In this document: piece by piece, positions 1-64,000 of the stretch
How the letters are laid out: each line of letters begins with the position of its first letter
Numbering within the stretch: the first letter of the stretch is position 1
DNA from: Acidimicrobiia bacterium
GTDB lineage: Bacteria; Actinomycetota; Acidimicrobiia; IMCC26256; PALSA-610
Direction: 5' to 3'
Length of the DNA: 64,000 nt
Assembly: GCA_036501845.1 (NCBI GenBank)
Contig: DASXZO010000040.1
Span: 22,568 to 86,567 of the forward strand
Translations under genes and position numbers: made by a program
The notes under the pieces: generated by a model
Database searches by the model: none
Told to the model about the DNA's origin: nothing
Seen by the model: only the letters and a program-made list of their open reading frames with translations

Positions 1-1310
1 AGTTCGAGGCCGAACCAGCTCCGGCCCCGCACCACCACGAACGGGTTGCCGTTGTGCTGGCGCGTGAGCCACCACGACCCCGCCCGCGCCGCGACGCTGC
101 TCGGCGCGACGAACTCGGTGACCACGAGCTTCCACCGACCGTCGACAAAGCCTTGCAACACATGCCGGCGAGCCACGGTGGCGCGCCACGCGCGATTGCG
201 GAGCTTCGCAACGCGGCTCATGTTCTTGCCCTGCGCGTTCGTGTTGAGGCGCAACCGGCTCGCGAGATACAGGTAGCGCCGATCCTCGATGCGCAGGACG
301 CGATGATCGTGATCCGTCGGCGAGCTGACCCCCTTTGAGAGGTCGCGACCCGACAGCGCCGATGGCACGTTGGCGCCCAGCAGACCGAGCAACGTGGGGA
401 GCAGGTCGACCACGCCGACCGCGTCGGTGCCGGCGGCTACCGCCGCCAATCGGGCACGCACCGAGTCGGGCACGTTCGGCGGCAACCACAACGCGCACGG
501 CACGCGTACGAGATCGTCGTGCACGCGCCCACCATGGTGAATGCGCGCGAGCTCCGGTTCGAAGCCTTCGCCGTGATCGGCCAGCACGAGCACGATCGTG
601 CGGTCGAGCGGCGCGGCCTCGATGAGCGCGTCAAGCCCTTCGTGCAAGCGCAGCACAGTCGCGTCGTAGGTGCGGCGCATGCGCGCCTGCTCGTGCACCA
701 CGCCCTTCCACGCGAGCACCCGATAATTGATCGGCGCGAAGTCGTGGCGCTCGGGGAACCACCGTTCGTATGCGCGTTGGGCGTCGGGCAGGTAGTAGTC
801 GTGCGGCAGGTTGCTGTGCAGCATGAGGAAGTAGCTCGCGCCATCGGCCGTGCGCGCGCGCAGGAACTCATCCGCGGCGGCGAACGACTCGGTGGTGTCG
901 GAGATCCAGCGGTAGGGCTCGAAGCCGGTCGACAGCCCCGACGTGCGCTTGAGCACCGAGTTGTTGATGATGGCCGCACGGTGCGTGGTGGGGAACTCCG
1001 GCACCAGGCTCTCGGCCGTGAGCGTGTGCCGGTGCGACCAGTGCTCGTGCACGAACGGATCGGTGGCGGTGAGCAGGCTGGTGGAGGCAGGCAGCGTCCA
1101 CGGCGCGGCGGCATAGCAGCGGTCGAAGCGGATCCACTCGTGGTCGAGCCGGCGCGTCAAGGCCGTGGGGCCGCCCGTGGGCAGCTGCATCGCGAGAGCG
1201 TCGCGGCGCAGCGCGTCGCCCACCAGCACCAACACGCTGAGGGCCTGGTTGGGCGAGTCGGCCGGCAAATCGGATCGCGCAGGCTCGGGCAAATGTGACC
1301 TCGCAGACAT
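1..1310 (-). CDS. sulfatase-like hydrolase/transferase (alkaline-phosphatase superfamily); 3' end runs off the window
   Basis: Absent from the ORF track because no stop lies inside the window. Hand translation of the reverse strand from the ATG (complement of 1308-1310) is uninterrupted down to position 3: MSARSHLPEP..VLVLVGDALRRD..AAPWTLPASTSLLT..YFLMLHSNLPHDYY..VLVLADHGEGFEPE.. This is the sulfatase-family motif layout. The + strand ORF 519..1298 is its antisense shadow. Confidence 0.6.
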   Translation of the reverse strand, partial: MSARSHLPEPARSDLPADSPNQALSVLVLVGDALRRDALAMQLPTGGPTALTRRLDHEWIRFDRCYAAAPWTLPASTSLLTATDPFVHEHWSHRHTLTAESLVPEFPTTHRAAIINNSVLKRTSGLSTGFEPYRWISDTTESFAAADEFLRARTADGASYFLMLHSNLPHDYYLPDAQRAYERWFPERHDFAPINYRVLAWKGVVHEQARMRRTYDATVLRLHEGLDALIEAAPLDRTIVLVLADHGEGFEPELARIHHGGRVHDDLVRVPCALWLPPNVPDSVRARLAAVAAGTDAVGVVDLLPTLLGLLGANVPSALSGRDLSKGVSSPTDHDHRVLRIEDRRYLYLASRLRLNTNAQGKNMSRVAKLRNRAWRATVARRHVLQGFVDGRWKLVVTEFVAPSSVAARAGSWWLTRQHNGNPFVVVRGRSWFGLE

Positions 1311-1420
1311 CGGCCTTCGGGGCCGGGGATTCTACGGACGCATCATGGCCCCGGGCGCGGGTCGTGGATACGATTGCCGCCGTACGCGGGGAGTGCGGCG
1401 GAGCTGGGAGAGGTGCCCCG

Positions 1421-2257
1421 ATGCAAGACGTGTCGGAACGGCTGCATGGGCACTACTTCGACCTCATTCGCCGTCTGCACGTGGCGTTGCGGCCGCGTAC
1501 CTACCTCGAGGTGGGTGTGCACACCGGCAAGTCGCTGGAGCTGGTGGGCCCGGAGACGCAGATCATCGGTATCGACCCCACGCCGGCCGTTCGCACTCGC
1601 ATCAACGACAACGCCCAGCTCTTCTTCGAGACGAGCGACGAATTCTTCGCCAGCCACGACGTGGCCGACCTGCTCGGCGGGCAGCCGATCGACATGGCGT
1701 TCATCGACGGCATGCACCTGTTCGAGTACGCGTTGCGCGACTTCCGCAACATCGAGCATTGGGCCGGCCCCGACTCCGTGGTGATGGTGCACGACTGCTA
1801 CCCGCTCGACGAAGCCAGCTCCGGTCGGGTGCGCGACTCCGACACCTGGACCGGCGACACCTGGAAGCTCGTGCCGTGCCTGCGCGCGCTGCGGCCCGAT
1901 CTCGAGATCACCACGGTGGCGGTGAAGCCGAGCGGGCTCACGCTGATCCGCAACCTCGACCCGAAGAGCACGGTGCTCGACGAGCGCTACGACGAGGCGC
2001 TCGAACGCTTCGGCGCGATCGGGTTCGAGACGATCGACGGCCGCCACGACGAGTTGCTGAAGGTCGTGGGCAACGACTGGGCGTCGATCAGCCCGCACAT
2101 TCCGAGCACGCCGTACGCGTCGGTGGGCACCGCGCCCGCCGCCGGACGGCGCTACCCGCGCTCGTGGAAGGTGCTGCGCCACCAGGCCACCCGCCAGACC
2201 AAGCTGGCCGGCCGCCGCGTGGTCGACAAGGCTCGGGGCGCGCCCGCGCCCGCCTGA
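1421..2257 (+). CDS. class I SAM-dependent methyltransferase (Methyltransf_24/TylF-like)
   Basis: ORF 1295..2257. The internal ATG at 1421 is preceded by GGGAGAGG. Motifs YLEVGVHTGKSLELV and MAFIDGMHLFEYALRDF are typical of this methyltransferase family. Confidence 0.7.
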   Translation: MQDVSERLHGHYFDLIRRLHVALRPRTYLEVGVHTGKSLELVGPETQIIGIDPTPAVRTRINDNAQLFFETSDEFFASHDVADLLGGQPIDMAFIDGMHLFEYALRDFRNIEHWAGPDSVVMVHDCYPLDEASSGRVRDSDTWTGDTWKLVPCLRALRPDLEITTVAVKPSGLTLIRNLDPKSTVLDERYDEALERFGAIGFETIDGRHDELLKVVGNDWASISPHIPSTPYASVGTAPAAGRRYPRSWKVLRHQATRQTKLAGRRVVDKARGAPAPA

Positions 2258-2273
2258 CCGCCCGCATGAAGGT

Positions 2274-3137
2274 GTGAATCCAGGCGGCCTCTCGGTGGTC
2301 GTGCCCTGTCACAACGTGGGGTCGACGCTCGCCGAGCAACTCGATGCGCTGCTCGCGCAGGACTGGCGCGGCGCGTTCGAGGTGGTGCTGGTGGAGAACC
2401 GCTCCACCGACGACACGCTCGTGGTGGCGCGCGACTACGCAGCACGCGATACGCGCGTGCGCGTGGTGATCGCCGACGAGCGCGGCGGCGCGAGCTACGC
2501 GCGCAACGCAGGCATCCGCAGCGCCTCCGCCGAGCATGTGGTGCTGTGCGACGGCGACGACATCGTGCGACCGGGCTGGCTCGCGGCGATGGCCGACGGT
2601 CTCGACGAACACCCCGTGGTGACCGGGCCGGTGAACGCCGACGTGCTCAACCCGGCGTGGCTCGTGCGCACGCGCGGCGCGCTGCCGATGGACGCGCCCC
2701 GCAAACTGCTCGACCGCATCCCGATCGCGCCGTCGGGCAACGTCGCGATGCGGCGCGAGGTGTGGGAGAAGGTGGGCGGCTACGACGAGACGATGGCCGT
2801 GGGCGAGGACCAGGAGTTCTGCATCCGGTTGTGGGAACACGGCATCCCGATCCACTTCGCGCCGGGTGCCGAGATCGCCTACCGGTATCGCACCGACGCG
2901 CGCTCGCTGTTCCGCCAGGGCCGTCTCTACGGCCGCGGCCGCCCGCTCGTGTACCGCAGGGCCGCAGCCGCGGGAGTTCGCGCGCCACGGTTCGCGGGTT
3001 GGCGCTCGTGGTTGCTGCTCGTGGCGTGGCTGCCGCGCCTACGTTCCACCGAGGGCCGAGCAAGTTGGTGCTGGCTCGCCGGCGTGCGCCTCGGCCAAGT
3101 GGAAGGCAGCATCCGCCAGCACTCCCTCTACCTCTGA
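2274..3137 (+). CDS. family 2 glycosyltransferase (GT-A)
   Basis: LSVVVPCHNVGSTLAEQLDALLAQ, VLVENRSTDDT and LCDGDD (DxD) are a classic GT2 N-terminal domain. Confidence 0.8.
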   Translation: MNPGGLSVVVPCHNVGSTLAEQLDALLAQDWRGAFEVVLVENRSTDDTLVVARDYAARDTRVRVVIADERGGASYARNAGIRSASAEHVVLCDGDDIVRPGWLAAMADGLDEHPVVTGPVNADVLNPAWLVRTRGALPMDAPRKLLDRIPIAPSGNVAMRREVWEKVGGYDETMAVGEDQEFCIRLWEHGIPIHFAPGAEIAYRYRTDARSLFRQGRLYGRGRPLVYRRAAAAGVRAPRFAGWRSWLLLVAWLPRLRSTEGRASWCWLAGVRLGQVEGSIRQHSLYL

Positions 3138-3185
3138 ACACACCCTGCTCGCGCCGGGCGTCGTAGGGCGTCGCTATTCGACGCT

Positions 3186-4061
3186 CTACGACGCCCGGGC
3201 GCGCAGGGCTTGGCGGTGGCGCCAGCGGCCTTCGGCGCGGCCGACGCGCGTACCCGCCGACCAGGCCCAGTTCGCCCGCCCGCGCGCGCTCGTGAGCGAC
3301 GGCAGCCGGCGGGCAAGGAACAGCCAGCCTTTCCAATCGTTGGCGAACTCCACGTCGGTGCCCGCGGCGCGGAACTTGGCGACGAGCTGCGCGTTCACCT
3401 TGCCGTAGTTGCGCGCCTGGCGGAACAACGCCTTGAACGTGGCGCGGTAGCGATACGCCACGACCGCCGCGGGCTCGTAGTGGCACGCGATGCCGGCTCG
3501 CCACGCGCGGTGCGAGAAGTCGACGTCGCTCCCGTTCACAAGATCCTCGGCGAAGCCACCGATGCGTGTGACGACGTCGCGCCGGAATGCCACATTGCAA
3601 CTGTGGGCCACCGGAAACACGCCCTGGAACGTCGCCTGCTCACGCTCGATGGCAAGGCCACGTGTCGCGACCAGCGAAGCAGGATTCAGCGTGTGCACGT
3701 CGAGCGCGCCGGCCACGAACTCGTGCGTGCGCAAGGCGTTGCCAATGGCCGCGACCCAACCTTCGCCCACCACGTCGTCGGAATCGCACATCGCGATGCC
3801 GCGGCCGCGCGCCGCGGCGATTCCGGTGTTGCGCGCGTAACCGATGCGAGCCTGTTCGCGGGCTTCCACAATCCGCAGCCGCGCGTCGTGGGTGCCGTAT
3901 TCGAGCGCGATCGCAAGCGTCGCGTCGGTCGACAGGTTGTCGACGAGCACAATCTCCCAGCCACCGTCCCACTCCTGCGCGCCGAGCGCGTCGAGTTGCG
4001 CCGCAAGGGTCGCGGCGGCGTTATGGGCCGGGATCACCACGGTGAGCTCGACGTTGGTCAC
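3186..4061 (-). CDS. family 2 glycosyltransferase, paralog of 2274..3137
   Basis: ORF 3186..4175 contains LTVVIPAHNAAATLAAQLDALGAQ, VLVDNLSTDAT and MCDSDD. I chose the GTG start at 4061 because it forms a GTGA overlap with the stop of the upstream GT4 gene (4058-4060). The longer M-start would be an Arg-rich overlap. Confidence 0.8.
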   Translation of the reverse strand: MTNVELTVVIPAHNAAATLAAQLDALGAQEWDGGWEIVLVDNLSTDATLAIALEYGTHDARLRIVEAREQARIGYARNTGIAAARGRGIAMCDSDDVVGEGWVAAIGNALRTHEFVAGALDVHTLNPASLVATRGLAIEREQATFQGVFPVAHSCNVAFRRDVVTRIGGFAEDLVNGSDVDFSHRAWRAGIACHYEPAAVVAYRYRATFKALFRQARNYGKVNAQLVAKFRAAGTDVEFANDWKGWLFLARRLPSLTSARGRANWAWSAGTRVGRAEGRWRHRQALRARAS

Positions 4062-5188
4062 GACGCCCCGCCGACACCGCGCTCCACCGTCTGTTCGAGC
4101 ACGGCACGAAAGCGGGCAACGATCACCTCGGTGCGCGCGTCGTCGCGTTGCGCGTACGCGCGGGCGGCATCGCACACCGTGTCGTAGTGCGCCGGATCAA
4201 GCAATCCACCGAGCGCGCGCGCCCACTCCTCCGCCGGCGCGTCGACCGCGACGGTGGCCCCGCCGGCACCAACGGCTTCACGAAGCGACGGCTGATCGGC
4301 CGCGAGCACCGGAATCCCGTTGGCCTGCGCCTCGAGCACCACGCGCGGGCGCGTGTCGGTGAGGCACGGCGCGAGCAGCACCGACGCGTCGGCGTAGCTG
4401 CGGCGCGGGTCGTCACTGCGCCGCTGGAATCGCACGTTGGACAGCGCTGCGAGGCAACTCGTGAGCGCCTGCACCGCCGCGTCATCGAGACGCCACGACT
4501 CCACGAACGTGAACGGCACGTCGGGGCACTCGGCCGCGAGCGCGATGGCGAGATCGAGCCCGTTCAACTCGATCGGATTCACGAACACAACCCGTTCCCG
4601 TGACGGCTCGACCCGGCTGCGTTCCAGATCCACCACCGACGCGATGAAGGGCGCCGGCACGCCGCGCGCCGTGGCGCCGTCGGCCAGCGCGGCCGCGTTC
4701 GCGACCACAGCGTCGGGTCGCGCCTGTGGATCGTCGACGTGTGCCAGCGCACTTTCTTCGCGGATGTAGAGCAGCACGGGCACCCGGGCGTGGTGCGCGT
4801 GTCGCCACACCGCACGCCACGAGGCGCGATCGACGCTGTTGGTCACCACCACATCGGGTCGGAACTCGGCGAGGGCGGCGGGCACGGCATTCTCGACCAC
4901 GGGTGCGGTCACTCGCTTCACGGCCTCGCGCGTGCCGGGAACCGTGGCCACGGTGGTGCGGCGCCCCACCACGCCCGTTCCCCACTGCAACACGCCGGCC
5001 AGCGGCGTGCGCGCCAGTTTCACCGACGCGTTCAACAGGCGCCGCTGCACCTGGTGCACCTTCTCGGCGCCGCGCGCCGACTGCACCACTCGCACCTGGT
5101 CGCCCGCGTCGGCAAGCGCGTCGGCGAGCTCGTGCGTACTCATCGCCGCGCCACCGCCGGTGCCGCCGCACACGAAAAGGATCCGCAT
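4058..5188 (-). CDS. GT-B fold glycosyltransferase (GT4/GT1-like)
   Basis: MRILFVCGGTGGGAAMSTHELADAL at the N-terminus and RPRVVLEAQANGIPVLA (E-x7-E-like) at the C-terminus. Confidence 0.75.
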   Translation of the reverse strand: MRILFVCGGTGGGAAMSTHELADALADAGDQVRVVQSARGAEKVHQVQRRLLNASVKLARTPLAGVLQWGTGVVGRRTTVATVPGTREAVKRVTAPVVENAVPAALAEFRPDVVVTNSVDRASWRAVWRHAHHARVPVLLYIREESALAHVDDPQARPDAVVANAAALADGATARGVPAPFIASVVDLERSRVEPSRERVVFVNPIELNGLDLAIALAAECPDVPFTFVESWRLDDAAVQALTSCLAALSNVRFQRRSDDPRRSYADASVLLAPCLTDTRPRVVLEAQANGIPVLAADQPSLREAVGAGGATVAVDAPAEEWARALGGLLDPAHYDTVCDAARAYAQRDDARTEVIVARFRAVLEQTVERGVGGAS

Positions 5189-5249
5189 TCGGCGGGCGAC
5201 GATAACAGCACCACCACGGCGCTACGGCCGGTAGCGTCGCCGCTCGCCG

Positions 5250-6221
5250 ATGCCGACGACGCCTGCCCGAACCGCGAAGTCGCTGCCGACGCGCGTCGCC
5301 GGGCGACTCTCCTACGAGCTCCACCACCGCGCGCCGGCGCCCGTGGTGTCGGCCGTCGAACGAGTCGATTACTCGCGCCGCCTATTCGCAACTCGAAACC
5401 CGGTCACGTTCAACGACAAGGTCCACTACAAGATGCTGCGCGACCACCGCCCGCTCCTCGCGCAGTGGGCCGACAAGGTTGCCGTGCGCGACTACGTGCG
5501 CGACACCGTGGGCCCCGAGATCCTCACGCACGTGTACGCGGTGGCCGACGACCTCAGCGCCGTCGACCGCGCCGCACTCCCGCGCAACTTCGTGGTGAAG
5601 GTGAATCACGCGTGCGGTGGCGTGGTGCTCGTGAACGACCGGCTCTCGCCCGACGCCGCGCTGCCCGATGCGATGGGCGCCTGGACATACTTCCTCGTGC
5701 ATCCCGACGCACTCGATTGGAACCGGCTCGAGGCCGCGGTGCGCAACTGGCTCGCCCGCACGTACGGCGGCGGCGAGTACCGCGAATGGGCGTACGCCGC
5801 CATTGCGCCGAAGGTGCTCGTGGAAGAGCTGCTGGTGCCCGCGCACGGTGCGGCACCGGCCGACTACAAGCTGTTCACGTTCGGCGGCAAGGTGCGCATC
5901 GTGCAGGTCGACTCCGATCGCCACGAAGCCCACCGCCAGAACCTGTTTGCCCCCGACTGGACGCCGTTGCCGGCCACGCTCGCGGCGCCACCGCTCGAAC
6001 CGCCGCCCGAGCGGCCCCACACGCTCGAGCGCATGATCGAGGTGGCCGAGCAACTGTCGGCCGGCGTCGACCTCGTGCGCGTCGATCTCTACGACGTGGA
6101 CGGCCGCGTGGTGTTCGGCGAGCTCACGAGTTACCCGCTCGGCGGCACCACGCGATTCGAGCCCCCGAGCTTCGAGCAGCTCGCGGGCAGTTGGTGGCAC
6201 GTGCCGAGCCGCTACACCTGA
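5250..6221 (+). CDS. ATP-grasp fold amidoligase, TupA-like
   Basis: NPVTFNDKVHYKMLRD, FVVKVNHACGG, DYKLFTFGGKVRIVQVDSDR and RVDLYDVDGRVVFGELTSYP match the TupA-like ATP-grasp family pattern. Confidence 0.7.
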   Translation: MPTTPARTAKSLPTRVAGRLSYELHHRAPAPVVSAVERVDYSRRLFATRNPVTFNDKVHYKMLRDHRPLLAQWADKVAVRDYVRDTVGPEILTHVYAVADDLSAVDRAALPRNFVVKVNHACGGVVLVNDRLSPDAALPDAMGAWTYFLVHPDALDWNRLEAAVRNWLARTYGGGEYREWAYAAIAPKVLVEELLVPAHGAAPADYKLFTFGGKVRIVQVDSDRHEAHRQNLFAPDWTPLPATLAAPPLEPPPERPHTLERMIEVAEQLSAGVDLVRVDLYDVDGRVVFGELTSYPLGGTTRFEPPSFEQLAGSWWHVPSRYT

Positions 6222-7720
6222 ACTTCGAGCAACGCGCCGCGCACCGCAGCGATGGCCGCCGCGGTGGCGCCGTGCGCGGCCTCGGCCGGCGATTGACCAG
6301 TGGCCGCCAAGCGGCTCGCGGTGACCACGCCGATGGCATAGCGCAACACGGCTGCACGACGCGGCGCGAGCTCCACCGGCTGACCGAACTGCACGCCCGG
6401 TTGCGACACGAGCGCGGAGTAGAGATCGCGCACAGGCCCGCGCGGCGCGAGTTCGCCCGACGCGGTGCGAAGTCCGAACGACACGATCGACGGCGAATCG
6501 GAGTCGAGCACCACGATTCCCGGCGTGCTGCGAAGTTGCGCCGTGATCGCGGTGCACAGGCGGTGCGTGAAATCGGCTCGCCACACACTCGGGATCGCGC
6601 GGTAGCGATCGAGCTCGCCCAGCCCCACGTGCCATCGGGCGAGCAGGCCGAGGTTGGCGTGCTGCGCCCCCGGCAACATGCCGCGCAACCACCGGGGCAT
6701 GTCGGCCAGCGCGACGATGTGGGCGAAGCCGCGCGGCAACCGCTTCCCACGACTCACCGCGGTCATCGCGCCGTGCATGAGCGCGGCATCGAGCACGATG
6801 GCACCGCAGAACGGTGGCGCGCCGAGGGCCTTCGAGCCGGTGACCATCACCGACGCACCTGCGGCGAGAAAGTCGCGCACCGCCGACGAGGGAACGCGCG
6901 CCTGCGCCGCATCGATCAACACACTCACGTGGGGCGCGCCGCGCGCCCGCCAGATGCGAACCCAGTCGGACGACAGTTGGCGCAGGTCGGTCTTGGAGCC
7001 GGCCATGGCGTGCACGAGCACCTGCTCGCCCCGGTCGAGCGCGTCCTCGATGTGCGCTTCGACCTCGGCCTCCACGTCGAACGCACGGCGAGCGCGGCCA
7101 CGGCGGTCGCGCAACTCCACGTTCACGAGCCGCACGCGATCGGGGTCGACGCCGGTGATCGGCTCGCCGGTGTCGACGTCGCCGCGGAACGGCGTGCGGC
7201 GCGCGAAGTAGCGCCCGAGGGCAGCGTTCACCGTGCCCGAGCCCGACTCCGCCGCGCCGAGCACGATGTTGCAGAGCGACCGATCGCTCGCCGCGAGCAC
7301 GAGACCGGTCGCGATCGACTCGGCGTCGGTGCCTGACGGCGCGAGCACGATCCGCTCCGCGTGGGTGGCGTCAAGCCCGAGGTGCGCAGCGATCCGCGAC
7401 GCGACTGCTTCGTGGAAGGTGTCGGGCGACGGCAGCCGTCCGGCCGAGGTGAGCGAGCGCGCCAGTCCACTCGACCATGCAGCCACGTCGGCAAGCGCCA
7501 CCGTGTCGGGCGGCGTGGCCGTGCACGACGAACCGCGCACGATGGGTTCGCGATCCACGAGGGGAAGGCCGTAGCCATTGCGGGCGGTGCCGGCGCGCGG
7601 CAACTGCCGGTCGTCGCCCCCCACGAGCAGCAGATCCTCGGGCGCGAGCGTGAGCAGTTCGAGCGCACGCGCGGTGCGATCGGGATCCAACGTTGCGAGG
7701 AAGCGATCGGGCGCCGTCAT
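6212..7720 (-). CDS. fold-type I PLP-dependent enzyme, aminotransferase class V-like
   Basis: This is the C-terminal 502 aa of ORF 6212..9172, starting at MTAPDRF. The ATG forms an ATGA overlap with the stop of the upstream decarboxylase. Motifs are SGTDAESIA, LIDAAQ and VTGSKALGAPPFCG (candidate PLP lysine). Confidence 0.65.
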   Translation of the reverse strand: MTAPDRFLATLDPDRTARALELLTLAPEDLLLVGGDDRQLPRAGTARNGYGLPLVDREPIVRGSSCTATPPDTVALADVAAWSSGLARSLTSAGRLPSPDTFHEAVASRIAAHLGLDATHAERIVLAPSGTDAESIATGLVLAASDRSLCNIVLGAAESGSGTVNAALGRYFARRTPFRGDVDTGEPITGVDPDRVRLVNVELRDRRGRARRAFDVEAEVEAHIEDALDRGEQVLVHAMAGSKTDLRQLSSDWVRIWRARGAPHVSVLIDAAQARVPSSAVRDFLAAGASVMVTGSKALGAPPFCGAIVLDAALMHGAMTAVSRGKRLPRGFAHIVALADMPRWLRGMLPGAQHANLGLLARWHVGLGELDRYRAIPSVWRADFTHRLCTAITAQLRSTPGIVVLDSDSPSIVSFGLRTASGELAPRGPVRDLYSALVSQPGVQFGQPVELAPRRAAVLRYAIGVVTASRLAATGQSPAEAAHGATAAAIAAVRGALLEVQV

Positions 7721-9060
7721 GCCGGAGATCCCATCGCGGGCGGCGTGTCGAAGCGGCGGTCGAGGTCGTCGGCCACGGCTTCCGCGGTGAGCGGCACGCC
7801 TCGCAGCATCACGCCGTACGACGCGCCCGCCGCGCCGGCGATCCGCGGCTGTTCGATCGCCCACGCCACATCGGCGAGAAACTCGTCCACCACCTGGCGG
7901 TGCCGCGGGAACACCACGAAGTGCATCGCGTCGGGGTCCGACTGCACGTCGATACGCCAGCCTCGTTGGTGCAACGCCGCGGCCACCGACGGCACCGAGT
8001 GCGAGCCGGAAGCAACTGCGAACACGCTCATCGCCGGCGCGCCGACGACGTCGAAGCCGAGCGAACCGAGGCCGGCTTGCATCCGTCGCGCCGTGCCCAT
8101 CACGTCGTGCGTGACCGCGGCATAACCACTGCGGCCGAGCGCCACCATCGCCGCGAACGCGGCCGCCGCCGGCGCCACCGAGCGGCTTCCGAGCACGCCC
8201 GAAGCCGCGTACGCGCCGCCCGGCCAGTCGAGGTCGATGTGATACGCCGCGCGCCGGAACTCGGGTCGCGCGAAGAGCAGCGCCGACGCCCCCTTCACGC
8301 CGTAGCCGTACTTGTGCAGGTCGACCGCCACGCTCGTGACGCCGTGCACGTCGAGACCGACGCGGGGGGCGCCGTCGACAAAGGGCAGGAACAGACCGCC
8401 GAGCGCGGCATCCACATGCACCGGAACGCCGGCGCGATACGCGGCCGCGGCGATCTCGGCGATCGGGTCGACGGTGCCGAACGGGTAGCAGGGCGCCGAC
8501 AGTCCGATCGCGACCGTGCCGCCGTCGACGGCATCGAGCACCGCTGCGGGGTCGACGGCGCCGCATGCTCCCGCCGGCACGCGCACGAGATCGATGTCGA
8601 GATATTCGGCGGCTTTGCCGAACGCCGGATGGGCTGTGGCCGGCACCACCACGTTCGCACCTTGGTAGCGCGCGTGGTCGCGGTACGCCTTCAGCGCCAC
8701 CATCGTCGATTCCGTGGCCCCCGACGCGAAGATGCCGTACGCCTTGGTGCCCGGCGCGAGCACCGACGCCACCATCGCGAGCACGCCGGCTTCGAACCGC
8801 GCCGCCGACGGGAACGCGGAATGCGACAGCGCGTTCTCGTCGATGAACCGCGTGGCCACCTCGCGCACGAGGCGATGGTGTGCCTCGGGCGAGTCGTACA
8901 CGAGGCTGAACCCGCGCCCGCTGCGCCAATCGAGATCGTCGAGCGCGAGCTCGTCGAGGATGGCGCGCACGCGGTCGCTGTCGACGCCGTTGTCGGGCAG
9001 CGCGCGCAATGTGCCGGCGGCCGCGGCACGAGCCGCATCGTCGATCGTGGTAACCGCCAT
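7717..9060 (-). CDS. PLP-dependent decarboxylase, group II (glutamate decarboxylase / sphingosine-1-phosphate lyase-like)
   Basis: ORF 7717..9090. The ATG at 9060 is preceded by AGGAGGG. Motifs are SGATESTMVALKAY, HVDAALGG and VAVDLHKYGYGVKGAS (the HK PLP motif). Confidence 0.75.
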   Translation of the reverse strand: MAVTTIDDAARAAAAGTLRALPDNGVDSDRVRAILDELALDDLDWRSGRGFSLVYDSPEAHHRLVREVATRFIDENALSHSAFPSAARFEAGVLAMVASVLAPGTKAYGIFASGATESTMVALKAYRDHARYQGANVVVPATAHPAFGKAAEYLDIDLVRVPAGACGAVDPAAVLDAVDGGTVAIGLSAPCYPFGTVDPIAEIAAAAYRAGVPVHVDAALGGLFLPFVDGAPRVGLDVHGVTSVAVDLHKYGYGVKGASALLFARPEFRRAAYHIDLDWPGGAYAASGVLGSRSVAPAAAAFAAMVALGRSGYAAVTHDVMGTARRMQAGLGSLGFDVVGAPAMSVFAVASGSHSVPSVAAALHQRGWRIDVQSDPDAMHFVVFPRHRQVVDEFLADVAWAIEQPRIAGAAGASYGVMLRGVPLTAEAVADDLDRRFDTPPAMGSPA

Positions 9061-9214
9061 CGCCCTCCTGCGGCTTCCGCCGAGCCGCACCGCCGCTCGG
9101 AAGTCTCGCTCGCAGCCTTGCCGGTTGCAAGCGCCTCAGCTCGATCACAGACCGAACCGTCACGGGCGCCACTCTCGCTCCGTGGGCGGCGCGGGTCTAT
9201 GTAGAGTCCGAGCG

Positions 9215-10015
9215 ATGCGTCGGGAGTCCGTGACGAACTCGTTGCGCAACGCGCTGCGGCCCGGCTACGCGCAGGTGATCGGCCGCAAGGCCCTGAACCG
9301 GGTGGGCCGGCGCGACCGCAGCGGCGCCGAAGCCTGCGCGTGGGCGCGCGCACATTGCACGACCGCGGCGGCGGTGTGCGAGGCGCTCGACGCAACGCTG
9401 TGGGCCGAGGCGCTCGAGTTCCGCGACGTGGTCACACGGCGCGCCGACGAGGTGTCGGCCGAGCTCGGCGAGAAGGTGGGTTACGGCGCGCGCTCCGACC
9501 TCCTCTACTTCACGATCCGCTGGCTGAAGCCCGACGTGGTGGTGGAGACCGGCGTGGCGTACGGCTACTCGTCGTTCACCGCGCTCTCCGCGCTCCGGCG
9601 CAACGGTCAGGGCCGCCTGTTGTCGAGCGACTTCCCGTTCTTCCGCGAGCGCGACCCGGAACGGCTCGTGGGGTCGATGGTGCCGCCCGAACTGCGAGAC
9701 GGCTGGCGGCTGCTCACCAAAGGCGACGCCTACAACCTGCCCGCGATCCTCGCCGAGATCGACCACATCGACCTGCTGCACTACGACTCCGACAAGTCGT
9801 ACACCGGCCGCAAGCAGGCGTTCGACCTGCTCCTGCCCCGCCTGTCGCCTTCTGGCGTGGTGATCATGGACGACATCGAGGACAACACGTTCTTCCGCGA
9901 CTTCGTGACGGACTCGACGCCGGCACCCGGCTACGCGGTGATCGGGCAGGGCGCGCACTTCATGGGCACGCTCGGTCTCACGGCGCGCGACGCGGAAGGG
10001 GCGCGCGATTCCTGA
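9215..10015 (+). CDS. class I SAM-dependent methyltransferase (O-methyltransferase family 3 / Methyltransf_24-like)
   Basis: This is the 3' part of ORF 8714..10015, from the ATG at 9215 (MRRESVTN). Motifs are VVETGVAYGYSSFTALSAL and LLHYDSDKSYTGRKQAFDLLLPRLSPSGVVIMDDI. Confidence 0.65.
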   Translation: MRRESVTNSLRNALRPGYAQVIGRKALNRVGRRDRSGAEACAWARAHCTTAAAVCEALDATLWAEALEFRDVVTRRADEVSAELGEKVGYGARSDLLYFTIRWLKPDVVVETGVAYGYSSFTALSALRRNGQGRLLSSDFPFFRERDPERLVGSMVPPELRDGWRLLTKGDAYNLPAILAEIDHIDLLHYDSDKSYTGRKQAFDLLLPRLSPSGVVIMDDIEDNTFFRDFVTDSTPAPGYAVIGQGAHFMGTLGLTARDAEGARDS

Positions 10016-10037
10016 GCGCGCGAACCCAGACGTTCGT

Positions 10038-10778
10038 GTGCACGTCGCGAGTTACAACACCGCGGCCGCCACCGAGCTCTGCGTGCGTTCGGCGCGCCGG
10101 CTTGCCGGCATCCCTTTCGCCATGACCGTGGGCGACGGCGGTTCCACCGACCGGAGCCTGCCGATGTTGCGCCAGTTCGCGGCGCGCGGCGCCATCGACC
10201 TCGACGTGATACCCGGCGGCCGCACGCACGCGCAATGGCTCGACCACTGGTACGCCACGTGCACGGAGCGCTACTGCGTGTTCAGCGATTCCGACGTGGA
10301 GTACCGCGCCGCGGGTTGGCTGCGCGACATGGTCGCCGCGGCCCGGAGCACCGGCGCCGCGCTTGTGGCCACGCGCATCCAGGCTCGCGACGGCGTGGCC
10401 TACCGCCACCCCACCACAGGGGCGCAACGCACCCTCGCGCCACGGCCCGAGCCGTGGCTCGTGCTCATCGACCTCGAACAGACCCGGCCGCACGTGCACA
10501 CGAGCTTTCGCTACGTGGATCGCGTGGAATCTGACGGCAGCAAGACCGCCTACGACGTAGCGGCCGCGTTCTTCGCCGCGCTCGACGAATCGCCGCTGGG
10601 CTGGGTGGAGATGCCGCCGGCTTTCGCGTCGGCGTACCACCACTTCGGTGGACTGTCGTGGCAACAAGCGTTCGCGCGCGGAGTGCCCGTGCGCCGCCGC
10701 GCCAAGCAGCTCACCAAGCGGGCCGACGTGTGGCTGCGCCTCGAGCGCGCCCGCCTCCTCGACCTCCGCACTCGCTAG
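10038..10778 (+). CDS. putative GT-A fold glycosyltransferase
   Basis: GTG start. VASYNTAAATELCVRS.., VGDGGSTD and FSDSDVEY (DxD) give a GT2-like layout, but the protein is short and divergent. Confidence 0.5.
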   Translation: MHVASYNTAAATELCVRSARRLAGIPFAMTVGDGGSTDRSLPMLRQFAARGAIDLDVIPGGRTHAQWLDHWYATCTERYCVFSDSDVEYRAAGWLRDMVAAARSTGAALVATRIQARDGVAYRHPTTGAQRTLAPRPEPWLVLIDLEQTRPHVHTSFRYVDRVESDGSKTAYDVAAAFFAALDESPLGWVEMPPAFASAYHHFGGLSWQQAFARGVPVRRRAKQLTKRADVWLRLERARLLDLRTR

Positions 10779-11617
10779 GTGAGGAAGCGGCGGTAGAAGT
10801 CGTCATTGCGCACGAGGTCGTCGAAGACGGCCTCGGCGTTGCTGTCTTGTTCCGCGCGCACCGAGCGCTCCCACCGCGCCTGGCGCCAGCGCAGCTGCGC
10901 GGCGTGCGCGGTCTCGAAACCCGGTACGCGCTTGTAGACGCGCGACGTGAGCTTTCCCATCGGCGCGTCGACCGGCGCGCCGTCGGCGCGGGCGCGACGG
11001 TCGCGAAATCCCGCGCCGTGGTGGTACGCAACGGCGCCGAACTCGTCGTCGCCGTACACCGCGAACCACACGGGATGCAGCTCCGAGGTGTTGCGCCGCG
11101 TCAACGCCCGCCACGGCGCGTTGTGTGCGCGCAGCGCGCCGAGCATGTTGCCACCTGTGTCGGTGACGAGATCACCCGCGGAGTTGCGCCACTCGTAGCC
11201 CGGCTGCCAGTCGCCGCCGACCTCGTTCCAGAACCCCACGGTTGTGATCGCGAAACAGGGATGCGGCTGCGGGTCGCCGAGGTTCTCGTCGCGCCGCACC
11301 GCGATCAGAGGAACATCGGCGAGCGCGGCCACGAGCGGCTCCACCGGCCGCAACGGGAAGGCGTCGCCGTCGACGAACATGAGCACGTCGCTCGATTCAG
11401 CGTGTTCCGATACGAGCCGCGCCATCTCGTTCAGGCGAGCCGGATGGTTCGCGTCGATGTCGACCACGTGGTCGAAACGGGCGTGGTACTGCGTGTCGAT
11501 CCCGTCGAGCACGGCCCAGCGCACCGAATCATGCGGCAGGAAGCGATCGAAGCGATCGGCCTGCGGCGCGATCCACGCCGGATCCTTGTGGTGCACCGTG
11601 AGCACGTGGAGCACCAA
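10775..11617 (-). CDS. hypothetical protein with a DxD motif (possible glycosyltransferase)
   Basis: The ORF is 280 aa. Its TTG start sits immediately after the stop of the upstream sulfotransferase (TGATTG). MFVDGDAFPL is a DxD-like motif. I recognise no family. Confidence 0.4.
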   Translation of the reverse strand: MVLHVLTVHHKDPAWIAPQADRFDRFLPHDSVRWAVLDGIDTQYHARFDHVVDIDANHPARLNEMARLVSEHAESSDVLMFVDGDAFPLRPVEPLVAALADVPLIAVRRDENLGDPQPHPCFAITTVGFWNEVGGDWQPGYEWRNSAGDLVTDTGGNMLGALRAHNAPWRALTRRNTSELHPVWFAVYGDDEFGAVAYHHGAGFRDRRARADGAPVDAPMGKLTSRVYKRVPGFETAHAAQLRWRQARWERSVRAEQDSNAEAVFDDLVRNDDFYRRFLT

Positions 11618-12538
11618 TCAGGTTCTCCACTCCGACGGCCGCAAGCGCTGGGCGAGCGTGCGGGTAAGTGCGCGGCGCGAGCGCAGATCGGCCCGAGCCT
11701 CGGCCAGCTCGCGCTCGGTGCGAATCGTCGCGGCCCGAGCCGACAGCAATTCACGCGACGCCGCGTGCGGTTCCGGCAACCGGGGCGCCACGAACGCGGC
11801 CGACTCGGCCGGCAGCGCGCCCAACGCGTCCCACAACGCGCGCTGTTGCGGCGTGGTCACATCGTCGGGCAGTTCGGCGAACACGTGATGGCGGCGTTCG
11901 GCGTCGACCGCACCGGCGGCCTCGGCCGGCGTGCGACTGAACTCCACACCGAACGCGCCGAGGCGGTCGCACACCGACGTGAGCGTGGCCTCCGGCTCCT
12001 GCACGAGGTCGGCGTAGGCCACGACCACGCAGCGCAGGCCGGCCGCCGACTGCAACAGCGCGCGGTTGTACCGCTCCCAGAGCGCCACCACGTGACCGGG
12101 GCCGAACGAGTTGCGCCGCTCGAGCGATGCCGCAACCTCGAGCGGATGGCGGTACGACACCACCACGATGGGTTCGACGGTGAGGCGGGCGCGCCAGAAG
12201 TCGAGTGTGAGGCAGGTGCGGGGATCTTTCCAGAGGCTCGGCGACGCCAGCGCGAGATCGCCAACCGCTGCGCGCGCCTCGGGGTGGAGCGCCGCGATCT
12301 CGGGCCGCGTGGTCCAGCCGGGTTCGAGCTCGGGCGGCGCGCTCCAATGGCCACCGAGCCGCTCGAGGATCTGCTGATTGCACGTCTGCACGAGGAGGTG
12401 CTCGGAACGGCGCGTGATGTGCTCGGGGCTGCCGAGCCAGGCGCCGAGCTCACGAAGGCTGCGCGCGAGCGCCGACGTGCCGCTGCGGTGCATGCCGAGC
12501 AACACGATCGACGTGGGCGTGGTGGTAGGCCCCGCCAC
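11618..12538 (-). CDS. sulfotransferase family protein
   Basis: This is the 3' part of ORF 11618..13108. The GTG start at 12538 overlaps the TAG of the upstream gene by 1 nt. The PAPS 5'-phosphosulfate loop is LLGMHRSGTSALA. WKDPRTCLTLDFW and SYRHPLEVAASLERR are typical of bacterial sulfotransferases. Confidence 0.7.
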   Translation of the reverse strand: MAGPTTTPTSIVLLGMHRSGTSALARSLRELGAWLGSPEHITRRSEHLLVQTCNQQILERLGGHWSAPPELEPGWTTRPEIAALHPEARAAVGDLALASPSLWKDPRTCLTLDFWRARLTVEPIVVVSYRHPLEVAASLERRNSFGPGHVVALWERYNRALLQSAAGLRCVVVAYADLVQEPEATLTSVCDRLGAFGVEFSRTPAEAAGAVDAERRHHVFAELPDDVTTPQQRALWDALGALPAESAAFVAPRLPEPHAASRELLSARAATIRTERELAEARADLRSRRALTRTLAQRLRPSEWRT

Positions 12539-13383
12539 TACTGGTGCTCGATGCGCAGCCACTTCTGCGAGCCGACGTAGAAGTAGTCGAGCTCCCGCAC
12601 GGCCAGGCCGCGCCGGGCGCACTGTGCGAACACCCACTTGCGATCGTGCCCCACGAGCGCCTTCTCCCACTCGTCGCCCTGGTAGTCGGGCGGCGCAAGA
12701 CGGTGGCCGCGAAGGTCGCGCAGTTTGATCGCCAGGCCCGGCACCTTGCGGATGCCCGCGTAGAGCGGCACTCGCACGGGCTCGGGCAGGCGCGAGGCCG
12801 GGAGGTACGACACGAGCATCACGCCACGGGGGCACGTGACCAGGAAGGAATCGAGCATGGCTTCGATCTGTGCCTTCGTGGTGTGGCTCCACACCGAGCG
12901 GGCCACCACGAAATCGAACTCGACGCCGAACACCGACAGGTCGAAGTCGTCGTTGTAGGCGAAGCGCGGCTTGGCGTACTCGGCGAGCTCCTGCTCGACG
13001 ATGTATTCGAGGCCCTGGTCGATCTCCCACGAGCGTGGGTTGATGCCGTGATACCGGCCAGGTTCGAGAAAGTTCATGAACCAGTAGCCGGCGCGCAGGC
13101 TGCCGCACCCGACGTCGAGCAACGTCGAGCTCGGGTAGAGGCCTTCCTGCACGAGCGTGGCGAGTTGGAGCCGGCCCGACCGCTCGAACTCGTCGAGCGG
13201 CCCCACCGTGAATCCCTTGACCGCGCGCAGGCGCTCGGCGCGCGCTCGCATCCCGACGGGCAGTCCGGCCCGCTCGGCGCGTGAGGCCGGGATCGACGCC
13301 GCGACGTTCTCGGCCTTCCCCACGTGCTCGACCTTCTCGGCCGACCCGCTTGCGGGGCTCGCAGCCTGCTTGTCTGCCGCCAT
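12538..13383 (-). CDS. class I SAM-dependent methyltransferase
   Basis: LLDVGCGSLRAG (SAM motif I) and FDFVVARSVWSHT. It is clearly paralogous to the product of 26410..27249. Confidence 0.65.
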   Translation of the reverse strand: MAADKQAASPASGSAEKVEHVGKAENVAASIPASRAERAGLPVGMRARAERLRAVKGFTVGPLDEFERSGRLQLATLVQEGLYPSSTLLDVGCGSLRAGYWFMNFLEPGRYHGINPRSWEIDQGLEYIVEQELAEYAKPRFAYNDDFDLSVFGVEFDFVVARSVWSHTTKAQIEAMLDSFLVTCPRGVMLVSYLPASRLPEPVRVPLYAGIRKVPGLAIKLRDLRGHRLAPPDYQGDEWEKALVGHDRKWVFAQCARRGLAVRELDYFYVGSQKWLRIEHQ

Positions 13384-13441
13384 TGCGCCACGAACCTAGA
13401 CGGCTCGCTCGGAGCAGTCTGGCTCATAGCCTGCGAGCCGC

Positions 13442-14083
13442 ATGGAGGAGACGGATGGCACGGTGACCGTCGACGCGACCATCGACGGTGCGCATCGCCT
13501 TCGCTTCCTGTTGCGAACAATCTGGTACTCGCCGATGCTCGCCGGCCGGCTCGTACGCAAGGCCCGCACGCTGGTCGAAGCCGATGTCCACCGCTGGGTG
13601 AGCATCACCGCGCTCGGCGCCGCGCCCGGCCGACAGCTCGTCGCGCTGCTCGCGAGCTACCCCGAGTTCCGCACGCTCTACTGCTACCGGCTGCGCCGCA
13701 CCGGTACCGCGGGCGCGGCGCTGTCGGCAGTGCTCGGCATGCTGTATCCCGGCGAGCGCACACTGCATCTCGCCACCAGCGACATCGGCCCGGGCCTATT
13801 CATCCAGCACGGCTTCGCCACGATCGTGGCCGCGCGCCGCGTCGGCGCCAACTGCTGGATCAACCAGCAGGTCACCATCGGCTTCGACCGGCCCGGCGAG
13901 CGCCCCGTGCTCGGTGACGGCGTGGGTGTGTACGCGGGCGCCAAGGTCTTGGGCGACGTGACGATCGGCGACGGGGCGCGCATCGGCGCCAACGCCGTGG
14001 TGCTCACCGACGTGCCGCCCGGCTACACCGCGATCGGTGTGCCCGCCCGCCTGCTGCCACCGAAAGCCGAGCGGGAGCATTGA
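13442..14083 (+). CDS. hexapeptide-repeat acyltransferase (serine O-acetyltransferase/WcaB-like)
   Basis: GLFIQHGFATIVAARRVGANCWINQQVTIG..VLGDGVGVYAGAKVLGDVTIGDGARIGANAVVLTDVPP is a left-handed beta-helix repeat. Confidence 0.7.
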   Translation: MEETDGTVTVDATIDGAHRLRFLLRTIWYSPMLAGRLVRKARTLVEADVHRWVSITALGAAPGRQLVALLASYPEFRTLYCYRLRRTGTAGAALSAVLGMLYPGERTLHLATSDIGPGLFIQHGFATIVAARRVGANCWINQQVTIGFDRPGERPVLGDGVGVYAGAKVLGDVTIGDGARIGANAVVLTDVPPGYTAIGVPARLLPPKAEREH

Positions 14084-15216
14084 AGGTCTATTGGTACTGG
14101 CCGTACATCCGTGACGAGCTGCTCGCACTCGCGCGCGCCATACCGGACACCGGCGACGACGAGGTGGTCGTGCACGCCATGGCCGGCCGCCTGGCGGGCG
14201 CCGACACGAGCGGGCCCGGATGGCGAGTGGCAGCCACGTTGCCAGCGGTCGCGCCGCGCGACGAGGGCAGCATGCGCTGGGCCGCGTCGCGTGCGACCAC
14301 CTATCTCGGCCAGGCCCGGGCACGCCGCACGTTGCTGCGCGACGAGCCATTCGACGTGGCCCACGTGATGTTCCTCAACTACTTCGTCGATGCCTTCGAC
14401 CTGCGCGCGGTGGGCAAGCGGCAGCCGCTCGTCGTGTCGGTGCACGATGTGGTCCCGCACCAGTCGCGCGTTCCTGGCACGGTCGAACGGGCCTTGCTCG
14501 GCCGCCAGTACACGGCCGCGAACACGATCGTGGTGCACCACGAGTCGGTCCGTGCCCGGCTCGTGGCCGAGTTCGCCGTCGACCCGGCCCGCGTGCACAA
14601 CGTGCCGCACTGGGTGATCCCGGCACCGGCCGAGCCGCGCGCCAGGCCGAGTGCGTCGCCGCAGATCCTCTTCTTCGGTGCGCTGCGCCGGAACAAGGGC
14701 GTCGACGTGCTCCTCGACGCCTTCGCAGCCCTGCCCGACCGCGACCTCCGACTCGTGGTGGCCGGCCGCGGCGCCACCGACGTGGAACAAGAGGTGCGCG
14801 ACGCCGCGGCACGCGACCCGAGGGTCGTCGCGGAGATCGGTTTCGTCGCCGAGGCCCGCAAGCACGAGCTGTTCCGCGCCAGCGACCTCGTGGTGCTCCC
14901 GTACACCGAGTTCTCGTCGCAGAGCGGGGTGCTCCACGACGCCTACGCCCACCACCGGCCCGTGGTGGTCACCGACGTGGGCGCGCTCGGCGAATCGGTG
15001 CGTGACGACGGATCGGGCTGGGTGGTGCCGGCGCGCGACGCCGAAGCGCTGGCCGAGACATTGACCACCGCGCTGGCGAACGGCGAGGCCTGGACCCGGG
15101 CCGCGGCGCACGCCGGCTCGGTCGGCCTCGACCGGAGCCCCGACGCCACGGCCCGGCGCTTGCGAGCCGTGTACGCCGCGGCGGCTGCTCACAGCCCCCA
15201 CGCCCCCCAAACCTGA
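14080..15216 (+). CDS. GT4 family glycosyltransferase
   Basis: The TTG start overlaps the preceding stop (ATTGA). ILFFGALRRNKGVDVLLDAF, VVLPYTEFSSQSGVLHDAYAHHRPVVVTDVGALGE and GWVVPARDAEALAETL form a GT-B C-terminal domain. Confidence 0.75.
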   Translation: MKVYWYWPYIRDELLALARAIPDTGDDEVVVHAMAGRLAGADTSGPGWRVAATLPAVAPRDEGSMRWAASRATTYLGQARARRTLLRDEPFDVAHVMFLNYFVDAFDLRAVGKRQPLVVSVHDVVPHQSRVPGTVERALLGRQYTAANTIVVHHESVRARLVAEFAVDPARVHNVPHWVIPAPAEPRARPSASPQILFFGALRRNKGVDVLLDAFAALPDRDLRLVVAGRGATDVEQEVRDAAARDPRVVAEIGFVAEARKHELFRASDLVVLPYTEFSSQSGVLHDAYAHHRPVVVTDVGALGESVRDDGSGWVVPARDAEALAETLTTALANGEAWTRAAAHAGSVGLDRSPDATARRLRAVYAAAAAHSPHAPQT

Positions 15217-15241
15217 ACGACCGCGGCACCGTTCACAGGTT

Positions 15242-15271
15242 TTGCCGCCACTTCACCTCAGGAGGTGGCAA
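15242..15271 (+). terminator. candidate hairpin downstream of the GT4 gene
   Basis: TTGCCGCCACTTCACCTCAGGAGGTGGCAA folds with an 8-bp outer stem (one G-U pair) plus an inner CACCT/AGGTG pairing. There is no U-tract. Confidence 0.3.
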
Positions 15272-15473
15272 GCAGAACTCCCGGAATGTGAACCTTGCGC
15301 CAACGCCCGACGGCCCCGTGGACGGCTCACGCACCGTGTGCTGTAATTGCGACCGTCGGGGGCCGGCGGACGGGGCGGTCGGCGGCGTGCACGCAAGCAC
15401 GCCGTCATCTCATCCAATGGCGCGACCGGGGCGCAGCACGCGTCAGGGCGGAAACGGTAGGGCCACGCGGTAG

Positions 15474-17387
15474 ATGAATGCAGTCGACCTCTTCGTAGCC
15501 TTGCGGCGGCGGTGGCGCGTGATCGCCGTCATCGTTGCCGCGGTGGTAGCCATCGCGTGGATCACGACGCCCGCGTCCAAGAAGGGCGCGAAGGGCAGCG
15601 TCACGTTCCAGGCCCAGCAGACCGCGTATGTCGACGGCGGTCGCGTCTCATCGCAATCGCTCCAGCGCATGGCGTCGTACCTCGTGGCCGGTCGGGTGCC
15701 GCAGAACGTCGCCAACGAGCTCAACGTGAAGCTGGTCGAGGGCGCCGACTCCACCTCAGGCACGAAGGGCGCATCGGGCCATGTGGTGATCGGTGCGGCC
15801 ACGGTGGTGGCGAAGCCCGTCACGAGTATCGCGGCGCTCAACATCACGGCCACCGGCAAGAGCGCGACGTTTGTGCGTCAGGTGGTCGACGACGAGACGA
15901 TCGAGCTGCAGAAGTACCTGAATGCGACGGTGAGCAAGGACCACGACGACCAGGTCACCACGCTCCAGAACCACACGAACCAAGTGGCTCACACCGTCGA
16001 GCAGGCGTACATCGCCGAAGGTAAGTGCGCCAAGGGCGACAAGACCTGCGCGATCGAGACGCGTGCCACCGCGAAGGACCAGCAAGGCGTCTACGACGAC
16101 CTCCGCAAGCAACTCAACAAGCTGAAGCGCACGATCACCGCGGGGAGCACGCTCCGCCCGGCCGAGACGAACGCGACCGGTTCGCCGAACGCCACGCTCA
16201 GCCGCAAGGTGCACTCGGGGAGCAGCACCATCCCCGTGTCGACCAAGCCCCGCCTCGCGCTCGGCCTCATCGTCGGCCTGCTGCTCGGCGCGCTGATCGC
16301 CTTCCTCGTGGGCAAGCTCGATTCGTCGGTGTACGGCGTGCAGAGCACTGAGACCTCGGGCCGGCTCCCGGTGCTCGCCGAGATCCCCCACGTGTCCACG
16401 TCGCGGCGGCGCCGCTTCGAGGTGCTCACGCAGCTCTCTCCGTTGTCCGGCGTCGCCGATGCGTATCGCGGCTTGCGAACATCGATCGGTCTGATGTGGC
16501 TCGCCAACGAGTCCGAGACCGGCCGCACCGAGCCCCGCACGCTGATCGTGGCGTCGCCCGGTCCGAACGAGGGCAAGTCCACCACCAGCGCCAACCTCGC
16601 GGCGGCCTACGCCGAGATGGGCAAGTCGGTGATCGTGGTCGACCTCGACTTCCGCCGCCAGCGTCTGCACAAGTTCCTCGGCGCCAACGCGGAGCCACAC
16701 CTCGCCAACATCGGCACGCTGTCGGAGCCCCGCGTCGACCTCGATTCGATCACGCAATCGACGAGCATTCCGGGCGTGCGGTTCATCGGCTCGGCCGCAC
16801 CCGACTCCACTCCGGCCGAAGCCGCGGTGGCCGGACGCGCCGCGATCCTCGCCGCCCAGGGGTCGTGCGACATCGTCATCATCGACACGCCGCCGTTGCT
16901 CCTCACGAACGACACGTTCGACCTTCTCGACTTCGCCGACGCCGTGCTGATGCTCGTGCGCGACGGTCGCACCAAGACCACGGCACTCGCTCGGGCCTCG
17001 CAGCAGTTGCGCCGCCTCGACGCGCCGGTGCTCGGCATCGCGCTGATCGGTGCGGTGAGCAGCCGTCCCGGCTATGGATACGGGTATGGCTACGGCTACC
17101 GCTACGGCTACTCGTACGGCGGCTACGGCTACGGCTACGGCATGCGCACCAACCTCGACAGCGCGGGTGCGAACGGCACGAACGGCGCCGACCACGCCAA
17201 CGGCAACGGCCACCACGACGTGGCGGAGCCCGTGGCGGTGTCGCTCAGCGACACGCCGGCCCGATCGGCGCGCCGTTTCGGTGTGCGCCGCGCTTCCGAG
17301 CCCGTCGTCGACCTCACCGAGCCGGCCGTACCGTCGCTCGACTCGACTCCGGCCGATCGCACCACCGACGACGAAACCACGTCGTGA
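15474..17387 (+). CDS. polysaccharide co-polymerase (Wzz-like) fused to a BY-type tyrosine autokinase
   Basis: The protein has an N-terminal TM, a coiled periplasmic-type domain and a second TM. These are followed by Walker A SPGPNEGKSTTSANLA, Walker A' VVDLDFRR, Walker B IVIIDTPPLL and a C-terminal Tyr cluster. Confidence 0.8.
   Translation: MNAVDLFVALRRRWRVIAVIVAAVVAIAWITTPASKKGAKGSVTFQAQQTAYVDGGRVSSQSLQRMASYLVAGRVPQNVANELNVKLVEGADSTSGTKGASGHVVIGAATVVAKPVTSIAALNITATGKSATFVRQVVDDETIELQKYLNATVSKDHDDQVTTLQNHTNQVAHTVEQAYIAEGKCAKGDKTCAIETRATAKDQQGVYDDLRKQLNKLKRTITAGSTLRPAETNATGSPNATLSRKVHSGSSTIPVSTKPRLALGLIVGLLLGALIAFLVGKLDSSVYGVQSTETSGRLPVLAEIPHVSTSRRRRFEVLTQLSPLSGVADAYRGLRTSIGLMWLANESETGRTEPRTLIVASPGPNEGKSTTSANLAAAYAEMGKSVIVVDLDFRRQRLHKFLGANAEPHLANIGTLSEPRVDLDSITQSTSIPGVRFIGSAAPDSTPAEAAVAGRAAILAAQGSCDIVIIDTPPLLLTNDTFDLLDFADAVLMLVRDGRTKTTALARASQQLRRLDAPVLGIALIGAVSSRPGYGYGYGYGYRYGYSYGGYGYGYGMRTNLDSAGANGTNGADHANGNGHHDVAEPVAVSLSDTPARSARRFGVRRASEPVVDLTEPAVPSLDSTPADRTTDDETTS
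17070..17141 (+). repeat. GY-dipeptide coding microsatellite (Tyr cluster of the BY-kinase)
   Basis: (GGC/GGA/GGG TAC/TAT) repeats encode GYGYGYGYGYRYGYSYGGYGYGYG, which has 11 Tyr in 24 residues. Confidence 0.9.
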
Positions 17388-17427
17388 GCGCTGCGGGCGC
17401 GCACGCGTGATCTCTCGCGACTGAGCG

Positions 17428-19140
17428 ATGCGCGGCGCCTGGCTCGACGACGACGATCCGGTCGGCCGCAACGCGCGGCGTCACGATGGCGCGGCGCGAT
17501 GGCACGACCCGACGCTCGAGGATCGTGACTGGACGCCGCCGTCGTTGCGCGGCGGCGTGCACCTCCCCGAGCCCGACGCCACAAAGCATTCCGTCGCGAA
17601 CGCGCAGCTTGACATGCCCAGCGGGACACGCACGCGCGGCCCGTGGCTGAGCGACTTCGACGACGACGTCACGGTTCGCAAGCATCGCGGCTCGCACCGC
17701 GGGTCGGGACCGGACCCACTCGACCCACTCGACCCACTCGGCGACGCCGGCGACCACGACCGCGGCGACCGGCACCACGCCGTGCCCGGCACTCGAGAGA
17801 AGCCGGCACCAGGCTGGACCCAGGCGCTGCTCGGCATCGGCGCGCTGTTCGCGGTGGGAACAGTGATCGCCGGGGCCGTCGGCAGCTCCGAGACCCGCGC
17901 CGCGGCCGTGACGATGATCGTGCTCTGCCTCATCGCCTTCCCGTTGCTGAAGCGCGTTGCGGGTGGCCGGCGCGACTACGAGCAGATCCTGTACGCGGGT
18001 CTGGGTTTCAAGCTCACGATGACGGTGGCCCGCTACTACCTCGCGTCGGGCGGCTACTACAAGAACTCCGACGCCTACGGCTACGACTTCTACGGCCGCC
18101 AGATCGCCAGCCAATACCTGCGGCACGGGCATCTGCCGCCATGGAAGTCGTGGACGGGTACGCCGTTCCTTCGCCTCGTGACCGGCTTCGTGTACACGAT
18201 CATGCCGGCTTCGGAGCTCGCCGCGTTCTTCGTGTTCGCCGCGTTCAGCTTCATCGGCACGCTGCTGTTCTGGAAGGGCGTGCAGAAGTTCGCGCCGCCT
18301 CCGAGCGACCGCAAGTACCTGCTGATGCTGATGTTCATCCCGTCGTTCGTGTACTGGCCCTCGGCGCTCGGCAAAGAGGCCTTCATCATCCTCTGCCTCG
18401 GTCTCACCACCTACGGCTTCGCGTGCGTGTTGAAGAACAACGTGGTCGTCGGACTCCCGTGCATCGTGGGTGGCGTCGCGGGAATGACGATGGTGCGCCC
18501 GCACGTGGGCATCGCGGTCATGATCGGCCTCACGATCGCGACCGCGCTGGCGAAGCAGTCGGGCCGGCGCACCGGCTTGGTCGCGATGGTGATCTTCCTC
18601 ATCATCGGTAGCGGCTTCGTGATCAGCAAGGCCAACTCGTTCTTCAAGTCCGACGTGACGAACGCGAGCAACATCACCGCGCAGCTGAACGCCGCGGGCA
18701 CGCGCACAGGGCAAGGCGGATCCGAGTTCGAGCCCACTCCGGTGAATCCCGTGAACTTTCCGTTCGCGGTGGTGACCGTGCTCATCCGTCCGTTCCCGTG
18801 GGAGACGACGAGCGTTCCCGAGCTCGCGACTGCGCTCGAGTCGATGGTGATCGGATGGTTCATCATCAGAGGCTTGAAGGACATCCGCGGCCGCCTGAGA
18901 CGCGACAACCCACTCGCGATCTACGCGCTCGTCGTCACCCTCGTGTTCGTGGTGCTCTTCTGGCAGTTCTCGAACTTCGGCATCCTCGCCCGCCAACGCA
19001 CGCAGATCGCGCCATTCATGTTCATGCTGCTTGCGATGCCGGTGACCGAATTCGTCGAGAAGAAACGCGTGCGCCGCGAGCGGCGCAGCGGCAAGTCCGC
19101 ATGGGACGAGTGGGACGCAGCCCACGGCGAATTGGCGTAA
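17428..19140 (+). CDS. polytopic membrane protein, candidate polysaccharide polymerase (Wzy/O-antigen-ligase-like)
   Basis: About 10 predicted TM segments follow a roughly 130-aa charged N-terminus. The gene lies directly after the Wzz/BY-kinase gene. The start is uncertain (alternative ATG at 17614). The functional call rests on context only. Confidence 0.45.
   Translation: MRGAWLDDDDPVGRNARRHDGAARWHDPTLEDRDWTPPSLRGGVHLPEPDATKHSVANAQLDMPSGTRTRGPWLSDFDDDVTVRKHRGSHRGSGPDPLDPLDPLGDAGDHDRGDRHHAVPGTREKPAPGWTQALLGIGALFAVGTVIAGAVGSSETRAAAVTMIVLCLIAFPLLKRVAGGRRDYEQILYAGLGFKLTMTVARYYLASGGYYKNSDAYGYDFYGRQIASQYLRHGHLPPWKSWTGTPFLRLVTGFVYTIMPASELAAFFVFAAFSFIGTLLFWKGVQKFAPPPSDRKYLLMLMFIPSFVYWPSALGKEAFIILCLGLTTYGFACVLKNNVVVGLPCIVGGVAGMTMVRPHVGIAVMIGLTIATALAKQSGRRTGLVAMVIFLIIGSGFVISKANSFFKSDVTNASNITAQLNAAGTRTGQGGSEFEPTPVNPVNFPFAVVTVLIRPFPWETTSVPELATALESMVIGWFIIRGLKDIRGRLRRDNPLAIYALVVTLVFVVLFWQFSNFGILARQRTQIAPFMFMLLAMPVTEFVEKKRVRRERRSGKSAWDEWDAAHGELA
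17713..17739 (+). repeat. perfect 9-bp tandem repeat x3
   Basis: GACCCACTC occurs three times in tandem and encodes DPLDPLDPL in the N-terminal region of ORF 17428..19140. Confidence 0.9.
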
Positions 19141-19144
19141 GCGC

Positions 19145-20080
19145 TTATTCGCTGTTGTGGCGCCGCGACTGGCGGCGGGGCGACGGCACCACCTCGGTGG
19201 CCACCAGCGTGGCACCCACGGCGACCGGGAGTGTGGAGAGCAGGGCCAGGTCGACGCGATCGGTGCGGGCCACCACGGCGGCCGCGTAGGCCACGAGCGC
19301 GCCCTGGGCGACGACGGCCGTGGCCACCACGAGCCACACCGCATCGCGCGTGGACCGGCGGCGGTTGAATGAGCCGCTCAGCCGTTGCACCACAGCGCGT
19401 GCGAGCGGTTCGAAGAGGATGAAGCCGCACGCAACGATGCCGGCCACCACGTTGTCGCCGCCCTGGGGCCAGCCGGCCGAGATCAGTACCGCCCACCAGA
19501 ACGCGACCGCAACCGCGTACGCGCCGCCGGCTCCCACCCGAACCAACGGCTTGGGAATCAGCAACAACACCGTGAAGATCGCCGCGCCGGCGAGGGCCGG
19601 ACCGGCCGCGCTGCCCGGCGAGATGAACAGCGGCGCGGCGCACGTGATCGCGAGCAACAGCACACCGAGACCTTGCGACGCGTGGCGGCGGTCGAGGTCC
19701 TCGAGCGCGAGCCCGGTGACGACGGCCGCGAGCGCGGCCAGGATGCGAGCCACCACAGGCACAGAGGGAATCGGTGTGACCGCCAACACCACGCCGCCGA
19801 GCACCGGTAGATAGCGCGCGACTGGATGCTCCCACCGCGCCACGATCTCGCCCGCCGCGAACGCCACGCCTGCCGCGATGAAGATGTAGACGGGCGCCGC
19901 CGCCGGCGACAGGTAGTGCCGGATCGTGAACAGGGCGGCGGCGGCCACCGGCAGGCCCACCACTCCCGGCCGCGCCCGGCGCCAGAGCAACGCCGTGGTG
20001 AAGGCGACGAGTGCCGCAACCGCGCCGAGCACGAGCGCGAGCCTCAGCGCGTCGGTGTCGACGTCGACGGCAAGGATCAC
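19145..20080 (-). CDS. hypothetical polytopic membrane protein (about 10-11 TM)
   Basis: GTG start, 311 aa. The protein is almost entirely hydrophobic helices rich in A/V/L/G. It is the last gene of the 26.3->19.1 kb operon. I recognise no family. Confidence 0.5.
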   Translation of the reverse strand: MILAVDVDTDALRLALVLGAVAALVAFTTALLWRRARPGVVGLPVAAAALFTIRHYLSPAAAPVYIFIAAGVAFAAGEIVARWEHPVARYLPVLGGVVLAVTPIPSVPVVARILAALAAVVTGLALEDLDRRHASQGLGVLLLAITCAAPLFISPGSAAGPALAGAAIFTVLLLIPKPLVRVGAGGAYAVAVAFWWAVLISAGWPQGGDNVVAGIVACGFILFEPLARAVVQRLSGSFNRRRSTRDAVWLVVATAVVAQGALVAYAAAVVARTDRVDLALLSTLPVAVGATLVATEVVPSPRRQSRRHNSE

Positions 20081-20092
20081 GGGGGCGAGATC

Positions 20093-20926
20093 CTAGGAGC
20101 CGGTCGCGACGAGGTCGCGGACCAGATCGCACGCCGCGCCAAGGTCGGAGAACACGAGCCGCGCGGTCGTGGCCGACGCCACCAGGCGTTGCACGTCGTC
20201 GAGTGCCGACGAGCCGAAACGCGCGAGGTTCGGTGCCTGGTCGCCCACGATCGCCGCGGCCTCCGATGCCGCGATCGCTTCCACCCGATCATTGGCGGAC
20301 GCGTCGTAGATGGGGAACACGAGTACATCCACGCTCGCCTCGAAGGCGGCCACGGGCGGTGCGATGAACCACACGTCGTCCATGAACAGCGCCACCTGCG
20401 GATGGCAGTTCGGCTCGAAACGCTCGACGAGCGGCCACGAGCCGTGGCGCAACCCGATCGGGCGCGGGAAGCCGCGCAGCGCACAGCGCGCCTCAGCGGC
20501 CACGCCGGCGAGGTCGACCACCGCGATCTCGTCGCTCATGTACTCGGCGCCGCGCTCGCACAAGCCGAGAGCCAGCGTCGACTTGCCCCGGCCCGAACCC
20601 GCGCACAGCACCACGCCCGTGCCGTCGATGCGCACCGCCGCGGCGTGGATCAGGAGGCCGGCGTCGACCGATCGCCACGCGAGCTGGTTCACCTCCCACG
20701 CAAGCCGCTCGAGCGCGAGCGACGCCGGTGCGTCGCGTAACACGGCCACACCGTCGAGTCCGAGCGCCCAGCCGACCTCATCGCTCACCACCTCGAAGCG
20801 ATGCTCAGGTTCGCGGTCGGTTCGGCAGTGCGCGTAGAGCCGATCGATCAGCTCCAACACGTGGACGTCGTCGCTCGCCACGCTGAAGGCCGAGTCGAGC
20901 GCGGCGTAGGCCGCGGCGTCGCTCAC
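20093..20926 (-). CDS. HPr kinase-like (HprK C-terminal domain-related) P-loop protein
   Basis: LIHAAAVRIDGTGVVLCAGSGRGKSTLALGL is the HprK-type P-loop context. The GTG start makes a GTGA overlap with the upstream stop. Confidence 0.65.
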   Translation of the reverse strand: MSDAAAYAALDSAFSVASDDVHVLELIDRLYAHCRTDREPEHRFEVVSDEVGWALGLDGVAVLRDAPASLALERLAWEVNQLAWRSVDAGLLIHAAAVRIDGTGVVLCAGSGRGKSTLALGLCERGAEYMSDEIAVVDLAGVAAEARCALRGFPRPIGLRHGSWPLVERFEPNCHPQVALFMDDVWFIAPPVAAFEASVDVLVFPIYDASANDRVEAIAASEAAAIVGDQAPNLARFGSSALDDVQRLVASATTARLVFSDLGAACDLVRDLVATGS

Positions 20927-22092
20927 GGCGTGCCGTCTTGGCGACGTTGCGCGCCGCGTGATCGTCCGGTGATCAGTCTCGCGGCGCGGCGGGCCCGCGT
21001 GCCGTAACGGTGTTCGCGATCGTCGAGATAGTCGCGATTCGGGAGCGCCAGCGCGCGCACGTACTCGACGCGCGCGCCCAGGCCTTTCACCGCGCGAGCA
21101 CCGGCCAGCATCTGGCCTGCGTAGCTGCGGTCGTCGGTGATGTACGCGTGCAGCAGCTGACGCTCACGACGCGTCGGCCGGTAGCCAAGCGCCCACGCTT
21201 CGCCGGCCAGCGGCGCGTCGAGCGCGAGCGTGGCGCGGGCGAGCAGGATGGCCCGCGCCAGCACGCTGCGCACACCGAGTTCGTCGGACACCGAGATCAC
21301 GCGATCTATATCGACCTCTTGGCTCAAGATCTGGGCCACATCGCGCAACGGCACGAGGCGTGGTGCCGTGCTCCCGAGACACGCGTGCACGGCCGCCGCG
21401 ACCGCGCGCTCCTCGCGCGCAAGGCACTCCACGCTCGAGCCCGCGAGCACGAATGAGTCGGAGCGCCGCCACAGAGCCGACGCGTCGCCCAGGCCGAACG
21501 GCCCGGCTGTGAGCGCGCGGTGCACGTCGAGTTCGAGCCCGTTTGCCGCAGTGAAGCACACGCCCTTGCCGAAGCGCGCCGTGAAGCCGGGGCGCGGCTC
21601 GTCGAAGCGGCGCTGCATTCCGGCCGCGCTCAGGCACGCGGCCACTGCGTCGAACTGTTCGCCCCGAACGAGCACGTCGATGTCGGTGAACGCACGCAGT
21701 TCTGGCTGTTCGTAATCCAGGTGCGCGCACGACGGCCCCTTCAGCACGCGCATGTCGAGGCCGCGCTCGCCCAGGAGGTTGCGCACCACCAAGAGGAACG
21801 ACTCGAGCCGCAGCGTGGCGACCATGGCAGCTTCGTGCACCGCGAGCAGCGCCTCGTGCTGATCGTCACGCAACGACACCAGACCACGGTCGGCGCCGTC
21901 GAGCACGATCCCGGCGAGGTGCTCGTCGGTGAGGCGCGCGAGCAGCGCGTCCCACTCATCGGCCTCGAGCCCAGCCGGCGACGTGGCGGTCGACGCCGCG
22001 GCCAACCCGAGCGCGGCAAAGGGACCGGCCGCGATCGCCATCTGCGACGACGGCGACGGCGGCGGCGGCGGGAGCACGAGGCCCGTGGTCAC
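20923..22092 (-). CDS. nucleotidyltransferase family protein (NTP_transf_5-like)
   Basis: LKGPSCAHLDYEQPELRAFTDIDVLVRGEQFDAV..GLELDVHRAL matches the uncharacterised nucleotidyltransferase family that accompanies HprK-like kinases. The GTG start makes a GTGA overlap with the PqqD-like stop. Confidence 0.6.
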   Translation of the reverse strand: MTTGLVLPPPPPSPSSQMAIAAGPFAALGLAAASTATSPAGLEADEWDALLARLTDEHLAGIVLDGADRGLVSLRDDQHEALLAVHEAAMVATLRLESFLLVVRNLLGERGLDMRVLKGPSCAHLDYEQPELRAFTDIDVLVRGEQFDAVAACLSAAGMQRRFDEPRPGFTARFGKGVCFTAANGLELDVHRALTAGPFGLGDASALWRRSDSFVLAGSSVECLAREERAVAAAVHACLGSTAPRLVPLRDVAQILSQEVDIDRVISVSDELGVRSVLARAILLARATLALDAPLAGEAWALGYRPTRRERQLLHAYITDDRSYAGQMLAGARAVKGLGARVEYVRALALPNRDYLDDREHRYGTRARRAARLITGRSRGAQRRQDGTP

Positions 22093-22382
22093 GACGTGAC
22101 GCGCTCGAGCACACGCGCCGCGGCGAGGCCGCCCACCAGCGTGTCGATCTCGTTCGCAGGCACGCCGGCCGCGGCGGCGAGGTCGGCGCGCGTCGCGCCG
22201 CGTTGCGCGGCGTCGATCACCGATGCTGCGAGCGCGTCCAGGCGGAGCACGCGCACATCCTGGTACACCGACTCAGCCGCGAGACACACCACCATGCCCG
22301 ACGCGACGCGCCGGCGCAGCAGGCGCGGGTTGGTGCGGAACTGCTCGACGGGCCGTGCGGGCTCAGTGCAGGGCGAGGTCAC
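22089..22382 (-). CDS. PqqD-family (RiPP recognition element-like) small protein
   Basis: This is the 3' end of ORF 22089..22694. FRTNPRLLRRRVASGMVVCLAAESVYQDVRVLRLDALAASVIDAAQRGATRADLAAAAGVPANEIDTLVGGLAAARVLERV follows the PqqD pattern: strand, then 'LN..a..iw', then a winged-helix tail. The proposed GTG start at 22382 overlaps the upstream gene by 20 nt. An ATG at 22295 is the alternative. Confidence 0.5.
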   Translation of the reverse strand: MTSPCTEPARPVEQFRTNPRLLRRRVASGMVVCLAAESVYQDVRVLRLDALAASVIDAAQRGATRADLAAAAGVPANEIDTLVGGLAAARVLERVTS

Positions 22383-23226
22383 CGTCGGCCGCTGCCGCCA
22401 CACGGTTGCGGAGCGAGTAGAGCGTCTTGCCCGCGATGACGGCACCTGCGCCCACGAGCACCACAGCTCGGCTGTCGGCGCCGCTGAACGGCAACTTGCT
22501 GTCGCCGCCGACGCCTTCTGCTGCCGCGCCGGTGCCCGACCGCGGCTTGGCGTTCCGTGCGCCGAGCGCGCTGCCCTTCTTCTTCGCAGGACCGGAGCCG
22601 CCACCACTCGTGGCAATCGGCTTCTTCGATGTGGTCTTGGAACCGGGCTTGGCGATCGCGCCCATGCACTTCTGGTCGACGAAGATCGCGACACCGCACT
22701 TGTACGGATGCCCGTTCTTGCCGAAGCCCGAGAACGAGATGCGGTAGAGCTCGTCGGCGAAGAGCCCGGCGGGCACCGTGAAGTGCGCGTCGAACTTGCC
22801 GTCGGGCCCGACGGTGATGGTGCCGAGCACCTTCACGCCCACGAGCGTGACCGTGATCTTGCTGCTCGGGGCCCATCCACTCCCCCACACGTGGATGGAG
22901 TGCGGCAGGTTGAAGAACACCCGCGGGTCACCCTGGCAGGTGGGATACGCCGGCCCCGGGTGGGTGCCGCCACGTGACGTGGTCGTGCTCTCCGGCGGTG
23001 GCGAGCCCGTAGAGCCCGCGGCATACGCCACATCTTCGAAATGCGGCGCCACCCACACCACGACGGCTCCAGCTGCCCCAACTTTCGCCGCCCGTTTTGC
23101 GAGGTCGCGCCGCGACAACCGCCGCTCGCCCTGATCCACGGGCGAAGTCTGGCACGCAGCGTGGTCGCGAGCAAGCTTTTGGCGCCGCGGCGACAGCGCC
23201 GCGCAAGGAGTTCCGCGCCGCGTCAC
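22363..23226 (-). CDS. Tat-signal secreted protein with an Ig-like domain, Lys-rich linker and C-terminal LPFSG + TM + RNR sorting signal
   Basis: The twin-arginine motif is LSRRDLAKRAAKVGAAGAVVVWV..AYA. ITVTLVGVKVLGTITVGPDGKFDAHFTVPAG has a beta-sandwich-like pattern. The C-terminus is KLPFSGADSRAVVLVGAGAVIAGKTLYSLRNR. The start is uncertain (GTG at 23226 or GTG at 23139). Confidence 0.6.
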   Translation of the reverse strand: MTRRGTPCAALSPRRQKLARDHAACQTSPVDQGERRLSRRDLAKRAAKVGAAGAVVVWVAPHFEDVAYAAGSTGSPPPESTTTSRGGTHPGPAYPTCQGDPRVFFNLPHSIHVWGSGWAPSSKITVTLVGVKVLGTITVGPDGKFDAHFTVPAGLFADELYRISFSGFGKNGHPYKCGVAIFVDQKCMGAIAKPGSKTTSKKPIATSGGGSGPAKKKGSALGARNAKPRSGTGAAAEGVGGDSKLPFSGADSRAVVLVGAGAVIAGKTLYSLRNRVAAAADGDLALH

Positions 23227-23232
23227 CGGGCG

Positions 23233-24282
23233 TCAGGGCTCGAGCCGGGCGGCCGAGCGCACGAGGCGGCCTGCCACCGCCCGTTGCACCCGGGCGAGGC
23301 GCCCTCGCGCCGCCACACTGCGGCGGGCCCTGCGCACTGCGCCAGCCGGGCCGAGCCATTCCGATCCCTGCGTGTAGCCGAGCTCGGCGAGCAACGGGCC
23401 CGCCGCGACGTCGAACTCCACCCGCTCGGCCACATTCCAGTCCTGCCAACCCCCCACCCGCCCGCGCCGCACGAAGCCTTCCGGCTCGCGCGCCGCCGAC
23501 TCGTGGGCCGCGGCCTCCCCGCCGATCACGATGCCGCGCTCGCTGGTGCTGGCGCCGAGCGCGAAGCGGTCCAACCGTTCGGCCGCCTCGGAGCCACCCG
23601 GCGCGACACCACAGAACCCGAACACCGCTTCCAACGCCGCCGCGGCCTCGTGGCCACCGGCGCGCAGCACCTCGTAGCGCACTTCGTGGTACGGCCCGAG
23701 CGCCTGGGCTTCGCGAGCCGCCACCACGTAGTTGCGCCAGGTGCGGGCCGCCGCGCCGACCGAGCTCGGCGCGCCCCACGCCTTGCCCCAACCCTGCGAC
23801 GCCGCCACGAGCGAGGCGGCCACGTCACGGCCGTCGCGCACGATGTGCACGAACCGGGCCTGGGGCACATGCCGCGCGATGAGATCGACATGCAGGCTGT
23901 GCGACGGCGTCTTCTCCACCACGATCGTGGCGCCTGGTTTCAGCGCCGCGATCGCGCGCAACACGTCGTTCACGAAGTGGCCGATCTCGGTGTGGAACTC
24001 GGCCTCGGTGAGCACTGCGCCGAGACCGGTGAATCGCCGCTGCTGGCGTTCGGCCACCGAGCCCCGGGCCTCGTAGCGCCAACGCTCCTCGAGCGGCGCG
24101 ACGTATCGCGAGAACAGGTTCGTCTCCTGCGGGCTCACGATCGCGTCGTGCGACGCCAGCAGCGTTTGCAACCACGTGGTGCCACTGCGTGGCGCGCCGA
24201 CCAACGCGATCAATGCCAGCGGTTCGCCCTGGCTGTGCGCAGCGGCGCGCGACGCCGAATCAGACCCGCGAGCCCCGGCCAT
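23233..24282 (-). CDS. sulfotransferase family protein
   Basis: The PAPS 5'-PSB loop is LVGAPRSGTTWLQTLL and the 3'-PB region is FVHIVRDGRDVAASL. The ORF has an ATG start. Confidence 0.75.
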   Translation of the reverse strand: MAGARGSDSASRAAAHSQGEPLALIALVGAPRSGTTWLQTLLASHDAIVSPQETNLFSRYVAPLEERWRYEARGSVAERQQRRFTGLGAVLTEAEFHTEIGHFVNDVLRAIAALKPGATIVVEKTPSHSLHVDLIARHVPQARFVHIVRDGRDVAASLVAASQGWGKAWGAPSSVGAAARTWRNYVVAAREAQALGPYHEVRYEVLRAGGHEAAAALEAVFGFCGVAPGGSEAAERLDRFALGASTSERGIVIGGEAAAHESAAREPEGFVRRGRVGGWQDWNVAERVEFDVAAGPLLAELGYTQGSEWLGPAGAVRRARRSVAARGRLARVQRAVAGRLVRSAARLEP

Positions 24283-24334
24283 CTCGAATGCATTCTATTG
24301 AGCACGTCCCACCGCGCCGGTCGAACAACCCGCG

Positions 24335-26266
24335 CTACACGGACGAGACAGTCACCTGCTGCGACGTGGTGCCTTGGACGTTGGAGTCGTCAGTGACGGT
24401 GAGTGTCACCGTGTACGTGCCGTCGGCGGCGTACGAGTACTGCGGCGAGACGCCACTGGCGGTGCCGCCGTCTCCGAAGTTCCACGCGTAGTTCGTGATC
24501 GAACCGCCGTCGGTGTCGGTGGAACCGCTGGCGTCGAACGTGACCGTGTCGCCGCTGGCGACCCAGTTGAACGACGCAGTCGGCGCCTGGTCGACGGTGA
24601 CCTTGTGCGACGTGGAGATCGACGCGCCACGCGCGTTCGTCACTGTGAGCACCACCGTGTAGGTGCCGCGGGTCGTGTATGCGTGGCTGGCCGTGACGCC
24701 GCTCGTGGTGTCGACATTGCCGTCACCGAAGTCCCACGCGTACGTGAGCGCGCTGTCGAGGTTGAGCGACGACGAGCCGTCGACGTTGACGGTGAGGCTG
24801 CTGGTCAGCGCCGAGAACGCCGCGGTGGGCGGGATGGTCACGAGGCACGCCGAACCCGTCGCGTTCTGGATGGCGTTGAGTGCCGTCACCAACTTGGCCT
24901 TCACCGCCGCGTACGCGGGATTGGCATGCTGCGACATGAGCTCGTACGGGTCATGCAGGAGGTCGTAGAGCTCCTCCTCCTTGGTGGTGTGCAACACGTA
25001 CTTCCAGTTCGTGGTGCGCACGCAGCGGTACCCGGAGTCGTCGATCATCACCGCCCGGTCGAGCCCGAGCTCCGGATGCGCCACGTAGTCGACCAGGGAG
25101 CGCCCGTCGAACGTGCGCCCCACCGGGGTGGCACCCGCGAGCGCGCAGATCGTCGGCGCGAAGTCGACACCTGAGCACACCGAGTTGATCGTGGTCCCGG
25201 CCGGGAATCCTGGCCCCATGATGTACAGCGGCACGCGGGCCGATTCCTCGTACACCACACTCTTGCCCCACGGAACGCGGTGTTCGCCCTTCATGAAGCC
25301 GTTGTCAGACGTGAAGATCACGACGGTGTTGGCGATGTCGGAACCGAGCGCCGTGAGCAGTGCGTCGATCGAGTCGTCGGCACCCATGAGCGCGAGCAAG
25401 CGTTGGCGCTCGCCGCTGGCGATGCTGTTGATCCTGCTGGCGGGGAGCAGTGCGAGCTTGCGGATCGCCTTCGGCTTGTCGCTCACGTCGAGCTCGTTGA
25501 AGTTTGGCCGCCAGTTGGGCGTGAACGGCTTGAGCAGCTTGCCGTAGACCGACTCCACCATGCCGCTGCCCTGGTGGTTCGCAGTGTTGCCCATGTAGAA
25601 GAACAGCGGCTTCGTCGAGTTCGCGCGCCAGCGCGCCATCATCGTGCGGGCGCGGTTCGCGTTCTCGACCTCGATGTAGCCCTTGCCGCTTTCGAGGTGG
25701 CCGTTGTTGTTGATCTGCCACTTCACATAGTTCGCGCCAGCTCCCGAACCCGTGGAGCAGTGGCCCTCGAAGTCGTCCCACCCCGGCGGCACAGCGTCGT
25801 TGTTCTGGAACGAGTTCAGGAACTTCCCGAGACCGGCCGTGTAGTAGCCGGCCGTCTGCAACCACACCGGCAGTTGCGCGGGGCTGTGCAACACCGGGTC
25901 GCCGACATTGTTCGCGTTGCTGATGGCGCGGTGGTTGCGTACGTACTCGCCCGTGATGAAGCTCGCGCGCGAGGGCTGGCACAGCGGGCGCGACGTCATG
26001 AAACCGTCGAAGTAGGTGGCCTGGTTGAACAGGCGCGCCGTGGTCTTCGACATGATCCACGTCTCGTCGAAGCGCTCGTCGTCGGTGCAGATCCACACGA
26101 TGTTCGGGCCTGCGCCACCACCTGAGCCGCCACTCGCGCCGGCGCGCGTCGCCGCGACACCGTCGACGAGCGGTGCCAGCGCCGCGCCCGCGGCAGCCGC
26201 GCCGGTCGCCTGCATGAACCTGCGACGCGTCAGCCGCGGCATGCCACGGCCCCCGCGCGATCCCAT
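24335..26266 (-). CDS. Tat-exported formylglycine-type sulfatase with two C-terminal PKD domains
   Basis: The Tat signal is TRRRFMQATGAAAAGAALA. The sulfatase signature is NIVWICTDDERFDE..RPLCQPSRASFITGEY. Two PKD-like repeats are present: YAWDFGDGN..TYTVVLTVTNARG and YAWNFGDGG..TYTVTLTVTDDSN. An alternative start is the ATG at 26242. Confidence 0.85.
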   Translation of the reverse strand: MGSRGGRGMPRLTRRRFMQATGAAAAGAALAPLVDGVAATRAGASGGSGGGAGPNIVWICTDDERFDETWIMSKTTARLFNQATYFDGFMTSRPLCQPSRASFITGEYVRNHRAISNANNVGDPVLHSPAQLPVWLQTAGYYTAGLGKFLNSFQNNDAVPPGWDDFEGHCSTGSGAGANYVKWQINNNGHLESGKGYIEVENANRARTMMARWRANSTKPLFFYMGNTANHQGSGMVESVYGKLLKPFTPNWRPNFNELDVSDKPKAIRKLALLPASRINSIASGERQRLLALMGADDSIDALLTALGSDIANTVVIFTSDNGFMKGEHRVPWGKSVVYEESARVPLYIMGPGFPAGTTINSVCSGVDFAPTICALAGATPVGRTFDGRSLVDYVAHPELGLDRAVMIDDSGYRCVRTTNWKYVLHTTKEEELYDLLHDPYELMSQHANPAYAAVKAKLVTALNAIQNATGSACLVTIPPTAAFSALTSSLTVNVDGSSSLNLDSALTYAWDFGDGNVDTTSGVTASHAYTTRGTYTVVLTVTNARGASISTSHKVTVDQAPTASFNWVASGDTVTFDASGSTDTDGGSITNYAWNFGDGGTASGVSPQYSYAADGTYTVTLTVTDDSNVQGTTSQQVTVSSV

Positions 26267-26409
26267 TGCGCCATGATCCGCCCCGTACCTCCGCCCGACG
26301 CCAGTCCGCCAACGTCCGACGAGAGTCTGACGGAGACACCCGCTGGTGTCAAAGAATCTCCACGCCTTTCAGCGTTCGCCACACTCAGGTGCGCACGCCG
26401 CACGACAGC

Positions 26410-27249
26410 ATGTACGGCAACGCGGATGGGCTCTACCCTCTGCGCCCGATGGCAACGGAGGCGGCCCCCGCGGGCGACTACCGCAAGTATGTGGGGCCGC
26501 CCGACAACTACGACCTCATGGGCGGCCTGCAGTTCGCGCTGCTGTTGGCCCTCGGCCTGCGCGAGCAGCACCGTCTCGCCGACGTGGGTTGCGGCTCGCT
26601 CCGGGCCGGCCGGTTGTTCATCCCCTATCTCGCGGCCGGCAACTATTACGGCGTCGAGCCGAACCGCTGGCTGGTCGACGCGGGCATCGCCAAGGAGCTC
26701 GGGCCGAGCGCGGTGGAGCTCAAGGCCCCACATTTCGCTTGGAACGACGACTTCGACCTCTCAGGCTTCGGCACCCAATTCGACTTCGTGCTCGCGCAGA
26801 GCATCTTTTCGCACACCTTCGCCGACCTCACCGCCCAGGCGTTTCGCAATCTGCGATCGTCGCTGGCGCCGGGCGGGCTGGTCGTGGCTACGTACTACGT
26901 GCGCCGCCGCTACGCGCCCGGCCACACACGCACGCCCGATTCCGGCCATGGGTTCCTGCACCCCGGCGTGGTGGGTTACCGCTGGCCACAGATCGAGGGG
27001 CTGCTCGACGACGCCGGTCTTGCCGGTCATCGCGTCAACTGGCGTCATCCGCGCCAGGAGTGGTTCGTGGCCGCGCGCAAGGGCGACGAAGCCGTGCTGC
27101 GCGACGCAGTGGTCGAGTCATGCCGTTCGCTGCGCGCGCTCCCGCGCAGCCGTCGAGCGCGCGACGACGTGAACATCACATTGGCCGAGTGGCGCAAGCG
27201 TTGGCGCGGGCAGTGGGCGCGGATGTCGAAGGGGCTCGGCCGCAGCTGA
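26410..27249 (+). CDS. class I SAM-dependent methyltransferase, paralog of 12538..13383
   Basis: This is the 3' part of ORF 26266..27249 (ATG at 26410, alternative at 26449). Motifs are LADVGCGSLRAGRLF, WNDDFDLSGFGTQFDFVLAQSIFSHT and LAPGGLVVATYY. Confidence 0.65.
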   Translation: MYGNADGLYPLRPMATEAAPAGDYRKYVGPPDNYDLMGGLQFALLLALGLREQHRLADVGCGSLRAGRLFIPYLAAGNYYGVEPNRWLVDAGIAKELGPSAVELKAPHFAWNDDFDLSGFGTQFDFVLAQSIFSHTFADLTAQAFRNLRSSLAPGGLVVATYYVRRRYAPGHTRTPDSGHGFLHPGVVGYRWPQIEGLLDDAGLAGHRVNWRHPRQEWFVAARKGDEAVLRDAVVESCRSLRALPRSRRARDDVNITLAEWRKRWRGQWARMSKGLGRS

Positions 27250-27256
27250 CGCGGCG

Positions 27257-28555
<1,299 letters not shown>

Positions 28556-28655
28556 ACCGCTCTCCGCCGGGCTGAAACCGCGCCTAACTTTGCCCGCTCG
28601 TACCGCACGTCCGAATCATTGCACCGCTTGGTGTGGTCGCGGGAGAGCACGTTCG

Positions 28656-29168
28656 ATGAGCCGATCGATCCGAGGCATCCGTCATAGCGCGGCAGCGTGC
28701 GCATGCGCGCTTGCGATCGCCGCCGGCGCGTGTTCGAGCAGCAAGACTGCGGCGACCACGACCACCACACCTCCCCCGAGCACCACGACGACGGCAGCGC
28801 TTCCGGTGCCTCAACAGATCCTGCAGCTGCATCAGTATCTCTCGCCCCAAGGCCGAGGCTTCCCGCTGCTCACGTACTTGCACACCACCGCCGCGATCGG
28901 CGCGGGCCAGGATCCCGGGAAAGCCGTCTGCCTGGCCTTGACGCAGAAGCTCGTGAGCCAGCACCTCGACAGTGCCACTGTCCAAGCACTCGTGCGCGGC
29001 CTCCCGCCGATCATCCGCAACGATTTCGTGACGGTGCCGTTCGATCGAACCGCGGCCCTCGACCTGTGCACGCAAGGCAAGGCGATCCCGTCGATTCTCA
29101 CGACTGGCAATGCCGGCTACACCGGGGTGTTGCGGCGGCATCTCAAGCAGTACGGCATCAACATCTGA
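28656..29168 (+). CDS. probable lipoprotein, function unknown
   Basis: The ATG at 28656 within ORF 28521..29168 is preceded by GGGAGAG. The signal is MSRSIRGIRHSAAACACALAIAAGAC-SSSK (lipobox-like AGAC), followed by a Thr/Pro linker. Confidence 0.55.
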   Translation: MSRSIRGIRHSAAACACALAIAAGACSSSKTAATTTTTPPPSTTTTAALPVPQQILQLHQYLSPQGRGFPLLTYLHTTAAIGAGQDPGKAVCLALTQKLVSQHLDSATVQALVRGLPPIIRNDFVTVPFDRTAALDLCTQGKAIPSILTTGNAGYTGVLRRHLKQYGINI

Positions 29169-29523
29169 GGGCCTCGCCGCCGGGTGCAAATCGCCCAATA
29201 CACCCCGGGGGCGACGAGGACCGCTTCGACGTACACCGCTGTGGGCGTTCGGGCCCGCTACGAGATTGTTTCGCCGCGGTTTCGAAATACTTGACACGCG
29301 CCTCAACGCGAGCACAACATGGCGCCGGCTGGACCGATCGAAGTCGATCGGATTGGCGGCGGCGGAGGCACTCCAAGGCCGAAAACTTGGGGGGAACTGA
29401 AGACCACGGGGCGGCACGCCCACGGTTCGGGCGCAAGCGAACGGGATCTAGCTCCTCACCAAACATCCATGAGATCGGCTCGCGGCCAGGCCGAACTCGG
29501 TACCGACAGAGGAGACACATCAC

Positions 29524-30522
29524 GTGAAAATTTCCAAGTGGCTGGCTGCGGGTTCCGCAGTAGTCGCACTCGGCGGGGCCGGTTTCCTGGCTGTGCCGAA
29601 CGCGTCGGCCAGCACTCCGACCATCACCGCAGGCCCGGGGAGCCACGTGCACTGCACGTTCTCGGCCGTGGCGAAGTTGAGCCCCGGTCTGCTGAACGAC
29701 TGGACGCAGTCCGACCACTCGAACGACACCTCGGCTCCCAACGCCACACAGAAGGCTGCGATCGCGTCGATCCCCAACACGACGTACGCCGCGAATAGCG
29801 GCGCACCCACCGTGGTCCAGACGGCGACCAAGGGTGCAACGATCAGCTGTTCGGCTTCGACAGTGGTGGACGCAACTAACACGAGCCTGACCGACACCAT
29901 CACGGGCGGCTCGATCGCGTCGACCGCGAGCAGCGCGGGCACCGACGAGGCGACGTGCGCCGGTTTGCTGAACCAGACCGGTTCGACGCAGTTCACCACG
30001 ATCATCAAGTGGACGGGTACGACCGCCAAGATCAACCCCACCACGGTGACGACGACGCTGCAAGCGCTCGCCGACATCGGCACTGACGGTGTGGGCTTCG
30101 AGCTTTCGGCCGACACTCGTTCCAGTGACTCGTCGGCTCAGAAGTTCGGCTCGATCGCCGGCTCCTTCGCCGGTGGCGTGACCGACACCAAGGCGTACAT
30201 CGACGGCGTCACGTTGACGTCGATCCTCGCCGGTCCGGCAACGCTGACCACCGACCCGAGCGACAGCAACGTCGGTCCGATCCCGCCGGGCTTGTGCCAG
30301 CCGTCGATCCAGGTGAAGGCCGGTTCGAATGCTCCTGGTGTGAGCGACTCGGTGGCCATCAAGGTGAAGAAGAACAAGGGCCTGAAGTCGATCACGCTGG
30401 CCGACAACAGTGGCCAGGGTGCGGTCTTCGCTCCGACCCCGGCCAACTCGAACCTCGACCTCTGCGTTGGTCCGCAGACGTCGTGCCCGCGGCCCACTGC
30501 ACCGGCACCGCCGGCATCGTGA
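29524..30522 (+). CDS. Sec-signal secreted Ser/Thr-rich protein, function unknown
   Basis: GTG start. The signal is MKISKWLAAGSAVVALGGAGFLAVPNASA. The mature part is very rich in S/T/A/G with paired Cys and ends in a Pro-rich tail, CPRPTAPAPPAS. Confidence 0.6.
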   Translation: MKISKWLAAGSAVVALGGAGFLAVPNASASTPTITAGPGSHVHCTFSAVAKLSPGLLNDWTQSDHSNDTSAPNATQKAAIASIPNTTYAANSGAPTVVQTATKGATISCSASTVVDATNTSLTDTITGGSIASTASSAGTDEATCAGLLNQTGSTQFTTIIKWTGTTAKINPTTVTTTLQALADIGTDGVGFELSADTRSSDSSAQKFGSIAGSFAGGVTDTKAYIDGVTLTSILAGPATLTTDPSDSNVGPIPPGLCQPSIQVKAGSNAPGVSDSVAIKVKKNKGLKSITLADNSGQGAVFAPTPANSNLDLCVGPQTSCPRPTAPAPPAS

Positions 30523-30559
30523 GCCATTCACTCCTCGGAGTGATCTGAAGTTTGACGTC

Positions 30560-30585
30560 GGAGCCCGCCCTTCGGGGCGGGCTCC
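30560..30585 (+). terminator. intrinsic terminator-like hairpin
   Basis: GGAGCCCGCCC-TTCG-GGGCGGGCTCC is a perfect 11-bp stem with a tetraloop. It lies 38 nt after the stop at 30522 and is followed by TTCGCGTTG. Confidence 0.6.
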
Positions 30586-30659
30586 TTCGCGTTGCGGCGC
30601 ATTGCATTCCTGAGCACGAGCTCGACGGTGCCGCCTGAGCTCTCGGTTACGATCACGGG

Positions 30660-32675
30660 GTGGCGGTGAAGCAAGGGACGCGCACACCCTCACGTGCACA
30701 GTCTTCCCGCAACGCGTCGCAGAAGGCGTCGTCGGCAAGGGTCGATCGGCTCCCGCCTCACGATGCGGCCCTGCTCGCACTACGCGATCCATCGCCTCGC
30801 GTCGCGCTCGACGGCGCCGACGTCTTGTGGGCCGCGGGTACCGCGGTGGTCGCGGCGCTCGTGTACCTCACCACGTTCTCGGGCCACGTGGCGCTCGGCG
30901 ACGCGCCCGAATCGGTCACGGGCGTGCGCTCGCTCGGCATCCTCCACGCCCCCGGCTACCCCAGCTACGTGCTCGCGGCGCGTCTGTTCGGCGACGTGTT
31001 CGCATTCGGTTCCTGGGCCGCGCGCGTCAACGCGTTCAGCCTCGTGGCGGCGGCGCTCGCCGTGGGTGTGGTCGTGCTCATCGCTCGCGCCTGTGGCGCA
31101 AGCCGTGCCGCCGCGGCAATCGGCGCGCTCGCATTCGCCACCACCGCCTCGTTCTGGCTCAACGCCGACTTCGCCAAGCACTACCCGCTCACCACATTGT
31201 TGGTGGCGCTGCCGATCCTGTTCGTGCTCGTGTGGCAGCAACGCGGAGGTTGGGGCTGGCTCGCCGCGGCGGGCGTGTCCCTCGGGCTGGCGTGTGGTTC
31301 GGGCTGGCAGCTCGCGGCCGTCGTGGCAATCGCGCTCGCCGTGATGCTGCGAGTCGAACCACCTCGGCCGGGCCGACGCGACCTTGCGTGGTCGATCGGC
31401 GGTTTCGTGGTGGTGGCCGCGGCGCTGTGCCTGTTCGTGGTGGTGCGCGCCGGGCAACACCCCGTCGTCAACTGGGGCGAGGCCACCTCGCCGGGCCGTC
31501 TGCTGCGCCTGATCCTGCGGGTCGACTTCGAGGGCGTGCACTCGGGAAGCGCCGGCGCTGCGGCGCCGTTCTTCGGCCGGCTCGCTGGTCGAGCGGCCAG
31601 CCTGGTGCGCGACTTCGGTTGGGTCGCCGCCGCGCTCGCCGTCGTCGGCATCGCCGCGTGGCGCCACATGCGCCGCGAGGTGCGCGCCCTGTTGTTGGTC
31701 GCCGGCCTGTTGAACCTGCTCGCGGTCGCCATCGATCCCACCCTCGGGCAGGTGAACGGGTTCCTGTCGGTGATCGCCCAGGGCGGCTACATGCTCGTGG
31801 CGATGATCGCGGTCGCGGTGCTCACCGCGCTGGGGATCACGGCCATCAGCGATTACTTCGCCGTGCGCGAGAACGTGCAGCGGCAACGCGGCGGATCGGC
31901 GATCCCTGCGTGGCGTTCGGGAACGGCGGTCGTCGCCGCCGTGTGCGCGATTGCCGTGGTCGTGCCATCGCTCGTGGTGCACTACTCGCACGCGAACCTG
32001 CGTGCGCCGGCGTTCGCTGATGCCTACGGCTCGCGCATCCTCGACGAGCTCCCCCAGCATGCGGTGCTGCTCGTGTGGGGCTCGGAGTATGCGATGCCGA
32101 TGATCTACCGCCAGGAGCTCGCACATCAACGTCGCGACGTCACGGTGATTGCGGCCGACAGCATTGTCGACTCGTGGGGGCGAGAGCAGATCGCCCAACA
32201 GCTCCACATCGGCCCGATCAAGGGGTCGAGCAATGCGACACGAGTGCACAACCTGATCACCGCAGCGAGTCGCGCCCGCCCGGTGTATCTCGACGTGTTC
32301 TCGATGAACGCGATGATCAACATCACGGGTTACGAAACCCAGGGGCTCGTGGCCAAGGTGGTTCCCGGCGCAGTGGGCCCGCACAAGGTCACCAATGTGA
32401 ACGCGCTTGCGCAATCACTCGTGGCTTCGGAGCGCGCCGACCATGTGAATCACCAGACCTGGGATCACACGCCGTTCCAAGTGACGTTCTGGGAACGCGC
32501 TCGCGCGCACATCGAACTCGCGAAGGTGTACGCACTGCAGAAGAACACTGCAGGAGTAGTGCGCGAGTTGCGTCGCGCCGAAGCCGTATTCCCCGAGGTG
32601 CCGAACGTGCCGGCCGCGCTCGACTACATCGTGAATCAGCACGCAAACCCCTACAACGTCGTCGCCGACTTGTAG
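30660..32675 (+). CDS. DUF2723/TMEM260-like GT-C fold glycosyltransferase (protein O-mannosyltransferase-like)
   Basis: LGDAPESVTGVRSLGILHAPGYPSYVL matches the D-x-x-E..HPPGYP signature of DUF2723. About 10 TM helices are followed by a soluble C-terminal domain. Confidence 0.65.
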   Translation: MAVKQGTRTPSRAQSSRNASQKASSARVDRLPPHDAALLALRDPSPRVALDGADVLWAAGTAVVAALVYLTTFSGHVALGDAPESVTGVRSLGILHAPGYPSYVLAARLFGDVFAFGSWAARVNAFSLVAAALAVGVVVLIARACGASRAAAAIGALAFATTASFWLNADFAKHYPLTTLLVALPILFVLVWQQRGGWGWLAAAGVSLGLACGSGWQLAAVVAIALAVMLRVEPPRPGRRDLAWSIGGFVVVAAALCLFVVVRAGQHPVVNWGEATSPGRLLRLILRVDFEGVHSGSAGAAAPFFGRLAGRAASLVRDFGWVAAALAVVGIAAWRHMRREVRALLLVAGLLNLLAVAIDPTLGQVNGFLSVIAQGGYMLVAMIAVAVLTALGITAISDYFAVRENVQRQRGGSAIPAWRSGTAVVAAVCAIAVVVPSLVVHYSHANLRAPAFADAYGSRILDELPQHAVLLVWGSEYAMPMIYRQELAHQRRDVTVIAADSIVDSWGREQIAQQLHIGPIKGSSNATRVHNLITAASRARPVYLDVFSMNAMINITGYETQGLVAKVVPGAVGPHKVTNVNALAQSLVASERADHVNHQTWDHTPFQVTFWERARAHIELAKVYALQKNTAGVVRELRRAEAVFPEVPNVPAALDYIVNQHANPYNVVADL

Positions 32676-32763
32676 CCCCCCATTCGCGTTCCTGGTGCAA
32701 CAGCCCCGCCAGAGCAGGTTGTTTGCACCCAGAAGCGTGTCCAGGTTCACCCGCAATTGCTGA

Positions 32764-32792
32764 TTGACTCCTCAACAGCGCGGGCGTATGTT
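32764..32792 (+). promoter_or_regulatory. candidate sigma-70-type promoter for the first RTX gene
   Basis: TTGACT (32764-32769), a 17-nt spacer, then TATGTT (32787-32792), lying 68 nt upstream of the ATG at 32860. Confidence 0.3.
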
Positions 32793-32859
32793 CGATCACG
32801 GCTGGACGGGCACGGCCTCGATAAGAGGTAGGCGGATTTCTCGTAGGGGGAAGTGCCCA

Positions 32860-35142
32860 ATGCGTTCTGTTCTCACGCGATTCAGCGCGCTCGCGTCCTC
32901 GCTGTTTCTCATCACGTCGATGGTGATTTTGCACGGTGTGCCCAGTGCGTCGGCTACATCGACGACCTGCCCGGCGACGACACCCGACGGATTCGCCGGC
33001 ATCATCGACGGGACCCCGGGCAACGACACGCTCACCGCGCCTGACGATCAGAACTGGGTCATTTGCGGCGAGGCCGGCGACGACACGATCACCGGCGGCG
33101 GCGGTGACGACCTGATCTACGGCGGCGATGGCGACGACGTCATCCACGGCGGGGCGGGGAACGACACCATCGACGACACCCAGGGTGCCAACACGATCTA
33201 CGGCGACGACGGCGACGACTTCCTCTGTGAATTGCCGGTGTTCTGTGGGCCGGCGCCAACCACCACCCCGGCGTCAACCCTCGACGGCGGCAACGGCAAC
33301 GACACCCTCTGGGGCAGCGCCGGCAACGACGTTCTGAGTGGCGACGCCGGGAACGACAGCATGATGAGCGGGACCGGCAACGACACGGTGACGGGCGGCG
33401 ACGGCAACGACTCGCTCGGCAACCTCGGCGGGACCGACACACTTGACGGCGGTGACGGCGACGACACCATCGGCACCGCCCTCGCCACCTCGCCGATCGT
33501 CGGCGGCAATGGAAACGACACGATCATTGTGAGTGATTCGTCAGTCGTCGCAACGCTGGGCAGCGGCGGAGTCGGATCGGCCACGATGGGAAGCGTGACG
33601 ATTGAACTCGACGGCTTCGAGAACCTCACCGGTGGCCCCGGGAACGACACCCTCACGGGCGACAGCGGGAGCAACATCATCAGCGGCGGTGGTGGCAACG
33701 ACACGATCATCGCGACCGCAGGCGGCGACACCCTCAACGGTGGCGACGGGAACGACACGTTCAACGAGGGATCGGCAAGCAACGGCGCCGACGCGATCAA
33801 CGGCGGCGACGGCAACGACACCGTCGACTACTCCGGCCGCACCACGAGCGTGTGCATCGATATGGACGGGAGCACGCCCAGCGGCGCGACCACTACCGAC
33901 TGCTCGACTGGAGTCACGGAAGGCGACACCATCGGCACCGACGTCGAAAACGCGAAGGGCGGATCGGCGAACGACACGATCATCGGTAACGCGAACGCGA
34001 ACACGATTACGGGTGGCCTCGGCAACGACACGCTGAGCGGCGGCGACGGCAACGACACCTTCAGCGAAGGCAGCGCCACGAACGGAGCCGACACGATCAG
34101 CGGCGGCAATGGTGAAGACAGTGTCGATTACTCGGGCCGCACGAGTGCCGTGTGTATCGACCTCGACGGAAGCACTTCGAGTGGCCAGACGAGCAACAAC
34201 TGCGCCTCAGGTGTGAGTGAAGGCGACATCATCGGCAGCGACGTCGAGGACGCGACCACGGGCAGTGGCGCCGACACGATCATTGGCAACTCGTCCGACA
34301 ACACCCTCGCCGGCAAGGCCGGTGCCGACAACATCACAGGTGGCGCCGGTAACGACACGATCAATGGGGGCTCAGGCAGTGACACGTTGTCCGGCGGGGG
34401 CGACCTTGGTGACCTGCTCGACGACTCGGGCCTGACGTCGGGCGTCAGCATCACCCTCTCACTCAGCCCAACGACGAACGAAGACGTGACCCATACCGAC
34501 GGGTCCGTCACCGGATTCCAAAACGTGCGTGGCAGCAGCGGGAGCGACACGCTCACAGGCGACGACGATGCAAACCTGCTCGGCGGCAACAACGGCGACG
34601 ACACCATCTCTGGCGGCAATGGCGACGACACCATCGACGGCGGGGCCGGAAACGACACCATCGACGGTGGTTCTGGCAACGACTCGCTCGCGGGCTCGCA
34701 GGGCAACGACACGATCACCGGAGATGACGGTGACGACAACGTGCAGCCTGGCGCCGGCACGAACAGCGTCGACGGCGGCACGGGCACCAACACGCTGAAT
34801 TACGCCTCTATCGCAACGGGAGTCGTTGTGGACCTCGCGGCCGGCACCACCACCGGAGGCGCGACCGACACGATCCTCCACGATTCCTTCATTGATGTCA
34901 TCGGCTCTGGCGGCGACGACACGCTCACCGGCGACGCCCAAGACAACGTGATCAACGGTGGAGGCGGCGACGACTTCCTCTACGGCGGTGACGGTAACGA
35001 CACGCTGAACGGTGGCGACGGCAACGACCAAATCACAGGTGAGAACGGCACCGACGTAGGTGCCGGTGGAAACGGTACCGACTCCTGCGATTTCGCAACG
35101 ACCGAGACGACTACGAGCTGCGAAAGCTCGTGGACGCCGTAA
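32860..35142 (+). CDS. Sec-signal RTX-type (hemolysin-type calcium-binding repeat) protein
   Basis: The ATG at 32860 is preceded by GTAGGGGGA. The signal is MRSVLTRFSALASSLFLITSMVILHGVPSASA. Dozens of GGxGNDTLxG nonapeptide repeats follow. The C-terminus is CDFATTETTTSCESSWTP. Confidence 0.8.
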   Translation: MRSVLTRFSALASSLFLITSMVILHGVPSASATSTTCPATTPDGFAGIIDGTPGNDTLTAPDDQNWVICGEAGDDTITGGGGDDLIYGGDGDDVIHGGAGNDTIDDTQGANTIYGDDGDDFLCELPVFCGPAPTTTPASTLDGGNGNDTLWGSAGNDVLSGDAGNDSMMSGTGNDTVTGGDGNDSLGNLGGTDTLDGGDGDDTIGTALATSPIVGGNGNDTIIVSDSSVVATLGSGGVGSATMGSVTIELDGFENLTGGPGNDTLTGDSGSNIISGGGGNDTIIATAGGDTLNGGDGNDTFNEGSASNGADAINGGDGNDTVDYSGRTTSVCIDMDGSTPSGATTTDCSTGVTEGDTIGTDVENAKGGSANDTIIGNANANTITGGLGNDTLSGGDGNDTFSEGSATNGADTISGGNGEDSVDYSGRTSAVCIDLDGSTSSGQTSNNCASGVSEGDIIGSDVEDATTGSGADTIIGNSSDNTLAGKAGADNITGGAGNDTINGGSGSDTLSGGGDLGDLLDDSGLTSGVSITLSLSPTTNEDVTHTDGSVTGFQNVRGSSGSDTLTGDDDANLLGGNNGDDTISGGNGDDTIDGGAGNDTIDGGSGNDSLAGSQGNDTITGDDGDDNVQPGAGTNSVDGGTGTNTLNYASIATGVVVDLAAGTTTGGATDTILHDSFIDVIGSGGDDTLTGDAQDNVINGGGGDDFLYGGDGNDTLNGGDGNDQITGENGTDVGAGGNGTDSCDFATTETTTSCESSWTP

Positions 35143-35262
35143 CGCAGACGAGAAGTTGAACACCTAGCGCGCGGTTGCGGACCGGCCGTCGTCGCCCGAC
35201 AACGGCAGGCACGGGCCGCACACAGCCGGGACGCAAGTCCCTTTCTCACAGGGGTGCTACTC

Positions 35263-37587
35263 ATGCGACCATTGCTCGCGCGCCTCAGCGCGCTCGCGTC
35301 CGCAACATTTCTGCTCACCTCAATCGTGATGCTGCACGGCATGACTGCCGCGTCTGCTTCGGTGACCGCGTGTCCGTCGGCTTCGCCGCCGCCTGGATAC
35401 ACGGTGCTCATGGGCACCGAGGGCAACGACACCATCACGGTGCCGACCGGCAACTACCTCGTGTGCGCACTCGGTGGTGACGACACGATCGCCACCGGCT
35501 CCGGCGTCGACCTCATCTATGGCGGCGAGGGCAACGACAGCATCGTGCTCACAGGAGCGAACGGGTGCCCGTTCGCCGCCGATCAGTATTACGGCGAGGA
35601 CGGTTCCGACACGATCGGCAACGCCTACATCGGCAACCTATCGAGCGGCGTCGTGTACGGCACAACCCGGTGCGGCTTCACGAGCACCATCGAGAACCTC
35701 ACCGGCACCGCGGGCAGCGACACGCTGATCGGCGACTCGAATGCCAACGTGCTCAACGGCGGTGACGGCAACGACACCATCACCGGGAATGGTGGTGGCG
35801 ACACCCTCGTCGGTGGCAACGGCTCTGACACGCTCGACGACTCGGGCCAAACCGTCGCGCTCAACATCGACCTCACCAACGCGACCGACCAGGACCAGAG
35901 CCCGACCGAGACCGACGTCGCAACCGGCTTCGAGAATGTCAACGGTGGCTCGGCCGACGACACGATCACCGGCGACACCAACAACAACGTGCTGAACGGC
36001 AACGCGGGCAACGACACGATTCATAGCGGCAGTGGCGGCGACAGGATCAGTGGCGGGAGTGGCAACGACACGTTGTACGGCGACGACGGCAACGACACGT
36101 TCTACGAAGACACGGCCAGCAACGGCGCCGACACGTTCCACGGCGGCGCCGGGAACGACATGGTCGACTACTCCGACCGTACGAGCAGCGTGTGCATCGA
36201 CATGGACGGCAGCTCGTCGAGCGGCGCGACCACTGGCAACTGTTCGACCGGCGTGACCGAGGGCGACACGATCGGCAGCGACGTGGAGTGGGCGAAGGGC
36301 GGCGCCGGGAACGACACGATCATCGGCAACTCGCTCGACAACAACCTCTACGGCGGCGCTGGGAGCGACACCATATTCGGGCTCACCGGGAACGACACGA
36401 TCAGGGGCCAGGCCGGCGCAGACACGCTCTACGCCGACACCTCTAGCGTCGGCGGAGAGCCCGGCGACACGCTCGACGACAGCGACCAGTCGAACGACCT
36501 GAACATCACGGTGTCGCAGTCTCCAACCGCGAACGAGGACGGCGGGTCGACGCCGGCGGACTCCTGGGCGTCGGGATTCGAGAACATCCGCACCGGCAAC
36601 GGAGACGACACGATCAACGGCGATGCCAACACGAACTCGTTGGTCGGCGGCGCCGGTAACGACACCATCAATGGCAACGACGGCGACGACAACCTCAACG
36701 GCGGTTCCGGCAACGACTTCATCGACGGCGGGAACGGCAACGACACTCTCAGCGGAGCGACCGGTGACGATGCACTGACCGGAGACGCGGGGAACGACAC
36801 CGTCATACCGAGCGCCGGCAACGACAATCCGGTCGATGGCGGTTCGGGTACGAACACACTCGACTACTCGGCCCAGACCGGCTCCGTGAACGTGAACCTC
36901 GCGGCCGGCACGGAGACCAGCGCAGCCGGCAACGACACGATCGTGGCAAATACCTTCCAGATCCTGGATGGTGGCTCGGCCAACGACGTGCTGACCGCCG
37001 ACAACGGCGACACCATCAACGGCAACAGCGGCGACGACACGATCAACGGAGGCAGCGGCAACGACACCTTGAATGGTGGCGTCGGCAACGACACCATCGA
37101 CGCTGGTGCGGGCAACGACACCATCAACGGCGGCACCGGCGACGACACGATCACCGCCGATGCCGGCGACGACACGATCCTTACCAGCGCGGGCAACAAC
37201 AGCGTCGACGGCGGCTCGGGCTCGGACACACTCGACTACTCGAGCCAGGGTTCTGCGCTCACCGCGAATCTCGCGACCGGCACCGTCACGCCTGCGAACG
37301 CCACCTTCACCGACACGATCCTCAACGACTCGATCGAGAACGTGAACGGCGGGAGCGGCGCCGACACCATCACGGGCGACGCGCAAGCGAACGTGCTCAA
37401 CGGCAACGGCGGCGCCGACTTCCTGTATGGCGGTGACGGCAACGACGCGCTCAATGGCGGCAACGGCGGCGACCACATCACGGGACAGGGCGGCACCGAC
37501 ACCGCCGACGGCGGTACAAGCATCGACTTCTGCGACTTCGCTACCACCGAGACCACCACGAACTGCGAGAACTCATGGACGCCGTGA
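35263..37587 (+). CDS. Sec-signal RTX-type calcium-binding repeat protein, paralog of 32860..35142
   Basis: I chose the ATG at 35263 by analogy: MRPLLARLSALASATFLLTSIVMLHGMTAASA. The repeats are of the same GGxGNDTIxG type. The C-terminus is CDFATTETTTNCENSWTP. Confidence 0.8.
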   Translation: MRPLLARLSALASATFLLTSIVMLHGMTAASASVTACPSASPPPGYTVLMGTEGNDTITVPTGNYLVCALGGDDTIATGSGVDLIYGGEGNDSIVLTGANGCPFAADQYYGEDGSDTIGNAYIGNLSSGVVYGTTRCGFTSTIENLTGTAGSDTLIGDSNANVLNGGDGNDTITGNGGGDTLVGGNGSDTLDDSGQTVALNIDLTNATDQDQSPTETDVATGFENVNGGSADDTITGDTNNNVLNGNAGNDTIHSGSGGDRISGGSGNDTLYGDDGNDTFYEDTASNGADTFHGGAGNDMVDYSDRTSSVCIDMDGSSSSGATTGNCSTGVTEGDTIGSDVEWAKGGAGNDTIIGNSLDNNLYGGAGSDTIFGLTGNDTIRGQAGADTLYADTSSVGGEPGDTLDDSDQSNDLNITVSQSPTANEDGGSTPADSWASGFENIRTGNGDDTINGDANTNSLVGGAGNDTINGNDGDDNLNGGSGNDFIDGGNGNDTLSGATGDDALTGDAGNDTVIPSAGNDNPVDGGSGTNTLDYSAQTGSVNVNLAAGTETSAAGNDTIVANTFQILDGGSANDVLTADNGDTINGNSGDDTINGGSGNDTLNGGVGNDTIDAGAGNDTINGGTGDDTITADAGDDTILTSAGNNSVDGGSGSDTLDYSSQGSALTANLATGTVTPANATFTDTILNDSIENVNGGSGADTITGDAQANVLNGNGGADFLYGGDGNDALNGGNGGDHITGQGGTDTADGGTSIDFCDFATTETTTNCENSWTP

Positions 37588-37619
37588 CGCAGTAGCCGAC
37601 CGCGCGCCGCTCGTTCTCG

Positions 37620-37654
37620 GTGCGTACGACGCGCATTATCACGCCCGTACGCAC
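37620..37654. terminator. hairpin between convergent genes (RTX paralog and rseP)
   Basis: GTGCGTACG, a 17-nt loop, then CGTACGCAC form a perfect 9-bp inverted repeat in the 90-nt convergent gap. Confidence 0.45.
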
Positions 37655-37677
37655 CCAGAAGCCGGTTGAGCGCGGCG

Positions 37678-38979
37678 TTAGAAGGGGTTGGCGGCGGGGT
37701 GCGCGATGTCGAGGAAGATGCTCGACAGGAAGATGAACGCGAGGATCGACAGGGTCGCGACTGCGATCGGCATGAGCTTGGCGAAGTCGACGCGGTACAC
37801 GCGGCGGTGGATCTTCGTCATCACGGCCTCGTAGACCGCCACTGCGATATGGCCGCCGTCGAACGGGATGAGCGGCAGCAGGTTGATGAAGCCGATCGAC
37901 ACGTTGATCACGATGAGCAGGCTGAACACCGCCGCCCAGCCGGCCGCGACCGCGTCCGACGCGTAGCCGGCCACACCCACGGGCGACACGAAGCGAGCGT
38001 TGGCCGCGGTCTCCTGCGCCTTGGGCGACGAGTTGCTCGAGCTGCTGAAGTTCGACAGATACGCCGAGATACCCGACGGCGAGAAGATGTGCCCGAGGCC
38101 GGCCACGGTGTCGCCGAGCACCTCAGCAGTGCGCACCGGCGCGAGGCCGATCGAGCTCACCACCGAAGGGTGTGCCACCAAGGTCTTCGGGCCGATGCCG
38201 AGGAAGCCCACACCCTCGCCGCCGGGACCGTTGGCCAGGATCGTGGTGTGGAGCGTGAGCAACTTCGCGGCGCGCTGCACCTGGATGGCCACGTTGCGGC
38301 CGCCGTGCGAACGGATCACATCCTGCACCTGCGACCAGCTCGTGACCGGCACCCCGTCGATCGTCTTGATCTGGTCGCCCTTGCGGAGCCCGGCGAGCGC
38401 GGCCGGCGTGCGGACCGTGTTCGACACGTCGCGCCCGTTGACGGTGCGCACCGACACGATGGTCTGCTGCACCTGGTCGACGACGGGAAGCGCCTTCTGG
38501 TTGTGGAAGTCGCCCGAGAACGACAACACCGTGGCCATGAGGAGCAGCGCGAGCACGAAGTGCGACGCCGGGCCCGCGAGCAGTGTGGACGTCTTGGCCC
38601 AAAAGCCCTTGGCGCGGAACGTGCGGGCCTCATCGGCGGGGTCGACGTCTTCGAGGTTGGTCATCCCGACGATCTTGCAATAGCCGCCGAGCGGCAAGGC
38701 CTTGATCCCGTACTCGGTTTCGCCCTTCTGCACCGACCACAGGCGCGGGCCGAAGCCGATGAAGAACTCGCTCACCTTCATGCCTGCCCGCTTGGCGAAC
38801 AGGAAGTGCCCGGCCTCGTGCATGCCGATCATCACGATGAAGAAGAAGGCGAGGATGCCCACCACGCCGAGCGCGTTGGCGTCGGTGAAGCCGAGCACCA
38901 CGAGCGCCACCAGCACGATCGCACCCACCCACAAGGCGTGGCGCGACTGCACGGGGACCGTTTCGAGCGGGTCCCTCAT
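37678..38979 (-). CDS. rseP: site-2 (RIP) zinc metalloprotease, M50 family
   Basis: HEAGHFLFAKRAGMKVSEFFIGFGP is the HExxH motif. The protein also has a PDZ-like middle domain and IGFINLLPLIPFDGGH. Confidence 0.85.
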   Translation of the reverse strand: MRDPLETVPVQSRHALWVGAIVLVALVVLGFTDANALGVVGILAFFFIVMIGMHEAGHFLFAKRAGMKVSEFFIGFGPRLWSVQKGETEYGIKALPLGGYCKIVGMTNLEDVDPADEARTFRAKGFWAKTSTLLAGPASHFVLALLLMATVLSFSGDFHNQKALPVVDQVQQTIVSVRTVNGRDVSNTVRTPAALAGLRKGDQIKTIDGVPVTSWSQVQDVIRSHGGRNVAIQVQRAAKLLTLHTTILANGPGGEGVGFLGIGPKTLVAHPSVVSSIGLAPVRTAEVLGDTVAGLGHIFSPSGISAYLSNFSSSSNSSPKAQETAANARFVSPVGVAGYASDAVAAGWAAVFSLLIVINVSIGFINLLPLIPFDGGHIAVAVYEAVMTKIHRRVYRVDFAKLMPIAVATLSILAFIFLSSIFLDIAHPAANPF

Positions 38980-40094
38980 GCCGCGCTCCGTTCCACCTCG
39001 GCGGCGGCGAGCACCCGTGAGCGTCGGTCGGCGTCCAGCACGTCATCGACGGTATCGGCCGCTCCGCTCCCCTCCTGCAGCACTGCGTCGACAATGTCGG
39101 TGATCGCCGTCCACGAAATTCGGCCGTTGAGGAACGCGTCGACGGCCACCTCGTTGGCTCCCGACAGGATCGCCGGCGCGGTGCCGCCGGCCCGGCCCGC
39201 GTCGTACGCCAGCGCCAGGCCGCGGAACGTGTCGAGGTCGGGCGGCTCGAACGTGAGTGTGTGCGCGGTGGCGAGGTCCATGCCGCCGAAAGCTTGCGGG
39301 AGTCGGTCGGGAGCGCCGAGCGCGAGCCCGATCGGCAAGCGCATGTCGGGCATCGACAGCTGCGCGATGAGCGCGCCGTCGACGTAGTCGACCATCGAGT
39401 GCACAATCGACTGCGGGTGCACCACTACGTCGATGGCGTCGTACCCGACGCCGAACAGTTCGTGCGCCTCGATCACTTCGAGGCCCTTGTTGATCAGCGT
39501 GGAGCTGTCGACGGTGATCTTCGGGCCCATCGACCACGTGGGGTGCGCGAGCGCGTCGGCGATGGTGACGTTGGCAAGGTCGGCGCGCGTACGGCCGCGG
39601 AACGGTCCGCCGCTCGCTGTCAACACAATGCGGCGCACTTCGCTGGGCCGACCGGCGCGCAAGCATTGATAGATCGCCGAATGCTCCGAATCCACCGGCG
39701 CGATCTCGCCGCCGCCGTCGGCGCGCGCCTTGGCGACCACGGGTCCGCCGGCGATGAGGCTCTCCTTGTTGGCGAGCGCCAGGCGCTTGCCCGCGCGCAA
39801 CGCCGCGAGCGTGGCGGGAAGGCCCGCGAAGCCGACCACCCCGTTGAGCACCACATCGGCCTCCGACGCCGCGGCCAGCGCGGCGAGGTCGGCACCCGGG
39901 TCGGAGCTCTGGGCGGCCAGCACGGTGCGCTCACAGGCCACGTGATGGTCGCGGCACTGCTCGGCGAGCAGCTCGGCGTTGCTGCCCGCGGCCAGCCCCA
40001 CCACGGCGAAACGGTCGGGGTGGGCGGCGATCACGTCGAGCGCCTGGGTACCGACCGAGCCCGTCGACCCCAGCACCACCACCTTCACGACCAT
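38976..40094 (-). CDS. dxr: 1-deoxy-D-xylulose 5-phosphate reductoisomerase
   Basis: The ATG at 40094 lies inside ORF 38976..40190. Motifs are VVVLGSTGSVGTQALDV, LANKESLI and NKGLEVIEAHELF. Confidence 0.9.
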   Translation of the reverse strand: MVVKVVVLGSTGSVGTQALDVIAAHPDRFAVVGLAAGSNAELLAEQCRDHHVACERTVLAAQSSDPGADLAALAAASEADVVLNGVVGFAGLPATLAALRAGKRLALANKESLIAGGPVVAKARADGGGEIAPVDSEHSAIYQCLRAGRPSEVRRIVLTASGGPFRGRTRADLANVTIADALAHPTWSMGPKITVDSSTLINKGLEVIEAHELFGVGYDAIDVVVHPQSIVHSMVDYVDGALIAQLSMPDMRLPIGLALGAPDRLPQAFGGMDLATAHTLTFEPPDLDTFRGLALAYDAGRAGGTAPAILSGANEVAVDAFLNGRISWTAITDIVDAVLQEGSGAADTVDDVLDADRRSRVLAAAEVERSAA

Positions 40095-40207
40095 GGACCA
40101 ACAATCGTAGGGCTGTGGGAAAGGATCGGTAAGGCTGCTTGGGACTTCTCTCAGCCGTTCGCCATACTGGTTCTTCCGATTTCGCCGCATCCGGAGGGCA
40201 GCAGCGA

Positions 40208-42313
40208 GTGCGGACGTTGCGGAACGCCGTCACGCTCGGGGTCGCGTTCGTTTGCGTGACCGCCGCCACACCGATCACACCCGCGTCGGCGGGCCAGCGA
40301 ACGACGACCAATCGAACGACGGGCTCGATCACGATCCAATCGATCGTGGGCGCGCCGTCAGGATCGTTCACACAGGGGAACGACGCGTCACGTGCGCCGT
40401 CGGCGTCGAGCGATGGCCGTTACGTCGCGTTCGAATCGGATGCCACGGACCTCGTGCCCAACGACACGAACGACAGCACCGACGTGTTCCTGCGCGACAA
40501 CCTCACGCTCGCGGTCACGCGTGTGAGCGCGCTGCTCGCCAACGGGAAACAGACCAACGACGACAGCTACGACGCGACGATCTCGGCCGACGGCAGCAAG
40601 GTCGCGTACGTGAGCAACGCCGACGGGATCACGTCCGACGATCACAACGGCGGCGGCGACGCCTACGTGTACGACACGCACGCGCACACGGTGGTGCGCG
40701 CGAGCGTGGCCTCGGGTTACCCGGGCGGCAACCTCGACGGCAACGACGACGGCATCGACTACACCACGCAAGCCGCGATCAGCGCCGACGGGAACTGGCT
40801 CGCGTTCACCACCGACAACGGGCTGTCGATCGTCGACGGCAACGGCGACAACGACGTGTACCTGCGCGACCTCGTGCACAACACCACCATCCGACTGAGC
40901 AACAGTCGCACCGGCGACCCCGATGGCGGTGGTGGCGAGGCGGCCGCACCGTCGTCCGACGCGTGCGAGATCGCGTACTCGTCGACCGCCAACGACATCG
41001 TCGCCCGCGACACCAACATGCAGCCCGACGTGTTCGTGTACGACCGCTGTAACCGCAGCAAGGTCACGACCTCGAGTCAGAAGCGTGTGCGCATGTCGGT
41101 GAGCCCGGCCGGCAACCAGGCGAACGGGCCGAGCGAAACACCGGCGATCAGCGCCAACGGTCGCTATGTGGTGTTCGCGTCGAAGGCCACCAACCTGGTG
41201 GCGCCCACGGTCACCGGCAACCATTGGCAGATCTACCTGCACGACCGCGACGCCGACGGCAACGGCGTGTTCGACGAGCCCGGCACGGGCAAGACCACCA
41301 CCACGTTGATCTCCGCCACCGGGCCCGGAGGCACGTCCGCCACCAGCGACGCGACGCAGCCCGCGATCAGCGCCGACGGCTGCGTGATCGCGTTCGCGTC
41401 GGATGCGCCCACGCAGATCTTCACCGTCGACCGCTGCCATGGCAACACACGGCAACGCATCACCGTGGGCACCGGTGGCGCCACGCCGAACGGTGCGAGC
41501 AGCGCGCCGTCGTTCGAGCCCGACGGCGATCAGGTGATGTTCCAGTCGGACGCGCGGAACCTCGTGGCCCCCGACACCAACTCGGCCACCGACGTGTTCG
41601 CGGCGCGGTGGCGGCCCGACACCCACGCGCCGCTCCTCGCGAACTCGACGGTCGCCGTGCCGGCGACGTCGTCGGTGTGGGTGCTCAACACCGCGGCGAA
41701 CAACTTCAAGCCCTCGTGGAGCGGGTGGGATCCGTCGGGAGTGGCGAGTTACACCGTCGACCTCGCACGGTTCTTCTGGAACAAGGCCGGTGTGGGCACT
41801 GCGTACGCGCACTTCTACTCCGACACGGGTGCGCAGAGCGGCGTGTTCACCGCGTCGGTGCCCGGCACCACATACTGCCTGCGCGTCTCGGCCGAGACCG
41901 ACGGCGCGCACAACAGTTCCAGCGGCGCCGGACCGGCCACGTGCCGAGCGCTGCCACTCGTGGCGACGCAACTGTCGTTCGGCTCGAACTGGACGAAGGA
42001 GAATCTCGCCGGCGCGTACGGCGGCACCGCGTACCGCACCACCACGAAGGGCGCCACGATGACGCGCACGTTCGTGGCTGCCGACCGGCTCGCGCTCGTC
42101 GCCACCACGTGCCCCACGTGCGGCACCGCCGACGTGTACCTCGGCAAGACGTTGCTCGCCCACGTGAACCTGGCGTCCGCCACCACCCAGACCGCCACGG
42201 TGATTCCGCTCGCGACCTGGTCGTCACTGCACTCCGGTACCCTCTCGCTCACGGTCACTTCGAGCGGGAAGCCGGTGGTCGTGCAGGGCGTCGGCGTCTA
42301 CCAGGACCATTGA
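40208..42313 (+). CDS. secreted TolB-like beta-propeller (PD40 repeat) protein with C-terminal beta-sandwich domains
   Basis: The GTG at 40208 follows GGAGGG. The signal is VRTLRNAVTLGVAFVCVTAATPITPASA. The pattern S.DGRYVAFES.A.NLV..DTN...DVF is repeated. Confidence 0.65.
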   Translation: MRTLRNAVTLGVAFVCVTAATPITPASAGQRTTTNRTTGSITIQSIVGAPSGSFTQGNDASRAPSASSDGRYVAFESDATDLVPNDTNDSTDVFLRDNLTLAVTRVSALLANGKQTNDDSYDATISADGSKVAYVSNADGITSDDHNGGGDAYVYDTHAHTVVRASVASGYPGGNLDGNDDGIDYTTQAAISADGNWLAFTTDNGLSIVDGNGDNDVYLRDLVHNTTIRLSNSRTGDPDGGGGEAAAPSSDACEIAYSSTANDIVARDTNMQPDVFVYDRCNRSKVTTSSQKRVRMSVSPAGNQANGPSETPAISANGRYVVFASKATNLVAPTVTGNHWQIYLHDRDADGNGVFDEPGTGKTTTTLISATGPGGTSATSDATQPAISADGCVIAFASDAPTQIFTVDRCHGNTRQRITVGTGGATPNGASSAPSFEPDGDQVMFQSDARNLVAPDTNSATDVFAARWRPDTHAPLLANSTVAVPATSSVWVLNTAANNFKPSWSGWDPSGVASYTVDLARFFWNKAGVGTAYAHFYSDTGAQSGVFTASVPGTTYCLRVSAETDGAHNSSSGAGPATCRALPLVATQLSFGSNWTKENLAGAYGGTAYRTTTKGATMTRTFVAADRLALVATTCPTCGTADVYLGKTLLAHVNLASATTQTATVIPLATWSSLHSGTLSLTVTSSGKPVVVQGVGVYQDH

Positions 42314-42323
42314 GTTTCCGCCC

Positions 42324-42986
42324 GTGAGCGAAGCGACCGAAGAGAACGAAGAGACTGGCGTCAACCGCCAGTTGGTAGTGGGCGGCATCATCGTTGCGGT
42401 CACGCTCGCGATTGCCGCGTGGCTCGCGTACGGCGTGGTGCAACGGTCGTCGACCTCGCCGCGCGCCGCCGGGCTCGTGCCCGACGGTTCGAATGGCGCG
42501 AGCCTCACGACGCCGAGACGGCCCGGCCAAACCGACAGCACCTCGTCGACCGGCAAGGGCAAGGGCAAAGGCGCCGGTACGAGCACCACGGTGGGCGTCG
42601 GCACGCATCACGGCAGCATCCCGCCGACGACGACCCCGGCAACGTTCGCCAACGGGCCGAAGGGCGGCATCAGCGCCAAGCAGTTCGCGATCCTGTGGCC
42701 GGCCTACTCCCAAGCGTGGCTCGCCGAGTGCCACAGCATCTGGAGCCACTCGTCGAACGGGAAGCTCTACGACCCCGAAGATGTCGGCTCGTACTACACC
42801 GTCGACGACTGCACCCACACGCTCGACACGCTGTTCTTAACCGCCGACATCACCACCGTCGCTCGGGCGAAGGCGGAAGGCGCCACCGACGCGGCCAGCT
42901 TCACCTCGCAGCTCACGCTGTCGGGCCAGCTGTGCTGGGTGGACCCCGCCACCGATGTGGTGGAGCATTGCTGGGACGGGACCTAG
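42324..42986 (+). CDS. hypothetical membrane-anchored protein
   Basis: GTG start. The protein has a single N-terminal TM (LVVGGIIVAVTLAIAAWLAYGVV), a Ser/Thr/Gly/Lys linker and a Cys-containing C-terminal domain. Confidence 0.5.
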   Translation: MSEATEENEETGVNRQLVVGGIIVAVTLAIAAWLAYGVVQRSSTSPRAAGLVPDGSNGASLTTPRRPGQTDSTSSTGKGKGKGAGTSTTVGVGTHHGSIPPTTTPATFANGPKGGISAKQFAILWPAYSQAWLAECHSIWSHSSNGKLYDPEDVGSYYTVDDCTHTLDTLFLTADITTVARAKAEGATDAASFTSQLTLSGQLCWVDPATDVVEHCWDGT

Positions 42987-44602
42987 AACATCTTGAGGTG
43001 CAGCGTCACGTAGTACGCGACCGGCAGCGCGAACAGCATGCCGTCGAAGCGGTCGAGGAATCCGCCGTGGCCGGGCAACAGCGTGCCGAAGTCCTTCACG
43101 CCGAGGTCGCGCTTCAGCATCGACTCGCACAGGTCGCCCACGAGCGCGGCGACGCCCAGCAGCAGACCGGTCGCTGCGAGCACGAGCACCTTGTGGCCCT
43201 TCCACGGGGCGAGGTGCGGCAGGACGAGGATCGCCACGAGCAGCGAAGCGATCACCCCGGCGAGGGTGCCCTCCACCGTCTTTCCGGGTGACGTATTCGG
43301 TGCGATCGGCGCGCTGCCGAGCCGGCTGCCCGCGAAGTAGCCGATCACGTCGTACGCCACCACCACGAGCACGGTGCCGATGAGCAAGCCCACGCCGTCG
43401 GGGCCGCGCTGCAACAGCAGGCCGGCGTAGCCGCCGAGACCGCCCACGTAGCAGAACACCATCACGCTGATCGCCACACCGATCACCGGACGGCCCGGCC
43501 CGACGCGCCAGAGGAACCACACGAACGACACCACGGTGACGAGCGCGAACAAGATCGCGAACGGACCCATCCCGGCCGCGGCGCCGGCCGACGTCGTGAC
43601 GTTCGCGCCCTTCAACGGCACGAGCGGCGCGGCCGCGCACGCCACCACCACGGGCAGCGTGGCTGGGCGCAAGCCCTTCGCCTGCAAGATGGCGCAGAGC
43701 TCGAAACCGCAGATCGCGATCACGACGGCGGCGAGCAACGCGGTCCAGGTCTGGCCGAGCGTGAACGCGATCACCGCGACGATCCCGAAGATGAACGCGG
43801 TGAGAAGTGCCACCGGAAGGTCGCGCCCGCTCGATGGCAGCACGTCGCCCGCGCTGCCCGAGCTTGCGGCCGCAGCACCGGCGGCGGCAGGAGCGGCGCG
43901 GCGAGTACCGCCTGGACGCGGCGCGGGGCGAGCTTCGGGCGTGGACGTGACGACCGCGCGCGTACCGCTGCGGCGGCGGGCGCGCACTTGGGCGACGAAG
44001 GTCTCGTCGTCGTCGGCGGGCTGCGCCGGCTCGCGTCCTCTCATCGCGCCGAGGCGCTCGTCGTCGCCGGCCGCGTCGCCCAGGACCGCGACGTCGCTGT
44101 CGGACCAGTCGTCGCCGGCGTCGCGAAAACGCGGGCTGCTCCCGGTGTCGTCGACGCCGACCACGGGCACCTGCCCAGTGGGAGGCTCCGACCAGTGCGG
44201 CAGGGCTTCGACCTCGCCGGTGTTCATCGGCGCCTCGGCGCGCGTGTCGGCCGGCGCATCGACCGGTCGGGCGTAGTCGGGCTCGAGCCACGACGGGCTG
44301 TCGAGCTCGGAATCTTCGGCCACCGGAGGCTCGGCCTCGACGGGATCGGCCTCGACCGGATCGGCTTGGGCCGACCAGGTGGGGCCGTCCTCGCTCGTCA
44401 TCTCGGCCCACGTACGGTCGTCGGCCGGCTCGGCGTGCTCGGCCGGCTCGGCGTGCGTCACCGGGAGCGCCTCGGTGGCGTCGTCCTCACCCATGGCGGC
44501 GCGGCGGTCGGCTTCGATCGCAGCTGCTTCTTGCGCGCCGAGGATGCGCACCCCCTCGGTGGTGGGGGTACTGCGCTCGGGATGGTCGTCGTTCTCTGCC
44601 AC
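42983..44602 (-). CDS. cdsA: phosphatidate cytidylyltransferase with a long acidic N-terminal extension
   Basis: The C-terminal signature is ESMLKRDLGVKDFGTLLPGHGGFLDRFDG. The multi-TM core is preceded by about 245 aa rich in D/E/P/A in the same frame. Confidence 0.8.
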   Translation of the reverse strand: MAENDDHPERSTPTTEGVRILGAQEAAAIEADRRAAMGEDDATEALPVTHAEPAEHAEPADDRTWAEMTSEDGPTWSAQADPVEADPVEAEPPVAEDSELDSPSWLEPDYARPVDAPADTRAEAPMNTGEVEALPHWSEPPTGQVPVVGVDDTGSSPRFRDAGDDWSDSDVAVLGDAAGDDERLGAMRGREPAQPADDDETFVAQVRARRRSGTRAVVTSTPEARPAPRPGGTRRAAPAAAGAAAASSGSAGDVLPSSGRDLPVALLTAFIFGIVAVIAFTLGQTWTALLAAVVIAICGFELCAILQAKGLRPATLPVVVACAAAPLVPLKGANVTTSAGAAAGMGPFAILFALVTVVSFVWFLWRVGPGRPVIGVAISVMVFCYVGGLGGYAGLLLQRGPDGVGLLIGTVLVVVAYDVIGYFAGSRLGSAPIAPNTSPGKTVEGTLAGVIASLLVAILVLPHLAPWKGHKVLVLAATGLLLGVAALVGDLCESMLKRDLGVKDFGTLLPGHGGFLDRFDGMLFALPVAYYVTLHLKMF

Positions 44603-44671
44603 CAGCGTCTCCCCCGATCAACCGGACTGCGGGCCCGAGTTCGTGGCTGGTACCCGACGCGGACGTTACCG

Positions 44672-45235
44672 TCACACCTCGAGCAGCTCGCGTTCCTTGT
44701 GCTCGAGCGCCTTGTCGATGTCGGCCACCACGTCGTGGGTGAGCTTGTCGAGCTCCTTCTCGATGCGCGACAGCTCGTCGTCGCTGATCTCGCCGTCCTT
44801 GGCGAGGTGCTCGAGCTCCTGGCGCATGTGGCGCCGCACGTTGCGCACCGCCACCCGGCCGTCCTCGGCCTTGGCCTTGGCGAGCTTCACGAACTCCTTG
44901 CGCCGCTCCTGGGTGAGCTCGGGGAACACGAGGCGGATGTGCTCGCCGTCGTTCCCCGGGTTCACGCCGAGATCGCTCGCCTGAATCGCCTTCTCGATCG
45001 CCTTCAGCGCACCCTTGTCGTAAGGCGACACCATGAGCACGCGCGGCTCCGGCACCGAGAAACCCGCGAGCTGCTGGAGCGGGACCTCCGAGCCGTAGTA
45101 GTAGACCCTCAACTTCTCGACGAGCGCAGGGTTGGCGCGCCCGGTGCGCAGCGTGCCGAACTCGGCCAGCATGTGCTCGACCGCCTTGTGCATCTTGTCC
45201 TTGCACTCGTCGACATGCGGGTCCGTCGTCATCAA
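44672..45235 (-). CDS. frr: ribosome recycling factor
   Basis: 187 aa, with LRTGRANPALVEKLRVYYYGSEVPLQQLA. Confidence 0.95.
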   Translation of the reverse strand: MMTTDPHVDECKDKMHKAVEHMLAEFGTLRTGRANPALVEKLRVYYYGSEVPLQQLAGFSVPEPRVLMVSPYDKGALKAIEKAIQASDLGVNPGNDGEHIRLVFPELTQERRKEFVKLAKAKAEDGRVAVRNVRRHMRQELEHLAKDGEISDDELSRIEKELDKLTHDVVADIDKALEHKERELLEV

Positions 45236-45267
45236 CTCGTCTCCTGTCGCAACCCAGCCGTCAGCGG

Positions 45268-46829
<1,562 letters not shown>

Positions 46830-46837
<8 letters not shown>

Positions 46838-47846
46838 TGTCGGTTCCCTCACTCGTCGTGTCGTTCGTGCTGCTGGTGTCGCCCGAGCCCCCCTCGGGCG
46901 CGTCGATCGTGGCGGTTGCGGTGCCGCTGCCGGCAGTGTCGGCGGCCTCGGTGCCGCCGCTCGCCGCCGCGGCTTCCTTGGCCTGCGCGGCGCGACGTTC
47001 GATCTCGCGCTGCTGCGACGCCGCGGCGTCGCGGGCCGCCTGCTGGCGGGCCTGGAACTCGGCTTCCTGCTCGGGCGTGCGCGCCGGACGGGCCGGTGCC
47101 GCCGGCGCCGCGCTCGCGCCGCCGCCGCTGTCGTTGCCGCCCTGGCGGGCGTTGCGCTTGGCGCCGATCTGGTGACCTTCGATCACCGCGTCGGCGATCA
47201 CCCGGCACATCAGGTTCGCCGAACGGATGGCGTCGTCGTTGCCGGGGATCACGTACTGGATCACGTCGGGGTCGCAGTTGGTGTCGACCACCGCGACCAC
47301 CGGGATGCCGAGACGGTTCGCCTCGGTGACCGCGATGTGCTCCTTCTTGGTGTCGATCACGAACACCGCGCTCGGGAGCCGCTCGAGGTTCTTGATGCCG
47401 CCGAGGTTGCGCTCGAGCTTCGTGGCCTCGCGGCGCAGCTTGAGCCCTTCCTTCTTGATCATCTGGTCGACCTCGCCGGTGTCGATCACGCGCTGCAACT
47501 CGCGCAGCTTCGACGTGCGGCCGTGGACGGTCTGGAAGTTCGTGAGCATGCCGCCGAGCCAGCGGAAGTTCACGTAGGGCATGTTGCAGCTCGCGGCGTG
47601 ACGCGCGACCGGCTCTTGGGCCTGCTTCTTGGTGCCGACGAACAGCACCGTGCCGCCGTTCGCGACGGTCTCGCGGACGAACTTGTACGACTCCTCGATC
47701 CCGCCCAGCGTCTGGTGCAGATCGACGATGTAGATGCCCGACCGCTCCCCGAACAGGAAGCGCTTCATCTTCGGGTTCCATCGCCTCGTCTGGTGGCCGA
47801 AGTGCACTCCGGCATCGAGGAGTTGACGCATCGTGACGACGGCCAT
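46830..47846 (-). CDS. rpsB: 30S ribosomal protein S2 with an Ala/Glu/Gln-rich C-terminal extension
   Basis: [27 protein letters not shown]. The ATG at 47846 follows AAGGGAGG. The upstream part of ORF 46830..48800 is non-coding read-through. Confidence 0.95.
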
Positions 47847-48040
47847 GGCCGTGCCTCCCTTGGTTGGTGCAACCGCTCGCGCCAGCCCGCAGGCAAACTC
47901 GCCGGCGGACCACCTCGGGGTAGCGAGCGGGTGGTCGGTTGAGCCCTCGATCGGTCGACCGAGCGGCGCAACAGTGTACCGGGCCATCCAACCCGCTCCC
48001 GAAGCCGTTTCGCACCGACCCGGCGACGGCATCGGCCGGC

Positions 48041-48703
48041 TCAGAAGTAGCGCCAGCGCGCCAGAGGTCGCCAACGAGCCGGGGCGACGAACGCCTGGGA
48101 CAGCGGCACCGCGGCGTCGGCGCGCAGCCCGTCGACGAGTGCCCTGCGTTCGTCGACGAAGCCCATGCCCGACCCGTCGCTCGCCGTGGGCGCGAGGTGC
48201 ACGGCCGCGGCCAGGTCGATCGGTTGGAACAGGATCATGGGGTCGACGTACTGGTCGCCGATGCGCAGCGAGAAATGCAGCACCGTGCCGTCGTGGTTGT
48301 CGCCCACGCCGCCACTCGTGCCCACCACCGTGCCGCCGCCAACCGGCTCGCCGAGGCGCACCGCCACCGATGCCAGGAACGAGTAGCCGGTGCGCCAACC
48401 GCTCGGTTCGTGCAGCACCACCACGTGCGACGAGGGCCCGATGCGCCCGGCGAACACCACCACCCCCGGGCCGGCAGCGACCACCGGCGTGCCCGGCGCC
48501 GCCGCGAAGTCGACGCCGCGGTGGCCCGGCCCGTAGCGGGTGCGCGGCGCCTCGAAGGGCCGCACCACCGGACCGGCGACCGGCCGCGTCCACACTCCTG
48601 CCGGCGCGCTCCCGATGCCCAGAGCCGGGCCGGCGCCCACCCCGAACAGCGCCACCCCCACCACGACCGCGCCGATACAGGCGCGCGCGAGCACACGATC
48701 CAT
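48041..48703 (-). CDS. M23 family metallopeptidase (secreted or anchored)
   Basis: The protein has an N-terminal hydrophobic segment, then [27 protein letters not shown] and [17 protein letters not shown]. Confidence 0.8.
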
Positions 48704-48705
48704 GA

Positions 48706-48751
48706 CCGCTCCTCCTTGCGAGACGAGAACCAGAGTTGGGGGGAGGAGCGG
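48706..48751 (-). promoter_or_regulatory. Shine-Dalgarno-sequestering hairpin in the M23 peptidase leader
   Basis: On the minus-strand RNA, CCGCUCCUCC (a 26-nt loop) then GGAGGAGCGG form a perfect 10-bp stem. The 3' arm contains the AAGGAGG SD, located 7 nt before the ATG at 48703. Confidence 0.45.
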
Positions 48752-49013
48752 GCGCCCAGGGGCGCGACCGCATTGCGAACGTACTACCGGGGTGCGACAC
48801 GCACCAGGACCTGGCCCGAAACCGAATCGCCTGTCACCATCTATGGCGCAAAGGCCGCGAAAGGCTTATGTTGCTCCATACAAGTCCGGTACCTCGGGCG
48901 CTCGGGCGGAGACGCCCGAGGTGCTGGACAGGAAGTATCTCTATTGCTGCGCTTCCGTTGCGGTACCGACAGCTCCGCTGACGCTCCGCTTGCCGGTCCC
49001 ACGCAGTCAGCTC

Positions 49014-49078
49014 CGCTGCGAGCTCGCTTCACTGCTTAGTCGCTCGTGCCTCGCTCCTGCGCGGTTGCACTCGCCGCC
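49014..49078 (+). repeat. 65-nt intergenic repeat, copy A
   Basis: The + strand here aligns with the minus strand of 58586..58650. By hand, 47 of 65 positions are identical with no gaps. A 23-nt core (TCGCTCGTGCCTCGCTCCTGCGC) has one mismatch, and CGCTGCGAG lies at an identical 17-nt spacing from it. Confidence 0.55.
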
Positions 49079-49145
49079 AGCTGCAGGTCGGCGCCAGTGA
49101 TCGGCGCGCTTCGAGAACAGGCCAGAATTCGAAACGCAGCGGTAG

Positions 49146-49976
49146 TTACGTGACGACGCCGCGTTCGAGGACGGGGTCTTGGAGGCGGCCGCGCATCTGC
49201 AGGATCGCCTTGGTGTGGATCTGACACACCCGGCTCTCGGTCACGCCGAGCACCTGGCCGATCTCCGCAAGCGTGAGACCTTCGTAGTAGTAGAGCGTGA
49301 GCACCAGGCGTTCGCGGTCGGGCATGCGGTTGATGGCGTCGGCGAGCACGTGGCGCATCTCTTCGTTCTCGAACGCCTGCACCGGGTCGTTCACGGTGTC
49401 GGCGATCGTGTCGCCCACCGTCGCACCCGTGGTGCGGTCCTGGCCCGCCGCCAGCAGCTCGTCGAGGGCCACCACGCCCACGAAGCTGATCTTGCTCATG
49501 GTCGACGCCAGCTCGCCCTCGGTGAGGCCCAACTCCTGGGCCACCTCGGAGTCCGACGGCGACCGCCGCAACTCGTTCTCGAGCTTCGAGAACGCCCGCT
49601 CGATCGAACGAGCCTTGGCCCGGATCGAGCGCGGCACCCAGTCGATCGAACGAAGCTCGTCGATGATGGCGCCCTTGATACGGCTGATCGCGTAGGTCTC
49701 GAACTTGAAGCCGCGCGAGAGGTCGAACTTGTCGATCGCGTCGATGAGCCCGAACATGCCGTAGCTCACCAGGTCGGACTGCTCGATGTTCTGCGGCAGA
49801 CCGGCGGCCACACGACCGGCGACGAACTTCACGAGCGGTGAGTAGTGCAGGATCAGGCGATCCCGGGCGTCACGCGACTGGTGGGCCTTGTAGTCATCCC
49901 AGAGGGCTGCGATCACCGCCGCGGCATCGTCCATGATCTCCTCATCGGTCGCGGTTTCGGATCGCGGATCGCTCAC
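49146..49976 (-). CDS. whiG: RNA polymerase sigma factor, FliA/WhiG family
   Basis: Region 2 is FETYAISRIKGAIIDELR and region 4 is LTLAEIGQVLGVTESRVCQIHTKA. The position next to the M23 peptidase and rpsB matches Streptomyces whiG. Confidence 0.8.
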   Translation of the reverse strand: MSDPRSETATDEEIMDDAAAVIAALWDDYKAHQSRDARDRLILHYSPLVKFVAGRVAAGLPQNIEQSDLVSYGMFGLIDAIDKFDLSRGFKFETYAISRIKGAIIDELRSIDWVPRSIRAKARSIERAFSKLENELRRSPSDSEVAQELGLTEGELASTMSKISFVGVVALDELLAAGQDRTTGATVGDTIADTVNDPVQAFENEEMRHVLADAINRMPDRERLVLTLYYYEGLTLAEIGQVLGVTESRVCQIHTKAILQMRGRLQDPVLERGVVT

Positions 49977-50075
49977 AGGCCAACACCGTCGGGGTGAGCG
50001 CCATCAGAGGGCGACGCCGTCAGCGACGGAGGCACCCCACCTGCTGGTCCCGCCATGACGTGGCCGTGATGGCCG

Positions 50076-51002
50076 TCATGCCCGGGGGTGGGCCTGGTCG
50101 TACACCGCTCTCATTCGGTCACGAGTGACATGAGTGTAGACCTGTGTGGTGGAGAGGTTCGCGTGGCCCATGAGCTCTTGGACGGCCCGCAGATCGGCTC
50201 CGCCCTCGAGCAGATGGGTGGCGTAGGCGTGGCGCAGGGCATGGGGATTGAGGGTGCGGCCGTCGGGCAGGGGCCGGCGGTCGAGCACGCGGCGGGCGTC
50301 GCGCGGTGACAGCATCCGGCCCCGCTGATTGAGCAGGAGCGGCTCGCCCCGCGTGGCCGTCGTGACCAGGTGCGATCGGGTGCGCATGCACTCCTGAACT
50401 GCCTCACATGCCGGCGCGCCGAGCGGCAGTCGGCGTACCTTCGAGCCCTTGCCGAGCACGGTGACGGTCTTGTGGCGCAGGTCGACGTCGCCCGTGCGTA
50501 GCCCGCACGCTTCGGCGACGCGCAGGCCCGCGCCGTAGAGCAGCTCGACGAGCGCGCGGTCACGGGCCGTGATCGCGGCGCGGCGGGCGGTCGATGCCGC
50601 GTTGGCGTGGTCGGGCGCCGGCTCCTGGTCGAGCGCCCTGTCGGGGCCCTCGACGAGCGCCATCGCCTCCTCGACTCGCGGTACGCGTGGGAGGCGCCGG
50701 CGGGCCTTCGGTGCGCGCATGTGACGGCCGGGCTCGGCCGCGACCTCGCCGCTGCGGTGGAGATGGCGCACGAACGCCCGCACGGCCGATGCCTTGCGGG
50801 CGCTGGTGGTGGGCGCGAACCCGCGAGTGTCGAGGTAGGCGAGGTAGCGGCGCAGCACGCGGGCATCGAGGTCGGCGGGCTCGGGGCAGCCGCCCCGCTC
50901 GCACCAGTGGGCGAACTCACGGGAATCGAAGGCGTACGCGCGACGGGTGTGCTCGCTCACACCGGTGAGCGTGGCCACGAAGCCGTCGACGTCGTAGCCC
51001 AT
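50076..51002 (-). CDS. xerC: tyrosine recombinase XerC/XerD family
   Basis: The ATG at 51002 lies within ORF 50076..51269. HALRHAYATHLLEGGADLRAVQELMGHANLSTTQVYTHV is the R..HxxR..Y catalytic signature. The gene is adjacent to dprA. Confidence 0.85.
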   Translation of the reverse strand: MGYDVDGFVATLTGVSEHTRRAYAFDSREFAHWCERGGCPEPADLDARVLRRYLAYLDTRGFAPTTSARKASAVRAFVRHLHRSGEVAAEPGRHMRAPKARRRLPRVPRVEEAMALVEGPDRALDQEPAPDHANAASTARRAAITARDRALVELLYGAGLRVAEACGLRTGDVDLRHKTVTVLGKGSKVRRLPLGAPACEAVQECMRTRSHLVTTATRGEPLLLNQRGRMLSPRDARRVLDRRPLPDGRTLNPHALRHAYATHLLEGGADLRAVQELMGHANLSTTQVYTHVTRDRMRAVYDQAHPRA

Positions 51003-51191
51003 CGGCCCTCGACCGTAGCCCCACACGCCACACCAGTTGCAGGAACCCGTGAAGGTGCCGGCACCGAGGACATGTGCGTCGCCCCAGGTCATCGGCGTGT
51101 CGCAGCCCTGTCGTACGGTGCGTTGCAGCACCACACACCCTCCCCCATTGCGTGTTTCTGCGTGTTCCACGCGCCGCATTCGGGAGGTCCC

Positions 51192-52703
51192 ATGCTCGCC
51201 ACTGTTCCGTCGGCATCGGTGCTCGGCATCGACGGTCACATCGTCATGGTCGAGGTGCATGTCGGCCACGGGCTGCCTGCCTACGGCATCGTCGGCCTGC
51301 CCGACATGGTCGGGCGCGAATCGAAGGAGCGCGTGCGCGCCGCGATCCTGTCGAGCGGGCTGGCGTGGCCGCAGCAGCGCATCACGGTGAACCTCGCGCC
51401 GGCGATCGTGCGCAAGACCGGCGCCGGTCTCGAGGCGGCAATCGCGTGCGGGCTCCTGCTGGCGTCAGAACAGCTCCCGTCGGGCGGGCTCGAAGGCACC
51501 GCGGTGCTCGGCGAGCTCGGGCTCGACGGCCGGCTGCGTCACGTGCCCGGTCTCCTCGTGCTGGTCGACGCGCTCGCGCGGCGCGGCATCCGGCGCGTGG
51601 TGGTGCCGGTCGAGTCGGCACGCGAGGCCGCGCTGTGCGGCAATGTCGAAGTGCTGCCGGCCGCGTGCCTCGGCGACATTCACGCGTGTGCGCGCGGTGA
51701 GCTGCCGTGGCCCGACGTGCCACCTCCCACCGACGACGACGGCGCCGACTCGAGCGGGCTCGGTGACGATCCGCCCGATCTCGGCGAGGTGCGCGGCCTT
51801 TGGCACGCGCGCCGCGCGGTTGCAGCGTGCGTGAGCGGCGGTCACCACCTCTTGTTCGTGGGGCCGCCCGGAGTGGGCAAGACGATGCTGGCGCGGCGCG
51901 TGCCGTCGATCACGATGCCGTTGTCGCGCGATCACGCGTTCGACGTCACGCGCGTGCATTCCGCCGCGGGGCTCGCGCCGGCCGGCGCCCTGATCACGAA
52001 CGCGCCGTTTCGCGCGCCGCATCACAGCGCGTCGGGCGCGGCGCTCGTGGGAGGTGGCAGCAACGGGCGCGTCCGCATCGGTGAGATCACACTTGCGCAC
52101 AGGGGTTATCTCTTCCTCGACGAGCTCGGCGAGTTCAACCCTTCGGTGCTCGACGCACTGCGCCAACCAATGGAAGATCGGCGCGTGTGCGTGGCACGCG
52201 CCGGGTTGAGCGTGGAGCTTCCTGCCAACTTCGTGCTGATCGCCTGCACCAACCCGTGCCCGTGCGGGCTGGGTGAGCACGGTTGCAAATGCAGCGAGGT
52301 GCAGAAGATGCGCTACCGCCGGCGCCTCTCCGCGCCGCTGCTCGATCGTTTCGACATCCGCATGGTGATCGACCCACCCGACCCGAACCAGCCGTTCGGC
52401 GCCACGTCCGCAGCGGCGCGCGAGCAGATCGTGCAGGCGCGGCACATCCAAGCGGAACGGTTGCGGGGCACACCGTGGCGGCGCAACGCCGAGGTGCCGC
52501 CCGGCCGGCTCACAAAGCTGGCACCGCTTTCCGAGAAGGCCGAGGCCGCGCTCCTCGACATTGCGGAGCTGCGGGCGTTGAGCGCTCGCGGCGTAGGTCG
52601 TTTGTGGCGCGTCGCGCGCACGCTCGCCGATCTCGACGGCGTCGAGCGCGTCGGTGAAGACCATATGGAAGAGGCGTCGTGGATGCGAGAGGAGATCGTG
52701 TGA
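51192..52703 (+). CDS. yifB: YifB/ComM family Mg-chelatase-like AAA+ ATPase
   Basis: The ATG at 51192 follows GGGAGG. Motifs are MLATVPSASVLGIDGHIVMVEV and FVGPPGVGKTMLARR. Confidence 0.85.
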   Translation: MLATVPSASVLGIDGHIVMVEVHVGHGLPAYGIVGLPDMVGRESKERVRAAILSSGLAWPQQRITVNLAPAIVRKTGAGLEAAIACGLLLASEQLPSGGLEGTAVLGELGLDGRLRHVPGLLVLVDALARRGIRRVVVPVESAREAALCGNVEVLPAACLGDIHACARGELPWPDVPPPTDDDGADSSGLGDDPPDLGEVRGLWHARRAVAACVSGGHHLLFVGPPGVGKTMLARRVPSITMPLSRDHAFDVTRVHSAAGLAPAGALITNAPFRAPHHSASGAALVGGGSNGRVRIGEITLAHRGYLFLDELGEFNPSVLDALRQPMEDRRVCVARAGLSVELPANFVLIACTNPCPCGLGEHGCKCSEVQKMRYRRRLSAPLLDRFDIRMVIDPPDPNQPFGATSAAAREQIVQARHIQAERLRGTPWRRNAEVPPGRLTKLAPLSEKAEAALLDIAELRALSARGVGRLWRVARTLADLDGVERVGEDHMEEASWMREEIV

Positions 52704-53791
52704 ACACGCCCACCGACGCCGAGATCGCCGCCGCCGCGCTGGCCACCGCACCGATGGGATCGCGCGCCGCGCTGCACCGCTTGTGGGAGCGGTGCGGCGA
52801 TCCACTGGTTGCGCTCGACGCGGTGCGCAACGACGACGCGGGCGAGGAGTGGCGAGGCGCGGCTGCATTGCTCCACATCGATCGCGTCGAGCGCACGATG
52901 ACGCGGCGCCGCACTCGCGTGCTGCTGCCGCACGACGCCGATTGGCCGCTGCCCGCCGATTGTCCGGAGCCGCCGGCAATCCTGTTCGCCGAGGGCGACG
53001 CCTTCGAAGCGCTCTTACGGCCGGGTGTGAGCATCGTCGGCACGCGCACGGCCACGCCGAACGGCGAAGCCGACGCGCACGACCTCGCGGCGCAGGTGGT
53101 GCGAGCCGGCTACACGGTGGTGAGCGGGTTGGCGATCGGCATCGACGCCGCGGCGCATCGCGGCGCGCTCGACGGCGGAGGCTGCACGGTCGGCGTGGTG
53201 GCAACCGGTCTCGACGTGGTGTACCCGCGCCGCCACGTCGACCTGTTCGCGCAGGTGCGCGCTCACGGCGTCGTGCTCGGTGAATATCCGTTCGGCACGC
53301 CGCCGGAACGGTGGCGGTTCCCGTCGCGCAACCGTTTGATCGCGGCGCTCGGCGAGGCATGCGTGGTGGTCGAGGCGAAGGCGCAGGGTGGAGCGCTGTC
53401 CACTGCCGGTCATGCCATGCAGATCGGTCGCGCGCTGCTGGCCATGCCGGGCTCGCGGCGCAACGCGGCCGCCGCGGGCACCAACGAGCTGATCCGCGAC
53501 GGTGCGCAGCCGCTGCTCGAGCCGCGCGACCTGTTCGTGGCGCTCGGCCTGCGCGCCGCCGGTGCCAGCGACAGCTCCGACGACGCTGAGGGGCGCTTTG
53601 CGCGTCCGGCCGCAGTGGCGATGTCGCTCGATGCGGCCACGGTGGTGCAGGCGTGTCACGGCGAGGCCACCACCATCGACCAGTTGCTGAGCCGCACCGG
53701 CCTCAGCACCGCAGTGGTGTCGGCGGCGCTGCGGGAACTCGAACGGGTCGGCGCAGTGAGCCGCCGCAGCGGCAGGATCTGGCCCGCGTGA
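52679..53791 (+). CDS. dprA: DNA processing protein DprA
   Basis: VSIVGTRTATPNG and TVVSGLAIGIDAAAHRGAL..FPSRNRLIAALG. An alternative GTG start at 52700 would form a GTGA overlap with the yifB stop. Confidence 0.85.
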   Translation: MDARGDRVNTPTDAEIAAAALATAPMGSRAALHRLWERCGDPLVALDAVRNDDAGEEWRGAAALLHIDRVERTMTRRRTRVLLPHDADWPLPADCPEPPAILFAEGDAFEALLRPGVSIVGTRTATPNGEADAHDLAAQVVRAGYTVVSGLAIGIDAAAHRGALDGGGCTVGVVATGLDVVYPRRHVDLFAQVRAHGVVLGEYPFGTPPERWRFPSRNRLIAALGEACVVVEAKAQGGALSTAGHAMQIGRALLAMPGSRRNAAAAGTNELIRDGAQPLLEPRDLFVALGLRAAGASDSSDDAEGRFARPAAVAMSLDAATVVQACHGEATTIDQLLSRTGLSTAVVSAALRELERVGAVSRRSGRIWPA

Positions 53792-53839
53792 CGACGCAAG
53801 TGTCGGAGAGGTGCGTGACAGCGCGCGTAGCGTGAAGCC

Positions 53840-53953
53840 ATGGGCTACAACCCGTACCGCCAACGTGTGTCGCGGCGGTCCGATCTGTGGTTCGTGCTGG
53901 CCGCGGTGGTGGTGGTCCTCGGCGTGGTGGCGTGGGCCGTGTTCCCACGCTGA
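53840..53953 (+). CDS. possible 37-aa single-TM microprotein
   Basis: This is below the ORF-track size cutoff. Hand translation gives MGYNPYRQRVSRRSDLWFVLAAVVVVLGVVAWAVFPR*. Third-position G+C looks coding-like. Confidence 0.3.
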   Translation: MGYNPYRQRVSRRSDLWFVLAAVVVVLGVVAWAVFPR

Positions 53954-53967
53954 ACGGGGGCACGCAC

Positions 53968-54204
53968 ATGGACATCGGTATCGGCCTCGACGTCGAGGTG
54001 CAGGTCACGCACGTGCAGCCGTATCAGGCAGTGAAGTCGTATCGCTGTCCCGGCTGTGACCACACGATCGAACCCGGGCTCGGCCACGAGGTGGTGGTGC
54101 CCGTCGATGCACCCGACCTGCGCCGGCATTGGCACAACGGCTGCTGGCAGCGGGCCGCGCGCGAGCGCACTCGTGCCGCGCAGCGCCGGCGCGACAACAC
54201 CTGA
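53968..54204 (+). CDS. small hypothetical protein with a CPGC..HNGC putative zinc-binding motif
   Basis: The ATG at 53968 lies inside ORF 53887..54204. The product reads MDIGIGLDVEVQVTHVQPYQAVKSYRCPGCDHTIEPG..RRHWHNGCWQR. Confidence 0.45.
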   Translation: MDIGIGLDVEVQVTHVQPYQAVKSYRCPGCDHTIEPGLGHEVVVPVDAPDLRRHWHNGCWQRAARERTRAAQRRRDNT

Positions 54205-54216
54205 ACCACCGCGGCG

Positions 54217-54573
54217 TCAGAACACGCCTTCGAGCACGTCGATGTGCGGCGCGCTTCCCCCGGGAGTGACCGACGCGACGTCGAAGCGGATGGTGCAGCC
54301 GTGCTGCGGGTGCGCGGCAAGGAACGCCCCCGCGAGACGCCGGATGCGGAGCTGCTTGGTGCGCGTGATCGCCTCCACCGGCGTGCCGAAACGCGCGTGG
54401 CTGCGTGCCTTCACCTCGCACACCACCACGACCGACGCTCGACGCGCCACGATGTCGAGCTCGCCCTCGCGCACCCGCCAGTTACGGGCGAGGATCTCGT
54501 AGCCGCGCTCGCGATACCAGCCCTCGACGGCGCGTTCGGCCGCGGCACCGATCCCCTGTCGTGCGTCGCCCAC
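54217..54573 (-). CDS. yraN: YraN family endonuclease (UPF0102)
   Basis: AERAVEGWYRERGYEILARNWRVREGELDIVARRASVVVVCEVKAR. Confidence 0.8.
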   Translation of the reverse strand: MGDARQGIGAAAERAVEGWYRERGYEILARNWRVREGELDIVARRASVVVVCEVKARSHARFGTPVEAITRTKQLRIRRLAGAFLAAHPQHGCTIRFDVASVTPGGSAPHIDVLEGVF

Positions 54574-54614
54574 TGTGCTCGAGAACCGCCTCGCCCGCTA
54601 CCGCTCGCCGAGAT

Positions 54615-54866
54615 TCACTTCGAAGAGCTTCTCACCGAGCGGCCAACCTCGAGCACCAGGAAGATGAACGTTGCAGCAATCAACACGAAGGCGGCCGACA
54701 CGAGCAGATTCGAATCGTCGTACTGCGCTCTGTCGTGCGCGTACAGGTACAGCTTGAAGACGAAGAGACACAACACCCCGCCCACAAGGGCTGCCATCAG
54801 CCGTCTTCGATTGAGACCCACGAACCCCCGCACGGCCAACGAACCCGCTTCCTGACGAGACGGCAA
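54615..54866 (-). CDS. small hypothetical two-TM membrane protein
   Basis: The ORF is 83 aa and contains LMAALVGGVLCLFVFKLYLY and LLVSAAFVLIAATFIFLVL. It lies in a stretch of visibly lower G+C. The start is uncertain. Confidence 0.35.
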   Translation of the reverse strand: MPSRQEAGSLAVRGFVGLNRRRLMAALVGGVLCLFVFKLYLYAHDRAQYDDSNLLVSAAFVLIAATFIFLVLEVGRSVRSSSK

Positions 54867-54869
54867 GGA

Positions 54870-55166
54870 TCAGAGCTCGTCCGGCGCGGCCAGCTCTTCG
54901 ATGTTCACATCCTTGAAGGTGAGCACTCGCACGTGGGGCACGAAGCGCGCCGGGCGGTACATGTCCCACACCCACGCGTCGTTCAGGATCAGCTCGAAAT
55001 AGGTACGCCCGTTGTCGGAGCGCACCTCGCTCACGACCTCATTGGCGAGATAGAAGCGCCGCTCGGTCTCCACCACGAACTTGAAGAGGCGGGCGACGTC
55101 CTTGTACTCCTGGTAGAGCTGGAGTTCGATCTCCGTCTCGTACCGTTCGAGGTCCTCAGCACTCAC
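54870..55166 (-). CDS. DUF2469 family protein
   Basis: The GTG at 55166 lies inside ORF 54870..55223. SAEDLERYETEIELQLYQEYKDVARLFKFVVETERRFYLAN is the conserved actinobacterial DUF2469 pattern. Confidence 0.7.
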   Translation of the reverse strand: MSAEDLERYETEIELQLYQEYKDVARLFKFVVETERRFYLANEVVSEVRSDNGRTYFELILNDAWVWDMYRPARFVPHVRVLTFKDVNIEELAAPDEL

Positions 55167-55251
55167 GCCGACCAGTGTAGAGATCGTCCCTCGCGCTTCG
55201 GCCCGGCGACTCCGCCGCCCCACGCCCGCTCCAGCGGCCGGTTCCGGGCCT

Positions 55252-56847
55252 TCAGCCCGCCAGTCTGAGGGCGAGCAGTTGGGGCGGTTGGGCCATCCCC
55301 ACCGGCACGTAGAGGGTGTCGCCCACGGCCGCCATCCAACCGTTGATGCCCCCGGCCGCCTTGTACTTCCACACGATCGCGCCGGTGCTGCGGTCGAGGG
55401 CCACGATCGTGCCGTCGAGCAAGGCGCTGAACACGAGATCGTTCACGACGGTGGCGCCGCCGAGCGGATCGCCGGCCACCTTGGTATCCCACAGCACGTG
55501 ACCGTTCGCGGCGTCGATGGCCACGATCTCACCCGGGCGCTTGCCGAGATCGCTGCCGATATACGCGGTCTGTGTGGGCCGCAACGTGGTGGGCGCGTTG
55601 ATCACGGCCGCGTACACCACGCCCGACGCCGTGGCCGGCGGGGTGAGCACGCCGCCGTACGTGCCGGGATACACCACGGTGGGCCCGGACAGCGTCGTGC
55701 GATCGTCGTTCTGGTGCAGTCCGACGGCGCGCTGCCACAGCATCTTGCCGGTATCGGGGTCGAGGCCCACGATCTCGCCCGACTTGCCCGCGCTCACCAC
55801 CACCTCGCGGCCGCCGACGGTGGCGAGCAGCGCGTGCACCTGGTCGCGGTCGAAGAGATCGTGCTCGGTCACCTGGTGGTACCAGCGCAGGTGGCCGGTG
55901 TCGAGGTCGAGCGCCACCAGCGAGTCGGCATAGAGGTTGTCGCCGGGCCGGCTCGTGCCGTTCGGGTACGCGGTGGTGCCGGGGAACGGCGCCGGGTTCG
56001 CCACACCCACGTACACGAGGTGGCGCCGCAGGTCGATCGCCGGCGGGTACCACGCGCCGCCACCCGAGTTGATGGTGGGATGGCCCCACAGATCGGCGGA
56101 CACGGTCACGAACTGCCAACGGATATCGCCGGTGCGTGCGTCGAGCGCGTAGACCGTGCCGCGGTCACCGCCCTGGTAGATGCCGTTGATCGACACCGGC
56201 ACGGTGCTCGCGAGCACGAGCCCGTCGGCCGCCGTGGGCTGGATGTCGACACCTTCGCTCTTGGTCTGGCTGATCTGGCGCGTCCAGAGTTGCCGACCGG
56301 TCTTGGCGTCGAGCGCGACCACGCCGCGCGAACCGCTGTCGGCAAAGACGCGACCGTCGGCGATGGCCACACCGAACGGGCCGATGTTGAAACCGCTCGG
56401 CGCCGAGCTCCACTCGACGCGGCCATTCGCAGCGTCGATCGCTTCGACGTGGCCGTTGCCGTCCTCGAGATAGACGATGCCGTCGATCACGATCGGCGCG
56501 GTGGTGAGTGCACCCATCTGCTTCGGCGACGAGCGCCACGCCACGCGCAAGCGCGCCACGTCGGCACGGTCGATCGTCGAACCCACCGCGGCTCGCGTGT
56601 TGGCGTAGTTCTGACCCGGTAACGGCCACTGATTGCTCGCGCCGCCAACGTCGGCCGGCTCGCCCGGCAGCGCCGCGGTGGTGGAGGACGCGACGACGCG
56701 CGTCGTCGTCGAAGCGCCGGACGATGATGACGACGACTTCGATGATGACGAGCTGCACGCGCCAAACAACAGCGCGATCGCGAGCAGCGCGCCCCCGACC
56801 GTCCTATGCGTCGTCTGACACTCGTATACCGCTGTCGAACGACGCAT
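55252..56847 (-). CDS. PQQ-like beta-propeller repeat lipoprotein (quinoprotein/BamB-like fold)
   Basis: The lipobox-like signal is ALLAIALLFGAC-SSSSS. The propeller pattern A.DA.TG...W recurs eight times. Confidence 0.7.
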   Translation of the reverse strand: MRRSTAVYECQTTHRTVGGALLAIALLFGACSSSSSKSSSSSSGASTTTRVVASSTTAALPGEPADVGGASNQWPLPGQNYANTRAAVGSTIDRADVARLRVAWRSSPKQMGALTTAPIVIDGIVYLEDGNGHVEAIDAANGRVEWSSAPSGFNIGPFGVAIADGRVFADSGSRGVVALDAKTGRQLWTRQISQTKSEGVDIQPTAADGLVLASTVPVSINGIYQGGDRGTVYALDARTGDIRWQFVTVSADLWGHPTINSGGGAWYPPAIDLRRHLVYVGVANPAPFPGTTAYPNGTSRPGDNLYADSLVALDLDTGHLRWYHQVTEHDLFDRDQVHALLATVGGREVVVSAGKSGEIVGLDPDTGKMLWQRAVGLHQNDDRTTLSGPTVVYPGTYGGVLTPPATASGVVYAAVINAPTTLRPTQTAYIGSDLGKRPGEIVAIDAANGHVLWDTKVAGDPLGGATVVNDLVFSALLDGTIVALDRSTGAIVWKYKAAGGINGWMAAVGDTLYVPVGMAQPPQLLALRLAG

Positions 56848-56858
56848 ACGCGAATCGG

Positions 56859-57203
56859 TCAGTCGCGGCGCTCGCGGATCTTCGCCTTTTTCCCGACGCG
56901 GTCGCGCAGGTAGTAGAGCTTGGCGCGACGCACGACGCCGCGGCTCACCACTTCGATCTTGGCGATCACCGGCGAGTGCACCGGGAAGGTGCGCTCGACG
57001 CCCACGCCGAAGCTCACCTTGCGCACCGTGAACGTCTCACGTGCACCGCTCCCCTGGCGACGGATCACCGCGCCCTGGAACACCTGCACCCGCTCGCGCG
57101 TGCCCTCCACGACGCGCACGTGCACCTTCAGCGTGTCGCCCGGCGCGAAGTTGGGGACGTCGTCGCGCAGACTGTCGCGGTCGATGAGGTCGGTGCGGTG
57201 CAT
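56859..57203 (-). CDS. rplS: 50S ribosomal protein L19
   Basis: [29 protein letters not shown] and RRAKLYYLR. Confidence 0.95.
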
Positions 57204-57289
57204 GACAGAAGCCTCCGGCTGGCGTGTGTCGACGCGAATCGCCGCCCAAATACGGGTGTTGGTCGCGCCGGTCGGACGGACGGACGATG

Positions 57290-58075
57290 CTACCGGCCCG
57301 CCTCGCCGTGGGGGAACTCGCGCAGCACCGCCTCGTCGGCGGCCGCCAGCGGATCACGGACCAGGTCGGGACGGCGTGCCGCCGTGCGCCGCAACGCCTC
57401 GGCCCGGCGCCAGCGCGCCACGCGGCCGTGGTCGCCGCTGCGCAGCACCTCGGGCACTTCCCACCCGCGGAACTCGGCCGGCCGCGTGTACTGCGGATAT
57501 TCGAGCAGCGTCGTCCCAGACGGCTCGGCGCTGAAGCTCTCGTCGCCGGTGGACTCCTCGTTGCCGAGCACGCCCGGCACCAGCCGGGCCACGGCCTCGA
57601 TCACCACGAGCGCGGCGGCCTCACCGCCGGCGAGCACGAAGTCGCCCACCGACAGCTCGCCGTCGCAGAGATGGTCGGCCACACGCTGGTCGACGCCCTC
57701 GTAGCGCCCGCAGAGCAGCGAGAACCCCGGCATTGCCGCGAGCTCGTGGGCCCGCGCCTGGTCGAAGCGACGCCCGCTCGGCGACAGCAGCAACAGCGGG
57801 CGCGGCGGATCGGCCGCTTCGACCGCCGCGAACAACGGACCCGGCATCATCACCATGCCGGGCCCGCCGCCGAACGGCGCGTCGTCGACACTGCGATGGC
57901 GATCCGTGGCCTGCGCACGCGGATCGTGCACGCGCACGTCGAGCAGTCCCGCGGCGCGACCGCGCCCAAGGATGCTCGCGCCGAGCGCGCCCTCCACGTA
58001 CTCCGGCACAATCGTGAACACGTCGATCCGCAACGCCGACGGAGTCGACCCGTTCGACACGGCGGCCGCGCTCAC
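57290..58075 (-). CDS. trmD: tRNA (guanine37-N1)-methyltransferase
   Basis: The GTG at 58075 forms a GTGA overlap with the rimM stop. Motifs are [24 protein letters not shown] and [13 protein letters not shown]. Confidence 0.9.
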
Positions 58076-58569
58076 TTCCCGGCGAACAGCTCGAGCAGCC
58101 CGTCGGGCAGGTCGACCGTCACGGCGTGCGCGCCGGTGTCGTGCTCGGTGACGAACACCATCGGGATCAACACACCGTCGTCGAGCACGAGCAGGTCGTG
58201 CGCGGGATTGTCCTCCACCGCGACGACCGTACCGAGCACGGTGCCGTCCTTGTCGATGCACGTGGCACCCACCAGCTCGTGCACCCACATCTCACCCTCG
58301 GGCAACGGGCCGAGTGGTGGCGCCAACGCAGTGGCACCGCGCAACGCCTCCGCGGCATTGCGATCGGTCACGCCGTCGAGCTGCACGATCCAGCGATCGC
58401 CCTGGGCGCGCGCGGCCTGCACCTCGAAGTCGCGATCGCCGATCTTCCACAGCGCGCCGACACGGAAGCGTTCGGGCCGGTTCGACACCGGCGCCACCAC
58501 CACCTCGCCCCGCAACCCGTGCGCACGAGTGACGTGCGCGATCTCGAGCAGGCCGTCGTCAGAACTCAC
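58072..58569 (-). CDS. rimM: 16S rRNA processing protein RimM
   Basis: LLEIAHVTRAHGLRGEVVV plus a C-terminal PRC barrel pattern. Confidence 0.9.
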   Translation of the reverse strand: MSSDDGLLEIAHVTRAHGLRGEVVVAPVSNRPERFRVGALWKIGDRDFEVQAARAQGDRWIVQLDGVTDRNAAEALRGATALAPPLGPLPEGEMWVHELVGATCIDKDGTVLGTVVAVEDNPAHDLLVLDDGVLIPMVFVTEHDTGAHAVTVDLPDGLLELFAGK

Positions 58570-58585
58570 GAGCTACTCACTCGGG

Positions 58586-58650
58586 GGCGGTGACCGAAGC
58601 AGCGCAGGAGCGAGGGACGAGCGAGATGCGTGCGCAGAGAACTCGCAGCG
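58586..58650 (-). repeat. 65-nt intergenic repeat, copy B (inverted relative to copy A)
   Basis: The copy lies in the rimM-KH gene gap. See 49014..49078 for the alignment. The + strand reads GCGCAGGAGCGAGGGACGAGCGA, 17 nt, then CTCGCAGCG. Confidence 0.55.
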
Positions 58651-58673
58651 CTGCCGGAGGCGGCGCAATGGAC

Positions 58674-58997
58674 TCAGTCGACGACGTCGAGCTGCACGCG
58701 CTCGTCGTCGGCGGCACCCGCGGCGCGCGCCACTTGGCGCAGCGCTTGCACGGTGCGACCGCGCCGGCCGATCAGGCGACCGACGTCGCCGGGCGTGGCC
58801 CGCACCACGAGCTTGGCCTCGTGTGGGCGGCCCTCTTCGACGTCCACATCGATGCCGTCGGGATCGTCGACGAGTTGGCGTGCGAGGAACTCGGTGACCT
58901 TCTTGGCCCGCGCACCCACGATGCGGTTGCCCGGACCGGCGACTTCGTCGTCGAGCTCGTCGGCCTCGGAGTCGAAGGCGTCGGAGTCGAGCGTCAT
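58674..58997 (-). CDS. KH-domain RNA-binding protein (YlqC/UPF0109-like)
   Basis: [20 protein letters not shown] is the GxxG KH motif. The gene occupies the conserved position between rpsP and rimM. Confidence 0.8.
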
Positions 58998-59347
58998 TCG
59001 GCCGTCGCCTCCGCGTCGGGCGCGGCCTCAGCCGCAGCCTTCGGGCGTGGCTGCTTGGCCTTCGGCTTCGCCGCCGCGGCCTTGCCGTGCTTCGACTGGT
59101 ACTCGTCCCACACGCCGGCGATCCCCAGGATCTTGGCGGCCTGCTCGGTGGGCTGCGCGCCCTTCTCGATCCAGCGCAACGCCGCGGCCGCGTCGACGTT
59201 CACGAGCGACGGCTCGTGCCGCGGCTCGTACTGCCCGAGGATCTCGATGAAGCGGCCGTCACGCGGGCTGCGCGAGTCGGCGACGACGACGCGGTAGGTC
59301 GGTTGCTTCTTCTTACCGACACGCATCAGTCGGATTTTGACGCTCAC
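58994..59347 (-). CDS. rpsP: 30S ribosomal protein S16
   Basis: [35 protein letters not shown]. The GTG start follows GGGAGAG. Confidence 0.95.
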
Positions 59348-59374
59348 GAACGCTCTCCCTGGGGTAACGAAATC

Positions 59375-59407
59375 AGCCCGTGCAGGCTAGCCGGGCCCGT
59401 GCGGGCT
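59375..59407 (-). terminator. candidate hairpin immediately after the ffh stop
   Basis: The minus strand reads AGCCCGCACGGGCCCGGCUAGCCUGCACGGGCU. It forms 6-bp outer and 5-bp inner pairings and is followed by GAUUUCGUU. Confidence 0.3.
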
Positions 59408-60891
59408 TACCGCTTCGGCGGCGCTCCGGGGAACCCGCCGCCGAGTCCACCGAGGTCGCCGAGGTCGCCCAGATCGCCGAAACCGGGCGGGATCTGACCG
59501 AACGGGTTCGGCCCGCCGCCCGCGGGACGGCTCTTGCCGCGCGCCTGCGTACCGGCCGGCGTGACCCGCCCACCCTTTTTCTTCTTGCCCTTGCGAGTGG
59601 CCATGCGCCCGAGCGGCCCCATCTGGCGCATCATCTGCTGCATCTGCTTGAACTGGCGCAGCAGGTTGTTGACCTCCTGCGTCGACGTGCCTGAACCCTT
59701 GGCGATGCGCGAACGCCGCGACCCGTTGATGAGGTCGGGCTTGCGCCGCTCGGCCGGCGTCATCGAATGAATGATCGCCTCCACGCGCGCGAGCTCGCGA
59801 TCGTCGATGTCGGCGTCCTTCACCTCTTTGGGCATGCCCGGCAGCATCCCGATCACGTTCTGCAAGGGCCCCATCTTCTTCACCTGCGCGAGCTGCTCGA
59901 GGAAGTCCTCGAGTGTGAACGAGCCTTCGCGCAGGATCTCCTCGGCGCGCTCCTTCTGCGCGCTGTCGAAGGCATCTTCGGCCTTCTCGATGAGCGTGAG
60001 CACGTCGCCCATCCCGAGGATGCGGCTCGCCATCCGATCGGGATGGAACACCTCGATCTCGTCGAGCTTCTCACCGGTGCCCGCGTACAGGATCGGCTTG
60101 CCGACCACCTCTTTCACACTCAGCGCCGCGCCGCCACGCGCGTCGCCGTCGATCTTGGTGATGATCACGCCGTCGAGCCCGATCTGCTCGTTGAACTCGG
60201 CGGCGACGTCGACGGCTTGCTGACCGATCATCGCGTCGATCACCAGCAACGTGTTCTGCGGATGCACCGTGTCGCGAATCGCGCGCAGCTCGTCCATGAG
60301 CTCGGTGTCGATCTGCAACCGACCGGCAGTGTCGATCAGCACGATGTTGCGGCCGAGACGAGCCGCCTCGTCGATGCTCTTGCGCGCCACCGTGACCGGA
60401 TCGGACGGCTCGGAGAAGAACGGCACGTCCACCCGCTCGGCGAGCGTGCGCAACTGCTCGACCGCGGCCAACCGCTGCAAGTCGGCACCCACCAGCAACG
60501 GCTGCAAACCTTGACTCTTCAGCAGCCGCGCGATCTTCGCCGCATGCGTCGTCTTCCCGGAGCCCTGCAACCCGGCGAGCATCACCACCGTGGGCGGCTT
60601 CGAGCTCATCGTGAGCTTCGCGGTGTCGCCACCGAGAATGTTCGTGAGCTCATCGTTGACGATCTTGATGATCTGCTGCGCCGGATTCAGCGCCTCGTGC
60701 ACCCGCTGACCGACGGCCTTCTCCCGCACCCGATCCACGAACGCCCGCGCCACCCGCGCGTTCACGTCAGCAGCAATCAGCGCCCGGCGCAGCTCACTCG
60801 CAACATCGTCGACATCGCGCTCCGACAGCTTCCCGCGCTTCCCAACCCGCTTGAAGATCGCCTCGAACCGCTCCGACAGTGACTCAAACAT
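59407..60891 (-). CDS. ffh: signal recognition particle protein Ffh
   Basis: The ATG at 60891 (MFESLSERF) lies within ORF 59407..61011. Motifs are LAGLQGSGKTT, IDTAGR and a Met-rich M domain. Confidence 0.95.
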   Translation of the reverse strand: MFESLSERFEAIFKRVGKRGKLSERDVDDVASELRRALIAADVNARVARAFVDRVREKAVGQRVHEALNPAQQIIKIVNDELTNILGGDTAKLTMSSKPPTVVMLAGLQGSGKTTHAAKIARLLKSQGLQPLLVGADLQRLAAVEQLRTLAERVDVPFFSEPSDPVTVARKSIDEAARLGRNIVLIDTAGRLQIDTELMDELRAIRDTVHPQNTLLVIDAMIGQQAVDVAAEFNEQIGLDGVIITKIDGDARGGAALSVKEVVGKPILYAGTGEKLDEIEVFHPDRMASRILGMGDVLTLIEKAEDAFDSAQKERAEEILREGSFTLEDFLEQLAQVKKMGPLQNVIGMLPGMPKEVKDADIDDRELARVEAIIHSMTPAERRKPDLINGSRRSRIAKGSGTSTQEVNNLLRQFKQMQQMMRQMGPLGRMATRKGKKKKGGRVTPAGTQARGKSRPAGGGPNPFGQIPPGFGDLGDLGDLGGLGGGFPGAPPKR

Positions 60892-60941
60892 TCCGGTCGA
60901 TGGTAACGGTGTCGCGAAGTCGCGCCCCCTCTCTGGGCAGC

Positions 60942-61009
60942 CGGGATATTCCGACATCGTACGTCCGTCGGTATATTCCGACTTTGATACAGTGTCGGGA
61001 TATGACGAC
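60942..61009 (+). promoter_or_regulatory. three phased 14-bp direct repeats (candidate HipB operator array)
   Basis: The repeats are CGGGATATTCCGAC (60942-60955), CGGTATATTCCGAC (60969-60982) and CGGGATATGACGAC (60996-61009). Their starts are exactly 27 bp apart, and the third covers the hipB ATG. Confidence 0.5.
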
Positions 61010-61250
61010 ATTCCAGAATGGCCCCAACCGCGAGTTCCGCGTCTATACCGCGGCCTCGCTGGGAGACGCCATCCGCCACTACCGCACCGAGGCGGGGCTC
61101 ACGCAGGCAGAGCTCGCCGCGCAGACCGGCCTCCAACGCAGCTACCTCTCGGAGCTCGAGCGCGGTAAGGAAACCGAGCAGCTCAAGCGGTTGCTTCGAG
61201 TGCTCCGCCAACTCGGCGTGCGTATGACATTGCACAAGGCGGACTGGTAA
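61002..61250 (+). CDS. hipB: XRE-family HTH antitoxin, HipB-like
   Basis: The ATG at 61002 lies inside ORF 60879..61250. The HTH is LTQAELAAQTGLQRSYLSELERG. The stop overlaps the hipA ATG (TAATG). Confidence 0.75.
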   Translation: MTTFQNGPNREFRVYTAASLGDAIRHYRTEAGLTQAELAAQTGLQRSYLSELERGKETEQLKRLLRVLRQLGVRMTLHKADW

Positions 61251-62479
61251 TGGCCGGTGAGCTCGCCGTGTGGCTCTACGAGCAGTGCGTCGCGCTGATC
61301 GATCGCGACCGCGATCGACTTCGCCTCACGTACACCGACGAGGCACTCGACCGGTACCCGCTCGGGAGTCCCTTGCTCTCGTTGTCGATGCCAGTCGGAA
61401 ACCGCAGGTACACACAAGGGATCGTGCGCCCGTTCCTCGACGGGTTGCTCCCCGAGGGCGACAGCCGCGCGGCAATTGCGCGAGACGTCGGCGTGTCCCC
61501 GACCGACACGTACGGCCTCATTCGCGAATTGGGTCGCGACTGCGCGGGAGCGATCGTCGTGCAGCCAGCCGAGCAGTCGCGCCCGCAGCGGCCAACCACA
61601 ACGACCGCCGAGCCTCTCGACGACGAGACCCTCGCGCGGTTGGTCGGTGGCCTCCGGTCCGCCCCGCTCGGTGTCGATGGCCGCGTCCGTATCTCTCTGG
61701 CTGGCGTGCAGGAAAAGCTCGTGCTCACGAAGTTGGCGGACGGACGTTGGGGTCGTCCCGTCGACGGGACACCATCGACGCACATCCTCAAGCCGGAGAT
61801 CGCGACATTTCCACACACAGTCCAGAACGAAGCCTTCTGCATGCGGGTCGCACGCTATCTCGGACTCGTTGCCGCCAACGTCGAGACGACCCAGGTCGGA
61901 AATCGCCAGATGATCGTGGTCGAACGATTCGACCGCCGCGTCATCGCGAATAGCGATGTCGAACGCATCCATCAGGAAGACTTCTGCCAGGCCACAGGAA
62001 TCGCGCCCGAAGCCAAGTACGAAGCGAACGGAGGGCCCTCGCTTCGGCGAATCGCGGGAATCCTTGGCGAGGTCGCCGAGGCAGGCTCCGTGGATCGGCT
62101 TCTCGCCGCGACGACCGTCAACGCGCTACTCGGCAACGGCGACGCTCACGCCAAGAACTTCTCGCTGCTCCACAACCCATCTGGAGCGCTCACTCTTGCG
62201 CCCCTGTACGACCTGGTCTCGACGCTCTACTACGGCGACGATCGGCTGGCGATGTACGTCGACAATGTCCGGCGGATCGACCGCGTGACCGTCACACGGC
62301 TCGTCAACGAAGCCGTGTCATGGGGCGTCGCGCGCGACCGCGCAACCGGCGTGATCGGCGAGCTGCTCGACAAGGCGCCGGAGGCGATCGAGCGAGCGCG
62401 CGACGAGACCGCAGACCTTCCGGCAGGTGTCGTGGGGGCAGTCGAGCACCAGTTGCAGCAACTGCGCTCGGAGGGATGA
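61250..62479 (+). CDS. hipA: HipA-family serine/threonine kinase toxin
   Basis: ISLAGVQEKLVL, THILKPE and GNGDAHAKNFSLLH, with coupling to the upstream HTH gene. Confidence 0.85.
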   Translation: MAGELAVWLYEQCVALIDRDRDRLRLTYTDEALDRYPLGSPLLSLSMPVGNRRYTQGIVRPFLDGLLPEGDSRAAIARDVGVSPTDTYGLIRELGRDCAGAIVVQPAEQSRPQRPTTTTAEPLDDETLARLVGGLRSAPLGVDGRVRISLAGVQEKLVLTKLADGRWGRPVDGTPSTHILKPEIATFPHTVQNEAFCMRVARYLGLVAANVETTQVGNRQMIVVERFDRRVIANSDVERIHQEDFCQATGIAPEAKYEANGGPSLRRIAGILGEVAEAGSVDRLLAATTVNALLGNGDAHAKNFSLLHNPSGALTLAPLYDLVSTLYYGDDRLAMYVDNVRRIDRVTVTRLVNEAVSWGVARDRATGVIGELLDKAPEAIERARDETADLPAGVVGAVEHQLQQLRSEG

Positions 62480-62510
62480 CACGGAGCGCAGAAGCGACCG
62501 GCGTATTGCG

Positions 62511-63683
62511 CTACTCGAACAACGCGCCCGCGAACTCGGCGGGATCGAACTCGATGAGGTCGCCTACCTGCTCCCCGACCCCAACGAGTTTCACGGGAAG
62601 ATTCAGCTCGTCGTGGATGGCCAGCACGATGCCGCCTTTGGCCGTGCCGTCGAGCTTGGTGAGCGCGATGCCGGTGACCTCGACGGCTTCGGCGAATTGT
62701 TTGGCCTGCTGCAGGCCGTTCTGGCCGGTGGTGGCGTCGATCACGAGCAGCACTTCGCGCAGCGCGCCGGGCGTGCGGTCGACGATCCGCTTCAGCTTCT
62801 CGAGCTCGGCCATGAGGTTGCTCTTGGTGTGGAGCCGGCCGGCGGTGTCGACGAGGAGCAGGTCGGCGTTGCGGCTCGTGGCTGAGCTCATCGCGTCGAA
62901 TACCACGGAGCCGGGGTCGGCGCCTTCTTGGCCTCGCACGATCTCGGTGGCCGTGCGCTCGGCCCATTTCGTCAGCTGCTCGGCGGCAGCGGCGCGGAAT
63001 GTGTCACCGGCGGCGAGCACCACGCTCTTGCCGGCGTCGGCTTGTTGGGCGGCGAGCTTGCCGATCGTGGTGGTCTTGCCCACGCCGTTGACGCCCACGA
63101 ACATCCACACGGTGAGTTCGCCGTCGTTGAGCGCGAGGTCGCGCGACGCGCCGGCCTCGAGCAGCTTGGCGATCTCGTCACGCAGCAAGGCCACGACGCC
63201 GTCGGCCGCATCGACCTTGTCTTCGCCGGCGCGCCGTTTCACTTCAGCGAGCAGCTTTTCCGTGGTGTCGAGGCCCACGTCGGCGAGCAGCAGCGCCTCT
63301 TCGAGGTCGTCCCACGTCGACTGCTCCACGCGGTGCCCGGCGATGCCGCGCACATAGCCGGCAAGCGCCGATCGGGTGCGGCCGAGGCGGTCGCGCAGCC
63401 GCGGCTTGACGATCGGTTCGGCGACCTCGACCGGCGCCTCGACAGTCGGGACCTCGACCGGGGCCTCGACTGCCGGCTCGGCCGGAGGGGCCGCAACGTC
63501 TTGCTCGACCGGCGCGGGCGTCTGCGCCGGTGGCGCCTCGGGTGGCGGTGTGAGAACGGTGGCGATCGTGTCGCGCGGCGCAGGCGGCTCGCGACGCGCG
63601 GTGCGCGTACGCAGCAACACGGTGACGCTGAACGAGATCAGCGCCACCGCCAACACGACGATGAGCAGGATGGCGAGGGCCAT
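62511..63683 (-). CDS. ftsY: signal recognition particle receptor FtsY
   Basis: The protein has an N-terminal TM and a Pro/Ala/Glu linker. Motifs are FVGVNGVGKTTTIGKLA, VDTAGRL and LTKLDGTAKGG. Confidence 0.9.
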   Translation of the reverse strand: MALAILLIVVLAVALISFSVTVLLRTRTARREPPAPRDTIATVLTPPPEAPPAQTPAPVEQDVAAPPAEPAVEAPVEVPTVEAPVEVAEPIVKPRLRDRLGRTRSALAGYVRGIAGHRVEQSTWDDLEEALLLADVGLDTTEKLLAEVKRRAGEDKVDAADGVVALLRDEIAKLLEAGASRDLALNDGELTVWMFVGVNGVGKTTTIGKLAAQQADAGKSVVLAAGDTFRAAAAEQLTKWAERTATEIVRGQEGADPGSVVFDAMSSATSRNADLLLVDTAGRLHTKSNLMAELEKLKRIVDRTPGALREVLLVIDATTGQNGLQQAKQFAEAVEVTGIALTKLDGTAKGGIVLAIHDELNLPVKLVGVGEQVGDLIEFDPAEFAGALFE

Positions 63684-63692
63684 CCGCCGAAT

Positions 63693-64000
63693 CTACGGGT
63701 TGCCGGGCGTTTCCGACCCTCCGGACACCGACTCACGCCTCGAGAGGTTCGCCACGCGCACGATCGAACCGTTCGGCACGTGCCACACCACGCCTTGGTC
63801 GTCGCGCAACCGGGTCACCCGCAGGGTGAGCGATTCCACCGTGCCCGTGACCACGCCGGTGTCGACCACGTCACCCACACCGAATTGGTCCTCCGACACC
63901 ATGAAGCCGCCCGAGATCAGGTCGCGCAGCATGTTCTGGGCGCCGAAACCGAGGATCACCCCGGCGAGGCCGGCGCCGGCGAGGAGCGGCGCAAGGTTCA
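63693..64000 (-). CDS. mechanosensitive channel MscS family, C-terminal part (5' end beyond the window)
   Basis: The frame stays open to the window edge: ..LAPLLAGAGLAGVILGFGAQNMLRDLISGGFMVSEDQFGVGDVV..G.VESLTLRVTRLRD. The M in the ORF track is an internal GTG. Confidence 0.7.
   Translation of the reverse strand, partial: NLAPLLAGAGLAGVILGFGAQNMLRDLISGGFMVSEDQFGVGDVVDTGVVTGTVESLTLRVTRLRDDQGVVWHVPNGSIVRVANLSRRESVSGGSETPGNP

Follow-up and report, generated by a model that had tools for sequence, protein, structure and literature searches.

A predicted RRE protein, an HprK-like kinase and a nucleotidyltransferase are encoded side by side at this Acidimicrobiia locus, which raises the question of what they act on. 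A sequence-only reading of the window (the whole 64,000-nucleotide stretch of DNA analysed here) had proposed that the product of the gene directly upstream of the RRE gene is a protein-sized substrate, modified in the cytoplasm before Tat export. Comparative genomics supports that proposal, since conserved synteny, a leader found across lineages, fusions of RRE and leader in single proteins, and reverse look-ups all mark the precursor as a partner of the cassette; the analogy to the linear polyphosphorylated peptides (LPP) of Bacillota (Popov et al., Nat Commun 2026, PMC13381572) points the same way. We estimate at about 0.62 the probability that an LPP-like cassette for protein modification, made up of a discrete PqqD-type RRE, an HprK-like kinase and an NTP_transf_5 transferase, has as its cognate substrate the product of the gene at 22363-23139(-). 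This reading is based on which genes are present and in what order, on conserved motifs, on co-occurrence and on fusions; from these we infer that the RRE binds, that the kinase phosphorylates and at which site, and that the protein is exported by Tat and anchored.

An open frame of 287 codons at 22363..23226(-) reaches upstream to 23226, and the precursor had earlier been given a length of 287 amino acids. The GC3 frame plot shows a clear coding signal for the precursor from about 22990 to 22360 only, and below ~22360 the high-GC3 frame is that of the PqqD-like gene. The codon equivalent to V30 is the first or first-aligned residue in 16/16 precursor homologues and is ATG in five of them (P0002, P0003, P0005, P0014 and P0016). 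Because the homologues start at this codon, the precursor most likely begins at GTG 23139 and ends at the stop at 22363 (22363..23139(-)), giving a product of 258 amino acids rather than 287.

The neighboring PqqD-like gene (22089..22382(-), 97 amino acids from GTG 22382) would encode the RRE protein. As a single sequence it has no Pfam or NCBIfam match, PqqD_rel_X included. A profile of six orthologues, however, matched the PqqD proteins of related kinase-nucleotidyltransferase-PqqD triads with 96.5% probability (hhalign, E 9e-10), and, among PDB entries, 5sxy (E 8.6e-6), 3g2b (E 5e-4) and TfuB1 (E 0.2). Orthologues in the syntenic locus L002 and in L007 give weak PqqD matches, that in L002 being to the Pfam model, and by profile match the protein can be placed in the PqqD / RRE family (PF05402). 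Because the conserved region begins upstream of ATG 22295, the probable start is GTG 22382, with a 20-nt overlap with the precursor gene, or GTG 22403, with a 41-nt overlap. The overlap with the 3' end of the precursor gene to which the sequence-only reading drew attention is thus real, but it is only about 20 nt long, is not conserved (the two genes do not overlap in L002) and carries no significance.

The remaining cassette genes follow directly, with 4-nt start/stop overlaps joining the PqqD-like, NTP_transf_5 and HprK-like genes into one contiguous unit. The nucleotidyltransferase gene (20923..22092(-)) shares a GTGA start/stop overlap with the PqqD-like gene, and its product matches Pfam NTP_transf_5 (PF14907, E 2.3e-30) and has no match in the PDB. 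The HprK-like P-loop kinase (20093..20926(-)) matches TIGR04352 HprK_rel_A (E 5e-27, 94.7 bits, under the 200-bit cutoff) and Pfam Hpr_kinase_C (E 1.9e-5), and its top PDB matches are HPr kinases. The system resembles the HPr-rel-A system of NCBIfam in that TIGR04352 is the best family of the kinase and the PqqD proteins of related triads match TIGR04353, but all scores fall below the curated cutoffs, and no NCBIfam substrate family model matched the leader proteins. The polytopic membrane protein encoded next (19145..20080(-)), here called mem, is of unknown family; it accompanies the target in 6/6 distinct loci and is absent from all other HprK loci. It shows only a weak Pfam TgpA_N match (E 0.0019), with no exosortase or CPBP match and no PDB match in a profile search, and its AF2 model, from an eight-sequence alignment, was unusable (pLDDT 42). 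Directly upstream of the precursor lies a sulfotransferase gene (23233..24282(-); Pfam Sulfotransfer_3, E 6.6e-29) that is present in L001. Because it is absent in L002, the sulfotransferase is accessory and outside the cassette core. The three modifiers named in the sequence-only reading do, as a set, match the known paeninodin-type tailoring set, but the sulfotransferase does not belong to the core.

The gene order target, PqqD-like, NTP_transf_5, HprK-like and mem is kept in 6/6 distinct Acidimicrobiia loci, across which target identity falls to 44% or lower. Homologue searches by word index, run for target, kinase and membrane protein, brought up close relatives only. A leader HMM was first built from the leader of the target family alone and then iterated. 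The uniterated HMM already finds the leader on unrelated cargo beside HprK/PqqD genes in other lineages. After iteration, it matched 59 ORFs in 40 of 82 distinct HprK-like loci from many lineages, with one to four per locus, although neither this search nor the A1 profile search is independent of the features it recovered. Among the 23 well-flanked loci, defined as having at least 2.5 kb on both sides of the HprK locus, 16 contain a leader ORF, 22 a PqqD gene and 20 an NTP_transf_5 gene; at least four of the seven without a leader HMM match carry a fused form. In addition to the 40 loci, five have the PqqD domain, the RR-leader and the cargo fused in single ORFs. In a reverse look-up through the whole library, proteins combining the leader with LPXTG adjoined a Pfam-PqqD gene in 3/4 informative contexts (P0053 and P0057 lie on contigs too short to be included). 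The cargo includes LPXTG/LAXTG anchors, Cys-rich domains and S/T/P linkers.

What these proteins share is a leader with an AxA site, which in the target takes up the N-terminal 40 residues (23020..23139(-)): an n-region of Tat type is followed by an h-region and by AYA as the cleavage-type site. Mean pairwise identity among the precursor homologues is 0.73 in the leader as compared to 0.64 in the folded domain. The twin-arginine signal LSRRDLAK that had been read from the sequence is present: its arginines (23107..23112(-); R39-R40 of the ORF, R10-R11 of the 258-aa protein) are kept in every precursor homologue whose N-terminus is present, and RR occurs in 49/49 leader ORFs. Inside the h-region, WVAPHF (23038..23055(-)) conforms to [W/Y]xxPx[LIVFA] and is a putative RRE docking site, [Y/W]xxP being the motif by which, according to experiment, RREs bind the leaders of lasso peptides and LPP (PMC13381572). 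The pattern [WY]xxPx[LIVFAM] was found in 45/49 leader ORFs and in 0/29 control Tat-like ORFs, counts whose independence is overstated because the sequences are phylogenetically related. Seventeen residues past the Trp stands Ser75 of the ORF (23002..23004(-); Ser46 of the 258-aa protein), which lies in a GSP motif and is a candidate phospho-acceptor. S75 and P76 are almost invariant among the precursor homologues. Position +13 in the wider leader set carries Phe and position +17 Ser, in many cases with a Pro after it: 15/38 collapsed leaders (about 40%) have the +17 Ser and 12/38 the +18 Pro, and most of the 40 leader-bearing library matches have GSP at +16 to +18. The recognition element is probably the N-terminal leader with its WxxPxF motif, rather than the C-terminal tail. 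That the shared leader might be a generic Tat signal or a product of profile drift was rejected, as the unexpanded HMM finds other cargo. Two further reasons were that within the window the profile matches the target only and leaves the Tat signal of a neighboring sulfatase unmatched, and that [WY]xxP is lacking in the 29 other Tat-like ORFs.

Conversely, the RR N-terminus could be a RiPP leader only, with no working Tat signal, so that the protein would leave by another export route or be tethered by its C-terminal helix. The target does not reach the threshold of Pfam TAT_signal or NCBIfam TIGR01409, no tat genes were seen in the window, and the RR-leader is internal in the fused proteins, which argues that a Tat-signal role is not obligatory. 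By eye, though, the target has LSRRDLAK, a core and AYA, all conserved among homologues; the pattern S/T-R-R-x-F/L-x-K fits many members (e.g. RREFLRK and SRRKMLKR); and a weakly hydrophobic core, a basic residue ahead of the AxA site and cargo of extracytoplasmic type all suit Tat. The leader of one relative, P0063, passes the cutoff of the NCBIfam TAT_signal_seq model TIGR01409 (20.2 bits as compared to 16.7), and the recurrent weak NCBIfam matches of leader proteins are to Tat-signal models only. Given this balance, a leader without a Tat function appears unlikely.

The rest of the precursor resembles a surface protein. The AF2 model is confident only for residues of about 93-190 (22657..22950(-)), which are predicted at pLDDT >90 to be all beta, and Foldseek returned just generic Ig-like sandwiches (SoxYZ, neocarzinostatin and CopC, E about 4e-4), bearing out the Ig-like segment that had been read from the sequence. 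The Lys-rich linker is likewise there, Lys/Gly-rich and weakly conserved (mean pairwise identity 0.31). At the C-terminus, the KLPFSG, hydrophobic helix, RNR and 12-residue tail described in the sequence-only reading are all present, comprising the sortase-type pentapeptide LPFSG (22480..22494(-)) and a conserved segment (22366..22479(-)) in which the post-motif residues, the helix and RNR lead into the tail, VAAAADGDLALH. LPFSG had been regarded as a deviant sorting motif, but most homologues have the canonical form. Among 16 family members, LPFTG occurs in nine, LPFSG in three, and LPNTG, EQFSG and VPAAG in one each, with the motif absent from one, so that two or three members are without a sorting pentapeptide; relatives have LAFTG, LPVTG and similar, and 31/40 wider relatives with the leader contain L[PA]x[TS]G. 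LPFSG is thus a minor variant of LPFTG. The protein is like LPXTG/LAXTG sortase substrates in its N-terminal signal, L-P/A-x-T/S-G, hydrophobic segment and basic residues. It is unlike them in that the helix is strongly conserved in sequence and RNR is not at the extreme C-terminus, 12 conserved residues with acidic positions coming after it. Among the homologues, helix and tail identities (0.76 and 0.73) both exceed that of the folded domain; G249, D251, R253, L257, G259, G261, A262, G266, L269, Y270, L272, R273 and R275 are invariant, and helix and tail are kept where LPxTG is lost (P0007 and P0011). The LPXTG-anchor NCBIfam model (TIGR01167-type) gave no match at E<=1 for the target or seven relatives. 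As the sequence-only reading had stated, the window lacks a sortase gene, in that no window gene scanned has a sortase Pfam match. None was found within +/-10 kb in related loci, and a TLxTC-type regular expression, a weak test, gave nothing credible.

These features also suit another account, that of an ordinary Ig-domain surface protein anchored by sortase, which merely has the cassette as its neighbor while the cassette acts on something else, for instance an unannotated short peptide or the polysaccharide or lipid carrier of the locus around it. The canonical LPFTG, hydrophobic segment and basic residues of most homologues would fit it, as would the surrounding locus, with its many glycosyltransferases, a Wzz/tyrosine-kinase-like gene and a UDP-glucose dehydrogenase. 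Moreover, the precursor family is small, being found in just 4/185,579 species genomes, so synteny alone is weak evidence. Yet the leader travels with the cassette into other phyla, onto unrelated cargo and away from polysaccharide loci, it carries a known RRE-binding motif and is fused to PqqD domains, and the window holds no other leader-type ORF. We consider this account less likely still than a leader without Tat function.

In the closely analogous LPP system, precursors of 35-200 aa are acted on by an RRE together with an HprK-like kinase and an NTP transferase; the kinase, a homologue of the one here, polyphosphorylates Ser3 of the core, which lies 18 residues past the Tyr (PMC13381572). 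The LPP nucleotidyltransferase was inactive in a heterologous host, and the clusters, stated as restricted to Bacillota, are located in capsule loci and carry a SipW-like peptidase and an MsbA-like ABC exporter (PMC13381572). In both systems a single cluster, placed inside polysaccharide loci, combines a discrete RRE with an HprK-like kinase and an NTP transferase; the one to three precursors, at most about 200 aa long, have a leader that is conserved at the N-terminus and vary at the C-terminus; and the leaders contain [Y/W]xxPx[hydrophobic], with Phe at +13 and, some 17-18 residues past the aromatic, a Ser. When the target pattern WxxPxF...AYA..GSP is compared to the LPP pattern YxxPxVLxHQxIxFETxxS, the [W/Y]xxPx-hydrophobic core is common and the HQ and ET positions are not. 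Unlike in LPP, the leader here is Tat-like, with a twin-arginine n-region and an AxA site, the cargo, 218 aa long when mature, comprises an Ig-like domain and an anchor of sortase type, and the host belongs to the Acidimicrobiia. Pfam gave no S24/S26 match, as a SipW-like peptidase would, for the scanned window genes or for L001, L002 and L007, and neither those window genes nor the related loci gave an ABC transporter match that would point to an MsbA-like exporter.

Lasso peptide clusters offer a second comparison. In the clusters for phosphorylated and glycosylated lasso peptides (paeninodin and pseudomycoidin), polyphosphorylation of a Ser in the linear precursor is the work of the kinase, and the nucleotidyltransferase puts hexoses on the phosphate (PMC8498205). 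Like the locus here, these clusters bring together a PqqD-type B1 protein with a homologue of HPr kinase, a nucleotidyltransferase and a sulfotransferase. The lasso acceptor, however, is a C-terminal Ser, whereas the precursor here ends in Arg or His, and unlike lasso peptides the proposed substrate is protein-sized and has a signal peptide. A lasso-peptide cluster was rejected because the window holds no Asn-synthetase-like cyclase or transglutaminase-like B2 protease; Pfam likewise found neither in L001, L002, L007, L008 and L009, where the sole Asn_synthase match is a 229-aa QueC-type protein. Export signal peptides are also carried by DUF2282 precursors, which pair with DUF2063-associated RREs (PMC12710340). 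Those are Sec signals with no specific RRE-binding motif predicted, while the signal here is of Tat type and contains [W/Y]xxP. The DUF2282/DUF2063 systems are of the MNIO/bufferin type, and their enzymology is different. The literature searched yielded no paper linking twin-arginine signals with PqqD or RRE, and no description of such a cassette.

TorD, DmsD and NapD are small cytoplasmic proteins that bind twin-arginine signals and hold back export until maturation ends. Their likeness to the present system is functional only: the fold is unrelated, the binder here being a PqqD/RRE domain, and their maturation is cofactor insertion, whereas here it would be a covalent side-chain modification. 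That the PqqD-like protein is solely a Tat-signal chaperone of this sort, a hold-back or proofreading factor, with no covalent modification of the precursor and with the kinase and nucleotidyltransferase acting on glycan precursors, is the least probable alternative. In its favor, the docking motif sits within the core of the signal, which a bound protein would hide, and even in LPP the role of the nucleotidyltransferase lacks proof. Against it, leader proteins accompany the HprK-like kinase regardless of a glycan locus, homologous kinases phosphorylate peptide Ser in LPP and paeninodin systems, and Ser-Pro is conserved at a fixed spacing from the docking motif.

Under the preferred reading, that of a cognate substrate of an LPP-like cassette, the precursor is probably modified before export, because its export signal carries a known RRE docking motif. 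The N-terminal 40 residues would be a Tat-type signal peptide and a RiPP-style leader at once. The RRE would bind WVAPHF in the hydrophobic core of the signal, probably masking it from the Tat machinery, and present the junction region to the kinase. The kinase may then phosphorylate a Ser just beyond the AxA site, with Ser46 (GSP) the best candidate and Ser43 an alternative, and onto this phosphate the nucleotidyltransferase may add sugars, or groups derived from nucleotides, that the surrounding polysaccharide locus supplies. The modified protein would exit via Tat and be processed by the general signal peptidase, a route that would account for the absent SipW-like peptidase and ABC exporter. 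Finally, the LPXTG-type signal, the conserved helix and the tail would hold the protein at the surface, possibly with mem. More tentatively, this locus may represent a widespread class in which a twin-arginine signal doubles as a RiPP-type leader, the RRE on the core [W/Y]xxP is both recruiter and Tat hold-back chaperone, and the HprK-like kinase with NTP_transf_5 adds a phosphate-based adduct to a Ser at fixed distance, the bulky adduct then being exported by Tat. The Acidimicrobiia cargo would be a wall-anchored Ig-domain protein encoded within a polysaccharide locus, and its phospho-Ser tip may for that reason prime or attach a surface glycopolymer.

If true, RRE-guided tailoring would reach beyond small secreted peptides to full-size, Tat-exported, surface-anchored proteins, and one signal peptide would serve both as export address and as the leader that recruits enzymes. 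This would explain clusters without the dedicated peptidase and exporter of LPP type, and would provide a concrete substrate class for the uncharacterised HprK-like/NTP_transf_5/PqqD triads of soil metagenomes, a class that takes in families with 14-18 cysteines as well as short Gly/Asn/Pro-rich peptides. For experiments it would supply a docking motif that is already defined, together with a Ser as candidate acceptor. It may also tie protein phospho-glycosylation to capsule or exopolysaccharide biology.

The target gene (22363-23226), which encodes the Tat-leader LPFSG protein, sits in a tight run of minus-strand genes in DNA that is ∼70% G+C and actinobacterial in character; a protein identical to one of the window is assigned in a public source to an Acidimicrobiia metagenome-assembled genome. 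It is preceded by a sulfotransferase gene (23233-24282) and followed by a small PqqD-like ORF ending at 22089, then by genes for an NTP_transf_5 nucleotidyltransferase (20923-22092), an HprK-like P-loop protein (20093-20926), and a polytopic membrane protein (19145-20080). The sequence-only reading had given the target 287 residues. In all 16 homologues, however, the codon equivalent to V30 is the start or the alignment start, and it is ATG in five, so the product is most likely a 258-aa protein initiated at GTG 23139. The other features reported for it, namely the twin arginines, Ig-like segment, Lys-rich linker, and C-terminal motif, helix, RNR and tail, were all found, with the Lys/Gly-rich linker poorly conserved among homologues. 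Directly upstream of the sulfotransferase gene is a sulfatase gene (24335-26266, minus strand) whose product combines a Tat-type signal with two PKD domains at its C-terminus; a second sulfatase gene (3-1331) extends past the window start.

The small ORF on its own matched nothing in Pfam or NCBIfam. A profile of its six syntenic orthologues matched the PqqDs of related cassettes with 96.5% probability (E = 9e-10), and its top PDB matches were PqqD structures (5sxy, 8.6e-6; 3g2b, 5e-4); TfuB1, a lasso B1 protein, ranked lower among the matches. Since conservation extends upstream of the first ATG, the ORF would begin at either GTG 22382, giving a 20-nt overlap with the target, or GTG 22403. 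Its overlap with the target 3′ end, to which attention had been drawn, does exist, but it is marginal, because third-position G+C places the passage of the coding frame from target to small ORF at ∼22390-22360, and a more distantly related locus lacks it. It amounts to the usual close packing of genes in an operon.

Among 185,579 species-representative genomes, target family members were found in four, each a metagenome-assembled genome assigned to Acidimicrobiia or Actinomycetota. The order target, PqqD-like, NTP_transf_5, HprK-like, membrane protein is kept in 6/6 distinct loci and persists at target identities of 44% and below, while the sulfotransferase gene is present in only some of the loci. 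Two loci carry a second PqqD-like gene between the HprK-like and membrane protein genes (L002:12965-13300 and L005:12906-13223) that is absent from the window. The membrane protein occurs in all six loci with LPXTG-type cargo and in no other HprK locus, and may be a partner of this cargo family. It is 311 aa long and predicted to be almost wholly helical (12 helices in a low-confidence AF2 model), with conserved motifs that include D-x-x-H-A-x-x-G and L-x-E-P-L-x-R, and has no relative in Pfam or the PDB. The genes surrounding target-family loci are of polysaccharide type. The window itself has a glycosyltransferase-rich part with a TupA-like ATP-grasp protein (5235-6218, plus strand) and a PLP-dependent decarboxylase (7720-9135, minus strand); just past its UDP-glucose dehydrogenase gene is a 349-aa predicted secreted protein of no Pfam family (29473-30519, plus strand), and two large adjacent RTX-repeat (HemolysinCabind) proteins have 13 and 16 matched repeat stretches (32764-35139 and 35143-37584, plus strand).

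A metagenome scan with an HprK-like protein alignment as query yielded 80 loci. These were searched with an HMM built from only the N-terminal 50 residues of the target family, and already in the first pass the same leader was found in many loci on unrelated proteins adjoining HprK/PqqD genes. After iteration there were 59 leader ORFs in 40 of 82 distinct HprK loci, although this search, like the profile search with the target alignment, partly returns its own input features, and leader and motif counts are inflated by the relatedness of the sequences. Where at least 2.5 kb was available on both sides of the kinase gene (n = 23), a leader ORF was present in 16 loci, PqqD in 22 and NTP_transf_5 in 20. 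Within the window the target is the sole match, and the Tat signal of the neighboring sulfatase is not recognized. The cargo behind the leader is diverse: Cys-rich, Gly/Asn/Pro-rich, Ser/Thr/Pro-rich, or, in two separate groups, LPXTG/LAXTG-anchored. Cys-rich cargo (L037, L039, L040, L041, L049, L052, L057, L063) consists of ∼100-aa domains with 14-18 cysteines, in up to three paralogues per locus near HprK-like genes. In proteobacterial cassettes with NTP_transf_5, PqqD and HprK-like genes, which lie outside polysaccharide loci, the cargo is a ∼40-residue Gly/Asn/Pro-rich peptide; the leader-bearing peptides (L008:7423-7650, L009:9559-9816, and others in L055, L068, L082, L083 and L085) are 75-85 aa, their leader being of the RR / YxxPxV kind and their GNNGVGNG...PPGNPPINDGPG core conserved.

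RR lies in a good Tat context in each of the 49 unique leaders (e.g., RREFLRK, SRRKMLKR). In 45 of them the hydrophobic core contains [W/Y]xxPx[LIVFAM], and an AxA-type site comes next; the core motif was seen in 0 of 29 other Tat-like ORFs of the same data. The target has it as W-V-A-P-H-F. With positions numbered from the aromatic residue, Phe at +13 and Pro at +18 each occur in 12/38 leaders, Ala is found at +12 and +14, and Ser is at +17 in 15/38 (Ser or Thr, 55%). In the target family the +17/+18 pair, Ser75-Pro76 in 287-aa numbering, is nearly invariant. In five loci a single ORF encodes a PqqD domain at the N-terminus, an RR-leader in the interior and then low-complexity cargo of Thr/Pro runs or GNNPGGN repeats (L059:4556-5137, L067:3548-4030, L079:5019-5486, L081:1099-1941, L090:5039-5518). 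These fusions lack the aromatic Trp/Tyr, as might be expected with the binder attached in cis. One further PqqD-domain protein (L030:1284-1673) has a Tat-like DRREFIKTG signal as its own N-terminus.

With the target alignment as query, a full HMMER run against 1.84 billion representative proteins returned 327 matches at E ≤ 1e-3. Among the best 150, 40 had the RR...WxxP leader; a C-terminal L[PA]x[TS]G was present in 31 of these 40, and GSP at +16 to +18 in most of them; many were nothing more than leader, GSPPP, Ser/Thr/Pro linker and anchor. A Pfam-annotated PqqD gene directly adjoins three of the four leader-plus-anchor proteins on usable contigs (P0164, P0063, P0076), followed in one case by an HprK/ScmC-like gene; next to the fourth (P0109) there is instead a radical SAM/SPASM gene. 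The P0063 leader scores above the cutoff of NCBIfam's curated model for Tat signals. In the window itself, the PqqD-like, kinase and leader sequences stay below curated thresholds.

LPFSG, singled out earlier as a deviant sorting motif, loses its peculiarity within the family, where LPFTG occurs in nine members and LPFSG in three. The pentapeptide is gone in two or three members in which helix and tail are unchanged. Conservation is higher in the leader (0.73), C-terminal helix (0.76) and tail (0.73) than in the Ig-like domain (0.64), a degree of conservation not usual in generic signal peptides or in the stop-transfer segments of sortase substrates, and this pattern in the sequences points to specific recognition at both termini. 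A sortase-type description fits the C-terminal signal best, although its helix is conserved to an unusual degree and its tail is conserved as well. That tail, ADGDLAL(R/H), is paralleled in a short leader-plus-anchor subfamily (P0076, P0101, P0161, P0164) by a conserved C-terminal cytoplasmic motif, D-P/S-x-D-E-T-x-R.

The enzyme triad has a precedent in the 'HPr-rel-A system' already named by NCBIfam. Paeninodin-type lasso clusters carry this same combination of kinase, nucleotidyltransferase and sulfotransferase, the nucleotidyltransferase adding hexoses to phospho-Ser (PMC8498205). The linear polyphosphorylated peptides (LPP) of Bacillota, described in 2026, have 35-200-aa precursors with a conserved YxxPxVLxHQxIxFETxxS leader, in which crystal structures, pull-downs and NMR identified [Y/W]xxP as the RRE-binding determinant, and their kinase places several phosphates on core Ser3, 18 residues past the Tyr (PMC13381572). 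The present leaders share the aromatic-xxP-x-hydrophobic core, Phe at +13 and a Ser whose spacing is nearly identical; they also have an AxA site and an n-region with twin arginines. Our literature search, incomplete in coverage, found no paper linking twin-arginine leaders to RREs or this cassette.

The best reading of these sequence comparisons is that the target is the cassette's substrate, as the sequence-only reading had proposed, and that its Tat-type signal doubles as an RRE-binding leader. Synteny in six of six loci, the leader shared across loci and the PqqD-leader fusions favor the assignment as substrate. The kinase would act on a Ser just past the signal-peptidase site, for which Ser46 of the 258-aa protein (Ser75) is the best candidate acceptor. 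Whereas LPP clusters encode a dedicated exporter and peptidase, neither of which was found in the window, Tat and the general signal peptidase may stand in for them here, a route that would make sense for a folded protein carrying a bulky adduct.
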